A stretch of 64,000 bases of DNA, the filler included, from Jimgerdemannia flammicorona (taxonomy: Eukaryota), in the NCBI GenBank assembly GCA_003990765.1. It is 3 parts of 3 records of this genome, joined end to end, with 100 filler letters (N's around TTAATTAATTAA, not from the genome) between each part and the next. Parts side by side here need not be neighbours in the genome. Positions count along the whole stretch, not along the records: positions 43,245 to 64,000 come from RBNJ01001595.1; 2 more parts are not named here. One strand, written 5' to 3'. The notes beneath the pieces are model-generated. The model had not been told where the DNA came from. It was given only the letters and a program-made list of their open reading frames with translations, and ran no database searches. The position numbers and the translations under genes are program-made. How positions within the stretch are numbered: position 1 is the stretch's first letter; each line of letters starts with the position of its first letter. Of this stretch, positions 1 through 64,000 are shown piece after piece.

Positions 1-1329
1 TCCCACCTCAACACAAAAAAAAAAAAACTTTACCATGAGCATTTTAACCTTCTCAACCTTTCTTCTTCCTTCCTCGCTTGCGAGTCCCGCTCTGAGCCGG
101 CTCATCATGGGACTATCTGCGAGGGCGAGCCTCGAGTCTGGCGGAATGCCGTCATTGTACTTGCCCGTCAGGATCCCGCCCGCCAGTGGGGACCACACCG
201 TCGTACCCATCCCGAAGGTCGCAAATAGTGGCGCGTACTCCTTTTCGAACCGCTCGCGGTGGAACATATTGTACTGTGGTTGCTGGAAGGTGATGGAGAA
301 TAAAACAAAAATTTTCGTAGAAGTGAGTGAAGTGCGAATTGATTCAACTTCCTCTAGAGATGTGGACAAAATCATTGTCTGCCATTCCATCTCCACCCTC
401 CTACTATTTGCCTTCTCGATTCCCCATTCTCGATTCCCCCTCCACCACCTACCTCCATCAACGGCCCCATGAGCCCCAACCTCTGCGCGACAGTATGTGC
501 CATAGTAATCTGCTGAGCAGACCACTCGCTTGTTCCCCAATAGAATGCCATGCCGCGATCGATGACGAAGTTGAACGCACGCACGATTTCTTCCATGGGT
601 GTGTCTGGGTCGGGCCGATGCGCGTAAACGAGGTCGACATAGTCGAGCTGCAGCCGCTTCAGCGACGCCTGCAGGCCCTCGATGATGTGCTTGCGTGATA
701 GTCCGCGGTCATTCGGGCCCTTGCCACCCCAAAAAATCTTTGTACTGATCACGAGATCAGACCGCTTCCACCCGTTCTTTTGAATCGCTAGGCCCATGTC
801 AATTTCAGATTGGCCGCCTGGGGTGGAGACGAATGGTGTAAGCAAAAGGGTGCGTGGACGACGCTGATGGGTCGAAGCATCTCCGAAATTTTTAAGCCAT
901 CGCATGCATCGGTCCCATAGCCCTCCCCCACCATAGACACTCCCATAAAGATGTCTGATCAAAACTTACCCGCGTAACCTTCGGCCGTGTCAAAGAAATT
1001 AATGCCATGATCGAACGCAATCTTCATACACTCGGAGCACGTATCTGTGGGTCGGGGTAGGTTAGGAAAGTCAGCGTCCGAAAGGATGTATGCATCTCGC
1101 GGTCCTCCGAGCACAAAGCCTAGTCAGAACAGGCGTAGCACGGAATATTAACCTACGCCGACCTGGCCGCCTGTAGAACGAACGCCGGGAAGTGAGTCAG
1201 TGAAAGCTCTGTTATGTACGAATCTCACCATCGACTTGGTGGTGACTCACACGTACCATAAGTGATCCACCCACCCAGGGCCACAACAGACACCTTCAGC
1301 CCCGAGTCCCCCAAGAACCTATACTCCAT
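1..1329 (-). CDS. Aldo-keto reductase, voltage-gated K+ channel beta-subunit (AKR6)-like; multi-exon, 3' end runs off the window
   Basis: Manually spliced exons read [25 protein letters not shown] / GQVGV micro-exon / [16 protein letters not shown] / [13 protein letters not shown]...[13 protein letters not shown]...YWGTSEWS / [16 protein letters not shown]...[13 protein letters not shown]. Introns are GT-AG. The start could alternatively be the in-frame ATG at 1419. Confidence 0.9.
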
Positions 1330-2739
1330 GTCAGAGCGCTGTGAACGGAAAAGTGGATTGTGTAGGAAATTTCCCGAGTCACTTGGGTGCCTCAACTTTT
1401 GCCTTTTGACGGACTCCATTGTTTACAGGGAGAAGAAGTGGAGGGACGGACCCTGTTAATGGGTTGTTGATATAGAAGGGACTCGCGTGGCTCACCTGTT
1501 CAATGTATTTTCCTGTTCGGTAACACACTGGACGGTACACACGCGCGGCTGTGAATGTCATCACGGTTTCGGAAGCGTTACGGGAGGGGTTGTAAATAAT
1601 GGCAGAACACGGAGAAGGTTCTCTGGTCGGATGTGGACATATGTCACGCGATCCAAATCTCCGCCTAGGGAAAATGTTTACGCGTCACACGAACGCGCAT
1701 TTGCAGAGGCGAGCCTACCAACACCGCTTATTTGCTTCTATAGAGACCATTCCGCACAGTCCTGCATTTTTTTGATTGTCTCCGCCACACCCCCAGCCCC
1801 CCTCCCCATTTTTTAGTTAATTTAGTTTCTGCAGCACCTCGAACATCCCAGAACACCCCAGAAAATCTAGGCCTCTTACCACACCTCCCCACGTCCCGAG
1901 GGAACCTTAGCAAGCCTTCATTTCATTTCCAAGTGGCACGTTCCCAAAACCCCGGATCACAAACCGACATGCTTAGCAGCGGGTCAACCTTTTTGCGGTC
2001 TGTCGCGGGCCAACCTTTTTGCGGTCCGTCGCACGGGCGCCTCTTTGTTTATCTGTATATTCTGGCCACGAGACCCGTCTGGTGCTTGAATATGGTGCCA
2101 TCGGATCCAGGCCGGGAGATATTGCATCCGTGGCGGAAGAGGAAATTTCGTCCCAGTGGGTTGCCATAGAGTATGTCTAACGTGTAGGTTGTGTATCATT
2201 GCCAAGAGTTTATTTGGCACGTGAATAGTTCACATGCCAACACCAATACAATTATCTTGCCTGTATCCCTTTATCCAGAACCTCCACCCTGCATCATTTA
2301 CCCTCACCCCATCATCTCTTCTACACCATGCCCCCACAACGACGCGACGGTGACGTCTCCCCAGCGGCGCCAACCGCAACAGAGAGGGAATTGGGTCAAG
2401 CGTGATTTTGGAAATTCAGTGAACCCTATCAGAATGCGTGTAGAAAAGCACGCAACCCCCACCTCATATCATGTCACGAGCCTCAAATGCAACGCAACAC
2501 AATCCGGTTACCTTATTTATCTCCATATATTGCCGCTTGTGGCTGGCTTAGAAGCTACCAATCCTTCAGGCGCAAAATACGACTCACATCCCTGGCACAC
2601 TTTCGAGCACGGCGACCAACCTGAAGGATGGTTGGCCCGAAACGAGGAGGGGTACATGTAATCCTTGGCCTACTTTGCTTCGGAACGGATGACCATGCTT
2701 CTCTTGGAGAGTGTGGGCGTCGATGCGATACTGATCGTG

Positions 2740-2835
2740 ATGGACGGCGCACACGTGCGTTCGCTTGGATGGATGAACGACGTGCACGTGCGTTCGCCGG
2801 ATGGATGGACGGCGCGCACGTGCGTTCGCTTGGAC
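2740..2835. repeat. Short tandem repeat, ~3 copies of ggatggacggcgcacacgtgcgttcgc
   Basis: Near-identical cacgtgcgttcgc units are directly visible. Confidence 0.7.
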
Positions 2836-3364
2836 TTGAGGGTGCGAGAATGGTTCTGCGGCGGAGTTAATGGCAATTGCTCAGAGACGATTGCTCAGGG
2901 GCAACCGAAAACGCTGCATTCTCGCAGTCCTTGCCCAAGGGTCTCATCGGTTGGTTTGGGGCTAACGAAGACCGGTGAGCCTTGCTACATCTTGCCTTCA
3001 TCACTACCGCTGGCTCGCTCGATCTTGGTACCAGAAAAAAATACCCAGGGTTTCTACCAGTATCGAATATTGAGGCTGCGAAGAAATTCTTACGTGACAC
3101 CATCTTATACTTCGTATACGTTCCGAGGCAGTCATTTCCTGGGCTCGGACTTTCAATATTAATAACAAATAACGGAGCTTAATTTCATAAAAGTGACGAT
3201 TTGTCTTGGCGATGGAGGCTAAATAAGAAAATTCTTATGAATGATCAATCTGGCGGAATGGGTCATATTTCAGCTACGTGACGGGATATTTGGATAATTC
3301 CGCCCACGACAGGGGCAAGAAGGCTCACATTGTAAGAAAGCGGTGCCAGCTGATAGCGCAATCT

Positions 3365-3640
3365 CTCAGCCACCTCGGCGACGAAGTCGGGGCCCACGGT
3401 TTTAGCCACATAGCTGCCTGAGCGACGATTAAGCATCGGGCGAGATGAGCCGATTAGCCGCTGAGCCGCTGGGCGACGTTTATCCGCTGAGCCACTGGCC
3501 GACGTTTAGCCGCCGAGCCACTGGACGACGACTCAACCCAGAGGATAGACGTCGCCCAGCAGGTTGCTCGGCGAAGTTAATCGTCGCTCGACATATAATC
3601 GTCGCTCAGCGGCTAATCATTTACTTGGCGGCTAAGCATT
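3365..3640. repeat. Degenerate GC-rich repeat cluster (gccgctgagcc/gcgacg motifs), possible non-autonomous element
   Basis: Recurrent gagccgctgggcgacg-type motifs, with reverse-complement tcgtcgctc motifs further right. Confidence 0.4.
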
Positions 3641-4235
3641 GCAAATTTATTGGCTTCAAAAGTTCGGTTCTGTTTCGGGTGCCCATCTACTCAATGACCA
3701 CCATGTTTGACCCGCCGCGGTACTGCGAGATGAAGTGGCTCTACATATAGACATTCGGCACCGCCGGTCGCTCGGCGCGTGCGTCTACTGACAAACTAAG
3801 GCACAAGAGCATGGGGCAGTATTTGAGGCCGGATTCAGAGTGATGCAGAGGTGGCGAATGAGACGAAGCGCGGTTGTAGTCGGATATAGCTGGTGGGGCT
3901 GGTGATTGATTGTATTTGATTTTCGCTGGTTAGCTTGACAGATTCAATATGTTATTTTATTTAGAGTCCCGCCTTTGTTTATATATAGTAGTTTAGTATT
4001 TGTATCTTTTTTTTTTTTTTTTTTTTTTTTGGAGTATTTGTCAGGTATAGCTTGCTCTTCGGATTCAGGATTCAGGGTTAGGGTCTGAGCTGGACCAACA
4101 CGCGAGATCACGTGCTATAAGCATTCGTGTATATATATGAATCGCGTCCTCTTGACCATATTCCACACACAAAGCTCGACTTCTCAATTCAACCTTCTCC
4201 ACAAAAACCAACATCAACACAACAACTCCATTGAA

Positions 4236-5393
4236 ATGGTTAAGGTATTCGTCCTCGGTGCTACCGGATACATTGGCAATCCCGTCGCCAAGGCCTTCGC
4301 TCGTGCGGGGCACGAGGTGTAGCAGCCATGAGAAGATCGCGGAACTGGCGAAGGACGAAAGTACGTTTTCTTTTTACTGTTTATCGGCTTCTTTGATCGT
4401 TGGGTGCAACTATACTCATCACAAATTCAATTGTACGAAAATCCCCTAGTCACCGGTGTCGTGGGGGAAGCCACTAAACCCGAAACATGGGGCGCAGCAG
4501 CCAGCAGCGCCTCTATCGTCGTTGACCTTTCCCGGGACGACCAGAACGAGGCGCCTCTCGCCACCGCCGTTCTGGAAGGTGTGACCAGAATCGCAAAGCA
4601 GACCGGCCGAAAAATCACGTTCATATATACCTCATGCAGCTGGGTGAGTTGGATGGCCTTCAAGTTGTAGCCATGTGCAATATCGCCAAACAAAATATTG
4701 ATGGCTCAATTTACATTCGCGCCCACAGACTTACGGCAAACGCTCCCCCGGCATTACGGAGGAAGATGACATCTGCGACACCCCGGACGAGCTGGTATGG
4801 TGCGCCGAGCACAAGCAAAATGTGGTCCAAAGTACGGATTTACGAGGTGTCGTTCTGGTCCCCACGGCTATCTACGGCAGGTCCGGGTCGCAGTTCGGCA
4901 AGATGATTTCTCTCAGGCTGCGTGTAAAGCTTTGGGGAGATGGCAGTCTGAGGCTCCCGGTGGTGCACGTCGACGATCTCGGTAGGTCGGATGGTGCATT
5001 CGTATGGTGGCGGCAGGTTCCCAACCTCAAGCTTCCAACTTCCTATAAATATTGTTTTCATCCCATTTCATCCACTTCAATTTACTCCACAGCTGAAGCC
5101 TACGTTTCCGCGGCGGAAAACATAGACCGCACCAGCAGCGAGATCATCAACGTTGCCAATCCGAGCACCGAGTCCATTGGAGAAGCCTCACGCGCCGCGC
5201 TCCTTGCCGCCGGCCACCCGAAGGGCCAAGTCATTTTTTCGCCGCCCACCAACTGGATTGAGGAGAAGCTTACGTGGAGCTTGCATTTATTGACCAGAAA
5301 GGCCGCCAATTTGCTTGGTTTCAGGCAGAAGCATCCTGGGTTGTGGACGGAATGGAAACTTATTACAGGACCTGGAAGGCTTATCAAGCTTAG
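4236..5393 (+). pseudogene. NAD(P)-dependent epimerase/dehydratase (atypical SDR) pseudogene
   Basis: The Rossmann motif MVKVFVLGATGYIG is followed by a stop/frameshift at ~4320, with SHEKIAELAKDE continuing in another frame. Later exons give FIYTSCSW, PTAIYGRSGS and VHVDDL. A second 1-nt frameshift at ~5341 hides a natural-looking end, VDGMETYYRTWKAYQA*. Confidence 0.75.
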
Positions 5394-6364
5394 CCTGGGA
5401 TAAGCTAGACGGAATGTCAAAAGGTCGTAATGACCTTTGGCATACACATGGTGTGTGTAAGTGCGCGAACTATTTCATGATATGTTTATAGGATATCTTT
5501 AGCTAGCGTACTGGCTGAACCCAGAACGAAGAGTGTCAACGGAGAGTCAATAAATTCTAAAATTATTGGATTAAAAAAAAAAAAAAAAAAAAAAAAAACG
5601 TTATTGCTTCTGTTCCGATAAATATAGTTTTGAACATATTCGCTGTATTTAAATAACAATATGCGATGTGTCAGGTTGAACCCATTAAGAACATGCTCTT
5701 TACAATATATTGGCGTAATTTTTCTTCCGGTAATCATAACAGAAACAGCAACAGCAACCATTGGCCACGCGCTAAGGCTGGAAGTAATTCTACTAATTAC
5801 ATAGTATGAAGAGCCTGTTGCAGCAAGAGGTCGCTAATTGCTGGATGAACGAGCAGGAAATATCATAAAGCAGTATATACATCGGGACTGTCCCAATGTT
5901 TGTTGTGTAGGCTTGGCAGAAAGTGGTTTGTGATGCAAAAGTGAGGGGTTTTTGCACGGTACGCTCGGGTTGGGCGTCTGGTTGATTGAGGTCGTCGTTC
6001 CGGTTTTGGGATGAATTGTTGTTGAATTCATGCAGCCGGTAAATAGTTACAATGGAATCGGGAGGAAACGATGTTTGTGCATCCGGGCCAGCCTTTATCA
6101 CTCATGCATGGAGACGGATATTAATCCTTCCTCTTGGTTTCATAATTCAGATGAGATGGTAGTATTTTGAAAATTTATACTCTTTAGTTACGGCGAGCGA
6201 GAAGTCTGATTCAGTATATCAAACTCGACAGAATTTGGTGTTCAAGTCAATATTACGAGTTTTTGTGAAGATAGTTAATAATTATTTGGTTGTAGTTAAA
6301 GGTCATTCCATTGGTTTCGAAAAATTACGTTTTCGTTTGCATTTTGTTTATTTTGTAGCCGAGT

Positions 6365-6422
<58 letters not shown>

Positions 6423-6465
6423 GTCTGAATGTCTAGACTATGTACGTATTTAAAGTGATGTGCAG

Positions 6466-7490
6466 CTACATTCTGTCGGCCAAAAAATCGATTTCAATCC
6501 TAACTTTGTCGCCGTCCTCGTTGAAAGCCTCTGCCGTCACCTGCGTGGAGCCAAAACTCAGATCCAGTGTAGCGGTCTTCTGGTGGTTATCAGGATCGGC
6601 ATTCTTGAGGACCTGCACGTTTTGCTGAACAATCTTGAATGCATTCTGAACTCCTTCCCTAGAGTTTTTTACGGGGATAACGATGCAATAGGCTTTACAG
6701 GCACTGGATTCGCAAAGCTCTATCACGTTCTTATTGCTGTCTTGGCCGCTTCCGGCCAATACCAGCATGAACCGAAAGTTTGGAATGCCTGGATTTAGTA
6801 TAGAATTCTTCACCTCTAAAAAAAGAGTGGACGAAGAATTTTCCACGCCGTCGGTGAAAACCATGAGGATGTTCTTGTATTGCTGGCGTTCAAGGGATTG
6901 AAGGAAAGCTCTTTGTCGGAAGATTCTAATACCATGTATAATGGCATCGAATAGGCTTGTCGAATCTCCAAAAATCTGCATGCCGTCCACACTGTATTTG
7001 AATACTGGGGAATATGGTTGCATATCCCTAAAGGGCAAGCACAAGTATATACAAGTATGATCAATGTCAACACCGCAATAAATAAATCACAATATTTTGT
7101 TTCACCAAGCATTCTTACCAGATTGTTATAACACTCTTGCTGAATTTTATCAAACCAACCTCATCAGCGGTATTAAGAATGTGACAGACATCTTTTATAC
7201 CATCTTTGCTTGCACTAAGCTTATCGCCATCATTCATGCTAGGGCTGGCGTCCTGGACGAACAGAAGCTTAACCGGAAGGGTCTCGTCTACACGCGAAAG
7301 TGGGACAGCTAAAGTTGCAGCCAATCTCATGGAGGGAACCATGTAAATTTCGTCATCACGATCAGTAGTGTAAAGTTCGAGTTTGGCGATATCTTGAGTT
7401 GTAAGGACGGGAAAAAACCTACATTAGCATGAGAAAAGGAATAATTTTTTATTGACATCTGGTGAAGACGGAAGCATGAGTGCGAAAATT

Positions 7491-7531
<41 letters not shown>

Positions 7532-9649
7532 CCAGCGTACACTGTCTGAATCAGCTCGTGAACCCCGACAGACTGCCCTCTTCTGACAATGGCATGGAAC
7601 AAATTGTCTGCATAATCCATTTGCGCTTCCTGCAATGTAATCACGTAACTGATTAATACCAAAATTATCGCAATTTATTAATTTGGGTAACTAAATACAA
7701 CCTCATTCCAATATTTTGCTGACTCGCCAAGTGGGTTTGTTGATGTCCATGGGCCAGAAGTTTTTACCCCGTAAGTAAGACGTGCGCAGCGGCTTGTAAT
7801 AAACCTAAAAGTTGAAGCAATGATTTCAGAAATTGTATACATAAAAAGCCTAATAGTCAATGGAATCGATTATCGTATATACCTTGTGTTAAGTCCACAA
7901 ATAACTGCTCCTTTGACAACCGCACTACCGGGGTCCACTGGACAAACCATTTCGATACGATCACCAAATTTTTCCTGTGCGCGCCGCCAAAGGTATTTGC
8001 TGGCCGAAAACCCCCCAACAAAGCACATTCTGTTTATCTTTGCATTGACATCCTTTCGTTTCATGGCAAGCCTTTTCTGACTCCTATCAAGATGTTTCTC
8101 AACGAGATCAAGTGCTTTGTCAACGATAGGGTCGAACATGTTGAGCATATCCGTTAGTGTAATGACCAAATTACTCCGCGTATCTTCCAAGTGCTGCTGG
8201 TCCATCTGATCGCAGAGCTTTCTTGGGATTTCCAAGCATTTCTCCGAATTTCTTCCGGAAAAACTTTCGGGTCCTTTGAACTCACGCTGCAAACATTGAA
8301 AGTGTTGTATTAGTATCAGTTTTTTTTTTTTTTAGCGAAATTGCAAAGCGTTTTTAACTTAGCAAATACAAATACGTAAACTTAACCTTGAGCTGTTCCC
8401 AAGCTTTCATTAACATAAACCATTCTGATTTATGTGTGTTCCGAAAATTCTGAACTACAGATGCACCACATCGACTCTCAACGAACTTCGCAAACTTGTC
8501 ATCAACGAATGTTGATCCGAAGGGGCCGCCAATACCTTCGACAATCTCTCGTAAAGATTCAGCGCCCGTATTATTATCTCTAAGTATTTCATGAGCAGTC
8601 TTTGGACAGGAAGATTATACAATAAGTCATCGTCACGGTGATCGTTCAACCCTGGCTCTGCCAACTAATTACTTACCAAATCAATCGTGCCACCACCGGC
8701 GTCGACAATAATGAAGGCGTCACCCGACTGCAGCATATTTTCGTTTGCTTTCTCACAGCACCACAGTGCAGCTGCTTCGGGCTCCAAAACAATATTAAGT
8801 CGAGATGAATCGTTTTGGGCCTCTTCAGGTACCTGCATTATAGGTCGGTAGTAAAATTTAACCAGGAATTGATCCAATGTTTGTACGCAGAGCATTGAAC
8901 ATCTATACTTACAATCCCAGCCAACACTACAGCCATTCTCATCTGTTGCTTAGCGTGTTCGCTCCACATTGCCGGCACGGTAAGATACCAAGCTATGGCT
9001 TCTGGAGTTATAGTGTCTCCATAACTCTTTTTGAGTTCCTCACAAAACACGCCATGGAGGCAGCGGAAATAATCGGCGATGATTTCCAAAACTGTATAAC
9101 CGGGTGGAAGTGGCGGCATTTGCCGAGAAACGGATTCGTCGAGATGCAGCTTGAATCTGCTGCAAAAATGCGACTGTTTGGATAGGCCATATGTGGGGAT
9201 ATTCTTGATGGCTGTTGGAAGCATAATTATTCAGTTAAACATTGCTGAGAGTGTGGAGACGATGAAGCTTGTAATCAAATGGATTACCTGAATACCCCCA
9301 ACTCTCCACGGAGGGAGTTATCGAAAAAAGCGTAGAACTATATTCGTATAGAATAGCCGTAAGATTCTTGCAATAAGGAACAAGCTGATCATCCCAGAGG
9401 TAATTGGCCTCGGGGATTCTGCCGCTGACGTGGACCTGCAAAAAAGAGCAAGCGAGATATAATACATCGAAATACACGGCAACGTTCAGTTGACTAAAAC
9501 CAATGGGCATAAGAGCGCAAAACCCCTCTTACCAACGCAAAGCCCGAATGGGTGGTTCCAAAATCGATAGCAGCTATTATCCTGGTGTTTGGGCCATGAG
9601 ATGGAATCCGCCTTTGCTGCGACGGAGAAATGGATGGGTTTGGGAGCAT
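6466..9649 (-). CDS. HSPA12-type atypical Hsp70 with an inserted von Willebrand factor A domain; 10 exons
   Basis: The spliced product has [84 protein letters not shown] and RLTYGV. It continues into a vWA domain ([22 protein letters not shown]) and then the HSPA12-like terminus [12 protein letters not shown]...KVRIEIDFL. All introns reconstruct as GT-AG with consistent phase. Confidence 0.88.
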
Positions 9650-10232
9650 TCCGAAACTTTTGGTTGAGTTTTATCACTTGGAAGCTTGGGGTACAGGATG
9701 TTTATATATTAGAGGACCCATCGATCAAATGTTGAATCTTTAGTCACTACTGATGTCATGCCTCTGATGAAACACGCAGCATTGTTTGTTCAATACAACG
9801 TCGGACTTCTGTTGTATTTTAGATTGACACGCCGAATGAAAACAACGCCAATTATTTCAAGAGTTAGATGTGAAGTGACAACGAAGGCACGTTCAACGAT
9901 GTCACAGAATCACGACGTTTTTATGCATTCATATAGAGGAAGGATGGGCGGTGATAATGCAGAAACAATCTGGAGGTTTCAGAACTTATATAACTTATTC
10001 TGATGTGCGCCTTGTTCTCAGAATGTGTCCCAGGCCTTTGAAACGCCGAGTAATCTTATCAATGCATGATCGTGAGTGACTTCTAGGTCAGAAACAAAAT
10101 TCCTTATACTTGAATATATAACATGCGCCATTTATTTCTGGTCTGAACTATATAATTGATTTGCATCACTAATCACTTCTCTGTCCAGCTGGCACTCTCA
10201 TTCCTCCCTAAGACAACTCGGCAGTCATCGAA

Positions 10233-12041
10233 ATGGTTAAGCTGCGGGGTAGACGCGAAGTCCTGAGCAACCAGGAAGGGTATCTCATTTCCCGGCCCGA
10301 ACAAGGGAGTTCTCGAGACGATGGAACGAACGAGTATACAATAAAGAAACAGCTAACGACGAAGAAAGACGATAACCTCGGCAGCAAAGCAAAAAAAGTA
10401 CAAACAACCACAACTGACGGGCACCATAATTTCAAGCAGAAGCGAAAGCAGCCAAAGCAAACATTCCGCGAACAACTCATGCACCAGAAAGAGACAATTT
10501 ACAACGAAGTTCTTGCCGATATGATGAACCTGAGAAAAGTGTTCGCGTCAGATAACAGAATATACAATTGGATTCGCTGCTGGGGTGGTTATTCAGACGA
10601 CACAGTCCGCGCATCGCAAATGCTGATGAAAGATGCAAGGCAAAAACTACTAGCATACGTGGCAAAGTTCAACGAAGGATGGGAGGCTGAGGAGAGAGAA
10701 CGAAAAAGGCTCGAAGAGAATTACGCCCAACTAGATAAAGAAACCAAGGACTACAGAAAAAAGTTCGACGATTTCCGGATGGAGCTGGAGGTGGGCACAG
10801 CTGAGATTAAAAAATTGGAGAGCGAGAACCGATCGCTCCAAAAGCAACGAAATGAAGTTATAGACAAATTGAACGAGCAGATATATGACAATGGGCAATT
10901 GGAAAAAACTGTTCAAAAGGAGATCGATACCCTCAAGACTAATAATCAAGTCCTCACCGACCAGGCTCACTGGATGAGCCAGAAATTGCTCGGCTACGAA
11001 ACAAAGGAGCTGAGGGATTCCAGATTTCGCGCCAGAGACTCGGGCGGCAAACCGAAGGGCATCTTCGATATGGAAGGCGTCAACCCGGAAAGCTTTGGCA
11101 GCACATGGTCGATAATCTACCAAACCATGCACAATATTGTAAGTCACATGTCAAAACTTGGTGGATTCAACAGTCAAATCATCCAAGAACTCCTCCATCA
11201 AGCGACGAAGGATTATACGACGGACATCACGATCAAGCCAGTCGATGAAATCCGGTTCGTGGAGCACTCGATCACCAGAGAGTTGATATCGATTTGGGGG
11301 GCCACCTCTATCCAGAATTTTGCGGTGCTCGATTTGGAACAAACATTACCCGACATTATCTTCGAGGAATTAGATCAGATAAATGCGTTTCTCTCATCGG
11401 AGATAACTGGGAAAGACAAAGATTCCGAGATGTTCGTGGCCTCGATTCGTATGAAGGCCGGCTTTGCTAACTTCCTTTTAAGCAAACTCTCAAAGCCAGA
11501 TGATTTGAGCAATGAATTCGACGGCCAGAGTTATAATCCATTCAGCTCAGTGGAACAGGGTCTGAGGGAACGCTTAACGCTATATTGCGAAGCTAAAATG
11601 ACGAGGATGTATCACCTTATGCTCTCTTTCGGTTCCGGCGCCGAGACGCAAAAGCAGATAATCATCGATTTTGCTCCAATGTTTCGTATGCTGACGTACG
11701 CGTCCGTCTACGGTCGCCTACAGATGGACGTACTGGGAGAAGGAAAAATGACCGTTTTCTTGCCTGGAACATTTCCTCACAACGGAGTCAGTGGCAAATC
11801 TGACAGCACGCAGGACCCAGCAATTTCTGCCACGAAGCCAAAATCGTCGTTGGTTCCGCTCGATGAAGCGCTGTACACGTCCGTGGGCTTTCTGCCATCG
11901 TCCGTCCCCATGTCAAAAGAACGACCATCTAAGTGGGCTCTTTTTACAGTTTTCCCCGGGGTTGCGTATATCGACGTAGACAAGAGCCAGTCGCGCGGAT
12001 TGACCGTGGTCGAGAAGTGTCGCGTGTATAGTTTGGAGTGA
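10233..12041 (+). CDS. Intronless 602-aa coiled-coil protein with a putative GrpE-like/GIL1-IRKI-like C-terminal beta domain
   Basis: Long uninterrupted ORF with heptad-rich, charged residues at ~130-255. C-terminal motifs are VPLDEALY and LFTVFPGVAY...VVEKCRVY. Confidence 0.8.
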   Translation: MVKLRGRREVLSNQEGYLISRPEQGSSRDDGTNEYTIKKQLTTKKDDNLGSKAKKVQTTTTDGHHNFKQKRKQPKQTFREQLMHQKETIYNEVLADMMNLRKVFASDNRIYNWIRCWGGYSDDTVRASQMLMKDARQKLLAYVAKFNEGWEAEERERKRLEENYAQLDKETKDYRKKFDDFRMELEVGTAEIKKLESENRSLQKQRNEVIDKLNEQIYDNGQLEKTVQKEIDTLKTNNQVLTDQAHWMSQKLLGYETKELRDSRFRARDSGGKPKGIFDMEGVNPESFGSTWSIIYQTMHNIVSHMSKLGGFNSQIIQELLHQATKDYTTDITIKPVDEIRFVEHSITRELISIWGATSIQNFAVLDLEQTLPDIIFEELDQINAFLSSEITGKDKDSEMFVASIRMKAGFANFLLSKLSKPDDLSNEFDGQSYNPFSSVEQGLRERLTLYCEAKMTRMYHLMLSFGSGAETQKQIIIDFAPMFRMLTYASVYGRLQMDVLGEGKMTVFLPGTFPHNGVSGKSDSTQDPAISATKPKSSLVPLDEALYTSVGFLPSSVPMSKERPSKWALFTVFPGVAYIDVDKSQSRGLTVVEKCRVYSLE

Positions 12042-13639
12042 GAGCTTTGATAGTATAGCAACGTTTGAAGTAGCGATTGTTGATTAGAGGTTGCATGATG
12101 TGTGCTTGACTTGCCAAAGAGCAACTGTTCAATTTTTTTTTTTTTTTTTTTTTTGGATTTGTTTGAGATATTCATTCACGGTCTAATAGTAGTCCACCTT
12201 TCTCAGGTGCTGGTAGCAAAATCACTGGATTCTACGGAATAAAGACCTCGGATATAGTCGATGGTTTCCATTGGTTGCTAGCCAACATAAGCGACCGTAG
12301 GAGACGTGATCAGGGAGATCTCGTCTAGTTTTGTCCAAGAATTTTCTAGGCCGGCAAATTAGGGGGTCGGCGTTTTGGATGTCAACAGAGGGTTTATAGT
12401 CGCGGAGCAAGTGGAGGGATTGTAAAGTGTGGTGGCGACACGGGTCCATTGCGGCATGTGGGTGTTGGATGTTCAACCATAGGCAATCTGTCAAAGCCGA
12501 GGCATCTTGCAATATCGTTGGAACGGTCAGGTGTCTGCACGAATGCTTATATAAGTATTGCGATACCACAAACTTGCAGGATGCTCATGAGCAAGGCAAG
12601 TAATGGCAAGCAACCGACCTTTAATTTAGCCAAGCAAGAGTGGACGGCTAGATGGAACCGCCAGAGATTTGGGAATCGCAAATATGGACGCTCACGGAAT
12701 AAATAGAGCGTATTCAGATCATTGAGTTTATTGGATTATGCCTGTCGTAGGCTCGCCTTGAAACGAGGTTTCCATTCATTTAAACGTCATAGGTTATTAT
12801 CTGTGACTTGCTGACTGAATGCTTTCTTTGCATATGGGAAGAACGCGGAACCTGGGGATAGATGGTATGTCACGGTTGTTCACACCTGGGTACGAAACGG
12901 TGAAGGAGACCTACACTTTTTGGTATTTGTACCGAAACGCGCTGCTTCGGGAGTGTTCATATCAGAAGTCGCGTTATCATTATGGGGCCGTTTCCGCAGC
13001 GACTCGGGCAGCAGCCCTGGAGACGGTTAACAATCGTCGATGGAGGTTTCTAGTATAATCTTGACCACATTTTGTTGTAGGAAATGAATTTATAACGCGA
13101 TCTAGGTTACGTTTGTAGCTTTTAAGCGAATTAGGGCACTCCCTGAAAATATGGAAACCTGGTAAACATTCATCCTCATTTATTTATTTATTTATTTTCT
13201 ACAATTTTTACCCACTTTTACTGAGGGATTTAGGTTGAAACTCGTACGAAAGGAATTCTCCTCGTTCGTTGAGTAAATTAGGTTTGTAGTACACATGAGC
13301 TCTCCCCGTTCGTGATATACACATTCCACATGAATCATATCCTCCGCCACGTGGGTGTCGCCGTGTGTATTGCCGCGGTTCGCAATAATCCGACCACGTG
13401 GCGCCGTGACATAACATGAATCATCCAGCCTGAAGGCAAATTCGAATCGAACGAACTGAATCGATTCAGCCCGAGATTTGATTCAATGTCAAACCACAGC
13501 CCATATTTTGGAAGGGATAGAAATTAACAATTGCCATATGACTACGCTTACGAGCGGGAAGGGACTTGAACCACCTAAGTGCAGTTGAACTTACCTACTA
13601 GAAAGTGGGAGCGTGTACTGCGAGCGAATTCGCAGTATA

Positions 13640-15600
13640 TTTTATATTTCTGACTTATGTTTCCGACATATTGATCTGCCAAATAGTTTGTATATTTCAA
13701 ACCTATATATAATATCAGCTAGCTCTATCATTCCATGACTGAAAGGCATTTTATTACTCGAAATAATATAAATATTACTAACTTTAGTCAGTTTAAGTAT
13801 TTTGAAATAGGGCAAAGATATACTATATAGTTTTATTTATTTATTTAATCTTATATCTTATCTTCTTTAGAAGAATCTATACTTTTATCTATATTCTCAC
13901 TTCTATTATTATTGCTACTACTGTCTATATTTATAATTAAGATCTAATTTAATTTAAATTTAATTTAGTTTAAAAATTTAAAATAATTTTTAACTTGTTG
14001 AATTCATCTTATCTCTTAGTTTATAGAGTAGATGAATTTAAATAATATAAATTTATAAATAATAATATATATATGTTTTTCATTATAAATATAACTCAAT
14101 TTGTTCAAAAATAAATATTTATTTTTTTAGTAAAAGAAATTTTTCAAAGTTATTACAATATAATGAGTTATTATCTATTTGCTAAATTTAACTATATTAT
14201 AGAATAAGATATATATATTTTTAAAAAAATAAAATATAAATAAAATAAAAAATATAAATAAATTCAATATAATGAAAATTATTAAATTTAGATATATTTT
14301 AATTAAGAAAAGTTTGATAAAAATAATTTAATTTATTTAAAAATATTAATCTCTATAAATATCATAAATCTATATACTGATAGAATTAATATATTACAGA
14401 TGATCAAAATAACTACTAGTTCTAAGTTCTGAGTTTTTGTAAAAAAGTACTAAGTTCTAATTATCTATTGCAGCAATATAGTCTAAGTATCATTTTCAGA
14501 TTTTCATATAACAGAGGTACTATACTTATATTCTAAGTTGATTAGACTCAGAATTGTTAATAAGTTAAATCTGAGAGTTTTTGATAAGAATACTACTTTA
14601 TTCTTATATTTAGAGAAAGTAGAGCTAAGGTTACAATATACTCAATATAGAGGATATTTGTATAGATTTAAAGCTATAACTAAATATAGTATATTTGATA
14701 TATATATCTATAAATATTCTCTATACTAAGTATATTATAACCTCAGCTCTACTTTCTCTGAATATAAGAATAAAGTAATATTCTTATCACAAAGAACCCT
14801 CAGATCCAACTTATTAATAATTCTGAGTCTAATTAACTTAAAATATAAGTATAATCTTCTTATTAATATAAAAATCCAAAAGTAATATCTAGACTCTATC
14901 ACAATAGATAATTAAAATTTAGTGTTTTCTTAAAAACTCAAAACTTAGAGCTGATAGTCATTATTAATTATTTATAATATATTAATTCTATCAGTATAGT
15001 TTTATTACAGACTGTTTATTGGAAATTCTATTGAAATTTTCAGTAGCTTATTGATATATAATAAACTATTATAATAAACTTATTAATTTAAATTATAGGT
15101 AATTATAAATAGAAATTATAAATAATTATAAGATAAAAATAATAATTAATATAAATATATTGACTAAAAAATAAAATTATAGTAAATTAATTATATTTTA
15201 ATTTATATCATATTGTTTTATTTCTTTATCTAAAAAAAAAATATACCTTTTTTAAAAAAAAAAAAAAAAAAAAATTATAAAATTTTTACCAAAAATAGAA
15301 TTATTATATAAAAAATTATTGGTATTTTTTTTAAAAAAGCTATTATAATTTTAAAAGATATAAACTTTTAAAATCTTACCTCTAAATATAGGTACAAAAT
15401 AGATAAAGAGATATAGTTTATTATTATTTTATTTTATTAATTTCAAATATAATAAACTTTAATTTAATTTACTTTCATTTCTTTAAATAAAGCTTTATAA
15501 TTGATTTAAATCAACATATTTTTCATATTAAACAAATCAAATACTAACTGGACCAATCAAAATTCCATATGCAACAAGTATCCATTCAAATTTATAATCA
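13640..15600. other. Very AT-rich block of decayed repeat sequence
   Basis: Almost no CpG, no substantial ORFs, and an abrupt compositional boundary with the flanking genes. Confidence 0.75.
14373..14998. mobile_element. Foldback/MITE-like palindrome with ~290-bp inverted arms, TA-flanked
   Basis: The left end tatactgatagaattaatatatta pairs with the right end taatatattaattctatcagtata. Internal pairs include agactcagaatt/aattctgagtct and agaaagtagagct/agctctactttct. The spacer is ~40 bp near 14670-14705. Confidence 0.8.
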
Positions 15601-15992
15601 ACACCAAAAATAAATTTGGTCTGTTGTGGCGGTTTATTGTATTCGGAGTTTTGTTTCCGATGACAGGTCTTTCGCTCAAATTAATATTTCGTCCCCTTTC
15701 GCACAGGGTTTTGGCGACATGTTTTCATCGCCGCGCGTTGCAGCGGCACGTCACACGTCGCACGCCATGCTCGTTTGCTGAAACGGGAGGATGAAGTGAG
15801 CAGTCCATTGGATTTGTTGACATAAGTAAACATGTCATTTGGATCGCAACAGTCACGCGTGCATTTATGTCCATATTTTGGTCTTGTGATGGCCTTCGCG
15901 GGCGTGATGTTTGCATTTGCGCCGATTTAGGTTGACATGTAGCGTGGTGCACACTACATAAGACGATCGAACTCTGAATCGACAAAACTGTC

Positions 15993-18900
15993 ATGGGCGA
16001 CAGCGACATCAGAGTCGCGCATAATATTGGACGCGATTCGCCGAATGGCGACTCACCCTCGAAACCGTTCGAGATTTTACGGCATTCTCTCCCACGCACC
16101 TTCCTCCTTTCGGCAGATCACGTAATCCTGGGCGAAAAGCTAGGTTCCAGCGCGTTCTCCTCCGTCCACTGTGGGACTCTTAGAGGCACCACTGTCGCCG
16201 TGAAGCGGATGCCGGTATTCAAGGCCAGCTCCGAGAAGGCGAGCAAAATTGCGCTGAATGAACTGAAGCTGCTCCTCCGCCTCCGGCACCACAACTTTGT
16301 CATCCAGCTCATCGGATACTACCTGTCCGACACAGCGATCTGCATTGTAATGTCGTACGCAGAGAACGGCGACCTCCAGCGGTACCTACAGGCTGGGAAG
16401 TTGGAGGGGAATTGGGCTAGGAAGGTATGGAAAACTGGCTGGGAAATGATGAGACTTTTTGCCCATTGTATATCTGGCTGACTTGCCTCCTTTTTTTTTG
16501 GCTTGAAAGGCCCAGATTTGCAAGGATATCGCCAAGGCGGCGGATTCAGTTCATAAAGAACACATTCTTCATGGCGTTTTGAACTGTTCGAACATCTTAT
16601 TGGATCGTCTTCTGACACCAAAGGTACGACCACATTAGCCTCGATCAATATTATTGCGTGCTTAGACGATAAACCAACATAGCGCACTTTGACATTGCCC
16701 TTTTCATTATCCTTTTCCCGTTTCCATTGCTTAGCTTACCGACTTCAGTGTTAGCAGAAGTGGCTCTTCGATTGATAGAGGCTCTGATCTTGGCAGCAGC
16801 TTCCGATACATTGCACCAGAGCGTTTGATCAAATCCAGCAAAGGAATTCCTCACAAAGAAGCTCTTTTGAGCGACATCTATTCGTACGCTTACGTTGTGT
16901 GGGAAGTTGCAACCGACGGGCTGCTGCCGTACAACAATATTAAGTGCTACAGTTCAATGCTTACAGTCAAAATCAACACCGGCGAACAGCTTCAGTTCAT
17001 CGGAGACTTTCCCGAAGAAACCCCTCAAGTCTTTCGTGACACCGTTAAGCAGTGTTTAGCGTTCGATCCGTTTTTTCGCCCATCGCTCTCTTCGGTGCGA
17101 GATGCCTTCGACAATTTCATCGTCATCGCACCGGCGCCCATGGACCTTCCATTCACCGTTTGTGACGACACCCCGAGATCACTCCTATCGCCAACTTTTA
17201 ACAATTCTGAAATTTCCGACTTGCGCGCAGATGTTGGAGACGATAAGATCAACGCACTCTCCGAACCGCAGAAGGAGCTCTTCGAGATCGCAATGCATTT
17301 ATACGAAGACGGCAAGTTCACAAGTGCCATTGAGCGATTCCAGAGTCCTACATTATTCTGGGTTACTCTCGCGCAGCGCATGGTCGTGCACTGTCATAAA
17401 GCCATCGGCAAGAACCCGTCAGAGGTCTTCCAGGCCTTCAAGGGATTGGCGGAACGATCCGATGCCAGAGGGCAGTTCTGTCTTGCCTGGTGCTACGACC
17501 ACCGTTACGGAACTCAGCAGGATACTAAGTTGGCCTTTCGGTGGTACTCGTCGTCTATGAGGGCGGGGAACCTTGCGGCGGCGGCTGTTTTACGGGATAT
17601 GAAGTGGATCGAAAACCTGTACGACGTCGTCGTTCAATGGTCTACCGACGCTTCGGTGTTTGATTTTCTGCGGGAGCTCTTCAAGTCTGACGATTCCAGA
17701 ACATTTGCAATCACGGTCTTAAAATGTGCTAGGGAAGGAGATGTACGTGCTCGATATATCTATGTAATTGCGTATTACTCGGGAAGTCTGCTACACCATG
17801 TCGACGAGCATGGCAGGATTTATTCAGAATTAGATGACAAGTTTCTTATCTCAGGTGGCGAATCTTTCACGATAGTCGTCGAACTCAGCATCTACGGAAA
17901 CGAGATGGCACAAAGCGAAGTCGAGAGGCGCATTGAAACAGCAGAATCCGATTCAAACGCCGGCATCAACTTCTCGGAGAGCTTTCGGCTCCTGTTTGAG
18001 GCGGCCAAGAAAGAGAACTCGGAATCACCGTTCTGTCAGCGCCTAATCGCATTATGTTACGAGCTCGGCGTCGGTGTCGAAAAGGATGTCTCAAAATCCC
18101 TTGCATTTAATTCAGCCGCAGCGAACGCCGGAGACGTTCGTGCGCAGTACAAACAGTTCCTTCAGTACCAGCTTGGCGAGGGCACGGAAGCGCACCCAGA
18201 GTTGGCCTTCACTTGGGGTCTGAGTGCAGCCGACACGGGACGTCTCGGCGGTCAGCCTAGACTCGGCGAATTGCATTACAACAGCATAGGCGCCACACAA
18301 TCCATCAACTTGTTCTCCACAGCAGCTCTTGCGAAAGCAATGTACTGTCTCGGCCGCGCTCATTTTTATGGCAGAGGCGCAAATCTAGACGAGCGAGCGG
18401 CATGTCGTTGGTTCAGCAGGGCGGCAAATGCAGGGAACGCGGACGCACTGTGGTGGGCGGGCCTCTGCCACCTGCACGGGCACGGCACGGCGACGGATCC
18501 CCAGGCTGCGTACGCATTTTTCCTGAAGGCTGCAGACGAGGGGCACGCGTGGGCCATGTACTACGTTGGAGAGGAGTACATTGAAGGCAACTATCTCGGA
18601 CGGGACCTCGTCAAGGCGAAGGAGTACATGGCGAAGGCGGCCGATGGCGATATCAACGATGCGATAATGGCCTTGCGCAGGCCCCCGCTGGCCGAGCCGG
18701 CAGCCGAGCCGGCAGGCGAAGAGGCGTCCGAGCCGGCGTCGAACGACCCCTGGCAAGTCTTACAGAAACCCAACGAGCCGATGCCCAACGAGCCGATGCC
18801 CAACGAGCTGACGCCCGACGAGCCGATGCCCAACGAGCCGATGCCCGACGAGCCGATACCCGACGAGCCGATCTATCCCGACGAGTCGATGATCGCGTTG

Positions 18901-19095
18901 CCGGTCTATCCCGACGAGGCGCCGCCGGTCTATCCCCACGAGACGCCGCCGGCCAATTGGGCGATGGTGGCGTTGAGAGCACCACAGCCGCCGGCCAATC
19001 GTTTGGTATTGGGGTTGAGGGCACCAAGCGGAGGTCAGTCTTTGTCCTCGACGCCCAAAAAACGGAAATTCCGGTTCTTCTGGAAACGTAGGTGA
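15993..19095 (+). CDS. TKL-like pseudokinase fused to Sel1-like repeats; 3 exons (15993-16424, 16510-16623, 16735-19095), ~968 aa
   Basis: Kinase motifs are VAVK, NELKLL, ILHGVLNCSNILL, LTDFS, RYIAPE and SDIYSYAYVVWE. Several Sel1 repeats follow (for example AMYCLGRAHFYGRG...AACRWFSRAANAGN). Splice phases are consistent. Confidence 0.9.
18768..18950 (+). repeat. Coding minisatellite (15-bp PNEPM/PDEPM units, then 24-bp PVYPDE units)
   Basis: Tandem cccaacgagccgatg / cccgacgagccgat units are visible. Confidence 0.85.
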
Positions 19096-19666
19096 TGGTC
19101 GACCTATTGGGATGACCTGGAATCGCGGGGTCGACGGACCGCTGTTGGATGAACTAGTTTTCTTGCGTGTATTTTTCAAAACCATCAATCTCCTCGTTGG
19201 GCTCCTTTTTTGGAAGTTTCTCTTCTCTTTTTTTATGCAATGTTCGACTCACTATGCCGCAGGCGAGCCATGAAACATGTATAGCAAGGTTGTATTTTGC
19301 TGGTTTGGGTTCGCGATCGAATCCCTCGCGCCATCACAAACTAATTTTGATATATATTATAATAGTGTCAGATTCACGATTAGATTTCATTCCGTTTCAT
19401 TTCTATTCGCAGGTGACAAATAAACCATCACAAATATCACATGCTCCATACCAACGAGGCTGGATAGCAATGCGATTGAATGAAAACATACATAATGCAA
19501 CGTATTACATGCGGGATCAATAGATCAACACAACACACCTTCCAAAACGAAGGATATTCCGACAAAATGGCCCAAGTACAGATGCCCTCCGACTCGTCTT
19601 CAACACACAATTTAATCCACCACCATCCTTTTTTTTTTTTTTTCTCCTCCTACACAACCTCCTGCC

Positions 19667-21440
19667 TCACAACAACTCATCCATATCGATATCTCCAAGT
19701 TCCTCGTCACCAAGCTCCCCGAAATCCTCAAAATCCTCCTCCAAGTCCAACTCGTCGGCTGACCCCAGTTTTTCCAGCACACGATCGGCAACCGTGAGCA
19801 CCGGGTTAGTCGTTGGGACAGGCGCTGTGGGTGCAGGGACGACGGGACTCGGTGTCGTGACCGTAGCGCCGGTGGCCTGTGTCACCACCACCCTCGCCGG
19901 CCTCTCCTCCGCCTTCACCCTCTTATTCGCCCCCTCCGCAGCGGTGGCTTCGAGCGTGCGCTTTCCGGGAGTCGTGTTCGCCTGCGTCTGGGTCTGCACC
20001 TGTATCGGAGCCGTCGTCGGTGTCGATGAGAATTGCTTGGTTACCAGTGGCTGGGCCGGCGTGCCAGCTCTCCCCGTGATCCCAACCACCGCCGGTGACG
20101 TAGTCGTTGTGGTGGGTGTCACGACCGTTTTGTTCGTTGCCTGGATTTGGTTAGGGCTATGATTCTGGTTCTGCAACACGTCGGCCGGCTGCTTCTTCGC
20201 CAGATCTCTCTGTGCCGCCGCCGCCGTCGGTACTTGAGGTTGAGCTTGCGCGTGCTCCACGGGCCTCTTCTGGTTTAGATTCGGATCCGGGTTCGCCACC
20301 CCCTGCTGCTTCTGCTGCTGTTTCGCAGTCACCGCGAGCACCGCCGTCCCCGCCCCGACATTATTTCCCGCATTTGTCCTCGCCACCGCCGAGATATTAC
20401 CCGTACCCGCCACCGTTGCTGCCTGTCCCATGCTTCCGACTTGCGCGCTATCGACCGTCTTGTTCGCTCCGACGCGCCTCAACATTGCCGAGTTCGCGGG
20501 GGCGGAGTTCGGAGTGTTCGCTACTATTGTTGCGGTTGTACTTGTGTTCGTGTTTGTATCCGTCAACGCGAGTGCGGGAGCGGGAGGAGATGCCGAGCTC
20601 GCCATCGCCGTATTCGCATTCACCGACCCCCTCTGAATTTTTCTCCCAAGCGGCTGCGTCTGCGTCTTTACCTCAGTTCCCGTTCCCGCGCCTCCTCCCG
20701 CCGCCGCCGCCGCAGCTCTGGCGACCTCCTCTGCTTCTTTCACAGCCTTCTTCTCCTTCAAGATTTCGTCCAGCGTCTTGATCTTCACCTTTTCAAGTGC
20801 GTTGCCCTGGCTGCTAGAGTTCTGCGGGGCAAGCACGGGCGGGGAGGTCCGCCTCTGGGGTTGGGGTTGGGTCTGGATCTGGGTCTGGGATTGTTTTCCT
20901 TGCTTCAGGTCAGATAGTGTCGAGACAGGCTGGAGGGCGCTCTTCTTGGCGGGCGACGTGGGCGCAGGCGCTAGTGCCGGTGTAGATGTGGCAACAAGTG
21001 TGGTGACCTTCTTGCCCGCGAGCGACACGATCTTGGGAGCGGGCGGCTTGGCGTCTGGCTGCGGGCGTGCGGGCTCAACTTTGATGGATGCGTTCATGGT
21101 TGCCGGGACGGTTGTTGCCGGTGGGGAAATTTGCCGTCCGAGCCTGTTCATGACGGATGTGGCCGGAGCTTGGGCTTGCTGCTGATGTACGGGAAGCGGC
21201 CGAAGTTTCAGTGTTGGGGTTGAGGTCGAGACGGCTTGCTCTTGCAATTGCTGGACGGGCGGCGGACGCGGTTGCGGCGCGGCGGCGGTCAGTTGCTGCA
21301 GTTGATGCTGGAAAGGTGCCGGGGCGTCCTCGGTTGGAGTCGGCTTCGTGTCCGTTGAGGGCGAAGGTGTTGTGACGATGGCGGAGGTTTGGGGTTGTGT
21401 TTCCAAGACCCGGCTTGTGTCTTCGTCGGTGGCTGCTGGA
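19667..21440 (-). CDS. Last exon of a low-complexity (A/P/Q/T-rich) protein, possibly ZC3H11-like; 5' exons lost in the gap
   Basis: 579-aa open frame with the motif VKIKTLDEILKEKK and an acidic C-terminus (EEDFEDFGELGDEELGDIDMDELL). These recall ZC3H11-family linear motifs from memory; no zinc finger is visible. Confidence 0.6.
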
Positions 21441-21526
21441 TGGGCGGTGCGGTAGGAGATGTGTCCGAAGCAATCGTGATAGGTAGAAGTTACTTAGTTT
21501 CATTTCGCCTTTTTTTTCTTCTTTTT

Positions 21527-21626
21527 NNNNNNNNNNNNNNNNNNNNNNNNNNNNNNNNNNNNNNNNNNNNTTAATTAATTAANNNNNNNNNNNNNNNNNN
21601 NNNNNNNNNNNNNNNNNNNNNNNNNN
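21527..21626. other. Assembly gap with artificial TTAATTAATTAA linker
   Basis: N run with a central six-frame-stop linker. Confidence 0.95.
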
Positions 21627-22099
21627 CAGGACATGAGTGTGTCCGCAGGACATGAGTGTGTCCTCAGGACACAGGTAAACAATCCTGATCTGGTGTCTTG
21701 GCTAATTATAAGTGTGGCGGGCATGAGTAACTATGATACACTGGAAGTCACATCATGCTGAGTAAGTATGCTATTTGTTCGCGTCATCTGGCTAGGTTAT
21801 AATTCAGGTGGTACGTTTTTGGTCTGTTACACTATATATATCTGAGCAAGAGTTGCCCTAACCAAGAATCACTGAGATCAAAGATGAAGATGATAATGGT
21901 GAATTCTCCAATGACAAAGGATCTTCTATGAAGGATAAAAAAATACAAAAGTGCTCCAATAGATGCTGAGAGATGCATTCAGAATTAGGAAGTTCTTGGT
22001 ATATACCAGCAAGCTCTTGATGATAGTAATATCAAGATTATGTGAGCTATGTCAAAGTATATGAATATACATATATTGCGACATCTAGTGAGTCAAATA

Positions 22100-24170
22100 T
22101 ATATAACAAAGCTATAAGCAATACAGACAATACGATATGGGAATGCATGATGGATGAGGAATATGATTTACTCATCAGAAATATTATCTGGGACCTGGTG
22201 CCTCTTCCACCAAACTGTTAAGTAATTAGATCCAAGTAGATATATAGAATAAAGCACAATACTAATAACAATGTAGAGCAGTATAAAGCTCATTTTGTTG
22301 CAAAGAGTTATTAGTAGGATTATGACATAGACTGTGATGAGACATTTTCACTAATATTCAAACTTATTTTACTTAGAATACTCCTTATAATCAGTATGAT
22401 ATATAACCTTGAAATCCATCAAATAAATATCAAGATAGTATTTGTAAATAGTGATATAGACATCAAATTATACATCTATCAACTACAAGGATATGAACTA
22501 TATGATAGTCTAAGTGGTAACCTTATCATAAACAGTGTAGCTATGAAATAAAAGAATTGATAAATATCTCCTTAACAATAGATTTATATATTGCAAAAGC
22601 AGATAATTTTATATATCCTATATTATAATAATAATATAGTTTTTATTGGTATTTGGAAAGATGATATCATTATTATTGCTAGCAAGAACAGGCTTAATAG
22701 AGTAAAGGAAACTCTATGCTGAGAATTCAAGATAACTAATATAGTTTATATATCCTTCTTTTTGGGGATATCAATTATATATAATAGAAATATATATATT
22801 ATATACCTCTTATAAGAACATATACCAAAGCTATCCTCAAATACTTCAGTATAAGTGAATATAAACTAGTCAATACTTCAATAAATACTTCTATTAAATT
22901 AAGGAAACCTAATACTATACTTAAGGATAATAATAATATATCTACCAAAAATAGTATCAAAGACAATGTTAAAAATATTTCCTATTAGCAAGCAGTTGAC
23001 TCTCTCATATATCTTATACTAGAAATGAGATCTGATATATAATATGTCAAGAATAAGATAGTACAGTACTTGATAATTCACATTAGAGTACTATTAAGAG
23101 AATTTTCTGATACTTAAAGAGATCAGCATACTATATACTTACATTGGGATAGTAACATTAAATTAAGTAAGAAAAATAACAAGGGCAATGGTAACTGGCT
23201 ATCTGGTATATATGATACTGATTGGGCTGGAGACTTAGATGACTATTAATCTATGACTAGATATCTCTTCTACTTTGATAACTAAGAATCTGGCATATTA
23301 TAGCAAATATATAAGTAGAGTTCTGTAGCAACATCATCAATATAGGTAGAGTACTAGATGTTATTAATGGCAACAAAGAAAGCTATTTGACTCTATGAGC
23401 TTTTATAAGAGCTCAGCTTTACTCAGAGGAACCCTAAACTGATCAGACAAGACAACTAATCTATGATAGTACTTACTAAGAATCTAGAACATTATAGTAG
23501 AATGAAACATATTAACCTATAGTATCATTTTATTTACAAATGTGTAGAAAATAGTACAATATACTTAGAATATATTCCCAAAGAGTATATGATTGTAGAC
23601 ATATTGACCAAAGCTCTTCTAAAGCCAAAATTTAAGCAATATGCTAAAGAAATGAGACTTACAAACTATATACTAGTATTTGGTTAACTACAAGATAATT
23701 TTCAGATGATCCAAAGCCTCTCATATTATCTATACATCCAACCTCATCTATGAGAGGATTACATATATTAAATTCTTCATATTTTTCATTTATAGATATT
23801 TTTAGATATATTTTGGAATACTTTTCAATTCACAAAATTTTCTACATTAGTCGAGACCTTTATTATTAGTCTTTTACTGTATTCTTTATCTATTTTCATA
23901 CTTATAAGTAGGGAATTTTGACCTTCTGCAGTCATCTAGATAGTATTTCATTGATTATATTTAGTTTACTCTAGTTTGCTTCTATTTTAATTTGTATTCT
24001 TTTTGGGTTATATATATATCTCATTAAGTAGGAGTGTTAGGATGGTAACTCAATATACCAGTATATAATCTTATGCTATTCTATCAGATTTAAGGCATTC
24101 ATTAGCCATGCAAGAAATATATAATATACGTACATAACTTCAATAAAATTGCCCTCCCTTTACAACAACA
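22100..24170 (+). mobile_element. Degenerate Ty1/Copia LTR retrotransposon (RT-RNase H, PPT, probable short 3' LTR 24035-24170)
   Basis: Decayed motifs include WDLVPLPP, YKA.FVAK, DETFS, LEIHQ, WKDDIII, TDWAG, SVATSS, MKHI and DILTKAL. A purine tract aagtaggag precedes TGTTAG...aataaa...CAACA. Confidence 0.8.
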
Positions 24171-24724
24171 TTTTTATGAACAGTTGTACTATTTCTGGCA
24201 CTATTGCTATAGTAGTTAATGTATTAAATTAGGCCTTTTTGCTGAGGTAATTGATAAAGATGATGATTGCATCTCTTCCCTTCTTAGTTTTTAGCAACTG
24301 GATGATAAAGTCTATTCCAATATTATTCAAATTTCAGATGAAAATTAGTAGCAGTTATAGAGTATCAACTAGTACCTAGTTGCTAGGTTTGTATCTTTAG
24401 CAGATATTACAGGCTGCAATATAGTTCTTAATATTAGAAGCTATTTTGGATCAATAGAAGTCTTTGGCAATATATTGGTATATCTTAGAAAGAGAGTACA
24501 ACTGGATTGAGTACTCTGAGAAAGAGTATAAGAGAGGCAGCATCAGAAAGATCTGTTGGTAAATCTGAGTTAAAAAGTAGTAGAGAAGGGTACTGCTGAG
24601 AGAGTTGGATCAAAGGCTAGTACTTACTTTCACCATCCTTTCTCCAGTAACATTCAGGTTATACAAACTTCAAGTAACTCTTAAGTTATCATTTTTGGAG
24701 AAAAGATATGTATAAGTAATTAGT

Positions 24725-25100
24725 ACTTTCAAATAAATTAAATTAATTCAAATCAAATCAAATTGAGGGTGATTCAAATCAAATTAAATTGGGGATTTTT
24801 AAATTTGAATGAAGTTTGAATTGAATCAAATTCAAATTGAATTGAGGGTCTGATTTGAATCTTATTTTTCAAAATATAATAACTTGACATAAATATGTCC
24901 TAATTTAATGATCTTCAGCTTGTTCAATTTTCCTTATACATATAGTGAAATCTTATATGCTGAAGATAATTAAATTTGGATATGTTTTCATTGAGTTATT
25001 ACATTTTGAATAAAAGGATCCAAATTGAATTTTGAATTGAATTAGACTTTTGATTTGATTTGAATTAAATTGAATTGGATTTTTGATTTGATTTGTTAGA
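24725..25100. repeat. AT-rich non-autonomous element inserted in the 5' end of LINE B; related copy at ~57350-57520
   Basis: ttcaaatc-type and gatttgaa-type motifs occur in inverted arrangement. 24975-25020 matches the reverse complement of 57352-57397. Confidence 0.6.
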
Positions 25101-25278
25101 AGCACTACTAGTATTATAGCATCTGTTGAGTATTCTGAGATAAATATTAGGCAGGGTGGCCCTAGTACATTTGAGTAACAGTATGTGGAGAGGAGCAATA
25201 GCTTGGGGGGAAGCATGAGGGGCTTGCTGGCAGAAGGACATAGAAGGAGAGGGGGCAGTGTTAGAGGACAGGAGACAG

Positions 25279-28200
25279 CAGAACTAGTCTCTCATCTTTC
25301 TCCAGTAACATTCAGGTTACACAATCTTTTGGCAACACTTTCGACATAGTTTCTGGTGACAAGCTACTAGTATCATGACAACCAACAAGCATCCTGGGGT
25401 GCATACTAGGCAGAGTGGCCCTAGAGCATTTGAATGGTAGCAAGTAGGGAGAGACCTGGGCTTGGGGGGAAGTATGAGGGGTCTGCTGGCGGGAGGACAT
25501 GGTGGAGGAGGGGGCAGAGCTGGAGGTCAAGGGTCTGGCAGAGTGAGCTTTGCAGAGAAGGTGAAGGGGAGTCAACAGGGAGCTGGACTGGAGAGCTGGC
25601 TGAGGGGGGGGAAGGTGCCAGTGAGGGCTACCAGACAGCAACCTCATGAGGGTACCTCTCTGGAGGGCCATAGAAGTGGAGCTGAGGGGGTAGCAGCTGA
25701 GGTGGGGACTGCTGATAGGGGTGTGATGGGTGATCTGGAAAAAAATCTAGATGGGACTATTGATGGTGAGCCAAGCAGTGGGATGGGCGTGAGGCCTGGG
25801 GACCTGACAGATGGTGTAATGGGACTGGCAGTGGCTCTGTTACTCAAGAAGTCGATCTTGGAATTTGTAGTCACAATGTATTTCTGGGGCTTAGCAGTGA
25901 TGGCAAAAATGGTTCTGGGGCTAATTGCAAAGCAGATGAATGGGGCAGTATCTGTTAAGTTCCTGAAGGGTCTGAAAGGGGTGGAGGTGGGATTTGAGGA
26001 GGCTGGGCCACTGGAGGAGGCTTTGAAGGCTGGGATGAAAGTTGGCAAGGTATGCATACTGATGGTAAGATGCCTGTGGTGAGACCCAAGAGTAGTACAG
26101 CTTCTGGTGAAGGGAGTTCCCACTGTTACTGCTGTAGAGACGAGGAAGAGAGTTGAGGAGATTATGGCAGAGTATGGGAAGGTAGTTGATATTGGGTTCA
26201 GAGTGTGAGAAGGGACCTCCCTCTAGACAGGAGATGTTGATGTCAGGATTCGGCTGGCTGGGCAGGAGGCTACTGAGAAGGCTTGGGACTGGCCCTCGGT
26301 GATGGTGTGGGGGGCCATCTTGTGTAAGGTGATGAGAGTAAAGGGGAGCAAGGAGTAGGAGAAGAATTTGCTGGAAGTACTGGAGGAGTTGAGTAGGGCA
26401 GTTGAGAGGAGGGCAAAAGCATGGAAGACATTCGAAGCAGCGACACATCTTGAGGTGGTCAGAGGAAGGCGAGTCTGCATCAACAAGGAGGTATGGGAGA
26501 GGTCCCAAGGGCGCAGAAGGCAGAGGGAATTGTTGGCGAAAATGGGGGCAGAGGTGATGAGGAAGGCAAGCGATAGTGCAACTGCTGGAGGTGCTGAGGT
26601 GAGTGTCTAGGCTGCTAGTAGTGGATGGAATGAGGAGGGGGGGCAGGTGGAGGCCATGAAGATGCCAAGCAAGAATCTATACAAAGATGGCACACTGGAG
26701 GTTTGGGAGAAAACCTGAGAGGATTCACCTTCACCCTCTCCTCTTATCAGAAGGGGTCCAGTGGTGAAAGGTAGAGTGATGGAGGATGTGCCAATGCATG
26801 GTGCTCAGCAGGTGCACTTTAGAGTTCCAAATGTTGAGAAGGGGGGATTGGTAGAGGCGACTGGGGAAGAGGAATTAGTGGATGTCCTGGAGGAGAGATG
26901 GAATGAGTCAGCGAGTGTGGGGGCTGATACTACGATGTTGGATGGAGAGAGGCCAGCGACCCCAGGAGGGAAGGAGGTGGGAAACTTGCTCTGGGTATGC
27001 TGGATGATGAACAACTTGGCAGCAGAAGAGCTGAGGGAAGTCAACCTCTGAGTGATGAGTGATGAGCATTGGGTAAGGATCCTGCAAGGAGATGGAGTGG
27101 TGGCAGTATTGAAGGTAGAAATTCTGGCGGTATACTTAGAGGAGGAGGGGTATGAAGTAGATAAGGAGAGGGAAGCTGCTCTGGCAGTTGTAGCAGGTGA
27201 GCAGGCTGCCCACTGTTGGACTAAGATGCATGGGATGCAGCTCTGGCAGGAGGCTTGTTTGGAGTACTGCAAGGAGTTTGAGGAAAAGGAGGATGGGGAG
27301 ATGGCAGAAATCCTGACTGAATTGGAGGCTAAGAGGACCAAGGAAGCAGAAGCTATTGCTGAGTGCAACCTGGATAGAGTACAGGAGGAAGTGGACATGG
27401 AGCAGTAGAGGATATATCTGAAACTATATAATTTCTCTTATGAATAGTACAACTAACATTTTTTCTTTGAACATGAATGAGTTATGTGGTGCTTATCAAC
27501 ATAAGAACATTTTTACTTAGCTGAAGGGATTGGAGGCTGATCTCTTCCTCTTGCAGGATGTCAGGTGTAAGGATGACTTAGATAGGCTGGTTTGGATGAA
27601 GGAGTGGGGAGGTGAGGCAGTTTGGAAGGGCAAGGTTGGAATTCTGGTATGGAAGGGCAGAGGGGAGATATAGGATTTGCAAAGCTGGGAGGATAGATTG
27701 GTCTGGGGAGAGTAGATATGTGCAGGTTAGGAGCTAGTCATGGTGGGCCCCTGTTACTGCTCTGCAGTATGGGGTGAGCGGGTGAATTGGGTGACAGGCC
27801 TATAGGAGAGTGGGATTCTTGTAGAGGTTGGGGTAGATGTGCTTGGTGGGGACTTCAATATGGTCCAAGACATATTGAGGGATAGAACTAATGGGGGACG
27901 AGGTGCTGTGGGGCAGAGTGGAGGACTGGTGGCATGGGAGGAAGTGGAAAGACTTAGTGCTCTGGTGGATGTGAGTAGGGAATGTTGGGGGAATAGGAGG
28001 GTGTACATGCACTGGGCCGGGGGCCTGGGGATGAGGATTGATTGGATTCTGACAGCCAGCTGCTGGGGCCTGGATGTGTGGAAGTCGCTGGAGGTGGAAT
28101 AGTGTCCTTGGTCAGATCATTGGGGGCTTTTGGGGCAGGGACATTTTGGGGGGAGTGGGGATGGACCTGGACATTGGCATCTCAATTCCTCCCTACTAGA

Positions 28201-31175
28201 TGATACGATCCAGTTGGTAAATGGGTCGAAGTCATTCAAATATAGGTGGAGTGTTGGAGGCAGGGAGGTGTTGCAGTTGATACTCAGTAGAGGAGGTTGA
28301 AGGAGATGGCCAGGGCCTTCTGGAGTGAGGCTGGTATGGAGGTGGGGAGACAGAGGAGGCGGTGGGTGCAGTGGGCATTGTGTAGATTATCTAGACTCTT
28401 GGAGGACTGGGCAAGACTGGCGACATTGGAGGGAGAGGGGGACTGGTATTTGGTAAGGTTACAAATAGAGGTGGCTGAACTACAACAGGTGCTGCAGAAT
28501 GAGGAAGAGGCAAGGGTCCAGGGTCTGGCAGCACAGCTTCATTGGCAGGGGCTGGAGGAAGGAGAGTAGCCCTTGAAGTTTCTTACAAGGGCCCTTCAGG
28601 CGAGAAGGGTGCAGCAAAGGTGGGAGGGGGTGCTTAATGCTGATGGATCATTGGTGCATGGGGTCAAGACATTCTTGGATTGTTAAAGGAGCATTGGAGT
28701 GGATTGTGGAGTGAGGAGGAGGGTTGGGCAGGTGCGGAGGACATTGATCAAGCTTTGGAGAATTGGTACCCTACCCGAGCAGCTGGGTTGGATGACTTAG
28801 TACTGCCAGTGCTAGAGGAGGAGATCCATCTGGTTCTTGCCATGACAACCTTGGGTACGGCACCAGGAGAGGATGGTCTGCCCTGGGACTTCTGGAAAAG
28901 GATGGTGGGGGTCTCTGGAATAGTGGGAGAGATAATAGCACTGTATAATTAGATTCTACAGATGGGGAGATGGGTGGGAGAACAGGACCTAGGGTTGGTG
29001 ACATTGCTTTATAAGAACAAAGGAAGCCGAGAGGACTGGAAGAACTGGAGGCCAATTATACTACTGGATATGGACAGAAAGTTGGTTACCAAAGTGGTGG
29101 TCGCAAGGCTGCAAAAGATGGTCCAGCAAGTCTTGGGTGAGGAGCAGTGGGGCTTTGTTGGAGGCTGGCTCATCAGGGATGGAACAGCATGGGTATATGG
29201 CATTATTGAAGGGGCATGAGCCAGTGGTCTAGATGGGCATCTGGTCTTTTTGGACCAGGAGAAGGCCTATGACTGAGTGTGATGGGTCTGGTTGGCAAAA
29301 GTTTTGGACAGGATTGGAGTCCTGTGACAGTTCAGGACTGCCATGGTCAGCCTACTGGAAGGGAGTAGGGCAGCACTCATGTGTAATGGACATAGAGGGG
29401 TAGCATTTCTCCTGGTTAGGGGGGTGCCTCAGGGGGACCCACTGTCTCCCATTTTGTATACTTTATCTCTGGAGCCCTTCATGGACAGAATCAGGTGGAA
29501 GATAGTGGGGCTCTCTGTCTTTGGCATTGGGTAGAAAGTAGGGGCATTTGCAGATGACATGGTGGTCAGTCTGGGATCAGTTGCGGATGTTGAGGAGCTC
29601 AAGGAGACAGTGGAGTGGTATGAGGTGAACTCTGGGGCTAGGCTTAATTGGCATAAGTGCAAAACAATGGTGTTAGGCAATGGTCTAGTAGGCAGGGAGA
29701 TTATTGGTAATTGTCCCTGCTGGCAAGGCAGTATGGTATTTGGGTATCTATCTGTCAGTATATGGGTCAGTTCTGCCCAGACTGTGGTGGGAGCAGCAGG
29801 TTGGCATTTGGGAGGAGGCCCTGCAGAGCTGGGGTGGCTGTCAATTGTCTCTGGCAGGATGCATTTCAATTCTGAATGTCTATTGGCTGCCGAAGGTGTG
29901 GTATCTGGCTTATCATCTGGACATCCCAGCTTGGGTGGTGAAGCAATTGATGAAGCTGGCCAAGGGGTAGATCTGGGGTGAAAGGTGGAGTCAGATCAAC
30001 TGGGAGGTCTTGTCTTTACCAGTGGCAAGTGGGGGACTTAGGCTGGTCGACTTTCCTAAGAGGCAGCACTGCTTGAGAGCTTGGTGGCTGAAGAGAGCAG
30101 TGGAGTTGAGAGGGGGTGGTTGGGTTCCCCTAGTGCAGAAAGTCTGAGAGATGAGGTCCTCTCTGAGAGGTTCGACGGGTGATCTCCTAGTGCTTGTGGG
30201 CCTTCAGAACTCTGGACAATTATGGTACAAGGGCTACTGGTGGGGAGTGGCAGAGGGGGCTCACCGCATTGGGATTAGGTGACAGAGAAATAAAGGGGAG
30301 GAGGCTTGGGACCCAGCAAAGTGGCGATGGGACTAACTGTTACTAGGTGGCATTTCCTTACTTGGGTTTGACATTAGTGATGGGATCGAATGCCAACAGA
30401 GACCAGGCCAGGATCTGTGGCCTAGCAGTTGGCAGGGTATAGGAATAGGTGAGGAGTAGGACTGGTATAGTATATGGGCCTGGAGTGCCAAGGTGAGGGG
30501 TAGTTGCTGCTGAAGTACTGGGTGGTCAGGTGGCGTGTGCTGAGGCAAAATGTCATGCTCAACTTCTGCTCTGGTCACCTTATCGAGGGAGGCTGCTTTG
30601 ACTGTGAAGAGTGTTATAATGTAGGGCAGGAAGGGGGATATGTACAGATGCCTGAACATTGGCTAGGGGAGTGTGAGGTACTTAGTACCTTTTGGCAGAA
30701 CATTGGGGATCATCTGGGAGTAGTGTGCAGGAGAGCTGATGTGTGGGGGCATTGGGAGGATTTAAGGAGTAGACTGGAGGGGGGGGTGGGGAAGGAATGG
30801 CTGACATTAGGGTGGGCTTTGGCCATTTGGGTGGGGCTGGCCAGTCACTGGCTATTTGTTTTTGAGGATGGGAGGAAACTTGGCTCCGAGGTCAGGCTGA
30901 TGAGGTAGTGTAGCCTTATGGAAGACACCTTGATGGGCTGATGGATGGGTTGGGGGTTAAAGGGGGGTCGAAGGCATTATTTGATAGAACAAATCTATAG
31001 GCAGAGTGGAGGGAGGGTTGGGGTAGTGGGTGCGAAAGTTGGCTTTGTTCGTATAAGTAGGAGGAGTGGTACTCCTATGGGAATTGGGTAGTGTGAGGGG
31101 ATACTGTAAAAGTATTAATAGATGGGTAATAAATGGCAGAGTCCACGTAACTATAAAAAAAAAAAAAAAAAAAAA
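25279..31175 (+). mobile_element. LINE copy A, full length (~5.9 kb), L1/Tx1-like, inactivated
   Basis: APE endonuclease motifs LGGDFN and SDH, RT motifs KNWRPI, GVPQGDPLSP and AFADD, and a poly(A) tail at 31155-31175. A perfect 16-bp TSD agaggacaggagacag lies at 25263-25278 and 31176-31191. Confidence 0.92.
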
Positions 31176-31792
31176 AGAGGACAGGAGACAGAGAGGATGA
31201 GCTTTATAGACAAGGTAAAGAGAGGTCAACCAATGATGACAACTGGGCTAGAGGTCTGGCTGAGGAAGAGTAAGAAGACAGTGAGGGCTATAGGTTCTGA
31301 GGAAGTAGCCCATAATGGCAAGGAAAGTAGAGCTGAGTGAGTAGTGATAGGAGAGAGTGGAACTACTGATGGTGTGGGGACTCCCAATCTGGAAAAAATC
31401 CAGATATGACAGTTAATAATAGATCTGGGCAGGGGGTGGGCATAAGACCCAAGGACCTGACAAATGATATAATGAGACTAGTGGTAGCACCATTACTCAA
31501 GAAATCAAGGTCTGAAATTGCCATTACATTGTGCTTCTGAGGTTTAGCCATTATAACAAGAATTATTCTGGGGCTTCTGGCTCAGAAGGAGAAGAGGGCT
31601 ACTTTAGTAAAGTTTTTAAAGGGATAGGAAGAGGTAGAGATCAGATTCAAGCAAGAAGAGGTGCTATTGGAGGTAATGAAGAAGGAAGTTGTAGTGGGGG
31701 GGGGTAGCAATCTCCATGGTACAGTGCTTGTGCTGGGACTCTTAAGTAGTATAGTTGACATTACTGAATATACTAAGTGTATTAAAGGAAAT

Positions 31793-31912
31793 GGCCAGGG
31801 AGTTTCTTTTAGAGATCATTAAGGAGTATAGAGGCCAGGGAGTTTATTATAGAGATCATTAATAAGTATAGAGGCCAGGGAGTTTATTATAGAGATCATT
31901 AAGGAGTATAGA
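31793..31912 (+). repeat. 40-bp tandem triplication inside LINE B ORF1
   Basis: ggccagggagttt..tagagatcattaa..agtataga occurs three times. Confidence 0.8.
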
Positions 31913-34900
31913 GAGATCATAGATATTGAGTTTAGGGTCTGGGAGAGTACCAAATTCAGGACTGGAGATGTGGACATCAGGGTGTAGCTGGCAGGTAAGG
32001 AGAATATGAGGAAGGCAAGAGACTGACTGGCAGTTCTAAAGTGGGGCCCTGTGAAATATAAGGTCTTATAAATGAAGGAGATGCTGAAAGAAGAAGAGAA
32101 CTTGCTGGAGATATAAGAGAACCTTGCTGGAGCTATTGAGAGGAAGAGATTAGTCTGAAAGTTATATAAGGCCAAGACAGTTGTGGAGATTGTCAATGGC
32201 AAGAGAGTGTGGCTAGATCAGACAGTCTGGGAGTGAGCACAGAGAAGGCAGATTCGGAAGAAGTTGTTGGTGAAGTTGAAAGGGGGGACAGTAGGGGCAG
32301 CTATAGTTAAAGATACTGGTTTGAGAGTAAGTATCTGGGTAGAGGAGAAGGGGGTAACTCTGGAGGTACTCCAGGGAGCAGAAGGTAGCTCTAGATTGAG
32401 TGTGGTTGTGGAAGATATAGAGATGGTCAAGGGGGAGCACTCTCAATATAGAGTGCTGAGTGGGGCTACTGGTGTAAAGGAACTGTAAGATGTACTGGAG
32501 GAGGATTGGGATAAGTCAGTGAGATGGAATACTGAGAGAGGGCAGGCCAAGCAGGTGAAAAGGGTGCCTAAGAGAGTTGAGAAGGCTGTGGACAAAGTGA
32601 AGTAGCTGTAGAAAATACTAAAGAATATAGTAGTAGAGAAGCTGGGTGGGGAGGACTTTCAGATACTAAGTGAGAGGTACTGTGGTAAAATCCTATATTG
32701 TGAGAAGGTGCTGAGGAAAATCTGTGATGAGATAATAATAGCACTACTGGAGGCTGAGACCTATCAAGTAAATGATGACAGGGAGACAGTGCTTAGAGTG
32801 ATTGCAAATGAACACATAGCTTATATGTGGGGTCTGAGAAAGGGGCTGAAAATATGACAGATAGTGTGTAAGGAGTACTGGTTGGAGATAGAGACTGTGG
32901 ATAGGGTGGACTGTCAGGAGATCTTGGTGATACTGGATGCTCAGCAGAGAGAGCCAGACAAGATTATGACAGAGAGAAATTGGGTCTTACAGATGATGTG
33001 ATGAGTATGGAATTATAGAGTAGATTTAATATAAATAGTATAATAGAATATTCTTTTTAAATATTAATAGACTGAGGGGTGTAATGAGAAGACAGAATAT
33101 CTTTAGCTAGTTGAAGGGGCTAGATGTAGATCTTTTCTTACTATAGGATGTGGGTTATAATATAGACTTAGACTTACTGGACTAAATGAGGTAATGGGGC
33201 AATACAGTGGTATAGCAGAGTTAGGTGAGCTTTCTGGTCAAGAAGAGAGTAGAGGATATTAGGGACATTGAACATTGGGGGAGCTAACTAGTGTAGGGAG
33301 CTAGGTGGGAGTCCTCTAACTGTAGAATCATGCTATTGTCTAGCAGAAAGAGGAGAGCAAGTGGATTGGGTCTGGAGTTTGTGAGGGACTAGTGTTCTGG
33401 TAGATATAGGGATTGACTGTCTGGGGAGTGACATTAATATGATATGTGATAGTAGAATAGATAGGACTAATAAAGAGAGGGGCATAGCAGGCAGGAGTAG
33501 AGAGATGGAGGACTGGAAGGAGATTGAGAGACTGAGTTCTTTGGTAGATGCTAGATATCTGGAGTGGGCAGATCATAGAGTCTATACTCACTGGATGACT
33601 GAACTGGAATTCCAGATAGACTGAGTATTGACAGCTGAGTGCTGAGGTATAGATGTCTGGAATTGAGATAGTCTAGTGCTTTTGGTAAGACCACTGAGGT
33701 TTGCTAGACAGAAGGAGGTTTGGGGGTAGTGGAGAGGACTGGGACATTAGTACCTGAATACTACATTACTGGGAGATAGTGTCTTGTGGGGAGAATGGGG
33801 GATAGATATTAGTACTAAGGTTGTTGGCTGGAGAACACAGGGGTTGGAGATTGGGAATCATTATTAGTAGTTGAGATCTGATACTCAGCAGTATTGAGGT
33901 GAAGCTGGGAGAAAGAGAGGGGCCCAGTAGAGGCAGCATATTAGATGAGCTTCACAGAGACTAGTGAACCTACTGGAGAGGTGGGCTGGATCATTAGAGG
34001 ACTGTAGAGTAGAGAACTAGAGAATTTAGAGGATCTAGTAGGAGATAGAAGAACTGAAGGAGCTGCTTAGACAGGAGGAGGAATTGTAGGTGAAAGGGCT
34101 GGTAGTTTGGCTGAGATGGCAGAGTATGGAGGAGGGGGAGCAGTCTATTAAATTTCTGTCAAAGCTGATATAGGTGAGGAGGACAAGGCAGTAGTGGGAA
34201 GGAGTATTGGATGAGGTAGGGGTTATAGCAACTGGGACATCAGAGATCTTGGACCAATTGTGGTCTTATTGAGAGTAGCTATAGAGTGTGGAGAAGTGGA
34301 GAGAAGATGTCCTAGATATTGAAAGATAGCTAGATGATTGGCACCCAGACTGGGTCTGGGCAAACTTAGAGCTCTGGTGAGTGTAGAGGAGATATGTTAG
34401 GTCTTAGTGATGATAAATATTGAGATGTCCCTTAGAGAGGATAGGTTGCTTTGGAATTTTTGGAAGAAGATAGCTGATATTGAGGTTGTGTTAGAGGAGA
34501 TGGTAGTGTGATGAGATCATCAGCTCAGAGTCCAGAATTAGAGGACAACACCTGGAGCTTATAGCTCTGCTGTATAAGAATAAGAGAAGAAGAGAGGATT
34601 AGAAGAACTGGAGGCTGATCATGTTTCTGGATATGGATCATAAGTTGGTGATAAAGATTTTAGTGATCAGACTACAAGAGGTTGCTCAGTAGATACTAGG
34701 GGCTAAGTAGAGGGGCTTTGTCAGAATTTGGTTAATTTGAGATAGAACAGCATGGGTCTATAGTATTATTGAGAGTACTTATATAGCTGGAGTTGACAGT
34801 CAACTAGTCTTTTTAGATCAAGAGAAGACATATGATAGGGTTTGATATATATGGCTAGAGGGAGTATTGAAGTAAAAAGGGGTTCTCCCAGAGTTCAGAA

Positions 34901-35440
34901 TATTATTAATTTGTCTATTAGAGAAGCGTCAGGTGGCTATTATGGTGAATGAGCACAGGAGAGAGTCCTTTACCCTAGATAGAGGAGTACTGTAAGAAGA
35001 TCCACTATCATCAATTCTCTATACCCTCTTATTAGAGCCCTTATTAGATAGGATTTGGTATAGAGTTGAGGGTTTGAATATTTTGGGAGTGAACTAGAAG
35101 GTTGGGGCCTTTGCTGATAATATAGTAGTCAGGCTGAGCTCTGTGGAGGATGTGATAGTACTGAAGAGTATTGTGAAATAGTATGAGAGGGGTTTGGGTA
35201 CTAGGCTCAATTGGTATAAATATGAGCCTCTGGCCCTAAGTAAAGGGATAGTTAGAGGCAATGTGATCAGAACAGTGGTCCCAGATATTGAAGCAGTCCA
35301 CTACTTATAGATTAATTTTTCAGTATATGGTTCCCTGTTGACTCATAGCTAGTAGAAGCAGTAGCTACTTGCTTGGGAAAATATTCTCTTGCAGTAGTGA
35401 GGCTAGTATATCTCTCTGACAGAGAGAGTGATAGTACTGA

Positions 35441-38400
35441 TATACCATCTTTCTCTAGTAACATTCAGGATATACAGATCTCAAGCAACTCTCAAGACAT
35501 CATTTTTGGAGAAAAGATATTAACAATATGGTGACTGATGAGTATTCTGAGGTTTATACTAGGCAGGGTGGCCTGAGTGTATTTAACTGGCAGTATGTTG
35601 GATAGAGCCATAGCTTGGGGGAAAGCATGAGGAGTTTGCTAGCAGGAGGACATAGAAGAAGAGGAGGCAATAGGAGTAGACAGGGGTCTAAGAGGATGAG
35701 CTTTGCTGATAAGATGAAGAGAGATAGATCAATAATGATGACTGGGCTGGAGGGCTGACTAAGAAAGGACAAGAAGACAGAGAGGGCTATAGGTTCTGAG
35801 AGAGCAGTCTAAAGAGGCAAGAGCAGCAGGGCTGGAGGAGTAGTGGCTAGGGAGAGTGGGACTATTGATGGAGGGGAAACTGCTAATCTAGAAAATAATT
35901 CAGATATAACAGTTAATGGGGGATCTGGACATAAGGTCCAGAGACCTGGCAGATGATATAATGGGGCTAGTAGTGACTCTACTACTTAAGAAATCAAGGT
36001 CCAAATATACTATCACATTGTGCTTCTGAGGCTTAGTGGTCATGGCAAGAATGATTCTGGGAATTCTGGCTCAAGAGGTGAAGGGGGTTGCCTTGGTGAA
36101 GTTTTTGAAGAAATAGAAAGGAGTAGAAGTCAGCTTTGAGTAGGAGGAGATAGTGTTAAAGATAATAGAGAAGAGAGTGATAGTGGGGGGAGGGTAGTGA
36201 TCTCTATGGTATGGTGCTTATACTTAGATTCTCAAGGGGTACAGTTGATGGTACTGGATATGCCAACCATATTAAAGGAGATGGCCAAGGGGTTGATTGT
36301 AAAGACTGTTAAGAAGTATAGAGAGATTATGAATATACAGCCCTTTCTCCACTACCTTACTGGTCACAAGATTTGGTAGGCAACCTTCTGAGTCCCCTTT
36401 CCCCTATTATTACCCCCTCTACCTCGGGTTGGTTTGCTGTGCCTGCAGGGGCATGGTGGGAGGAGGGCAATGGTGATGAGTTACCCCTTTATCAGTGTTG
36501 GATTGATGCTTCCTCCACTTTTTCGCAAATTCTGGTGCCTTCGGCTGCATCTGGAGTGTACCCATTTTGGTGCAGCGCCTTCTTCCTTTTGCCATCACCA
36601 ACAAGGTGTTGTCTCGGTGTGTCTTGGACTACGTAGGGAGTCAGCCGACCTTGGGCATCAAGTGCTGAGTGTAGGTTACCTGCAGGTTCTCAGTGTCTGT
36701 AGTGGGGCCCTCTGGCTTTGGCAAGCTTCCCAGCAGGCATGGTTCTGGCATAGGTAACTGCTTTTCAGGTGTTGTTGGGATGGGAGGGGAGATGACTGTC
36801 ACAGATAGGCGGAAGGGCGATAATGGTGAACCAGTAGGGTGCCAAGCTGGGGGTGGTCATCGGGGCTAGGGCAAGCGCTGCTTCGGTAGGGCCTTTTGAT
36901 TGGTGTGGCACAGTTAGATAGTAGGTGTCACTATCAGCTTCTTTTGGCGGTCAGCAGGGTTGGGCCCCAGTCATTAGGGGGGGGTCAGGAGGCCTGAGGC
37001 TACCCATTTCAGGCATCTTGACTGCACTCAACAGGAACCAGGAGCTGATATAGCAATGTGATCAAGGCCAACAGGCTTGAGTAGTGGGGTATTGGGGGTT
37101 TCCGCCCACCTCACATGTAAGTCCTTTACTCACCTCAACTGGGAGAACCAGGCCCTACCCACCATGTTGTGCTTTGATGAGGGTTTTTTATTTGCCTGTC
37201 ATTCTCTTTAGGGTGGCAGAGGCTATTCTATTCGGCTCAGGCATGGCCTTGTACATACGTTGGGTTCTCAGGTGTGCGCTTTCAGTTGTTGGTGTATGGT
37301 TGGGTTTCCCCTGGTGGTAGGGAGAGCATGGTGCACAGAATGAGGTGCAGGCATATCAGCCCTGCTGCACCTGGCATGGTCGAGCTGCTGGACAATAGCT
37401 AGCCTAGGTTAATAGGGGGGCAGTGCTTGGTGGGTGGTGGGGGAGGGTTTTGTCCTATATAGTCTAGGTTCCCTTCTAATAAAAATCCACGGGACATGAG
37501 TCCATTAAAAAAAAAAAAAAAAAAAAAAAAAGAGATTATGAATATAGATTTTAGGGTCTGGAAGAGCACTGAGTTCAGGACTGGAGATGTGGACATCAGG
37601 GTGTGGCTGGTGAATAAGAAGAATATAGGGAAGATAAGAGACAGGCTGGCAGTTCTAAAGTGGAATCCTGTAGATTACAAGATTTCATAGATGAAGAGAA
37701 TACTAGAAGAGGAAGAGGACTTGCTAGAGGCATTGGAGGACCTGGCTGGAACTGTGGAGAGGAGGAGATTGATCTGAAAGGAATATAAAATCAAGATAGT
37801 TGTATAGATTGTCAATGGCAAGAGAGTGTGGTGGGATCAGGCAACCTGAGAGCAGGTATACAGAAGGCAGATTCAAAAGAAGCTATTGGTAATAGTGAGA
37901 GAGGGGATGGTGGGGGAGACCACAGCTGAAGATGTGGGTTAACAAGCAAGTGCCTGGCCAGGAGAGAAGGGGGTGACTCTTGAGGCACTCCAGGGAGCAG
38001 AAGGTGGCTCTGAGTTGAGTATAGTTAGAGATAGTTGAAGGAGAGCACTCTCAGTATAGAGTACCAGTGGGGCTACTGGTGAGGAGAAACTACAGAATGT
38101 TCTGGAGAAGAATTGGGACAAGTCAGTGAGACAGAATACTGAGGGAGGGCAGGCAGAGGGGGTGAAGAGAGTGGTCAGGAGAGTTGAGAAGACTGTGAAT
38201 GAAGTAAAGTAGCTATAGGAAATACTAGAGAATGTGGCAGCAGAGGAGCTAGAGGGGGAGGACTTTTGGGTGCTAAGTAAGAGATATTGTAAAATCCTAT
38301 ATAGTAAGGAGATACCAAGAAAAATCTGCAATGAGATCATAGTAGCACTCCTATTAAGTAGATGATAACAGAGAGGCAGTGCTTAGAGCAATTGTGAATA

Positions 38401-41400
38401 ATGATGTGGCTTATATATGAGGACTGAGGAAGGGGCTGGAAAAGTGGCAGATAGTATATAAGAAATACTGGTTGGAGATAGAGACTATGGATGGGCAGAC
38501 TGTTAGAAGATCTTAGTAGTACTAAATACTCAGTATTGGAAGACAGATAAGATTACAGTAGAGAGGAACTTGGATCTTATGGGTAATGAGATGAGTATGG
38601 AATTGTAGAGTAGGCACTTTCTCTCAAAAAACATTATTTAATAAGAATAGTACAACTGGAATCTTCTTTGAATATCAAAAAACTGAGAGGTGCAATGAGA
38701 TAATAGAATATTTTTAGCTAGTTGAAGGGACTGGAGGTGAATCTTTTCTTATTACAAAATGTGGGTTATGATGTAGACTTAGAATTACTGGACTGGATGA
38801 GGAAATAGAGCAGTACAGTAGTATTGTAGTATCAAGTGGAGGGGATATTGGGGACATTGGACATTGGGTAAGCCAATTGGTATAGGGAGTGTGGAGGAGG
38901 CTGAGTTGGACTCTCCTGACTGTGAGATTATACTATAGCCTGGTGGAAAAGAGAGAGCAAGTGAATTGAGTCTGGGGTCTGTAAGAGGCTGGTGTTTGAT
39001 AGATGTGGGGATCAACTCTCTAGTGGAAAACTTTAATATAATATGCAATAGTAGGTTGGATAAGACTGATGGAGGTAGGGGTATGGTAGGCTGAGGTAGA
39101 GGGATGGAGAACGGGAAGGAGATTGAGAGACTGAGTATTTTGGTGGATACCAGGTAACTTGGATAGACAGATCTTAGGATCTATACTCACTGGGTGACAG
39201 GACTGGGATCCTGAGTAGACTGGGTATTGATAGCTAAGTGCTAGGGTGTAGTTATCTAGAGTAATATTGAGATAGTCTGATGTCCTTTGTCTGATCACTG
39301 GGGGTTGCTGAGCAGAGAGAAGTTTGGGGATAGTGAAGTTGGACCTGGATACTAGTGCCTAAATACCACATTGCTGAGGGATTGTACCTTGTGGGAGAAT
39401 AGATAGAAAATATTAGCACTAAGGTTGTTGGCTAGAGAGTACTGGGGTTAGAGATTGGGGACCATTGATGATAGTTATAATTAGATACTCAGAGGTATTG
39501 GGGTGAGGCAAGAAGAGAGAGAGGGGTTCAGCAGAGGCAGTATATTAGGTGGGCTTTATAGAGACTGGTGAATCTACTAAAGAGATGGACTGGATCATTA
39601 GAGAACTGTGGGATAGGGAACTAGTGGATTCTAAGAATCCAGTAAGAGATGAAAGAACTGAAGGGGCTGCTTAGACAGGAGGAGAAATTGCAGGCAAAAG
39701 GACTGGTAGCTTAGCTGAGATGGTAGGGTGTGGAGGAGGGGGGGCAGCCTACTAAATTTCTGTCAAGACTGCTACAGATAAGAAGGACAAGACAGTAGTG
39801 AGAAGGAGTGTTGGATGAGGTAGAGGAGATGGATACTGAGACACTAGAGATCTTGAGCCTATTGTGGTCTTACTAAGAGTAGCTGTATAGTAAGAAGGAG
39901 AGGAGAGAATTTGCCCTAGACATTGATAGGCAGCTGGAGGATTGACACCCAGATCTGACTGTGGGTCTGGACAAACTGAGATCTCTAGTATATAGAGAGA
40001 AGATGTGTTAGATTTTGGTGACAATAAGTAGAGGATGGTCCCTAGGAAGGATGAGTTGCCTTCAGATTTTTGGAAAAAGATAGCCAGTATTGAGAGTTTG
40101 TTAGAGAAGATGGTATTGATGTGTGATGAGGTCATCAGCTTAGGGTCCTGGATTACAGAACAGCACCTGGGGCTTATAGTGCTATTATATAAGAACAAGT
40201 GGAGAAGAGAGGATTGGAAGAACTGGAGACCAATTATGCTTCGGGATATAGATTGCAAATTGGTGACAAAGATTTTGGTGGCCAGACTTCAAAGAGTGGC
40301 TCAGCAGATACTAGGGGCTGAGTAGAGGGGCTTTGTTAGAGCCTGGTTGATTTGTGATAGAATAGAATACTTCCACAGTATTATTGAGGATGCTTGTATA
40401 GCTGGAATTAACAGTTGACCAGTCTTTCTGAATCAAGAGAAGATATATGACAGAGTTAGGTAAATATAGCTAGAGGGAATATAGAAGTGAATGAGAGTTC
40501 CCTCAGGGTTCAAGAGATCATTGATTTATCTGTTCAAGGAGAGTTGGGCAGCTATTATGGAGAATAGACACAGGGGAGAGTCCTTCTCTCTGGGCAGAGA
40601 AGTGCTGTAGGGAGATCCACTCTCACTGATTCTCTATACTCTCTCATTAGAGCTCTTATTGGACAGAATTTAGTACAGAGTTGGGGGTTTGAATATTTTA
40701 GGAATAAACTGGAAGATTGGGGCCTTTGCTAATAATATAGTAGTCAGGCTGGACTTAGTAGAGGATGTAGTAGTACCAAAGAGTGTAGTAGAATAGTATG
40801 AGGGATGTTTGAGAGCTAAGCTCAATTGATATAAGTATAAAACTCTGGTCCTAGGTAGAGGGTTAGTTGGAGGCAATGTGATTGGAATAGTGGTCACTGC
40901 TAGTGAAGTGGTTTACTACTTGGGAATCTATTTCTCAGTATATGGTTCTCTGCTGTCTTATGGCTAGTAATTATTAGCTTTGTGGAATGTTCTCTTGAGG
41001 TGGAGAGATCAGTATATCTCTCTGGCAAAGAGAGTGATGGTACTGAATGTGTACTGCCTGCCAAAGCTATAGTATATTGGATATCACTTGGACTTTTCAG
41101 TATAGGTGGTCAAGAGACTATTAAAGATAGCCAGATCATAGATTTGGGTAGAGTGGCAGAGCCAGATCAGTTTAGAGATATTGATATTGACTGTAGACAG
41201 AGAGATAGGCTGGATCTGGTGGACTTCACTAAGTATCTACACTGCTTGAGAGTATGGTGGCTAAAGTGAGTGAGCAAATTACAGAGTCAAGAGTGAGTGC
41301 TCCTTATGTAGATTGTGTGGAAAGTTCAGTGCTCTCTCTGAGCCAAGACTGGTGACCTGCTCTCTATGATAGCTCTCAAAGGAAGTTAGAAGATATACTA

Positions 41401-42364
41401 TAGAGGATTCAGTTGGAGAGTGGTTAGTAGTATCTACCATATTGATCTCTAGTAGAGGGGGGATGAGGTGGAGGAGGAGTGGAGACTACAGATGTAGAGG
41501 TGGGACTACCTACTGCTAGGAGATACACTGGTGGAGAATTTTTAACTAAAAGATGGCATAGAATTTCTATGAGAGTATGAGGGAGATTTGTGGCCAGAGG
41601 TATAGCAGGGGGTAGAGATTGGTGAGGAGTGGGACTGGAATAGCATTTGGTCTTGATATAAGCAGATAGTGATTAACTCTCTTCTAAGTTCTGGGCAGTA
41701 TGGTGATAGATACTAAGGCATAATATAATGCTGAACTATTGGTCAAGACACTTAGTAGAAGGGAGTTATTTGGAGTGTGAGAAGTATCTGGATATTGGAT
41801 AGGTGGGGGGTATAATACAGATCTCTGAGTATTAGCTTAAAGAGTGCAAGATTCTGGGAGATTTCTGGAGAGTCATTGAGGACTAGCTAGAGTTGTAATC
41901 TTTGAGGAGAGGAGAGGGTGGGAAGTGGGGTGATCTCGGGCATAAGGTAGTGTGAGGAGTTGAGGATGAGTGGTTGACTTTCAGATTGGCTCTGATTGTT
42001 TAAGTTGGGCTTACCAGATATTGACTCTATATATTTGAGGATAATCAATGATTGGTAGTTGGGGTAAGGGTTATATGATGGGAGTGACTGCTACTTGATA
42101 TCTTGAACAATTGATAGTAGGAGTAGAGACAGAGAGTGAGAAGCCATAGGAGGCTTGTGTAATATATTTACAAGAAGAGTAGGAGGAGAGTTAGAGTCAC
42201 TAGGGAGTTGGTAACTCTCTGGAGAGATAGAGAGAGTTGGAGGAATGGGGGTCTATATAGGATTGGGTGAAGGGTGGGCCAGTTCTCTATATTCATATAA
42301 TATAGATTAGATGGCAATTAGTAATAAAAGTAGAAGTCCAAGTAACTATAAAAAAAAAAAAAAA
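35441..42364 (+). mobile_element. LINE copy C, full length, nested in ORF2 of LINE B
   Basis: Has the same 5' motif and the same 3' end (gtcca.gtaactat + poly(A)) as copy A, plus KNWRPI and GDPL motifs. A degenerate 14-bp TSD is agtgatagtactga (35427-35440) / agtaatgatactga (42365-42378). Confidence 0.85.
36338..37530 (+). mobile_element. 1.2-kb retroposed insertion (poly(A) + TSD) in LINE C ORF1, not obviously homologous to the host LINE
   Basis: A perfect 16-bp TSD agagattatgaatata lies at 36322-36337 and 37531-37546. AATAAA at 37478 is followed by poly(A) at 37507-37530. Confidence 0.85.
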
Positions 42365-43144
42365 AGTAATGATACTGAATGTATACTAGCAACTGAAGCT
42401 GTAATATATTGGACATCACTTGGACTTTCCAGCATAGGTGGTCAAAAGACTATTAAAGATGGCTAGATTATAGATTTGGGTAGAGCAGTAAAGTCAAATC
42501 AGGTGAGAGTTATTGATATTTTCTATAGATAGAGATAGACGGGGCCTAGTGAACTTCACCAAGTATCTATACTACTTGAGAGTATGGTGGTCAAGGTGAG
42601 GGAGTAAATTGAGGAGTTGAGAGTAAGTACCTCTTATGCAGAGAGTTTGGGAAGTTTGGTGCTCTCTCTAAGAAATAACTGGTGACCTGCTCTCTCTGGT
42701 GGTTCTCAAAAGAAGTCAGAAGATATGCTATAGAGGATTCTGATGAAGAGTGGTAGATAGTACCCACCACATTGATCTCTGATGGAGGGGGGATAAAGGG
42801 GAGGAGGAATAGAAACTGTAATTGTGGAGATAGGACTATCTACTATTAGGAGATATGCTGGTGGCAGCATGTCCTTTCACCCATAACATTCGGGTGACAC
42901 AAGACTCAGACAACACTCTTTACTATGTTTTTGGTGTCTGACAACTATCAACATAGATGGCAACAATCGAACTGGTGAGCATACTGGCCAGGGAGGAGAC
43001 AGCACCTTTGGCTGACAGTAGGTGGAGAGGAGGGGAGATGGTTTGGGGATGCCGGGGGCTTCAATGGCTAGCCAAGGTCCTGGTGGTGGAGGGAGGGGCA
43101 GTCTGAGGCAGAGAGGAGGGGAGAGGTTGACCTTTGCTTTTTTT

Positions 43145-43244
43145 NNNNNNNNNNNNNNNNNNNNNNNNNNNNNNNNNNNNNNNNNNNNTTAATTAATTAA
43201 NNNNNNNNNNNNNNNNNNNNNNNNNNNNNNNNNNNNNNNNNNNN
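43145..43244. other. Assembly gap with artificial TTAATTAATTAA linker
   Basis: N run with a central linker. Confidence 0.95.
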
Positions 43245-46200
43245 AAAAAAAAAAAAAAAAAAAAGAGGTATGAGGTTATCTTCAACACCAGCACCTCGGA
43301 GAATTGCATCCCGGAACATGTGGCCAAAACTACGGGAAGGGCAATCAAGTCTACCAACCTTGTTGTAAGCATGGCAAATGGAACCCTACACTCGTACAGA
43401 ATGATAGAAGGACTCAGGGCAAGGATCGGTGCTAAGGAATACTTGCTCGATGCTATTGTCTTCCCAGATACCTTGTTAGCAACCATCTTAATTGGCATGG
43501 CTTGGTTGCAGCCACAAGGTGCTCACATCCACTTGGACACCATGCAATTAGTCCTAAGGGATGGCAATAGCATTCCAGTATGGACTGGAGTCCAATTAAT
43601 GTGGGCCGAAGGCATCGATGAGGATGATAGTGGAATGGACAACACCTCAGATGAAGAAGACAATGAAGAAGGTGACAAGCAGGTGCACGCCATGATGATG
43701 AACCTAATAGGCCCTGATCTGGATAAGGAACAACTGTATGACCTCACGCTTGTACTAGGTGATGCCCTGTTCACTAACAGGGTAGAAGATTTCAGGCATT
43801 GTAACCTTGTCTAACATTGCATATATATAGGCAACATGGTCCCGATTAGACAAAAGGCATATAGGCTTAGCCCATGGAAGAAAGCCTTTATATAAGAAGA
43901 ATTGGAAAAATTAATAATGCTCAGGGTAATACAACTATCAGAGAGTCCCTGGGCCTCCCCTGTCATCATTCTGGACAAGAAGGATGGAAACTTACAACTT
44001 TGCGGTAATTTCCGGAAGCTCAACCTGGCAATGGTCAAGGATGCATATCCCTTGCCTAGAATTGATGAGCTCTTGGACGCACTAAGTGGAGGCATGTGGT
44101 TCTCAACCTTGGACCTGAAGAGTGGGTTCTGGCAGATCAAACTGGCTCTAGAGAATAGGTCGAAAACAGCATTCATCATGGTGTTTGGACTATATGAATA
44201 CCGGCATATGCCAATGGGTCTCGTGAACTCCCCGGCAATGTTCCAGCGCCTTATGGACCTGATCCTATGACCATACATTGGCAAGTTCATACTGGTCTAT
44301 ATAGATGATATCATCATATATTCAGCAACCTATAATGAGCATATGGAGCATTTAGCTGCTATAATGGAAGCCTTTTGGTGAGCCAACCTTATGCTCAACC
44401 ATAAGAAGTGTTTCTTTACTCAAAAGCAGGTTGCTTACCTGGGACATGTCATCGATGGTGCTGGAATACATGTGGATCCCACCAAAATACATAAAATTAG
44501 CATGTTTCCCATTCCAAAGAACCTCGAGGATGTATGATGGTTCCTAGGAATTGTAGGGTATTATCACCATTTTGTGCTTGGCTTTGTAGTAGTGGTGCAG
44601 CCCCTTATGAAGTTAACATCCCAGATACATACCTTCAAGTGGTTGGAGGATGCGCAGCGAGCGTTTGAGGAATTGCGGAATCATCTGATTCAGGCACCCA
44701 TTCTGGCATACCTACACGATGGGGCCCCCTCTATCTTGCAAATAGATGCCTTGAACTACATGATTAGCTGTGTGCTCACACAGATAGAGATCGACGGTCT
44801 TGAACACCCTGTTGCTTATGTAAGCAGAACCCTAAATGGTGCTGAGCAGAAGTATACAACAATGGAAAAGGAAGGATTAGCAGTCATTTGGAGTATAGAC
44901 CAGTTTCATTACTATTTGGACACTGGTCAGCCTTTTGTCATATAGACCGACCATGCGGCACTCAAATCTATTCTTGCTATCAAAGAATCCAAGAGACATA
45001 TAGCTTGATGGATAGTCAAGCTGATGGCTTACCAGTATACTGTTGAGCTTCACCCAGGTCAAGTTCACTCAAATGCCAATGCATTATCCCGGCTGATAGA
45101 ACCCGAGTAAGAAGAACTAGTGGAAGTCTATGTGGCAAAGAAAAGAGCAGAATATGTAAGTGCAAAGTGGACCCCAGAAATGTACAATGAGACCCTTGCC
45201 AAAATCACCGGTTCCCCATCCAGCCCACTTCTTGCCACCCCAATTCAGAGGAAAATAGGAGAAATAGTCTGGAAGCTCGAGCTCGACCAGCAGACCCTTC
45301 ACTATGTCAAAGATAAGCATGTCTTACCTCATCCCGACCAGGTATCTCCCCTGATAGACTGATTCTACGGGATGGTGCATTTTGAGCTCAAGAATACCTT
45401 GCAGGCAGTGCAACATAAATACCAGTGGCCGGAAATGTTTCAGGACGTACAACGATGTGTAGCCTCCTGTGAAGCTTGCCAGGCATGCACCAGCCCAAAA
45501 AGACATGAGAACTTGATGCCTATTGAAGTGACGGGCCCCTTTGACAGGGTCAGAGTAGACTTCATTGGACCATTGCCACAAACAGACTGTATGAACGCAT
45601 ATATTATTGTCAGCATAGACTATCTTATAAAGTAGGTAGAGGTGTGCACCACCATCGATGCCACTGCCACCACCGCTGCTAGGTTCATATACAAGGACAT
45701 AGTTTGCTGACATGGTTGCCCTGTAATCTTGCAGAGTAACTGGGAGAGCCATTTCATGGGAAATGTTGTCAGCGAGCTAACTGCTCATTTCAGAATCACC
45801 CACAAGTTCACGATGCCATATCACCTCCAGTCCAATGGCCTTGTGGAGAGATTCAACCAAACCCTAAAAGGAGCATTAAAAAGGCTGGTGTTAGAACACA
45901 ACAATGACTGGGATCTACATCTCCCCGCCATTCTTTTTGCATACCGAACCATATCCAGACAACTACTCGCCATTCCCCATTCACACTTATCTATGGGCGG
46001 GAGGCACAGCACTCCTTTGGACCCACTGTCAGTCTGGTTGACAAGCCCTTGGAGGATACCTTAGCAGAGGCTATCCTTAGGCGAGCTGAGGAGGTCACCC
46101 ATCTCGACAAGAAGACTCGTAAGCAGGCCCTTGAGCGAATCAGGAATGAGCAAGTGAAACAGAAGGCTCGGTACGATGCTCAGAGAGTTTGGGGCCTCAT

Positions 46201-46760
46201 TCCGCCATTGGCAGAAGGAGATCTGGTGATGCTGCATAAAGAAACTGCTGGGGCATGGGAATCTCAGTGGGCGGGGCCATATATGGTCAAGATCATCCAC
46301 GGAAATGGCACTTATTCACTGATGGGGCCTGGCAGAGTAGACCTAGAGGCTCCCCAACATGGAAACAGACTCCAGGCATATATTCCGAGGGTGTAGGGGC
46401 TGAATGAGGGCAGATGCAAGAGGATGTGGGCAGAATGGAGTGTGGGAAAGAGCTTAAAGGCAGGTGGCTGAATGGTAGGAGACAAAAATTAGATGCTGGC
46501 AGGACTAGCAAAAGCTGTTATTGGAGGGAATTGGCTTAGATTACTGCCAGAGGAATATTTGTGGACATATAGCAGTCCAAGGAGTGGGTCAAAATAGATG
46601 ACAACAAGGTAGCAGTATAGAGCAGACCGAAACCTATCGAATAAGCTTTTCAGAAGAAAAATCGAGTGCCAATTGGGCCAGATAACCCCAGGTAAAGAAC
46701 AGACCCTTGGTAGCCCACCAGAATGTGCAGACATTTCATTATTCCTCTTTTAGTTAAACT

Positions 46761-46849
46761 AGTATAAATACACGTCGAATACACAACAAATTCTCTTTAT
46801 TCTTGTCAATCCTCTCTCTCTTCTTTCTCTTTTCCTTCGTTATATCATT
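46761..46849 (+). promoter_or_regulatory. Putative internal promoter for the retrotransposon-borne cyclin (TATA box + CT-rich tract)
   Basis: tataaata at 46763 and a pyrimidine-rich tract at 46790-46840 sit immediately before the ATG at 46850. Confidence 0.45.
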
Positions 46850-47908
46850 ATGGCTAACTCTTTGGCATAAGCCCCCCTTTCCTGCTCCTCTTCAACTATT
46901 ATACCATCAACTCTACTCTTTTACCATGCTATCCCAAACCGGGGCACCACAACCCCAGCATCCCCCTTGATGCCGTGCTCAGCTTTTGCCACTCCGGAAC
47001 CCAATAATGGTGGCTCCTCGATGGATTACTCAAGCCACAATAGGTTCTCTCCCTCTGATCTTTATGAAGAAGGAGAAGCGCAACGACCTCTTTGGATAGA
47101 ACCCCATGCTCCGCCCCTCAAGGAAAACCATTACAAGTGATTCTGGTCGACTCCCAGCCACCTAGATAGCATCATCGATCAGCAAGAAAGATATCTGTGT
47201 CGGCAGGAGTATGGATGAAAACTGGAAAGCGAGGCAAAGGGCATCCAAGTCAATATTAGAATAATGCTGATACATAACCCATACACTTGGCACTAATGGG
47301 AGGAAATGTTTTTATGGTTGCTAGTTCTAGCATCCACGTATGGTACAGATCAGCAAATATCGATGTCCTTCGTAGCATTGAATATCCTAGACCAATTCAT
47401 AGCAAGGGGTCCATTGGAAGAAGACCATTATCGAATCGCCAGTGTAGTGTGCTTCAGACTGGCATATAGGGCAATGACCCCTTACCTAGATTGTCATTGG
47501 TCCTCGGAACAAGCAAAAAGACTGCACGACAAACAATACGAGAAGAGAGGAAATGAGGAGGTCTTTCATCAACTGGAGTATGAGATCCTATGACTGTTAG
47601 AATGGCGTTTGGTATCCAAGGCCTCCGCAGAAAGCATCCTCCAGTTCCTGGAGAATGAGCAAGGAATATGACCAGAAGAAAGGCTATATGCCAGAAGACT
47701 AAACGAACTGGCAATCTTCGACCAGAACTTGGCCGAATTCGACGCATGGACCCTGGCGTCATCTAGTCTATACATTGCCAGAAAAGGGAATGCAGGGCCT
47801 CTGACCTCGGATGACCCTTGTTTTCTGTGTCTTCACTGTTTCTCACAATGCTTATATTCCTTGGTGCCCCCCATGGTCCACCGGTGTTATCCACAGTTGT
47901 TCTTGTAA
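46850..47908 (+). pseudogene. Intronless cyclin-fold gene (~352 aa when restored) carried inside the Gypsy element
   Basis: One frame with no frameshift reads EEMFLWLL...FVALNILDQFI...YRIASVVCFRLAYR...QLEYEIL*LLEWRL...ESILQFL...YARRLNELAIFDQNLAEFDAWTLASSSLYIARK, i.e. N- and C-terminal cyclin boxes. The six internal stops are all TAA/TGA, each one C>T change from CAA/CGA. Confidence 0.8.
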
Positions 47909-47939
47909 GGAAGGACACATCCAAAGAAGGGAAGGTGGA

Positions 47940-48455
47940 TGTAGAGGCACGTGGCCAAAAAAATAGGATGCATCCAAATCAGGCAAGAATTCTGGATTCT
48001 GAAACAACATGGAAGAAGTCCTGTTCCATTTCCATTTCTATCGGTAAAGCACTCTAATTACTCAGTGGAGCATTCCAGACACTTCTTGGGGTTCATAGAA
48101 GTATATGGAGAAAGATTACTCAGTATTTCTAGCAGTTTCAAGGATAGGAGGGCTTCCATGTATAAATAGCGTAGGCTCAAGCATGCAATAAAGGACAGAG
48201 TTAGTTCAGTAAGAGAATCGGAATTTATTGAGAATTGGCAACTAGAAGCGCATATCCTGAGAATTCGTAGATCTAAGAATTCGGTGTGCAAGCGGTCGTT
48301 TTTCAAGCCTTCCGAGAGGTTCTTCCAACACTTTACTTAGCGAGTTCCCTAGCAAACGCATCGCGATTACCACACACCCTTTCAATCTACAACCAGTCCA
48401 ATTACCACCCCTTTGACAGTCAAGTGATTTCAGGTGGAAACTGCTGAATTTCACA
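47940..48455 (+). repeat. 3' LTR (~516 bp) of the Gypsy element
   Basis: The polypurine tract aaagaagggaaggtgga directly precedes TGTAGAG. Internal tataaata (~48162) and aataaa (48187) are present. It ends in TTTCACA exactly where host-gene homology begins (cctgc, 48456). Confidence 0.75.
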
Positions 48456-48794
48456 CCTGCAGGGGTCGCACTTGTCAAAGCCACCGCAATTGCTGAAACC
48501 ATGGATGAGGCTGCAGGGTCCGCAAGGGTCGCACTTGTCAAACCCACCACAATCGCCGAAACCATGGGCGAAGCTGCAGGGCCTGCAGGGATCGCACTTG
48601 TCGAAGCCACAGCAGGTGTCGAAATTGCAATTGTCGCCACACCGCTTCTCCGCGGCACCGTTGAGGCAGCGAGCATCAAGGGTGAGTGCCTGGGGTTCAG
48701 TGCTGGAATTAGGGATGGGTTTGGCGACACTGAGCTGGACGAAGAGGACCTGGACAGTGAGGGCGAGGAAGACAATAGTGGATTGCTTGGCCAT
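48456..48794 (-). pseudogene. Secreted Cys-rich protein paralog, 3'-truncated by the Gypsy LTR
   Basis: MAKQSTIVFLAL...EKRCGDNC...GFDKCDPC is near-identical to 50833-51570 up to the LTR junction, then reads into the LTR to a stop at 48420. Confidence 0.85.
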
Positions 48795-49019
48795 TTTGTA
48801 AATGTTTGTGTTGGTGGGAAGTGTTATGGAGAAGAGCTGGAAGAAGGTTCTGTGAATGGATGTGTTGCAGGAGTCAACTAAGGATAGAAAGATGATATGT
48901 GAATGCTCTCTTATACATTCAAATTTTCTGACCAGCAAGGCACAGCGTCCGCTCTCATCAAACCTAGGCAGGGTACATTTACATCTATAAGATTTGTTGA
49001 TGATTCAGCTGTAAATCTT

Positions 49020-50021
49020 GTTGTGATTGTGTGAAGCTGTACTATTTCCATAGGTAAAACAAAGTTTGCCAGACGATGTGTGCACATAATGATTTAGAAG
49101 GCTGTTTTAATCAACATATCATCACGGTATTGATGCGCTAAGGGTGGGTAATTTTTGTGAATGCAGATTACTCTTTACGCCTAAATAATTTAAACGCCAA
49201 GTTGGCTATTACGTGATCCTGAGCACCTGAGCAACGGCTGTGAGACATGTTCTCTAGACGGCCTGTCAGAAGGTCCATTTATTAACCTGTGCTGAATGGT
49301 GCCTGATTTTTTTTTTTTTTTTTTTTTTTATCCATTTTGCTTATACAATGAATTTATTAGGGTCAAGAAATCAGGTTGCTTGAATTGCTTGAATACGATG
49401 CCGAGGCGCTTATCCCATAGTATACTACCTGCACAATGAGTTTGTAACTCTTAAAAAAACAAAATATCATCCACTTCGTTATTTTGGTACGCCAGGCCGT
49501 CACATAATTAACTATCCGCGAATTGTTGACCACATTTTTGTGGCAATGCAAGCATTGAACAGAATTACAAGGGTTCAGCTTGACATCAAGCCTGGACTCT
49601 AAGTTAACCAGATTTTTTGAAAGGTGTTTACATTTTTTTTTTTTTTTTTTTTTTTTTGGTACCCAAAATTTTGGCCGAAATGAATAAATGAATAAACCGC
49701 CATTGAATGGAAAAGATGGCAGAACACCGTGATTGTGTGAGACTGTGCTGTTTCCGTAGGTAAAACAATGTTTGTCAGACAATGTGTGCACATAGTGATT
49801 TAGAAGGCGTTGTTAATCAACATACCGTCACGGCATTGACGCGGCAAGAGAATGCAGATTACCCTTTACGCCTAAATAATTCAAACGCCAAGTTGGCTAC
49901 TCTGAAATTATAATATATCCAAAGGTTATTACGTGATCCTGAGCACCCGAGCAATGGCTGAGACATGTTCTCTGGACGGCCGGCACTTGTCGGCTGTCAG
50001 AAGGTCCCTGTGCTGAATGAT

Positions 50022-50053
<32 letters not shown>

Positions 50054-50470
50054 CTTATGCGTTTTGCTTACACAATGAATAAATAGTACGGTGAGGCTGG
50101 GCGCGGAAGGGTACTAATCTCCAATGTTTGAAGAAATTTATTGGAGTCAAGAAATCAAGTTGCTTGAATTGCTTGAATATGGTTCTGAGGCGCTTATCCC
50201 ATAATACACTCCCTGCACAATGCGTTTGGACTCTTAAAAAAGAAAATATCATCCACTTCGTTATTTGGTACGCCAGGCCGTCGTCATATAATTAACTATC
50301 CGCGAATTGCGATCACATTGTTGTGACAATTGACATCAAGCCCGGACTCTAATGTTAACTAGATTTTCGAACTGCTTTTGCTCCGTGCCTAATTTTATTT
50401 TATTTTTTTTTTATTTTTTTCTGGTGCCCAAAATTTTGGCTGAAATAAATAAATAAATAGACTGCCCTTG
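49020..50470. repeat. Direct duplication of upstream non-coding sequence (~49020-49700 vs ~49725-50470); also similar to 51790-52470
   Basis: Shared blocks include taggtaaaacaa, acgtgatcctgagcacc, tcaagaaatca and ggtacgccaggccgtc. Confidence 0.8.
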
Positions 50471-50832
50471 AGTGGAAATATGGCAGAATACGAGGGTTAA
50501 TATAAAAAAGCCATTCGGGGCTGCGTATATTGTAAAACTGTCTCGGGATGATACATTACCGCATCGCCCACAAGGGTATATTCAACGTCCTCCTCAACTA
50601 ATGCCAAGCGAAATAGTAAATTTGGAATCGAGAAAATTTAGCCATTGTTTTTCATAAAGGTTTTACTCATTACAAAAATGCATGGTTTCGATGATGGTGT
50701 TTATTATTATTTCAATCTGAAAAGCGCCAACTATGATATGCCGGATTTATGTACAACAATCAATCTCGCACAGTGGGTGAAGTCTGCCTTGCCTATCTAC
50801 ATATTCAACCTTCGTTGTCGAGTTTACGCCGT

Positions 50833-51570
50833 TCAGGCGATATTAACGAAGCTCTTGGCTACATTATCATCGCTGCAAGCATTCTTGTTGGCACAGTACG
50901 CGGTGTCACTGTCCTTGCACACACTGGCAGCCGCGTGCTCGCAGTTCTTGAAGGCTACATTGTTGCAGCATTGGTTCGTGTTGTCGCACACCGTGTTTGA
51001 GCTCACTGCGGATGGGCCGCACGCACCGCATGCGCCATTGCCATAGGCGCCATATCCGTAGGGGTACCCGAAATCGTAGCCGCTGCCGTATGGATACCCG
51101 AAGCCACTGCCGTAGGGAATTCCGCCTCGCTTCTGCTTGGGGAGGTTGCGCTTCTTCAAGCAACACGTGCCGCAACCGCAAGGGCATGCGCCACGGCCGC
51201 AAGCCCCGAAACTGTTACAACCATCGCAACTTCCAAATCCTTTGCAATTGCCAAGTTCTTCGCAGGGAAAACCACAAGCACCGAAACCATGGACGAAGCT
51301 GCAGGGCCCGCAGGGATCGCACTTGTCAAAGCCACCGCAAGTGCCGAAACCATGGACGAAACTGCATGGTCCGCAGGAATTGCCACAGCAGTCGTCGAAC
51401 TCGCAATTGTCGCCGCACCGCTTCTCCACAGCGCCGTTGAGGCAGCGAGCGTCAAGGGTTGGTGCCTGGGGTTCTGTGCCAGAATTGGGAATGGGTTTGG
51501 CAGTGCTGAGGTGGACGAGGAGGGCCTGAGCGGCGAAAGCAAGGAAGGCGACGGTGAATTGCTTGGCCAT
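50833..51570 (-). CDS. Secreted Cys/Gly/Tyr-rich protein, 245 aa, intronless, with dibasic (Kex2-type) sites
   Basis: Hydrophobic signal peptide, GPCSFVHGFGxC repeats, KR/KKR sites, a GYPYG-rich segment and an Asn/Cys-rich C-terminus. Two paralogous copies lie nearby. Confidence 0.85.
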   Translation of the reverse strand: MAKQFTVAFLAFAAQALLVHLSTAKPIPNSGTEPQAPTLDARCLNGAVEKRCGDNCEFDDCCGNSCGPCSFVHGFGTCGGFDKCDPCGPCSFVHGFGACGFPCEELGNCKGFGSCDGCNSFGACGRGACPCGCGTCCLKKRNLPKQKRGGIPYGSGFGYPYGSGYDFGYPYGYGAYGNGACGACGPSAVSSNTVCDNTNQCCNNVAFKNCEHAAASVCKDSDTAYCANKNACSDDNVAKSFVNIA

Positions 51571-52389
51571 TTTGTATTTTCTTACGTCGGTAGGAGAGTG
51601 TAGGGAGAAAAATCTGGAAAAGGAATCTGTGATGTGTGCAAGTTGCTTGTTTTTGCTTGCTTTACTGTAAGGATAGAGAGACGATATGTGGATGCTCTTT
51701 TATAGATTCAAATATTTTGATTAGTAAGCATAGCATCTGCTCTGATAAAACCTCGGCAGGGTACATTCTCATCTATCAGGTTTATCACGATTGTGTGAAA
51801 CTATGCTGCTCCATAAATATTCTCTGGTATAACAAAATTGACTGATTATGTGATTCAGTGGCGTTGTTGATCATTATATTGCCACGGCATTGATGCGCCA
51901 AGGGTAACCTCCCGAACACAGATTACCATCTACACAAACGCTAAGTTGGATCTTCCATGTCATCGAAATTAGTGCTGATACGCCTGAAGGCGAGCCTGTT
52001 CAACTCAATCCTACGTGTCTGCATTGTGCGACCAATCAGGTGCTAATGAAAAATAAAAGAATAAAATGGTCTGTAAAATTGATTGAGTTTAAACTTAGTT
52101 GCAGGGACAGACGAATCTATACATTTCGCATGTTCGGTGTTTGCTTTTGCCCCCGGAAATTTTGCAATTCTGTGCAGCCATGCACGCTTCTATGTTTCGT
52201 GAACCGGGTTATACCCGCAGATGCATGAAATGGTCTCGACTGAAACATGTGCGCCCAGTCCACAACTCTTAAAAACATAATGTCAACCTATCTGCTATTT
52301 GGTACTCCAGGCCGTCGTCGTATAAATATCTATCCGCGAATTGTGATTGTTGTGGAAATGCAAGATCTAGAACGGCGTTACATGAGTTC

Positions 52390-52424
<35 letters not shown>

Positions 52425-52798
52425 CACTCAAAATCTTGGCTTCAATAAACAAATAAACTGCTATTGAGTGAAAAAGGTGGCAGACCCGCCAAGAGACCCG
52501 GGGTCCATCCGCGGCGCTCGGGATACATTACCGCATCGTCCACAAGGGCATATTTCAACATCCTGTTCACCTAACGCCATCACCGAGGCAAGTGAAATCG
52601 AGGAAATTTAGTAAAGGTTTTACTTATTACAAAAATCCGTAGTTTTGGTGATGGTGTTTATTGTTAGTTCAAGTGGTAAAGCACCAACCATGATATGCTG
52701 GATTTATGTATAAACACAAACAATCTATCTCGCACACATTGCGTCGAATCTGCCTTGCCTATCTACATATTCAACTCCCGCCGCCAAGCTTACACTTC

Positions 52799-52908
52799 TC
52801 AGGCGATATTAACGAAGCTCTTGGCCACATTATCATCGCTGTAAGCGTTCTTGTTGGCACAGTATGCGGTATCACAGTCCTTGCACACACTGGCAGCCAC
52901 GTGCTCGC
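52799..52908 (-). pseudogene. 3'-end remnant of a third Cys-rich paralog
   Basis: Encodes EHVAASVCKDCDTAYCANKNAYSDDNVAKSFVNIA*. Its flank 52520-52800 duplicates 50545-50830. Confidence 0.85.
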
Positions 52909-53329
52909 TATTCCTGACAGTCTAAACCTCAAAAACTTGATTGTCTCTTTGTTTCCATTGCATCACATGGCCCAAACACATACATCTCAGCTTTTACTCC
53001 CAAGTCCTCTTCAACGAGAACCAACTCAGGCACCTTGCCTGTCATCGTCGGTAGACCACTGAGCATTTGGAGGAGACGAAGAGGGTAAACGTCGACTATG
53101 TCGACATTATTGAAAGTGTTGCGATCGACACGAATCCTCTCCTCCTGCTCTCCGAACTCATCGGGCATCTGGAGTGCCGCGCCCACCGCCTCCATTAGCT
53201 TTGTTCTCTCTAGTGCCTGGTACTACAAGCTAGACTCCACCTATCACCACCTCATCATCTTCTACGGCCCTGTCCTCGGTCTCGTCGGCGACGTCCTCAT
53301 CCCGCACAAAGTCCACCTTCCTCATCGGC

Positions 53330-53487
53330 CACGGGTGGGGAGGGAGTTGCGGTTGGGGAGGGGGTTGCAGATGGAGTTACAGATGGGGAGGGGGGGTTGC
53401 GGGTGGGAGGGGGATGGGGAGGGATTACAGGTGGGGAGGGGGTTGCAGTTGGGGAGGGGGTTGCGGATGGAGAGGGAGTTGGGCAGC
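53330..53487 (+). repeat. G-rich 18-bp minisatellite (gggagggggttgcagatg-like), G-quadruplex-prone
   Basis: About 8 imperfect copies are visible. Confidence 0.75.
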
Positions 53488-53489
53488 GG

Positions 53490-54193
53490 ATTATACTTTA
53501 TCTGCATCGATGTATCTGGTGTCTTTCCAACTATCAATGTCCCGTCCAACTTGTCCTTTCTCAAGGCGAACACGCTCACGGGCCTGCCCTTCGACGACTG
53601 CATCTTCGATTACGTGTTCCAGCGCTTCATGTCCTTAGCGTTTTCACCGAGCGATTGGGAGGTGGTAGCAAAGATGCTGATGAGGGTCACTAAGCCGGGT
53701 GGGTGGGTGGAGCTTTTTGAAACTTTATCAACCGCCACCAGAGTACTATATATTATACAACGCATGTAAGTTATTTGATGTTCTGTATCGTGGGTCTGCG
53801 GGACAACTCTCTGGGCTTTCCTTACTGATGGAGCTTCAAACAACTAACTGAACATTTTCTGCCAAACCCTTCATAATGAACGAAATTATTCTCGCCCGTG
53901 GAATACAAGAGCGCATGGTGAACGTTTTACCCAATCTCCTTGCCGCCCAAGGATTCGAGGACATTTCCTCAGACTTCGTGTCATCTCCCATAGGCTGGCA
54001 GGGTTGCGTCGGCGCAACAATAAGTACTTGTGCTATGAACTTTTGGGAGGCGTGCGGGCCAGTGGTAGTGCCAAAGATAGGACTAGACGAAGACAGGTAC
54101 ACCGAACTCTATGTAAGGGTAGTTCAGCAGATGGCAAAAGCAAAGAATTATACAAATTTTCCATATGTATACAGGAGAAAACCGATTGTATAA
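53490..54193 (+). pseudogene. Class I SAM-dependent methyltransferase (LaeA/TAM-like), N-terminus apparently missing
   Basis: Reads IDVSGVFP...NLSF...GLPFDDCIFDYVFQRFM...RVTKPGGWVELFE, with a downstream exon LLAAQGFEDI...PIGW...YRRKP*. No DxGxGxG motif is found upstream, where the G-rich repeat lies instead. Confidence 0.7.
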
Positions 54194-55199
54194 TAAACGT
54201 TTTTTTTTTTTTTTGCTTTTTATTAATTTATTATTACAAACAACTTAAAATTTTGTGCTCCAGATGACTTCAGGTATGACCAACATAAACTCGTGCAAAG
54301 CGTAAAGAAGATCCAAGAAAAAGATAATACATTTACACGCACAGTGGAACGACACGGCAGCAAAGAATGCTATCCTCAATGATTCACCTCCTATCTGCTT
54401 CGCTTCGTCAAATCACGGAAAATACGGACACCATTGAGAGCGGCAAACACAACCAATGGAAGGTGCAGGACGATGAGTGGTTCCTAGGGGAAGAATTTGG
54501 TCATTTGGTGACACTTTTGATCGCCAAGGCAAATTGGTTGAGGTGTTCATTGTAATAATAGAGGTTCAATGGAGAGGAAGATTTGTATGCGTTTCTTCGC
54601 ATGTGAATCTGCAATGGTTTGATTTGATCGCATTTGCTACGAGCTTCTTTTTGGAGCCATTTGTTGCTTTTCAATGACCTTGTGTGCGGGATTTAATCAC
54701 TGGTTAACATGCGACGTGCTGGGGACAGTTGGGATGTCGTGAAGATATATTGCGCAACTTATCAAGTTTAGGCAATGCTTTAACTTTGGCCAGAGAATAA
54801 ATGAGAAAGTGAATTATATGGGTAATTCACAACATTTCCAACCCCTGCCCGAATCAACCATTCCTGACATATTTACTAGTTGTATTCGATTGACACCTGC
54901 CTGTTTGTTCAAATTTGCACTTTGGTTGATTGTCCGATTGACAGTTTTGCCAATTGTTCGTTTGACCAATTGTTGGACTGTCTACTGGTTTGGCCGATTG
55001 TCGGAGTGTCCACTCATTTGACGGTCACTCGTTTGAAGCATCCACTTATTTGACCAATTGTTGGATTGGCATTCATTAGGCTTGGCTGTTGGACAGGCTA
55101 CAGATTCGGAGGGAAATATTTGTGGAGAGTAAGTGTTCATGGAGGAGAAGTACATATTTGTAGTTTAGTATTTGCAGAGAGGATATATAGCAGTTTGTA

Positions 55200-56150
55200 G
55201 AGGGGGGGAAATAAATTGAAAATTCAAATATATGTTCAGTGTCTAAGTTTGTGTCTACAAAATATAGTTCAAGTTATAAAGTTTATATCTGCAAAATATA
55301 GTTTGAGTTTATATATAATATACTTCTATGAACAGATCTCTAAATTTTGTAGATTTTTGACAAATATATCTAAAACTAAATATATATATATAATATAAAA
55401 CTACAAATTATATAGTTTAAAAGAAATTATAAAAGTAGTCTTAGAGATATCTTTTAACTTAATTTAAATCTAATGATATCTAGATATGATATTTAACTTA
55501 ATAAAAAACTTAGTATTCTTAAGTATATCAAAGGTCTGATTAATGGGAGATAGTAGATATTAATTCTTATATATAAGCTTATTGAGTATATAGTAATTTA
55601 TATATATTTATAGGGGGGGTTTTTTTTTTTTTTTTTTTTTTTTAATAAATAAGAATAGTGAGTTATAAAGTAACTTGCTTGATTAAATGGCTTTATAGAC
55701 TAGTAGTTATTTTAGTTTTTTCTTAACTATTTTTATTTTAAAAAATAATATATAGTATATATTTCTTAGATAGTATAGTTCTGAGATTAATTTAATTTTA
55801 TAATCTACTTTTTATATAAATTATAAGTCAGATAGCTTATCTGGAAAAATATCCTTAAATTCTTCTAGTAGTAACTAAATATTTTTATTAATTAATAACT
55901 TTTATCTTACTTCTTAAATTAGATAATAGTAACAAAAGTATATATTACTTTCTTAAGTATATTTTTATACTATATTATTAAGAGAGTAATAATCTGAATC
56001 CTGTTTATAGATTTATTTAACTTAGTGATAATATTGATCTCTTTTTAAAGTAAAGTAACCTCATTCTTGTACTAATTAATCTATAGACTATATATAATAT
56101 ATAAGTTAAAATTTTTCTAAAATCAGATCATAATATTCTAGTAATACAAT
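55200..56150. other. AT-rich decayed repeat block
   Basis: CpG-free, TA-rich, no real ORF. Confidence 0.65.
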
Positions 56151-57932
56151 CTTGAAGCCTACTTGTTTCCAGTATTTCTGAATTTTGATAGTATATACTT
56201 CCAATACACAGTGCAGTGTCAGCTAGACAGATTTTTCCGAGATTACTCTGGGTATGGATATTCTGATACCAACTCTTTTTCCTGAATCGCCAGAACCCGT
56301 TCATAGAGCTTTCTGCCTCATCATGTGTGCGTGTCATGGCATCGCGAACGACCGTTTGCATCACGCGGTGAATTGAAAGTATATAACTAATTATTTGGAC
56401 AATGCGTTTGCGGTCGATAATTCTACGTGGTGGTCCGTCAAACAAACGACACGGCCGGCGGGAAATTCGATCTGCTCGAATGTCTCTCCCAGGGTCTTGT
56501 AACTGGTTGCAAAAGCTTAGAGAATGGATTTCGTAGGAACATCGAGAGAAAATCGAAGCCGAGATCGTGAATTCTCTGATAGGTTCATCAGCCTGTATCA
56601 TCGGAAGGCTCGCTAGCGATACCTTTTCGTGAAGTGTTTCAGTACGGCCGTACTTCTATATGGGCGGATGGTTCGGACTTGTAGATTCCGTCTCTTTCAT
56701 CCCGGCCAAGAAACTCGAGCATTTTTTTTTTTTTTTTTTTTTGGTATATTTCACAATTAGCCGATTTGGCTTGACGCTTTGGATCCCCTTTATTCCATCT
56801 CAAATTTGATTGAAGTTTGACTAAATAATCAAGTTATTTTGGTTATAAACTCAGCTATTATTAATCATATCCTTCTTCCCAATGTTTTTACGTCGCCTCC
56901 GTCGCAGGGGATGTACCCGTGCGTATCGCAGTGATTGTACAAGCGACAGCTGACCACGGTCATTCTTCACATCAGTCAACTTCTCTCGGACGGTTATTCC
57001 CGACGGACTGGTTCGCGTATTATACAATGGCCAGGTCGGGAAGGGTTCACCTGTGGGATATCGACACCGTAGACGCTTGCCTCTTGTTGATGCTTGGCGG
57101 AGAGATGGAGGGTTACTGTTTCAGTGGAAGGAATCGCTTTTTTCCTTCGCTGTTGAATACCTTTTTTTTTTTTTTATTATTCCTTCCGATCACACCACAA
57201 ACAGCGCCGCATTGGTGTTGACCATTAAAGTCAGGTGCCACGCGTGCTTTACGAATATTGAAGATTATATTATGGTACCTATTATATTTTATTTTCTCGC
57301 TTGTAAGTGCATTGGATATGCTAGATCATAGTCTGATTTGATTAAATTTTTTATCCAAACTTCAGAGTGTGATAACTCAATGAAAACACATCTAAAGTAA
57401 TATTCTTTATTGCATTGAATTCACTGAAGTCCAATAAGCTAAAATTTATTAAATTTGGACACACTTTGGCCGAGTTGAATTTCTTCAAATTGAACTTTTG
57501 AATTGAATCAAATTGAACGATATAGATAAAATTGTTACATATAATGGAGTACATACTGCAGGAGTTCGCAGCAAGGCCGTGAGTCACTTACACTTCAGAC
57601 TTTGCAATTGCCATTACACAATTACACTCTTCTCCTCCACACAGCGCTATTCCGACTTCAACACTCCGAGAGCGAAGTCAGTCCGGCGCACAAGACGAAC
57701 GACATCCAAACTTCAGAACTTTAGAACTACGGAACACCAGAATTACAGGTCAACGAACTCTGTGGCCATAAGATTTCCGTAGTTCCAGAGCTCCAGAAGC
57801 AGTTCCAATTGAAAGCGCGCGCAGACCAAAACTTTAGTTTCGTCGGGTTAGTGGTTTAATCATGTGGTTTTGAGCATGTGACCTCTTATTGATAATATCC
57901 TAAATCGCCACTCCATACGACACTTGAGATCC

Positions 57933-58967
57933 ATGGAACACGCCGCAGCATTAGTTGTTGTCGCTGCCATCCAGGCTTTACCCAGGCTTGCCAAAACCAT
58001 TCGCAAAGTGTGGAAAGAATTCCAAAGAATCCAACAGCCAACGGAAAAAACAGATAATCATGTGAAGATGAATATCCGGCGAAAGGCCATGGAACACTAT
58101 GGCAGGCAGCTGAATTTCGACCGGAAATACAACATTGTATTCGCAGGGGTGGCAGGCGTCGGAAAGGTTTGTAGGAAATTTTTCCTCGGTACACTTGTCC
58201 ATATATCATACTGTTGTTGTTACGTCACAAATGTCTCATTGGCAATTTTGTTGGCAGTCGTCGCTGATCAACGCCCTTCGAGGTCTTGTCGATGACGATC
58301 CAGATGCTGCCCCGGTCGATACTAATCAAAAGTCACAATGGGCAACCCCGTATGAGGTGCAAGAAAATGTCGTTCTCTGGGATATGCCCGGTGCCGGTAC
58401 TAAGCACCATCCGTCGGACACGTATTTCACCTCGAATTTCTTGGCCGCATTCGACTTTATGGTCATCGTCACAGACAATAGGTAGAGTAACCGCGTTCCT
58501 TGCAGCAAATTTATGCTCAGTAGTAATCACCACTGAAATATTCCGATAATATCACCAAATTTCGTAGACTGCGACAAGAAGACATTGGTCTTGCGAAACA
58601 GGCGAAGCAATACGACGTCCCCTTTGCCATTGTGAGGACCAAGAGCGATCAAGATATAATGTCCAGGCTTAGGCGCAAAGGAATTGTCAACAATCTTGGT
58701 GTCAGCCATCTGGACTCTGAATCGCTTACGGTTCAGTACCATGTAACTGCCCGTGAATTGACGCAGGACGTTAGGAGAAATATGTTAGAGCAGTTGTCAC
58801 TATTCAATCTACATGATCGTGCAGTGCTGGTCGTATCCTCGTGGGTTGTTCGTAACTCGGGCGAGATGACTGAAAAGATAGCCGATAAGTTTGACGCCTT
58901 TGACGAGAACCACCTCATGAACTTGGTGGAGACCTTTTTGATGATGGCTCGGTCACACGTGGTGTAA
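57933..58967 (+). CDS. IRG/IIGP-like (interferon-inducible GTPase family) P-loop GTPase; exons 57933-58166, 58258-58481, 58568-58967
   Basis: G1 AGVAGVGK/SSLINALRG, G3 LWDMPGAGT, G4 VRTKSD and G5-like VVSSW. GT-AG introns are in phase. Confidence 0.9.
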
Positions 58968-59320
58968 TTTAACGTACCAATTCGACTGTTATTTTATTTT
59001 CGACCTGTCGTAGTTTGTATGCGCATAAGCAGTTAATATCCTTAATTATTTGTTCGTCACTCATCGTTTTGCGACTTATATCAGTCGCCCGTTTCGTGTC
59101 CAATGCCCATTAATATCTATTCGCCAAACGCATCCAATCGAATTGACGCTTGCGTACATAATGTTCGAAGAAAGGGAGGTCTGATGAGGCGCAACCAAAA
59201 GAGGAAAAATACGAATGGCGACACAATGTCCGGTTTATAATGGATTCTTATCATAAAGTATAATGGTATTTAATGACTGCTGAAGCTAAATACAATAAAT
59301 GCAATAAATACAATGGTATT

Positions 59321-60634
59321 TCACGAGGATCTGTAGGCTATGGTTTCCTTAGTTAACATGCGAATAAGCGGGATTTCGTCCATCAGTTTGAGCGGCGTCG
59401 ATGGCTCTTCCTCCTCGATCATTAGCTTCACGAGTTCCTGGAGAGACCAAGCCGAAACGATAAACAGCTTTTCGAGCTGCAACCCAGCTTCTTTGATTTG
59501 CCCCCGAACGTTCTCGTGAACCTGTCATTCGATTCGCAAACACGTTAGAATAAAAATTTCGATTCATCCAAAGACGTGTCACGATAAATTCACAGTGACC
59601 TCTTTTTGTAATTCCTTAGCTGCTTGTTCCCAGGTCAATCTGCGGTTTTTTCGTTGCTTTGACTGAATGTCCTACAGGATTTGGATCAGTAAAAATAATG
59701 TGCATGAGTAAAAGGTATAGTGAATGCAAATACACTTTTCAAAATCGCAACCCTCCACCTGATCAGCCTTGTTCCGTACGAAAAACACCGGTACTCCCGC
59801 CTCGGCTGCTTGTCTTGCGATATCAATATCAATCTGCATAAACCTGTGGTATCGGGATCGCGAATTTTAAAATCTGCATATACAAGATTTGCGAGGTGAA
59901 TTTCAGATACATATTTCGCATTGCACTCACCTTGTAGACGTGACGACTATCAACGCATCAAAAGCGAACAACATCTTGTCTTTGAAATATGTTTCACCAG
60001 GATTACGTACAGTGCCACCTCCGGGTAAATCCCACAGGACCACCGTTTTTAAGTTTGGGTGACAATAAAATTTAATATCAAAGGTTGTCTCGACCTCCCC
60101 AACTGGGGCGGAATTATCGGCACCATCGTAGATTCCCATCAGACCGTTGACAAGCGATGACTGAGCAAGCATATTCAAGATTTGGTGTTAAAGTTGGTTC
60201 AATGTACAACGATTGAATATATATATATAATCTTCATTTCATACCTTTCCTTGTCCTGATCCACCAACTATGGCGATATTATGGTTATCGTTGCAATCCA
60301 TGCCAAATTTTTTACGAGCCTCTTCGCAGACCTCTTGGGACACCACACGTCTTGGTGGAATATCATCCAACACTACGGTAGCCGCCACAATTGGCAAAAT
60401 GATGGGCAAGAAAGGTGAAATACACACTCCGGCTGCTACCCCTGCCACTAGGCCGACCGCAGTTTCCAGTCCGGTAGCGTTTTTCTCGATAAACGCGAAC
60501 GGACCCAAAAAAAAAGGTGACGCAACGATCACCAACGGCGAGGCAACGAGGGCGCTAAGAGCAGCGCCGGCGACTTTGGCGACTACTATTGCCTTTTCAC
60601 CGAGTGTCCGCTGTTTGCTTTGTTGGTTACCCAT
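59321..60634 (-). CDS. Second IRG/IIGP-like GTPase with N-myristoylation motif and hydrophobic hairpin; 5 exons
   Basis: Starts MGNQQSK, has two hydrophobic stretches, then VGGSGQGK/SSLVNGLMG, APVGEVETT, LWDLPGGGT, VRNKADQ and LFIVSAW. The stop is at 59321-59323. Confidence 0.88.
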
Positions 60635-62239
60635 GTTCCACCTAGACTTAATTTTGTTCCGGCAGCTGATATGCTGATAAGCCACTTTAAATTGCATCTC
60701 GGAGATTTAAATTCAGCGATTGGCGCAGCCCGAAAACCGAAAATGTATATATATACTAACACGAAGAACCTTCAATCACTTCAATAATCCTCAAATCTTC
60801 TTTAGAAGACTAGACATCTATTATGTGACACCCATGAGCGAAGGTCTTTCATGAGAGAATCTTCTCCGCCATATATTTGTATATTAGTATCTACGTGATG
60901 TCTGGACATGCATGCACGAAGCTTAGCCCTAACTACACATTGCCACGACGTATATACGAGCAAAGCAAGAGTAGTTATTTGAGTTCTGGATTTTATTGAT
61001 TTTATTGCTAACGCGTATTCAACTAGTCATTATATAGACACACCTGGTTCAAAAGAATGGTTTTCGTATACTGCATGTGGGACGTAAAGGACGTATATAC
61101 CAAGTAGCTCATATTCGTACTCGGCTCTCGTCGGAATGAGAGCTGCCAATAAAGGCTTGTATGAAATCATTGTATCACGTTCCCAGCGTGCTCCAGACAC
61201 TCCCAACCTTGCGCTAGGATTCCGCCGGCTCGCAACCCTTTCCACCTCAGGCACCTCGAATGGATACAGTACCATCCGGAATTGCAAGCATACGGCCAGC
61301 GACAACACGAAAATACGTGGCGATGAACCTCCTGGATTACCAGCATTACTTAACGAATATTTAGAAGGCACTATCAAGGAGGGTCTCAGGATCTAAGCAA
61401 ATCTTAGGTAGGAGCACAGGAGCTTTACAAGTGTGCTTTCAATAAGCGACACTTGCTAAACAACGGAAGATCCTTCTCTAAGCTAAATTTTATTTGCGAT
61501 GTTCGCGAACGTGGAATGACATGCCCAAATCGGGGAGGCCATGGAACGATACCGCAACCTTCGGCTTTGGAGAACATTAACGGTGTTCAGCGTTAAGACG
61601 AAACATTAGCGAAGGGTACCGTTTTGGAGAATGTCGGTGAAGTATATACATTTTCCGCCGATGTGCTTCACGAAAAGACCAAATTCAGGCGCATGTGTTT
61701 GATGAACTTAGGGTTGTTTGTGCGGCTCGTACTCGGCCTGACAACGCTGAAAGACCAGCTGCGCACTTGGATTGGCCACGTAGAGAAGCCTGTGTATAGT
61801 ATGTGTAGCTGACCTTTTGTTGTAAGCCTCCGTTACACAAACGTTGCTTTAGACTTCTCTCCTGTTTCCTTCATTCCCACGCCCACGACATTCACTCTAT
61901 TGCAATGACGAAACCCCTCCCCCCCCCCACCGAGATTGTCTGCCAAGGTCTCCCTGCTGTGAACGCACTCCACAGTGCCTGGCACAGGTCGGGTAAGCTG
62001 CAGGTACTCGTGAGTCAAAGTTACAGACCTATTATGTCCACAGGCAGCTCGTTCACAAACACCCCAGCGACATTCCGACCATCAAGACCCCTCCGCTGGG
62101 ATCCTTTCAAACGAGATTCCCACCGACAAAAACCTCAATTCCCGCCACCGTGATTCACACTGACGAGATTCGTACTGCCAAATTTCTGTTGCTATGGTTC
62201 CCACATTCCGACATACCCTCTGCTGACAACCGCTGTGAG

Positions 62240-62745
62240 TGCACTTAGTCGTTATTCATCGCCGTTCTGCCCTTAATTTTTGTGATTATCCGTCATCCGT
62301 CATCCATCATCCATCGTCGTCTTTATCGCCGTTCTGCGCTTAGTCGTCGTTCATCACTGTTCTGCGATTCACTTAGTTGTCGTTCATCGCTGTTCTGCGC
62401 TAAGTCGTTGTTCATTGCCATTCTACGCTTAGTCGTCATCATTGCTCCGCGCTTAGTCGTCATCATTTGCGCTTAGTCGTCATTCATCGCTGTTTGTGCA
62501 TAGTCGTCGTCCATCATCGTTCTGCGCTTAGTCGTCGTTCATCGCCGTTCCACACTTAATCGTCGTTCATCGCTGTTCCGCACTTAATCGTCGTTCATCG
62601 CTGTTCCGCACTTAGTCGTCTGACATCCGTCGTCCATCATCCGTCGTCATCATCACCCATCGCCGTCCTGTGCTTAGTCGCCGTTCTGTGCTTAGTCATC
62701 ATTCATTAACCGTCCGTCATCCGGCATCCATCGTCTTTATCTATC
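62240..62745. repeat. Minisatellite, ~29-bp unit gcgcttagtcgtcgttcatcgccgttct
   Basis: More than ten imperfect tandem copies. Confidence 0.85.
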
Positions 62746-63419
62746 GTTCGGCATCTATCCTCCAACTCATTCATAGTACATTAGCTTTAGTTTTAGTCTT
62801 ATTTCATTGGTTTTTTTTACCTCTAATAATTATTTTGGTATTGTATAATAATAAAACGACGTTTCTAATTTATTTGAATAGCATCAGAACAGTACAGTGA
62901 TACACATAGATGTATTTTTGAACTGTTCAAGGAGTACTTTTAAGTTGCGCCCAAGCAAAATAGTACATACGAAGGATGTGGAAGCACAATAGCCGACCTC
63001 CTTGAATATCACTTTAGTATTTTAAGTACCTAGCTCAGTACGAAAGGTTGGGACCTGTGGTCTCACCGATAGGTCACAGACCATGTGATCTGGGGTTACA
63101 CACAGAAATTGATCGACAGGTGAAATTGGATCTATGTAAATTGTCATTAGGACGACTGGGAGAGCCTGAAAAGCGACCTGTGTGGATCCCTTGGGTATCC
63201 TGGTTCCTTGCGAATGTGTGCTGATTCAGAGGGCCATTTATTGCAATTGCAGACATCCACCTATTTATATGTACAAGAATTTTCATAAACGTTTTTTATA
63301 TAAGCCCGCGTAGACACCTCCTTGCAACATGAAACCCTTCTATGCACGCTAAATAAGCACGTAGAGCCTCCAACGAACTACTTCCGATAATGACTTGGGT
63401 TGTCATTCCACAAAACCCA

Positions 63420-63968
63420 TCGCCACTGCCCCAGTTGTCCGCCATCCAGATTTTACCCAAGCTCGCTGACGTCATTTTCGAAGTGTGGAAAAAATTCCCT
63501 CATCGAACAAACATCAGATAATGATCTGAAGACGAAAAGCCATGGAACACTATATCAAGCAGCTGAATTTCGACAGGAAATACAACATTGTATTCGCAGG
63601 AGTGGAAGTATTTGTCAGAAATCCTTCGTATACTCGTGCTGCTCTTTTTGCGTCGAAAATATCTCATTGAAAATATCGTTGGCAGTCATTGCTAATCGAG
63701 GTCTGTTCCAGATGTTGTCCCCGTCGATATCAATCAACAAATACAACAAGCAACCCCATATGAGGTGCAAGAAATGTCGTTCTCTGGAATATGCCCGGCG
63801 CCAGCTGGTATTACGCACCAACCTTCGGGCATGTATTTCGACTTCATTGTCATTATCTCAGACAATGGTAGTTGTCGCTTAATAGTAATCACCACTGAAA
63901 TATTCCGTAAACAGCACAAAATTTTAGACTGCAACAAGAAGACATTAGCATTGCGAAACAGGCGAAGT
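63420..63968 (+). pseudogene. Decayed duplicate of the 57933-58967 IRG-like GTPase
   Basis: Collinear nucleotide matches (ccatggaacactat, gctgaatttcgac, aatacaacattgtattcgcagg, gaggtgcaaga, agactgc.acaagaagacatt) include both introns, with many small deletions and loss of the P-loop. Confidence 0.88.
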
Positions 63969-64000
63969 CCCCCTTTTTTTTTTTTTTTTTTTTTTTTTTT

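What the first reader, a model, noticed from the sequence alone, without database searches (positions are those of the whole stretch)
6466..12041. Head-to-head pair: atypical HSPA12-type Hsp70 and a coiled-coil protein with a GrpE-like head
Seen: the two start codons (9649 minus, 10233 plus) are only ~580 bp apart on a shared divergent promoter. The partner has a long coiled coil, a helical middle, then VPLDEALY and FTVFPG...VVEKCRVY at the extreme C-terminus. Established: GrpE, the DnaK nucleotide-exchange factor, is a coiled coil plus helical bundle plus small beta domain with FDPxxH and GY...RxAxV motifs, and is encoded next to dnaK in bacteria. HSPA12 proteins have no co-chaperone known to me. 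From memory, similar ends occur in plant GIL1/IRKI and animal Mieap C-terminal domains. Inference: a dedicated, co-regulated Hsp70/GrpE-like two-gene module in a eukaryote, arranged like sensor-executor immune pairs.
Basis: partly seen in the sequence, partly recalled or inferred. Interest (0 to 1): 0.82.

Follow-up and report, generated by a model that had tools for sequence, protein, structure and literature searches.

The report
Hsp70-vWA ATPase and coiled-coil partner
In a root-associated early-diverging fungus, an unusual Hsp70-type ATPase fused to a vWA docking domain sits head-to-head with a coiled-coil gene whose tail may be a very diverged GrpE-type helper, which hints at a cofactor for the poorly understood HSPA12 chaperones.

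Summary
Named proteins that are 99-100% identical place the window in Jimgerdemannia flammicorona (Endogonales). The minus gene (9649..6466) has 10 exons. Contigs from two runs skip its introns. The plus gene (10233..12041) is an intronless 602-aa coiled-coil protein. Its last 333 aa define a family found only in Endogonales (6 relatives among 1.84 billion representatives).

The two genes are also neighbours in Endogone sp.: consecutive accessions on one 6,979-bp contig.

Direct tests for GrpE on the fungal protein (Pfam, PDB profile, AlphaFold model plus fold search) found nothing. A bridge gives indirect support. In 76 of 80 bacterial loci an HSPA12-like Hsp70 gene is followed by a partner whose tail models as a GrpE fold and matches Pfam GrpE and MIEAP. 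The fungal tail aligns colinearly with that tail, but weakly (hhalign P 4e-4; 0 of 300 shuffles reach the score). A language-model search places the fungal tail nearest MIEAP and GIL1_IRKI_C clusters.

Verdict: a real, conserved two-gene module. The GrpE-like cofactor reading is plausible but unproven. The immune-pair analogy has no support.

The parts
6466..9649 (-). HSPA12-type Hsp70 NBD + vWA gene. 10 exons: 9649-9533, 9435-9288, 9211-8913, 8832-8677, 8599-8387, 8286-7883, 7804-7702, 7629-7541, 7418-7119, 7027-6466. Product 796 aa.
   Evidence: Contigs of runs X1 and X2 skip the introns, and all 9 introns are GT-AG on the minus strand. 789 of 796 residues match P0129. Homologues.
7990..9571 (-). 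Hsp70/actin-fold ATPase motifs: [10 protein letters not shown] (9571-9542), LEPEAAAL (8787-8764), [10 protein letters not shown] (8706-8677), [10 protein letters not shown] (8019-7990)
   Evidence: The same columns are invariant or nearly invariant in the 74-sequence alignment A5.
6697..7267 (-). vWA domain (about residues 561-720, interrupted by intron 7028-7118) with MIDAS residues DASPS (7252-7238), GDSTSL (6969-6952) and FTDGVEN (6858-6838)
   Evidence: Pfam VWA E 2.5e-9, 38.1 bits (cut-off 23.8) on the near-identical P0129. E 4.9e-4 on the last exon alone. Motif positions.
9650..10232 (.). 583-bp divergent intergenic region. TATA-like words at 9702-9708 (minus-strand sense) and 10149-10155 (plus).
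   Evidence: Read from the sequence. The partner contigs begin at 10169 (X1) and 10177 (X2). Promoter function is inferred, not tested.
10233..12041 (+). Partner gene: intronless, 602 aa (P0001)
   Evidence: ORF. Unspliced contigs cover 10169-12093 (X1) and 10177-12038 (X2).
10650..11018 (+). Coiled-coil-like segment (residues 140-262)
   Evidence: No proline and 59% E/K/Q/R/D/L. Only weak coiled-coil Pfam matches. Inferred.
11040..12038 (+). Conserved C-terminal region (residues 270-602) that defines the Endogonales-only family. Mostly helical, with short strands.
   Evidence: HMMER search of 1.84 billion representatives found 6 true relatives, E 1e-18 to 2.7e-8. Alignment A1. AF2 pLDDT 68.8, pTM 0.73.
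11841..12038 (+). Tail (residues 537-602) with L[DE]xxL[HY], FxT[VI]FPG[VI] and KCxV[LY]. Candidate diverged GrpE/MIEAP-type wing.
   Evidence: hhalign against the tail of the bacterial GrpE-fold partner family. ESM nearest named clusters are MIEAP and GIL1_IRKI_C. AF2 confidence is low here.

Best explanation
This is a two-gene module kept together in Endogonales fungi. Gene 1 encodes an ATP-hydrolysing HSPA12-type Hsp70 nucleotide-binding domain that lacks the classical substrate-binding domain. In its place it carries a C-terminal vWA/MIDAS domain, which probably docks a target protein. Gene 2 is transcribed divergently from the shared 583-bp spacer. It encodes a long coiled-coil protein, probably a dimer, whose extreme C-terminus is a strongly diverged GrpE/MIEAP-type wing. 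The most likely mechanism is that the partner is the dedicated cofactor of the neighbouring ATPase. It would bind the nucleotide-binding domain and control ADP/ATP exchange, as GrpE does for DnaK, while its coiled coil and helical middle give the complex reach or a scaffold. Shown: gene structures, spliced and unspliced contigs, domain content, neighbouring genes in a second genus, and the bacterial Hsp70-like/GrpE-fold operon. Inferred: homology of the fungal tail to that wing, physical binding, exchange activity and co-regulation.
For: (1) Gene 1 carries the intact Hsp70 motifs and a vWA domain with a MIDAS motif. (2) Each gene is covered by its own contig in 2 of 2 runs from two studies, and the gene 1 contigs skip its introns. 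(3) In Endogone sp., partner homologue P0005 (RUS16016.1) and Hsp70-like P0011 (RUS16017.1) have consecutive accessions and locus tags on one 6,979-bp contig. (4) Both the partner family (6 of 6 true relatives; 5 named, 1 unnamed) and the vWA-fused HSPA12 form (all 5 vWA-bearing relatives seen) were found only in Endogonales. (5) In bacteria, 76 of 80 loci with an HSPA12-like Hsp70 gene have a same-strand downstream ORF of one family. BLAST clustering alone joined 57 of the 80. (6) An AF2 model of that family's tail (pLDDT 84.8) gives GrpE or GrpEL1 as all 11 rows listed at Foldseek ranks 1-12 (E 1.2e-4 to 9.2e-3; the next row is E 0.25). It also gives the best two VIA rows (Z 7.2 and 6.2). 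(7) Of 57 tails scanned against Pfam, 8 hit GrpE (best E 0.017) and 6 hit MIEAP (best E 3.8e-6, 27.5 bits against a cut-off of 27). (8) The fungal tail aligns with that bacterial tail in the same order of blocks: FDPxxHE with L[ED]xxLH, CxxGxvxFvVxPGY with ExDxxvlxTiFPGv, and K..VFT with KCxVLS at the very end. The hhalign score is 20.5, P 4e-4. 300 column shuffles gave mean 8.4, sd 1.95, max 18.5, and 0 of 300 reached the score. The extended alignment covers 72 columns. (9) ESM features put the fungal region nearest to GIL1_IRKI_C (0.81) and MIEAP (0.80). For the tail alone the nearest are MIEAP clusters (0.81 and 0.80, one mostly Mucoromycota).
Against: No member of the fungal family (0 of 7) matches Pfam GrpE, MIEAP or GIL1_IRKI_C at E<=10. 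A profile of the family finds no GrpE chain in the PDB, only coiled coils. The fungal profile finds nothing significant among 5,480 ORFs of the bacterial loci (best E 0.43). The bacterial-tail profile scores the fungal proteins at E 2.4 to 560. The significant hhalign core is only 15 columns. I restricted the comparison to the tails after seeing the motif. Whole-alignment comparisons gave P 0.009 and, with the coiled coils included, an irrelevant hit. The ESM scores are below 0.9, a range the tool calls a lead only. The AF2 model of the fungal region is mostly a helical bundle with no PDB match (best Z 5.9), and its tail is low-confidence. The other four named partner paralogues lie on contigs whose lengths (22,396; 10,031; 8,348; 33,829) differ from those of the listed Hsp70-vWA paralogues (18,413; 7,534; 4,474). 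So adjacency is shown for 2 loci only. Gene orientation in Endogone is unknown.
Confidence: 0.5

Rival explanations
1. The partner is a client, scaffold or ligand of the vWA/MIDAS domain rather than a nucleotide-exchange factor. In this reading the Hsp70-like ATPase remodels or assembles the coiled-coil protein, which is docked through an acidic motif such as the conserved L[ED]xxLH in its disordered loop.
For: Both the vWA fusion and the partner family were seen only in Endogonales, whereas HSPA12-like proteins without vWA are widespread. The MIDAS motif is intact. The conserved acidic motif sits in a segment predicted to be disordered (pLDDT below 50 at region residues 244-298).
Against: No test of vWA binding was made. 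The bacterial partners accompany Hsp70-like proteins that lack vWA. The fungal tail resembles those partners in block order.
Confidence: 0.2
2. The partner is a lineage-specific coiled-coil protein of unrelated function. It lies next to the ATPase gene only by shared ancestry of the Endogonales chromosome segment, and the tail motif resemblance is chance.
For: All direct family tests were negative. Adjacency is shown in only 2 loci of two related genera. Other paralogues appear to be dispersed. The helical core has no known fold.
Against: The partner differs far more between the two genera than the ATPase does (25% against 47-49% identity), yet the two genes remain neighbours. The motif score exceeded 300 of 300 shuffles. 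The independent language-model search pointed to MIEAP and GIL1_IRKI_C. MIEAP is also the family the bacterial partners hit.
Confidence: 0.2
3. The pair is an immune or conflict module arranged like sensor-executor pairs, with the vWA domain or the coiled coil as sensor.
For: There are several paralogues of both genes per genome. The partner diverges fast. From my own knowledge, not a call: HSPA12 genes are expanded in bivalves and vWA domains occur in bacterial conflict systems. The bivalve expansion is also stated in PMC13580251 (passage read).
Against: No effector, death-fold, NACHT/NB-ARC or other immune-type domain was found in either protein. The neighbouring genes are a kinase-Sel1 gene and unrelated ORFs. 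No defence-system library was searched.
Confidence: 0.05

Closest known systems
DnaK-GrpE (Hsp70 and its nucleotide-exchange factor; human mortalin-GrpEL1)
   Same: An Hsp70-type ATPase gene lies next to a gene for a coiled-coil protein. The block order of the partner's tail resembles FDPxxH ... The bacterial counterparts of this module model as a GrpE fold.
   Different: The fungal partner is 602 aa, about three times the length of the solved GrpE chains listed (151-187 residues). It has a ~220-aa helical domain of no known fold and long insertions in the tail. It matches no GrpE profile. The ATPase lacks a substrate-binding domain and carries vWA. No J-domain gene was seen nearby.
Vertebrate HSPA12A/HSPA12B and HSPA12-like 'actin-like ATPase domain' proteins of fungi, bivalves and cyanobacteria
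   Same: The ATPase domain is homologous (E about 1e-69 to proteins named HSPA12A or 12B-like) and has the same motifs.
   Different: Among the relatives seen here the C-terminal vWA fusion occurs only in Endogonales. Earlier notes of this scan report one in Naegleria, which I did not check. A 2026 review calls HSPA12 function unknown (PMC13580251, passage read).
Unnamed bacterial operon: HSPA12-like Hsp70 followed by a GrpE-fold/MIEAP-like coiled-coil partner (76 of 80 loci here)
   Same: The same pairing of ATPase and coiled-coil partner. The long cyanobacterial partners are of similar size (about 500-616 aa). The tail blocks are colinear.
   Different: The bacterial genes are co-directional and nearly abutting, while the fungal pair is divergent. 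The sequence link is weak (P 4e-4 over 15 columns). The bacterial ATPases lack vWA.
MIEAP/SPATA18 C-terminal domain (PF16026) and plant GIL1/IRKI C-terminal domain (PF24994)
   Same: These are coiled-coil proteins with a small C-terminal domain (recalled, no call). They are the nearest named clusters by ESM features (0.77-0.81). Bacterial partners of HSPA12-like Hsp70s hit PF16026 (6 of 57, best E 3.8e-6).
   Different: No Pfam match for any of the 7 fungal proteins. Known Mieap biology (mitochondrial quality control, recalled) has no stated link to Hsp70-type ATPases. My search for papers with both 'Mieap' and 'GrpE' found one incidental co-mention.
ATPase + MIDAS machines (MoxR-vWA pairs, midasin/Rea1, VWA8); recalled from memory, not tested
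   Same: An NTPase is coupled to a vWA/MIDAS docking domain.
   Different: Those use AAA+ ATPases. Here the motor is an Hsp70/actin-fold ATPase.

Membership tests
HSPA12-type atypical Hsp70 | Hsp70/actin-fold ATPase motifs (phosphate 1 DFGT, EPxAAA, phosphate 2 DxGGGTxD, adenosine GGxS) | tested here: met
   All four motifs are present in the spliced product. The same columns are invariant or nearly invariant among 74 relatives.
HSPA12-type atypical Hsp70 | Closest named relatives are HSPA12A/B-type rather than DnaK/HSPA1/Hsp110 | tested here: met
   Named hits include HSPA12A (Mytilus), 12A-like and 12B-like (Mya) and 'Heat shock 70 kDa protein 12A' (Lunasporangiospora). No canonical DnaK appears among the 120 listed.
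HSPA12-type atypical Hsp70 | No canonical Hsp70 substrate-binding domain | tested here: met
   The Pfam HSP70 matches of close relatives end inside the ATPase part of the profile (P0130: 137-368 of 599; P0010: 138-205). The C-terminus is vWA instead.
vWA (PF00092) | Profile match above the curated cut-off | tested here: met
   P0129, which matches the window product at 789 of 796 residues, scores 38.1 bits against a cut-off of 23.8, E 2.5e-9. The window's last exon alone scores 20.8 bits.
vWA (PF00092) | MIDAS motif DxSxS ... T ... D | tested here: met
   DASPS, GDSTSL and FTDG are present. Metal binding was not tested.
GrpE (PF01025) | Sequence-profile match to GrpE | tested here: not met
   0 of 7 family members hit PF01025 at E<=10. 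No GrpE chain appears among the 31 PDB sequences matched by the family profile.
GrpE (PF01025) | Long N-terminal helix or coiled coil ahead of the head domain | tested here: met
   A proline-free stretch at residues 75-273 with coiled-coil composition and weak coiled-coil Pfam matches. Dimerisation was not tested.
GrpE (PF01025) | C-terminal beta-wing fold | tested here: inconclusive
   The AF2 model has short strands at the end, but pLDDT there is 31-74. The fold searches mainly tested residues 15-234 and list no GrpE.
   Only degenerate versions are present. They align colinearly with the tail of the bacterial GrpE-fold family at hhalign P 4e-4 to 2.5e-3, and 0 of 300 shuffles reach the score.
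GrpE (PF01025) | Encoded beside its Hsp70 | tested here: met
   Head-to-head in the window. Neighbours in Endogone sp..
GrpE (PF01025) | Binds the ATPase domain and accelerates nucleotide exchange | not testable with these tools
   Needs biochemistry.
MIEAP (PF16026) / GIL1_IRKI_C (PF24994) | Profile match | tested here: not met
   0 of 7 members at E<=10.
MIEAP (PF16026) / GIL1_IRKI_C (PF24994) | Nearest named families by language-model features | tested here: inconclusive
   Scores of 0.77-0.81, below the 0.9 the tool asks for. 8 of the ten best named hits share a family or clan.
Bacterial HSPA12-operon partner (unnamed family D) | Significant profile match to the family's tail | tested here: not met
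   hmmsearch with the A6 profile scores the fungal proteins at E 2.4 to 560. Only the profile-profile motif match is above chance.

The most novel reading that the evidence does not exclude
HSPA12-type Hsp70s, whose function and cofactors are unknown, have had a dedicated GrpE-fold partner since bacteria. The MIEAP (animals, Mucoromycota) and GIL1/IRKI (plants) C-terminal domains are eukaryotic descendants of that wing. The Endogonales pair is then a eukaryotic locus that still keeps ATPase and cofactor side by side, with a vWA domain added as the target-docking module. If so, Mieap-type proteins would act through an Hsp70-like ATPase.
Probability: 0.3. Interest if true: 0.85.

Novelty: new variant of a known kind. 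Interest (0 to 1): 0.64.

Why it matters
HSPA12 proteins occur from bacteria to humans and are greatly expanded in bivalves and mycorrhizal fungi. A 2026 review still calls their function unknown (PMC13580251, passage read). A dedicated exchange-factor-like partner would make the family biochemically testable: pull-down and ADP-release assays with a defined pair. The vWA fusion suggests how an Hsp70 without a substrate-binding domain finds its targets. The bridge seen here between bacterial partners, GrpE and the MIEAP domain would also give a mechanistic lead for Mieap/SPATA18 and plant GIL1/IRKI proteins. My searches for HSPA12 with 'von Willebrand' and fungi, Mieap with GIL1, Mieap with GrpE, HSPA12 with 'nucleotide exchange factor' and coiled-coil, and HSPA12 with GrpE turned up no paper describing such a module. 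Most listings were seen as titles and abstract starts only.

Tried and rejected
- Whole genome of the window: none is held, so paralogue neighbourhoods could not be surveyed.
- Word-index search with the whole partner found only itself.
- Automatic intron model from consensus rules: wrong from exon 6 onward. It was replaced by the contig-supported model.
- Complex prediction with the ATPase domain (residues 1-545 of P0129) and the partner region (333 aa): verdict 'no answer', score 0.05 against a mark of 0.34. The alignments were not used and the controls were not run. This is not evidence either way. The vWA domain was not tried because only one job is allowed.
- The look-up of sequencing runs: no RNA holder listed; both holders are 'RNA?' guesses.
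- No contig cover at 9838-10028 in either run. This is not used as evidence.
- Depths were not used to rank the two genes.
- Fold searches of the fungal model: no Foldseek match at E<=0.001 and best VIA Z 5.9 on a helical segment. GrpE is absent from these rows, but the tail was barely tested.
- Profile of the whole bacterial partner (A3) and of its last 130 aa (A4) against PDB sequences: only coiled coils and designed helical proteins, no GrpE.
- Protein comparison A3 against A1: an irrelevant coiled-coil hit, P 0.035.
- Long HSPA12-like relatives (about 900-1,150 aa) were checked for a fused partner-like domain. They are tandem ATPase domains, and one carries SH3. None has MIEAP or GrpE.
- Metagenome scan for partner relatives: A1 was too diverse to make patterns. 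With A7, 116 pattern matches were found and 0 confirmed.
- tblastn of P0129, P0001, P0002 and P0130 against the window: no second copy of either gene.
- Own-scan look-ups by place and by sequence: nothing.
- The PADLOC and PHROGs libraries were not searched.

Full report
**Where the window comes from.** The minus-strand gene's largest exon matches, at 99% identity, a protein named 'hypothetical protein BC938DRAFT_472784 [Jimgerdemannia flammicorona]' on a 21,526-nt contig. The first N run of the window starts at 21527. The organism is therefore an Endogonales fungus (Mucoromycota). No whole genome is held for the window.

**Observation.** The two start codons are at 9649 (minus) and 10233 (plus), with 583 bp between them. 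The plus gene is one open frame of 602 aa. A proline-free, charge-rich stretch covers residues 75-273.

**Structure of the minus gene.**
- The gene is split into exons.
- Contigs from two public runs (two studies, kind guessed as RNA) lie on it and skip 8 introns whose ends read GT..AG on the minus strand.
- A ninth intron (7419-7540) spans a masked poly-T. I inferred it from the record coordinates and from the reading frame.
- The resulting 10-exon model encodes 796 aa and matches P0129, a 797-aa 'VWFA domain-containing protein' of another isolate, at 789 of 796 residues.
- The deposited model for this locus (P0009, 667 aa) skips much of the last exon and so loses half of the vWA domain.
- The partner gene is covered by its own unspliced contig in both runs: 10169-12093 in X1 and 10177-12038 in X2.
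- The simplest reading is that both genes are transcribed. An intron-less DNA copy cannot be formally excluded, because the run type is a guess.

**What gene 1 is.**
- It has the Hsp70/actin-fold motifs [28 protein letters not shown] and [10 protein letters not shown]. These columns are invariant or nearly so in 74 relatives.
- A search listed 750 relatives. The named ones include HSPA12A, 12A-like and 12B-like proteins of bivalves, 'actin-like ATPase domain' proteins of Glomeromycota and Mucorales, and ~576-aa 'Hsp70 family proteins' of cyanobacteria.
- After the ATPase domain comes a vWA domain: Pfam VWA E 2.5e-9, 38.1 bits on P0129. Its MIDAS residues DASPS, GDSTSL and FTDG are intact.
- Among the relatives seen, vWA occurs only in Endogonales proteins: P0010, P0129 and P0130, and truncated in P0009 and P0012.
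- The longer relatives are tandem ATPase domains or SH3 fusions.

**What gene 2 is.**
- Pfam finds only weak coiled-coil matches.
- An exhaustive HMMER search of 1.84 billion representatives with residues 270-602 found 8 proteins at E<=0.001. One is the protein itself, one is a repeat artefact (P0007), and 6 are true relatives (E 1e-18 to 2.7e-8).
- Five of the six are named: four from J. flammicorona and one from Endogone sp. The sixth is an unnamed 253-aa fragment.
- All share a variable N-terminus, a coiled coil and the ~330-aa C-terminal region.
- AlphaFold2 on this region with 7 sequences gave pLDDT 68.8 and pTM 0.73. It shows a helical bundle at residues 16-232, a disordered loop at 244-298 and short terminal strands of low confidence.
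- Foldseek found nothing at E<=0.001, and VIA-align gave at best Z 5.9 on helical segments. No GrpE chain is listed, but the tail was barely tested.

**Conserved adjacency.** P0005, the Endogone partner homologue, is RUS16016.1 (BC937DRAFT_91693). P0011, an Endogone Hsp70-like protein 47% identical to the window's by BLASTP (49% in alignment A5), is RUS16017.1 (BC937DRAFT_91694). Both are on a contig of 6,979 nt. Their orientation is unknown. The partner proteins are only 25% identical between the two genera, yet the genes stay together. The other partner paralogues lie on contigs whose lengths differ from those of the listed Hsp70-vWA paralogues. So adjacency is shown for two loci and is not general.

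**The GrpE question, direct tests.** All were negative or uninformative:
- No PF01025, PF16026 or PF24994 hit in 0 of 7 members at E<=10.
- No GrpE among the PDB sequences matched by the family profile.
- No GrpE in the fold-search rows.

**The GrpE question, indirect route.**
- Earlier AI notes of this scan claimed that HSPA12-type Hsp70 genes sit next to GrpE-like coiled-coil genes in Naegleria and in bacteria. I tested the bacterial part.
- A scan of one genome per prokaryotic species with cyanobacterial relatives (alignment A2) returned 80 loci in cyanobacteria, Thiotrichaceae, Methylococcaceae, Chloroflexota, Flavobacteriaceae, Acidobacteria and many actinomycetes.
- BLAST clustering joined the same-strand ORF just downstream in 57 of the 80 loci (68 had such an ORF called) into one family.
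- A profile built from 44 of these tails finds a member just downstream in 76 of 80 loci. For the 44 members used to build the profile this count is circular.
- The family consensus ends '..G.pFDP..HEaw.gCd..G.v.FvV.PgYvV.gR...Ka.VFT'.
- Of 57 tails, 8 hit Pfam GrpE (best E 0.017) and 6 hit MIEAP. The best is E 3.8e-6, 27.5 bits against a cut-off of 27, and it aligns to the last 100 positions of the profile.
- An AF2 model of the L013 tail (44 sequences, pLDDT 84.8) returned GrpE or GrpEL1 in all 11 rows listed at Foldseek ranks 1-12 (E 1.2e-4 to 9.2e-3; the next row is E 0.25).
- In VIA-align the same model gave GrpEL1 at Z 7.2 (101 aligned residues, rmsd 6.0) and E. coli GrpE at Z 6.2 (75 aligned, rmsd 2.8). 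These Z values are middling.
- The L013 genome also has a canonical grpE elsewhere (E 1.7e-46), so the operon partner is an extra copy.
- The bacterial module of an HSPA12-like Hsp70 plus a GrpE-fold partner is therefore well supported.

**Does the fungal partner belong to it?**
- Profile-sequence searches say no in both directions: best E 0.43, and E 2.4 or worse.
- Profile-profile comparison picks out exactly the tail.
  - With whole alignments it gives P 0.009 over 30 columns.
  - With tails only it gives score 20.5 and P 4e-4 over 15 columns, aligning 'C..G.v.FvV.PgY' with 'E.D..vl.TiFPGv'.
  - 300 column shuffles gave mean 8.4, sd 1.95 and max 18.5, so 0 of 300 reached the observed score. 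The reversed alignment scored 6.2.
  - The re-aligned path runs colinearly over 72 columns. It passes through an FDPxxHE-like block and the FxVxPG hairpin, and ends in K..V[FL][TS] at the C-terminus of both families. The fungal side has long insertions.
- I restricted the comparison after seeing the motif, so these P values are optimistic.
- Independently, the language-model atlas put the fungal region nearest, among named clusters, to GIL1_IRKI_C (0.81) and MIEAP (0.80). For the tail alone the nearest were two MIEAP clusters (0.81 and 0.80) and GIL1_IRKI_C (0.77). All scores are under the 0.9 the tool requires.
- Three weak lines (gene neighbourhood, colinear motifs, feature similarity) point the same way. 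None is decisive.

**Mechanism.** I rate as most likely (0.5) that the partner is the cognate cofactor of the neighbouring ATPase. It would act through a diverged GrpE/MIEAP-type wing on the nucleotide-binding domain, with vWA as the target-docking module that replaces the missing substrate-binding domain. The rivals are these:
- The partner is a vWA ligand or client (0.2).
- The adjacency has no functional meaning and the motif match is chance (0.2).
- The pair is an immune-type module (0.05), for which no domain evidence was found.

**Known or new.** A 2026 review states that HSPA12 function is unknown and mechanistically untested (PMC13580251, passage read). My five literature searches found no description of an HSPA12-GrpE-like module, an Hsp70-vWA fusion in fungi, or a MIEAP-GrpE link. 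The single Mieap/GrpE co-mention is incidental. Supplements were not consulted. Within this scan the module had already been noted in other genomes. New here are the fungal instance with contig support, the Endogone adjacency and the MIEAP bridge.

Noticed in passing
window 6466-7418: The deposited protein model for this locus (P0009, 667 aa) leaves out most of the last exon and ends differently. Contigs of two runs and the 797-aa model of another isolate (P0129) support a 796-aa product with a complete vWA domain.
   Followed up: yes
window 21527-21626 and 43145-43244: There are two pairs of 44-N runs separated by 12 bases. The first lies exactly at the end of the 21,526-nt contig reported for P0001 and P0009. 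The window therefore looks like three contigs joined by spacers, and only 1-21526 is certainly linked to the finding.
   Followed up: partly
window 13001-16000: A sharp AT-rich block with GC 0.18-0.35, against about 0.45-0.53 around it. It lies between the partner gene and the kinase gene.
   Followed up: no
window 15978-19092 (+): Protein kinase domain (Pkinase E 9.6e-14, continued in the next frame segment) followed by Sel1 repeats (E 3.6e-24). This is a kinase-Sel1 architecture, apparently a split gene.
   Followed up: partly
window 7482-7539 and 6400-6431: Long homopolymer runs. One is about 36 T on the coding strand inside intron 7419-7540. The other is a run just 3' of the stop codon. 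The read-laying tool masked both.
   Followed up: no
L013:9399-9788 and other bacterial loci (L009, L011, L012, L021, L027): The same bacterial tails hit both Pfam MIEAP (its last ~100 positions) and GrpE (positions about 55-161). This suggests that the MIEAP C-terminal half is a GrpE-type wing. I found no paper saying so.
   Followed up: partly
L001, L002, L008-L012, L014, L015, L020, L021, L025, L026, L028 (upstream ORFs): A second coiled-coil family lies just upstream of the Hsp70-like gene in 14 of 80 bacterial loci (218-682 aa). This makes a three-gene arrangement there.
   Followed up: no
L014:8727-10472: This member of the downstream partner cluster carries an HTH_3 domain (E 7.6e-9) near its C-terminus.
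   Followed up: no
G001 (genome of L013), C27:38347-38739 and C25:50275-50736: Besides the canonical grpE, this Nostoc genome holds further GrpE-like open frames (E 5.3e-8 and 0.0026) away from the locus studied.
   Followed up: no
window 10233-12041 compared with 6466-9649, run X2: The second run carries diverged copies of both genes. The partner differs at about 5.5% of letters and has a 12-nt in-frame deletion. The listed pieces of the ATPase gene differ at about 4%.
   Followed up: partly
window 11040-12038 (ESM atlas): The three nearest clusters overall (0.91-0.92) are unnamed hypothetical-protein clusters of Ascomycota (245-308 aa) that HMMER did not find. They may be remote relatives.
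   Followed up: no

Follow-up and report, generated by a model that had tools for sequence, protein, structure and literature searches.

An HSPA12-type Hsp70 gene of Jimgerdemannia flammicorona with a MIDAS-bearing vWA domain nested in its C-terminal beta-sandwich

Animals, fungi, and bacteria commonly carry HSPA12-type Hsp70s, a poorly understood branch that has undergone expansion in molluscs and Glomeromycota. The compact members of this branch are ~540-600 aa long and combine the ATPase motifs of the Hsp70 fold with a lid-less beta-domain that ends in the signature FGxTE...F. In the canonical Hsp70s DnaK and BiP, structures of ATP-bound, docked states are available (4b9q, 5nro, 7kru, 6asy, 5e84). 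Two described systems outside the Hsp70s also resemble the locus reported here. In integrin beta, a vWA-like beta-I domain is inserted in a beta-sandwich hybrid domain, and the binding of ligand is transmitted as a swing of that domain. Elsewhere, a MoxR AAA+ ATPase pairs with a vWA co-chaperone whose vWA domain binds peptides (PMC7159879).

The window analyzed here is a 64,000-nucleotide stretch of DNA from Jimgerdemannia flammicorona (GCA_003990765.1), composed of 3 parts of 3 records joined end to end with filler. It is close to certain that the window holds a transcribed HSPA12-type gene encoding a lid-less sandwich into which a complete MIDAS vWA domain is inserted through short linkers. 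The protein shares the ATPase motifs and the FGxTE...F ending with HSPA12A/B-type proteins, reaching E values down to 1e-161 within Endogonales and 1e-60 to 1e-88 with chytrid, Glomeromycota, mollusc, and cyanobacterial members. In contrast to this protein, the compact members examined have no ~200-aa vWA domain, and an insertion at profile position ~520 is found only in the Endogonales group. Canonical DnaK and BiP are more distant (~15-19% identity): their ATP-bound docked chains superpose with the predicted structure of an orthologue from the NBD to the end of SBD-beta, but the window protein has neither their lid nor their C-terminal tail, and its vWA domain has no counterpart in those chains. 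The likeness to integrin beta lies in a MIDAS vWA domain nested in a loop of a beta-sandwich, and a structural search with the vWA model retrieved integrin I domains, among others. Integrins differ, however, in being extracellular, in lacking an ATPase, and in having no sequence relationship beyond the vWA fold. Any coupling of the integrin kind in the fungal protein is conjecture. MoxR-vWA systems similarly join an ATP-driven, chaperone-like engine to a vWA module, whereas the fungal engine has the Hsp70 fold and forms a single polypeptide with the vWA domain nested inside it, rather than being an AAA+ protein with a separate vWA gene. Pfam detected no AAA+ domain in the protein or in the flanking frames (~16 kb around the gene). 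The comparison with vWA adaptors of MoxR ATPases, drawn in the first-pass annotation of this DNA, therefore holds as an analogy only, since the protein has no AAA+ module. The proteins themselves are already public as hypothetical proteins. No published description of a vWA domain nested in an Hsp70/HSPA12 protein was found in the literature searched, to the extent that its text was accessible.

Three-frame translation and a search for GT-AG borders showed that the minus strand from 9649 to 6466 is a single GT-AG gene of 10 exons with a product of 796 aa. The reading frame is open across all 10 exons, the splice sites are canonical, and the introns range from 72 to 122 nt. The interval 6466-7420, to which attention was first drawn, is the 3' end of this gene, and the peptide strings quoted for it at the time (LELYTTD and others) are all present in the translation of the 10-exon model. 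Use of an alternative exon 7 donor at 7699, 3 nt further, adds one Val, as in the NCBI protein, and lengthens the product to 797 aa. The 796-aa product has no signal peptide. The gene and its parts are as follows.

6466..9649, minus strand: whole gene, from the GT-AG model and translation; stop codon at 6468-6466
9649-9533, 9435-9288, and 9211-8913, minus strand: exons 1-3
8832-8677, 8599-8387, and 8286-7883, minus strand: exons 4-6
7804-7702 (or to 7699) and 7629-7541, minus strand: exons 7-8
7418-7119 and 7027-6466, minus strand: exons 9-10
7419..7540, minus strand: intron 8, 122 nt, GTACGC...ATGTAG, holding a 38-nt homopolymer run
7028..7118, minus strand: intron 9, 91 nt, GTAAGA...CTTTAG, inside the vWA-coding region

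A divergent neighbor is a 609-aa coiled-coil frame at 10212-12041. This frame matched no Pfam family at E≤0.001 and gave only coiled-coil noise at E≤10. Its candidacy as a GrpE-like protein was dropped, as the resembling ESM Atlas rows fell below the bar, and its candidacy as a conserved partner gained no support from hhalign against coiled-coil genes that follow cyanobacterial HSPA12-like genes, which returned a probability of 0.5%.

The host portion of the protein occupies both ends of the gene product.

7883..9649 (exons 1-6), minus strand: Hsp70/actin-fold NBD, ~aa 20-445, with motifs conserved with the HSPA12-like family
7274..7804 (exons 7, 8, and the start of 9), minus strand: linker and first five SBD-beta-like strands, ~aa 446-558, matching the family profile up to position 525 of 561
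6469..6576, minus strand: last three beta strands, aa 761-796, with the FGxTE motif, matching profile positions 519-558 of 561; no alpha-helical lid

The nucleotide-binding motifs are intact (DxGT, DxGGGT, GG, and EPxAA in the form LEPEAAAL) and align with those of the family; we take the first three to be the phosphate-1 (DxGT), phosphate-2 (DxGGGT), and adenosine (GG) motifs. Of 7999 candidates scored in a search with P0001, the NCBI protein of this gene, 750 were relatives at E≤1e-3. Named matches include a "heat shock 70 kDa protein 12B-like" (P0030, 3.2e-69) and a "Heat shock 70 kDa protein 12A" (P0084, 2.5e-52), and the cyanobacterial relative P0023 scored 2.0e-71, with cyanobacterial "Hsp70 family proteins" being ~576 aa long. 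Other relatives are "actin-like ATPase domain-containing" proteins of Mucoromycota and chytrids and 12A/B-like proteins of molluscs. HSPA12-like relatives of fungi, animals, and cyanobacteria/actinobacteria are partly labelled as Pfam PF27033 (DUF8340 in the ESM Atlas). The Pfam HSP70 family (PF00012) had no match in P0001 at E≤0.1, and P0002, an orthologue from Endogone sp. (783 aa, 48% identical, independently annotated, and of the same architecture), scored 14.7 bits against it, under the cut-off of 20.6. No PDB chain matched P0001 by sequence. The alpha-helical lid is absent, as the protein ends 4 residues past the last strand motif and the model of P0002 has no helix after its final strand at 769-773. 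Judged by its sequence, the host is a divergent member of the HSPA12 branch and not a canonical Hsp70.

The nested domain was identified through its Pfam halves, the corresponding domain of the orthologue, predicted models, and Foldseek.

6577..7273 (7273-7119 plus 7027-6577), minus strand: nested vWA domain, ~aa 559-760
7238..7252, minus strand: MIDAS DxSxS, comprising D566 (7252-7250), S568 (7246-7244), and S570 (7240-7238)
6958..6960, minus strand: MIDAS threonine T633
6850..6852, minus strand: MIDAS aspartate D669, in FTDGVEN

When exons were scored singly against Pfam, in which the vWA domain is represented by PF00092 and PF13519, exon 9 matched positions 1-49 of VWA_2 (E 4e-5; 24.6 bits, below the cut-off of 27) and exon 10 matched positions 67-155 of VWA (E 4.8e-4; 20.8 bits, below the cut-off of 23.8). 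These are complementary halves of one vWA domain, each scored alone; the other eight exons, searched one by one, gave nothing meaningful. The uninterrupted domain is recognized in relatives above the cut-off of 23.8, at 46.6 bits in P0002 (residues 552-717), and, also above cut-off, at 43.9 bits in the paralogue fragment P0125. In the family alignment, DxSxS is kept in all seven sequences that cover the site and TDG in all eight. The MIDAS threonine is kept in nine of the ten rows with letters at that position, the exception being P0121, whose deposited model leaves the family from that point. The original proposal of a complete vWA domain with MIDAS-like residues is thus borne out, with D566, S568, S570, T633, and D669 intact and conserved in the family. 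Models of the relatives P0002 and P0125 show the vWA fold of six strands with flanking helices. The P0125 model, which spans the vWA domain and tail (pLDDT 83.3), matched 392 PDB chains in Foldseek at E≤0.001, the best being ITIH1 (6fpz, E 1.5e-8), Rpn10 (2x5n, 5.1e-8), and integrin I domains.

Several lines of evidence show that the vWA domain lies within the host domain. Against a profile made from 69 compact members (540-600 aa), the window protein aligns over aa 21-558, at positions 7-525 of 561. The last 51 aa, taken alone, match the same profile at positions 519-558 with 10.2 bits (E 9.7e-6 at Z=1), while the best of 1000 shuffles reached 2.4 bits. Because body and tail both match the compact-member profile and flank the vWA domain, the domain is an insertion rather than an appendage. 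In an alignment of 14 sequences, the compact members end with a strand, FGxTE, and two further strands, and none of them has an insert of ~200 aa; the window protein and P0002 have ~200 additional residues directly before the strand that precedes FGxTE. Compact members from fungi, animals, and bacteria lacked the insert in every case examined, and at bacterial HSPA12-like loci the match to P0002 extended no further than residue 578 (80 of 80). From the order of the strands, the vWA domain would lie between the fifth and sixth, at the equivalent of loop L5,6 of DnaK, the structural alignments giving only the ends of the matching ranges.

Structural evidence comes from the orthologue P0002, whose deposited model lacks ~25 aa of the NBD. 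Its AlphaFold prediction from a 120-row alignment had a pLDDT of 88.8 and a pTM of 0.80. In this model the NBD extends to ~432, a linker strand and five strands lie within 445-545, and the vWA domain spans 550-744. The strands modelled before the vWA domain are at 445-453, 481-491, 496-507, 516-524, and 537-545, and those after it are at 746-752, 757-763, and 769-773 (pLDDT 82-89). The linkers are short, at ~4 aa before the vWA domain and ~1-8 aa after it. In Foldseek, the whole model matched full-length DnaK and BiP best (E ~1e-19), most of these structures being ATP-bound or in a related docked state. Alignment by VIA-align against ATP-state DnaK and BiP covered the model from 16-20 to 777-780 and 431-445 residues (Z 28-30, rmsd 4.1-6.1), with the chains ending at ~504-505 for DnaK and 527-532 for BiP; against DnaK, for example, 20..777 of the model aligned with 2..504/505 of the chain. 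Chains consisting of the NBD only aligned over 19..434 of the model and 320-336 residues (Z 28-30, rmsd 3.1-4.0). Since the full-length chains contribute ~110 more aligned residues than the NBD-only chains, and since the last aligned residue falls in the tail, the interrupted domain is best described as an SBD-beta-like sandwich that the tail completes. The undocked forms 2v7y, 5obu, and 5obv gave an rmsd of ~21 against the model, and the sandwich is confidently predicted to dock against the ATPase domain in the manner of ATP-state DnaK.

The alignments, the AlphaFold model of P0002, and the structural alignment therefore agree on a vWA domain seated in a loop of the C-terminal beta-domain, as had been suggested. 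The accompanying view of the host as a substrate-binding-domain homologue is a reasonable one, given that the P0002 model superposes on DnaK and BiP through SBD-beta. The final 40 aa had also been expected to complete the sandwich, and the chain does rejoin the host domain over its last ~36 aa, according to the profile with its shuffles and to the orthologue model. Strand complementation was examined by complex prediction with P0002 1-547 and 745-783 as separate chains. The result was 0.54 (0.53, 0.54, 0.54), compared with 0.00 for the best control, with a partner pLDDT of at least 64 and at least 85% of contacts in agreement between runs. This counts as weak support: scores of 0.60 or lower are rated weak because that range held 5 of 78 solved complexes and all 4 passing mismatches, in a calibration made on microbes and not on peptides. 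Taken as a natural domain-insertion experiment, the protein suggests that in HSPA12 proteins the C-terminal domain forms an SBD-beta-like sandwich and docks on the ATPase, and that an entire folded domain can be accommodated in one loop of the sandwich.

Part of the gene is present in two public runs, whose RNA nature is a guess, neither being recorded as RNA. The comparison was made over 6430-7465, a span set in advance to avoid long homopolymer runs. In run X1, a single contig of 2418 nt covers 6447-7026, skips 91 nt, and then covers 7118-7418. The skipped 91 nt begin and end with CT..AC on the plus strand, which is GT..AG on the gene strand. Beyond 7418, the contig has a loose end of 30 letters, whose reverse complement is the terminal sequence of exon 8. 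Its length fits a full spliced mRNA, as the coding sequence is 2391 nt and would leave only short ends. Without its introns, this contig is hard to explain other than as RNA, which is our guess as to its nature. The contig uses both junctions proposed at the outset, 7541/7418 and 7119/7028, with the correction that exon 10 starts at 7027 and not at 7028; the vWA domain is therefore whole in the transcript. The alternative that the vWA exons belong to a separate gene is not what was seen, as the contig joins exons 8, 9, and 10. Run X2 had no contig on 6430-7465. Over the 3' exons, five differences between the X1 contig and the window were listed, of which two change the protein (V671G and V785F) and three are silent, a sample too small to show selection.

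The deposited gene model differs from this transcript. A search with exon 10 among longer proteins yielded one match, P0001, with 100% identity over only 27% of the query. P0001, of 667 aa, is annotated in Jimgerdemannia flammicorona as "hypothetical protein BC938DRAFT_472784". It agrees with the 10-exon model in exons 1-9, through ...SVITIW, after which it resumes at EGVQNAF..., implying an intron from 7118 to ~6657 (splice 7119 to ~6656) that removes the C-terminal half of the vWA domain. It ends in ...GDK-DSATK by way of an extra 3' intron, and the last strand of the protein is lost as well. The X1 contig, which keeps the entire vWA domain, contradicts the NCBI model, and the deposited annotation, in which half the domain is missing, is corrected here.

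The architecture of P0002 recurs in at least eight further paralogues or fragments, counts drawn from protein databases only, and all of those that are named come from Endogonales. An exhaustive HMMER search with exon 10 found 40 matches at E≤1e-3. Of these, six representatives of clusters (P0122-P0127, 36-49% identical) span both the half vWA domain and the strands of the tail, and in P0124 and P0126 the preceding sandwich strands are present too. Where a source is named, it is J. flammicorona (two strains) or Endogone sp.; the rest are metagenome or run assemblies. A word-based search with the vWA domain and tail of P0002 recovered only P0002 and P0121 among 2419 candidates. The sequences thus show a small family of diverged Endogonales paralogues that share this design, which to date is known only from that one order, whose members are hard to culture. 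The other 33 exon 10 matches are ordinary vWA proteins; 16 were scanned, and those with names are eukaryotic. Among the nearest vWA relatives outside the family, the accompanying domain is zf-CCCH in P0128 and P0152, alpha-kinase in P0145, and U-box in P0146.

The pairing of HSP70 and VWA domains as such may not be unique to fungi. The ESM Atlas contains bacterial clusters with HSP70 and VWA, of 676-751 aa and 56-270 members each, from Bacillota, Actinomycetota, and Myxococcota; their feature scores of 0.91-0.93 rate them as leads, and they are the chief reservation about calling the fungal design unique. Searches for a bacterial single-chain Hsp70-vWA protein came back empty in several settings. 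No record of the 12 from a plasmid tblastn matched both parts, and no such protein was present in 80 bacterial HSPA12-like loci. A route through the VWA_4 family (3, then 201 genomes) led to eight scanned frames without such a protein, and a route through the HSP70 family (121 genomes) led to four long frames in which no vWA domain was seen; these 12 frames come from Actinomycetota and one other genome. Candidate L089 was set aside, as it had no Hsp70 match against PDB sequences.

It is moderately probable that the vWA domain is a partner-binding head coupled to the ATPase, an estimate that takes in the architecture as well as the coupling. The ATPase and the MIDAS are both probably in use, because the ATPase motifs are intact, the MIDAS is invariant, and there is no signal peptide. 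The vWA domain would serve as the recognition head for a partner or client, with a metal ion that binds an acidic side chain of the protein ligand. Both of its ends would be anchored in a sandwich that contacts the ATPase, so that ligand binding and the nucleotide cycle might influence each other, in a way reminiscent of the integrin beta-I domain within its hybrid domain or of the vWA co-chaperones of MoxR ATPases. The likely site of action is the cytosol, given the lack of a signal peptide. Mechanical coupling between the vWA domain and the ATPase is plausible in light of the short linkers and the docked sandwich of the model. A bolder form of this proposal, which we consider unlikely, is that Endogonales have turned the sandwich into an intracellular integrin-like switch, in which the nucleotide bound to the ATPase would determine the ligand affinity of the MIDAS head, and vice versa, with paralogues recognizing different partners, possibly non-self or symbiosis-related. 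If this were true, the protein would be the first example of an Hsp70 that has ceded substrate recognition to a nested metal-dependent adhesion domain. The MIDAS site in any case offers a testable handle on partner recognition in the HSPA12 branch.

There is a minor but real chance that the vWA domain is instead a passive tether or oligomerization module with no allosteric link between MIDAS and nucleotide, the sandwich loop having simply been a permissive site for a domain with neighboring ends. Because its N and C termini are adjacent, the vWA domain is found nested in host loops across many proteins, and the nearest relatives outside the family, which pair the domain with zf-CCCH, alpha-kinase, or U-box, are typical of a portable binding module. 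The very short linkers and the docked host domain of the model would make an inert arrangement less likely. The nested form could also be an artefact or a decaying gene, through a mis-joined model or a vWA fragment that landed in an HSPA12-like pseudogene. The 667-aa NCBI protein, which lacks a whole vWA domain and ends differently, might be read in this way, as might the several database relatives that are fragments. This explanation is nonetheless extremely unlikely in view of a frame that stays open over 10 exons with canonical splice sites, an X1 contig with exactly these junctions, an independently annotated orthologue with the same full architecture and a confident model, and the conservation of MIDAS and ATPase motifs across paralogues.

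A further reading makes the protein a fungal sensor of non-self or conflict, in which the nested vWA domain would act as integrated bait or sensor and the Hsp70-like ATPase would do the switching. The existence of several divergent paralogues (36-49% identity) in a single fungal order would suit such a role, as would the expansion of HSPA12-like genes, and their tandem duplication within single proteins, in Glomeromycota and molluscs. There are also bacterial parallels, in that vWA with MoxR, and Hsp70 with GTPases, are described in predicted conflict systems (PMC7159879), and Hsp70-like NBD/SBD proteins and TerY-like vWA domains have each been reported from CoCoNuT subtypes (PMC11090510). We regard this role as quite improbable, however, as Pfam found no effector, death-fold, NACHT/NB-ARC, or repeat domain in the protein. 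PADLOC likewise returned 0 families for P0002, P0023, and P0125 at E≤0.001, from a library of prokaryotic systems only, and the neighbors are an aldo/keto reductase, an uncharacterized coiled-coil protein, and a kinase. The analogy with integrated domains of immune receptors, made in the first-pass annotation together with a putative ligand-sensing role, accordingly finds no direct support: there is no effector or NLR-type domain, PADLOC was negative for all three proteins, and the neighborhood does not point to immunity. The coupled partner-binding head remains the preferred reading.

The same annotation had raised the prospect that HSPA12 paralogues carry other domains at the same loop. Among 121 relatives, no other domain was swapped into it, and unmatched sequence after position ~520 was confined to the Endogonales group (P0001, P0002, P0004, and P0121). 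Longer relatives, of ~1000 aa, are mostly tandem duplications of the whole unit, and two of them carry a C-terminal SH3 domain.

The deposited NCBI model of the Hsp70-vWA locus (P0001, 667 aa) is contradicted by the spliced contig from X1, a public run presumed to be RNA. In P0001, exon 9 is joined to about position 6656 (window 6466-7118) and an additional 3' intron spans a homopolymer run; as a result of this splicing, the C-terminal half of the vWA domain and the last strand are lost. Several such runs lie in and around the gene, and the X1 contig stops at 6447, immediately ahead of the A run at 6367-6421.

Homopolymer runs in and around the Hsp70-vWA gene
6367-6421, run of A on the gene strand, about 55 nt, beginning 45 nt past the stop codon
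7492-7529, run of T, 38 nt, within intron 8
about 5580-5605, further run of T, farther downstream of the gene

The deposited model of the Endogone sp. orthologue (P0002) is missing approximately 25 aa of the nucleotide-binding domain (NBD) that are present in all of its relatives. It also carries two short additional segments, probably minor mistakes of annotation. In the structure model of P0002, the sole internal segment of low confidence (residues 283-291) is located at the NBD gap.

Near the end of the vWA domain, family alignments revealed a conserved C-x4-C-x3-C motif, which in the Hsp70-vWA protein corresponds to residues ~713-724 (window 6700-6740). The last two cysteines are present in all eight of the family sequences that cover the site, and a related 'LC...HC' consensus is seen in the alignment of distant vWA relatives. 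The motif is a possible metal or redox site.

Three neighbours of the Hsp70-vWA gene were annotated, one of them arranged head-to-head with it.

Neighbouring genes
10212-12041, + strand, open frame of 609 aa with a central coiled coil, head-to-head with the Hsp70-vWA gene
1-965, - strand, aldo/keto reductase, at least two exons
15978-16481, + strand, protein kinase fragment

The 609-aa frame matched no Pfam family. The ESM Atlas groups it with fungal hypothetical proteins and also returned weak GrpE-like structural rows, which fell below the tool's bar. When this frame was compared by hhalign with the coiled-coil genes found 3' of cyanobacterial HSPA12-like genes, the result was negative (probability 0.5%).

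Of 48 frames flanking bacterial HSPA12-like genes at 14 loci, 32 were scanned; the loci include five from cyanobacteria (L001, L002, L005, L007, and L012) and one from Chloroflexota (L017). At three of the five cyanobacterial loci, the HSPA12-like gene is preceded by an AAA+ ATPase (AAA + AAA_lid_6) and a frame of unknown family, the latter being 369 aa in L005, 355 aa in L012, and 219 aa in L002. On the other side of the gene, a frame of 534-603 aa follows in L001, L005, L007, and L012 (four of the five), as well as in L017; these downstream frames matched no family or gave coiled-coil matches only. At L002, the scan on the downstream side covered frames of 195-196 aa, together with a second Hsp70-like frame that is partial. 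From the 32 of 48 frames scanned, the bacterial HSPA12-like neighbourhood may represent a conserved multi-gene system.

Among the relatives, proteins of about 1000 aa from molluscs, Rhizophagus, and JGI records (P0005, P0007, P0016, P0018, P0025, P0030, P0038, and P0045) consist of the whole HSPA12-like unit duplicated in tandem in a single polypeptide; the C-terminal domain is often missing from the first copy.

The base composition of the window is uneven. Over some 20 kb (~24000-44000), the plus strand has a strong excess of G over C, with a GC skew of +0.26 to +0.52 in all 2-kb windows, and A slightly exceeds T in most of them. Just four open frames of at least 200 aa overlap this G-rich region, its sole tandem array is a 40-nt unit in three copies, and a sample from it (30000-30900) is G-rich and non-repetitive. 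AT-rich islands are found at 14001-16000 (GC 22%) and 22001-24000 (GC 27%), while the rest of the window has a GC content of 32-55%.

Follow-up and report, generated by a model that had tools for sequence, protein, structure and literature searches.

The window analysed here, a 64-kb stretch of DNA, joins three contigs, one of which opens at 43245 within the pol gene of a Ty3/Gypsy element. Because this contig begins inside pol, the element's gag, PBS and 5' LTR lie outside the window. Read along the plus strand, the locus presents protease, RT, RNase H and integrase, a 454-bp spacer, a cyclin-like open reading frame (ORF), a polypurine tract (PPT) and a 516-bp TG...CA unit, which abuts a truncated host gene (Table 1).

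Table 1. Features of the locus and of the window, with positions counted along the window.
Feature	Position	Strand	Remarks
Contig join	43145..43244		44 N + 12-base linker + 44 N
Other contig join	21527-21626		44 N + linker + 44 N
Decayed Ty3/Gypsy pol	43266..46396	+	PR-RT-RH-INT; stop TAG at 46394-46396
pol aspartic protease	about 43263-43511	+	gag-asp_proteas
pol RT	about 43983-44453	+	RVT_1, Pfam E 1e-40
pol RNase H	about 44640-45032	+	RT_RNaseH(_2); RT_RNaseH Pfam E 1e-29
pol integrase zinc domain	about 45375-45488	+	Integrase_H2C2, Pfam E 2e-9
pol integrase core	about 45792-45878	+	rve_3
Non-coding spacer, ~454 bp	46397..46849	+	ahead of the cyclin ATG
Intronless cyclin-like ORF, 352 codons	46850..47908	+	ATG to TAA, no frameshift
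Internal stops of the cyclin-like ORF	46868, 47138, 47216, 47294, 47591, 47669		TAA, TGA, TGA, TAA, TGA, TGA
Polypurine tract (PPT)	47923..47939	+	16/17 purines; TG directly after, at 47940
Putative 3' LTR, 516 bp	47940..48455	+	TGT...ACA ends
Host gene 1, secreted Cys-rich protein	48456..48833	-	cut off at 48456
Host gene 2, complete paralogue, 245 aa	50836..51570	-	empty-site reference

Pfam finds the pol domains in the order protease, RT, RNase H and integrase within one frame; no chromodomain was found in pol. The C-terminus is natural and complete, and it is colinear with the ends of homologous proteins. The gene itself is dead, with 11 in-frame stops and one frameshift near 45960. These stops fall at columns where the homologues have conserved Arg, Trp or Gln, and TGA stops stand at Arg columns (X581 in 6 of 6 homologues, X815 in 5 of 6). 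The best relatives of pol are 41-44% identical, and no close relative was found.

The intronless frame that follows lies on the strand of pol, between the pol stop and the PPT. It is the most open of the six frames of this interval, with 7 stops in 353 codons when the terminal one is included, versus 11-19 in the others. A reading made from the sequence alone (hereafter the sequence-only reading) had described an upstream Ty3/Gypsy pol ending at 46396, a single frame broken by six stops, a series of cyclin-box peptide strings within it, an end some 15 bp ahead of a PPT and a TATA/CT-rich leader ahead of the ATG, and each of these elements was recovered: the pol domains and terminal TAG are in place, all six stops are where they had been placed, every quoted peptide occurs in the frame, and the leader is present. 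Cyclin box 1 lies at about aa 142-254 and box 2 at about aa 276-335, preceded by some 140 N-terminal residues that match nothing. This N-terminal part contains a KEN tripeptide (aa 92-94), to which we give no weight, since chance alone would place one in a few percent of proteins of this kind.

In the spacer, a TATA-like box (about 46762-46771) precedes a CT-rich tract (about 46795-46840), and the region may be a putative internal promoter with its leader; no Pfam family was matched in any of its plus-strand frames. Several other arrangements were considered. Pol and the cyclin-like ORF share a common reading frame, but the 152 codons between the pol stop and the ATG contain 7 stops, so the two do not form a fusion. 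A long LTR beginning immediately behind pol and enclosing the ORF is not favored, as there is no PPT-plus-TG in 46380-47290, and no repeat structure supporting such an LTR was found. Likewise, no inverted or direct repeats flank the ORF, which speaks against a nested insertion of a separate cyclin-bearing transposon, and a processed pseudogene made by a LINE was rejected for want of a poly(A) tail after the stop, where only an A7 run near 47957 is seen.

The frame is very probably derived from a cyclin, a judgement drawn from several independent, individually modest comparisons of its translation. The sequence-only reading had seen helix patterns of both cyclin boxes, and Pfam (with internal stops read as X) finds both cyclin domains in the correct order, but neither above its gathering cut-off: Cyclin_N (PF00134) reaches 18.8 bits where 23 are required (E 1.4e-3; aa 142-254 matching profile positions 23-126 of 127), and Cyclin_C (PF02984), which follows it, 13.2 bits where 22 are required (E 0.089; aa 276-317). 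Among 1,835,955,588 representative proteins, phmmer returned a single match at E<=1e-3 (E 1.5e-4). This match, XP_069250215 of Calcarisporiella thermophila (aa 173-347 of the frame versus 92-262), is a bona fide cyclin that itself scores 2.8e-31 with Cyclin_N and 6.4e-13 with Cyclin_C; pairwise BLASTP between the two gives 7e-12. Alignment to 16 cyclins by hhalign yields a probability of 91% (E 9e-7). An Atlas search with a stop-free stretch of 98 aa returned 30 matches, all 30 in the Cyclin_N set, the top one with a score of 0.92 and 191 of 256 features shared. Conversely, a cyclin profile built without the frame and run over the window as 258 six-frame chunks matched only this frame (two overlapping chunks, E 7e-6).

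AlphaFold2 gives all-helical models of low confidence: one from the single sequence, too poor to be used (mean pLDDT 37.9), and one from a 17-row alignment with a mean pLDDT of 48.9, in which only aa 260-335 reach 70-86. A phmmer search of the PDB returned no match at E<=10, and Foldseek with the model none at E<=1e-3; CDK-cyclin entries (E 0.05-0.35) make up 44 of the 46 rows that Foldseek listed, a result to be read with the model's origin in a cyclin alignment in mind.

The cyclin that matches best is colinear with the ORF from helix 2 of box 1 through box 2, and the two have in common the Asp (LD.F versus VDRY), the Glu (Q.E) and many hydrophobic core positions, yet their identity is only 23-26%. 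The ORF is at most 26% identical to any known cyclin; the C. thermophila protein is 39-45% identical to cyclins of another phylum. Of the conserved box residues, which we take to be the CDK contacts (Arg/Asp of helices 1-2, Lys of helix 3, Glu of helix 5), the ORF keeps Asp181 and Glu243, replaces the Lys by Arg207 and has Trp150 in the helix-1 Arg column; the helix-1 Arg and Asp of its nearest cyclins are not kept. Overall, it retains 18 of the 53 columns that are invariant in the 16 nearest cyclins. These nearest cyclins are of the cell-cycle type, and their own best solved relatives are cyclins B1 and A2. Unlike fungal cell-cycle cyclins, the ORF has no introns, sits in mobile DNA and is interrupted by six stops.

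Downstream of the ORF, the PPT with its adjoining TG lies 14 nt past the cyclin stop and 516 bp ahead of the junction 48455|48456. It is the sole 17-nt site of such quality within 46380-48455, against a plus-strand background of 6 sites of the 15-nt kind in 20.7 kb. The PPT adjoins a unit that starts with TG and ends with CA, as in the 3' ends of Ty3/Gypsy elements, and the PPT and putative 3' LTR could be placed after the cyclin frame just as the sequence-only reading had them. Inspection of the putative LTR shows a TATA-like box near 48160 and an AATAAA near 48188; it matched no Pfam family. The segment 47909-48455 has no second copy in the window (the 5' part of the element lies off the contig), and neither the putative LTR, the spacer nor the cyclin frame recurs anywhere in the 64 kb. 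Scans of the element's contig for tRNAs and Rfam families gave 0 matches.

The right end of the element can be fixed independently, at a break in the neighboring host gene. Gene 1 carries 63-bp (21-aa) repeats in an array that begins at 48456, and it is 66% identical to gene 2 over residues 1-119 of the latter but lacks about the last 126 codons present there. Similarity to gene 2 and to the gene's own 63-bp repeat alike is lost exactly at 48455|48456, so that the 3' end of the TG...CA unit and the host-gene breakpoint coincide to the base. The LTR end proposed earlier was possibly picked where the repeat begins and is to that extent not wholly independent of the breakpoint. Because gene 1 breaks at this junction and the PPT-TG stands 516 bp before it, the cyclin frame would belong to the inserted DNA. 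We give an even chance to the view that the insertion of a Ty3/Gypsy copy disrupted a gene encoding a small, secreted, Cys-rich protein. An Atlas search with host gene 2 gave no usable match.

Pol and the cyclin frame decayed by the same transition/CpG route. The sequence-only reading had called all six stops C>T-type; their positions stand, but the type carries no information, because a first-base T>C change turns any stop into Gln or Arg. What is informative is the excess of TGA (4 of the 6 cyclin stops) together with the depletion of CpG. The further claim, that the frame decayed together with the element, is borne out in that pol and cyclin frame are statistically indistinguishable both in stop density (11 of 1045 codons versus 6 of 352; p 0.40) and in TGA:CGA (6:5 versus 4:2; Fisher p 1.0). 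Pol has an observed/expected CpG ratio of 0.18-0.46 and the cyclin frame one of 0.47-0.61, and past 49.4 kb the ratio is about 1; the cyclin frame is less depleted than pol, and the depletion tapers off gradually, with no sharp step at 48455. Codon third positions of the cyclin frame are pol-like, not host-like: A and C make up.295 and.263 of them in the cyclin frame and.253 and.271 in pol, compared with.07-.25 (A) and.26-.57 (C) in five window ORFs taken as host genes, one of which may itself be mobile DNA.

The element and its cyclin are known here from one broken copy. A search for homologous proteins with the cyclin scored 446 candidates, none at E<=0.01. Pattern matches to the cyclin in metagenome contigs (113), viral contigs (1) and prokaryote genomes (136) were in no case confirmed, nor were the 8 obtained with pol in metagenome contigs; thus, no other copy of the cyclin or of the element family was found in the protein, metagenome, viral and prokaryote collections. 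Among eight distant Gypsy loci from IMG/VR (28-36% identical), none holds a cyclin.

Taken as a whole, the frame probably lies inside an LTR element. The fuller reading, that of a dead Ty3/Gypsy copy carrying between pol and PPT a third, intronless ORF for a cell-cycle-type cyclin, seems to us evenly balanced. The single copy, the lack of a second LTR copy and a CpG depletion weaker in the cyclin than in pol all weigh against it, and a contig misjoin is another conceivable source of the order. The same structural evidence would also be left by one copy that took up a host cyclin transcript or read-through once and was dead on arrival, its family lacking the ORF. LTR elements and retroviruses are well known to capture genes, which lends this account some force, as do the collections searched, where no further ORF-bearing copy was found, and the distant relatives, where none of eight has one. 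We nevertheless consider a capture of this kind unlikely: the ORF is whole, with its own ATG and stop, and sits cleanly between the intact end of pol and the PPT; its divergence (23-26% identity to the best match) exceeds what a loss of about 50% of CpG explains; and its third positions resemble those of pol and not those of the host genes in the window.

Alternatively, a lineage-specific host cyclin could have decayed beside a 3'-truncated Gypsy copy to which it never belonged; the break in gene 1 would then reflect a deletion, the edge of a duplication or a chimeric assembly, and the PPT-TG...CA arrangement would be a product of chance. A TATA-like box ahead of the ATG would not travel on a captured mRNA, and the milder, gradually fading CpG depletion of the cyclin frame, the fragmentary assembly and a window with no LTR pair, TSD or second copy are all compatible with such a pseudogene. 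It is improbable, however, since it needs three coincidences, namely that the true 3' LTR was lost right behind the point where an intact pol ends, that a host-gene break happens to end on ...ACA, and that the best PPT-plus-TG of the region falls 14 nt past the cyclin stop (about 1% by chance per 30-nt span). Moreover, the frame is intronless and has strand and decay pattern in common with pol, and no close orthologue appeared in 1.84 billion proteins. That the frame is no cyclin at all, its helical sequence resembling one by chance or composition, is very improbable. The Pfam scores below curated cut-offs, the lack of a PDB sequence match, the low-confidence models with no Foldseek match at E<=1e-3 and the 18 of 53 family-invariant columns would fit this account, but independent methods converge on one family and one colinear region, the single library-wide match is a cyclin with strong scores in both domains, and CDK-cyclin entries fill almost all Foldseek rows listed, albeit for a model made from a cyclin alignment.

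If the frame is the element's own cyclin gene, its history could be pictured as follows. The cyclin would have been acquired from a host transcript when the reverse transcriptase switched templates, which would explain both the missing introns and the place just before the PPT. It might then have been retained for a while as an accessory gene whose expression relied on the TATA/CT-rich spacer or on a subgenomic RNA; such long residence would explain the extreme divergence and the pol-like third positions. Its product may have bound a host CDK and pushed the cell toward S phase, with its supply of dNTPs and nuclear access, or, alternatively, the CDK-bound cyclin may have boosted transcription from the LTR. 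Silencing by CpG methylation would have followed, and the whole insertion would then have decayed. That the frame was a functional, propagated accessory gene is plausible at somewhat less than even chances; action through a host CDK is rather unlikely. Retrotransposition of the yeast Ty elements does depend on the state of the cell cycle. We propose only tentatively that a Ty3/Gypsy family in an early-diverging fungus encodes its own cyclin under its own promoter and commandeers the host CDK, and just as tentatively that this family retained its cyclin for so long that the sequence is no longer easily recognized as one.

Among viruses, cyclins are known in gammaherpesviruses, in giant viruses and in a few retroviruses of fish. 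In the genus Epsilonretrovirus, walleye dermal sarcoma virus and the walleye epidermal hyperplasia viruses encode rv-cyclin (orfA), a cyclin-box protein located downstream of pol near the 3' LTR, highly diverged from host cyclins and acting with the transcription kinase CDK8. By this description, the ORF resembles rv-cyclin in belonging to an LTR element, lying downstream of pol near the 3' end, and being highly diverged. The walleye viruses, however, are complex, exogenous fish retroviruses that possess env and splice their accessory mRNAs, whereas the element here is a Ty3/Gypsy (Metaviridae-type) one without env, whose host is likely, on weak hints, to be a fungus, and the nearest relatives of its ORF are of the cell-cycle type. 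The v-cyclins of gammaherpesviruses (KSHV, herpesvirus saimiri and MHV-68) are host-derived and drive host CDKs, and we propose that the ORF is likewise a host-derived cyclin on a mobile genome. Those proteins belong to DNA viruses and are functional, conserved D-type homologues clearly similar to host cyclins; the ORF, unlike them, is a single decayed copy.

A route for a processed host coding sequence into an element is known from oncogene transduction by retroviruses and from capture by plant LTR retrotransposons such as maize Bs1. Captures of this sort usually replace element genes or hold gene fragments, unlike the present case, in which pol runs through to its natural end and nothing is missing from the putatively captured ORF. 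We know of no cyclin in an LTR retrotransposon, and a search of the open full-text literature returned none. A cyclin gene between the polymerase gene and the end repeat would be new for Ty3/Gypsy elements. If the proposal is true, the cyclins of retroviruses and herpesviruses would for the first time have a counterpart in a retrotransposon, and hijacking of the cell cycle would have arisen in intracellular retroelements too, not only in infectious viruses; a retrotransposon equipped with a cyclin would offer a direct and testable example of how a genomic parasite adjusts the cycle of its host from the inside.

Ty3/Gypsy and other LTR retrotransposons can bear additional ORFs in the env position, with the env-like genes of errantiviruses and Athila, the ORF3s of bdelloid rotifer elements and the Cer1 accessory protein as examples. 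Papers on the subject include PMC5408684, PMC13524379 and PMC10309623. The cyclin-like ORF occupies the same slot as these frames, between pol and the PPT/3' LTR on the same strand, but none of the examples is a cyclin. It would widen the list of genes possible in the env position. Should the cyclin instead have been captured only once, the locus would still be a clear case of a fungal LTR element transducing an entire gene.

The cyclin-like ORF lies downstream of pol, the decayed polymerase gene of a Ty3/Gypsy element, in which protease, RT, RNase H and integrase follow one another in a single frame and in Ty3/Gypsy order (RVT_1, E 1e-40), broken by 11 in-frame stops and, near 45960, by one frameshift. 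The C-terminus of pol reaches a TAG at 46394-46396 and aligns colinearly with those of the nearest relatives, indicating that its 3' end is complete. The closest pol proteins are only 41-44% identical; metagenome proteins are among them, as is a Rhizophagus clarus protein, given at 38%. A search of metagenome contigs with pol gave no match. Because it starts at 43245, at the protease domain, the contig lacks gag, a primer-binding site and a 5' LTR. A run of 25 A (43245-43269) opens this contig directly 5' of the protease domain; it is probably the place of an assembler break and could mark the gag-pol junction. The filler that joins the three contigs (21527-21626 and 43145-43244) consists of N44, a 12-base all-frame stop linker and N44, across which features cannot be read.

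The single frame that the sequence-only reading had described is present, as are its six internal stops: 352 codons run without frameshift from the ATG at 46850 to the TAA at 47906-47908, interrupted by TAA at 46868, TGA at 47138 and 47216, TAA at 47294, and TGA at 47591 and 47669. None of the other five frames is as open over this span: they hold 11-19 stops, versus 7 here, including the terminal one. The proposed leader could also be read, as a TATA-like box near 46762 and a CT-rich tract 5' of the ATG. The spacer between pol and the ORF has no Pfam match. We considered a pol-cyclin fusion; it is ruled out by 7 stops, in the frame common to both, within the 152 codons that separate the pol stop from the cyclin ATG.

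Comparisons that are singly not strong, the independent ones of which concur, make it very probable that the frame descends from a cyclin. In Pfam, the frame matches Cyclin_N at aa 142-254, covering positions 23-126 of the 127 in the profile (E 1.4e-3; 18.8 bits against a cut-off of 23), and then Cyclin_C (E 0.089; 13.2 bits against 22), each with a score under the cut-off. Among 1,835,955,588 representative proteins, phmmer found only one at E<=1e-3 (E 1.5e-4, 26% identity), a Calcarisporiella thermophila protein whose residues 92-262 align with aa 173-347 of the frame. This protein is a clear cyclin (Cyclin_N 2.8e-31, Cyclin_C 6.4e-13); among solved structures its best relatives are those of cyclins B1 and A2, and pairwise BLASTP against the frame gives 7e-12. 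A profile of this cyclin and 15 relatives matches the frame at 91% probability in hhalign; used as an HMM, the same 16-cyclin profile finds the frame as its sole match among 258 six-frame chunks of the window (E 7e-6). For the longest stop-free piece (98 aa), all 30 neighbours in Atlas, a language-model search, fall in the Cyclin_N set (best 0.92, 191 of 256 features). It is highly improbable that the frame is not a cyclin. Besides the low Pfam scores, several results speak against cyclin descent: the PDB sequence search with the frame alone gave no match, the AlphaFold2 models were poor, at a pLDDT of 37.9 from the single sequence and 48.9 once a 17-row cyclin alignment was supplied (only aa 260-335 attain 70-86), and Foldseek returned no match for the model at E<=1e-3. 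CDK-cyclin entries make up 44 of the 46 Foldseek rows listed, for a model that itself leaned on the cyclin alignment. Of 53 columns that do not vary within the nearest cyclin family, the frame retains just 18; the protein was very diverged already before it decayed.

The right end of the insertion bears on whether the ORF belongs to the element. Downstream lie two paralogous minus-strand genes for small secreted Cys-rich proteins, of which gene 2 is complete (245 aa), whereas gene 1 aligns with only the first 119 residues of gene 2 (66% identity) and breaks off there. In the DNA, both gene 1 and the 63-bp repeat array within it start exactly at 48456, directly after the final A of an ...ACA end; all sequence to the left is thus foreign to gene 1, which is the target of the element's insertion. 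The polypurine tract (PPT) proposed to follow the ORF was borne out (16 of 17 purines, then TG); it is the best PPT-plus-TG site in 46380-48455, 516 bp before the 48455|48456 breakpoint and 14 nt past the cyclin stop. Sites of a 15-nt kind number 6 per 20.7 kb on the plus strand, a chance of about 1% per 30-nt span, and the stretch from the pol stop to 47290 contains none. No repeats such as a nested transposon would leave flank the ORF. The simplest reading is one insertion in the order pol, spacer, cyclin ORF, PPT and 3' LTR, followed by the host gene. That the ORF is instead a host pseudogene, unlinked to a truncated element next to it, or that the sequence is misassembled, seems quite unlikely, even though 47909-48455, the spacer and the ORF each occur just once in the window.

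Base composition speaks to the same alternative from both sides. Joint decay of pol and ORF, as had been claimed, fits the similar stop density (11 in 1045 codons versus 6 in 352, p 0.40) and TGA:CGA ratio (6:5 versus 4:2, p 1.0), comparisons of little statistical power. The pol stops in conserved columns are transitions, many at CpG: TGA at Arg columns (X581, conserved in 6 of 6 homologues; X815, 5/6; X424, 4/6) and TAG at Trp (X790, 5/6) and Gln (X560, 2/6). The claim is held back by CpG observed/expected, since the cyclin frame (0.47-0.61) is less depleted than pol (0.18-0.46) and the gradient is gradual (LTR 0.29-0.83, back to about 1 past 49.4 kb), which leaves room for methylation spreading over a neighbour. 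At third codon positions, A and C stand at.295 and.263 in the cyclin frame, which resembles pol (A.253, C.271) and differs from five window ORFs taken as host genes (A.07-.25, C.26-.57), a set that includes 10212-12038, which may itself be mobile DNA; the loss of about 30 CpGs cannot suffice to cause this contrast.

Taken as one reading of origin, expression and CDK action, an accessory cyclin gene of the Ty3/Gypsy element has in our view about an even chance of being right. The gene order itself is shown; acquisition, maintenance and CDK binding we infer: the cyclin would have been acquired from a host transcript through template switching, which would account for the intronless ORF and its place 5' of the PPT; it may have been expressed from a spacer promoter or a subgenomic RNA; and by binding a host CDK the encoded protein would have favoured S phase or LTR transcription. 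A one-off capture, dead on arrival, is unlikely; it would share that gene order, and relatives of the ORF beyond the Calcarisporiella thermophila cyclin were found neither in protein collections nor in metagenome, viral or prokaryote contigs, and none of 8 distant Gypsy loci taken from IMG/VR (28-36% identity) carries a cyclin. Cyclins are carried by walleye epsilonretroviruses (rv-cyclin) and by herpesviruses (v-cyclins); by logic, rv-cyclin is the nearest analogue of the proposed accessory gene and the v-cyclins come next, and by position the nearest are env-slot ORFs of other LTR elements. Searches of the full-text literature gave nothing relevant on a cyclin encoded by an LTR retrotransposon.

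Coordinates of the element, its neighbours and other ORFs in the window
Feature	Position	Strand	Remark
pol	43266-46396	+	decayed Ty3/Gypsy
Spacer	46397-46849
Cyclin ORF	46850-47908	+	intronless
PPT	47923-47939
Putative 3' LTR	47940-48455
Gene 1	48456-48833	-	interrupted; 21-aa (63-bp) repeats
Gene 2	50836-51570	-	21-aa (63-bp) repeats
Long ORF, C-terminal half of protein kinase domain and Sel1 repeats	16735-19092	+	E 3.6e-24
High-GC ORF without family	19670-21493	-	beside Sel1-kinase ORF
High-GC ORF without family	10212-12038	+	beside Sel1-kinase ORF

The Sel1-repeat kinase ORF, the nearest cyclin and one of the nearest named pols are weak hints of lineage, by which the host is probably a fungus akin to Mucoromycota or Glomeromycota, a group to which Sel1-kinases have been linked. 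Several further features were seen. A 23-nt direct repeat (78% identity, 47912-47934 versus 47965-47987) spans the PPT and the first LTR bases and may be chance. The tandem Cys-rich genes have no Pfam family or usable Atlas match, and between them (49023-50478) lie direct repeats 700-780 bp long, with poly-T runs that measure 25-31 bases. Strand bias is very strong over some 18 kb (25000-43144), where GC skew ranges from +0.26 to +0.53, A slightly exceeds T and CpG observed/expected is 0.10. This stretch also has LINE-like reverse-transcriptase remnants in plus frames and a direct repeat of 1.33 kb (41027-41493 versus 42359-42823); it has the look of a stack of non-LTR elements in heavy decay, which does not account for the one-sided shortage of C. 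AT-rich islands at about 14000-15000, 22000-24000 and 55045-56244 (GC 0.18-0.29, almost no CpG) stand amid 40-60% GC. Finally, an 18-bp G-rich tandem repeat of 8.8 copies (53336-53481) lies in an ORF that ends with a weak methyltransferase match.
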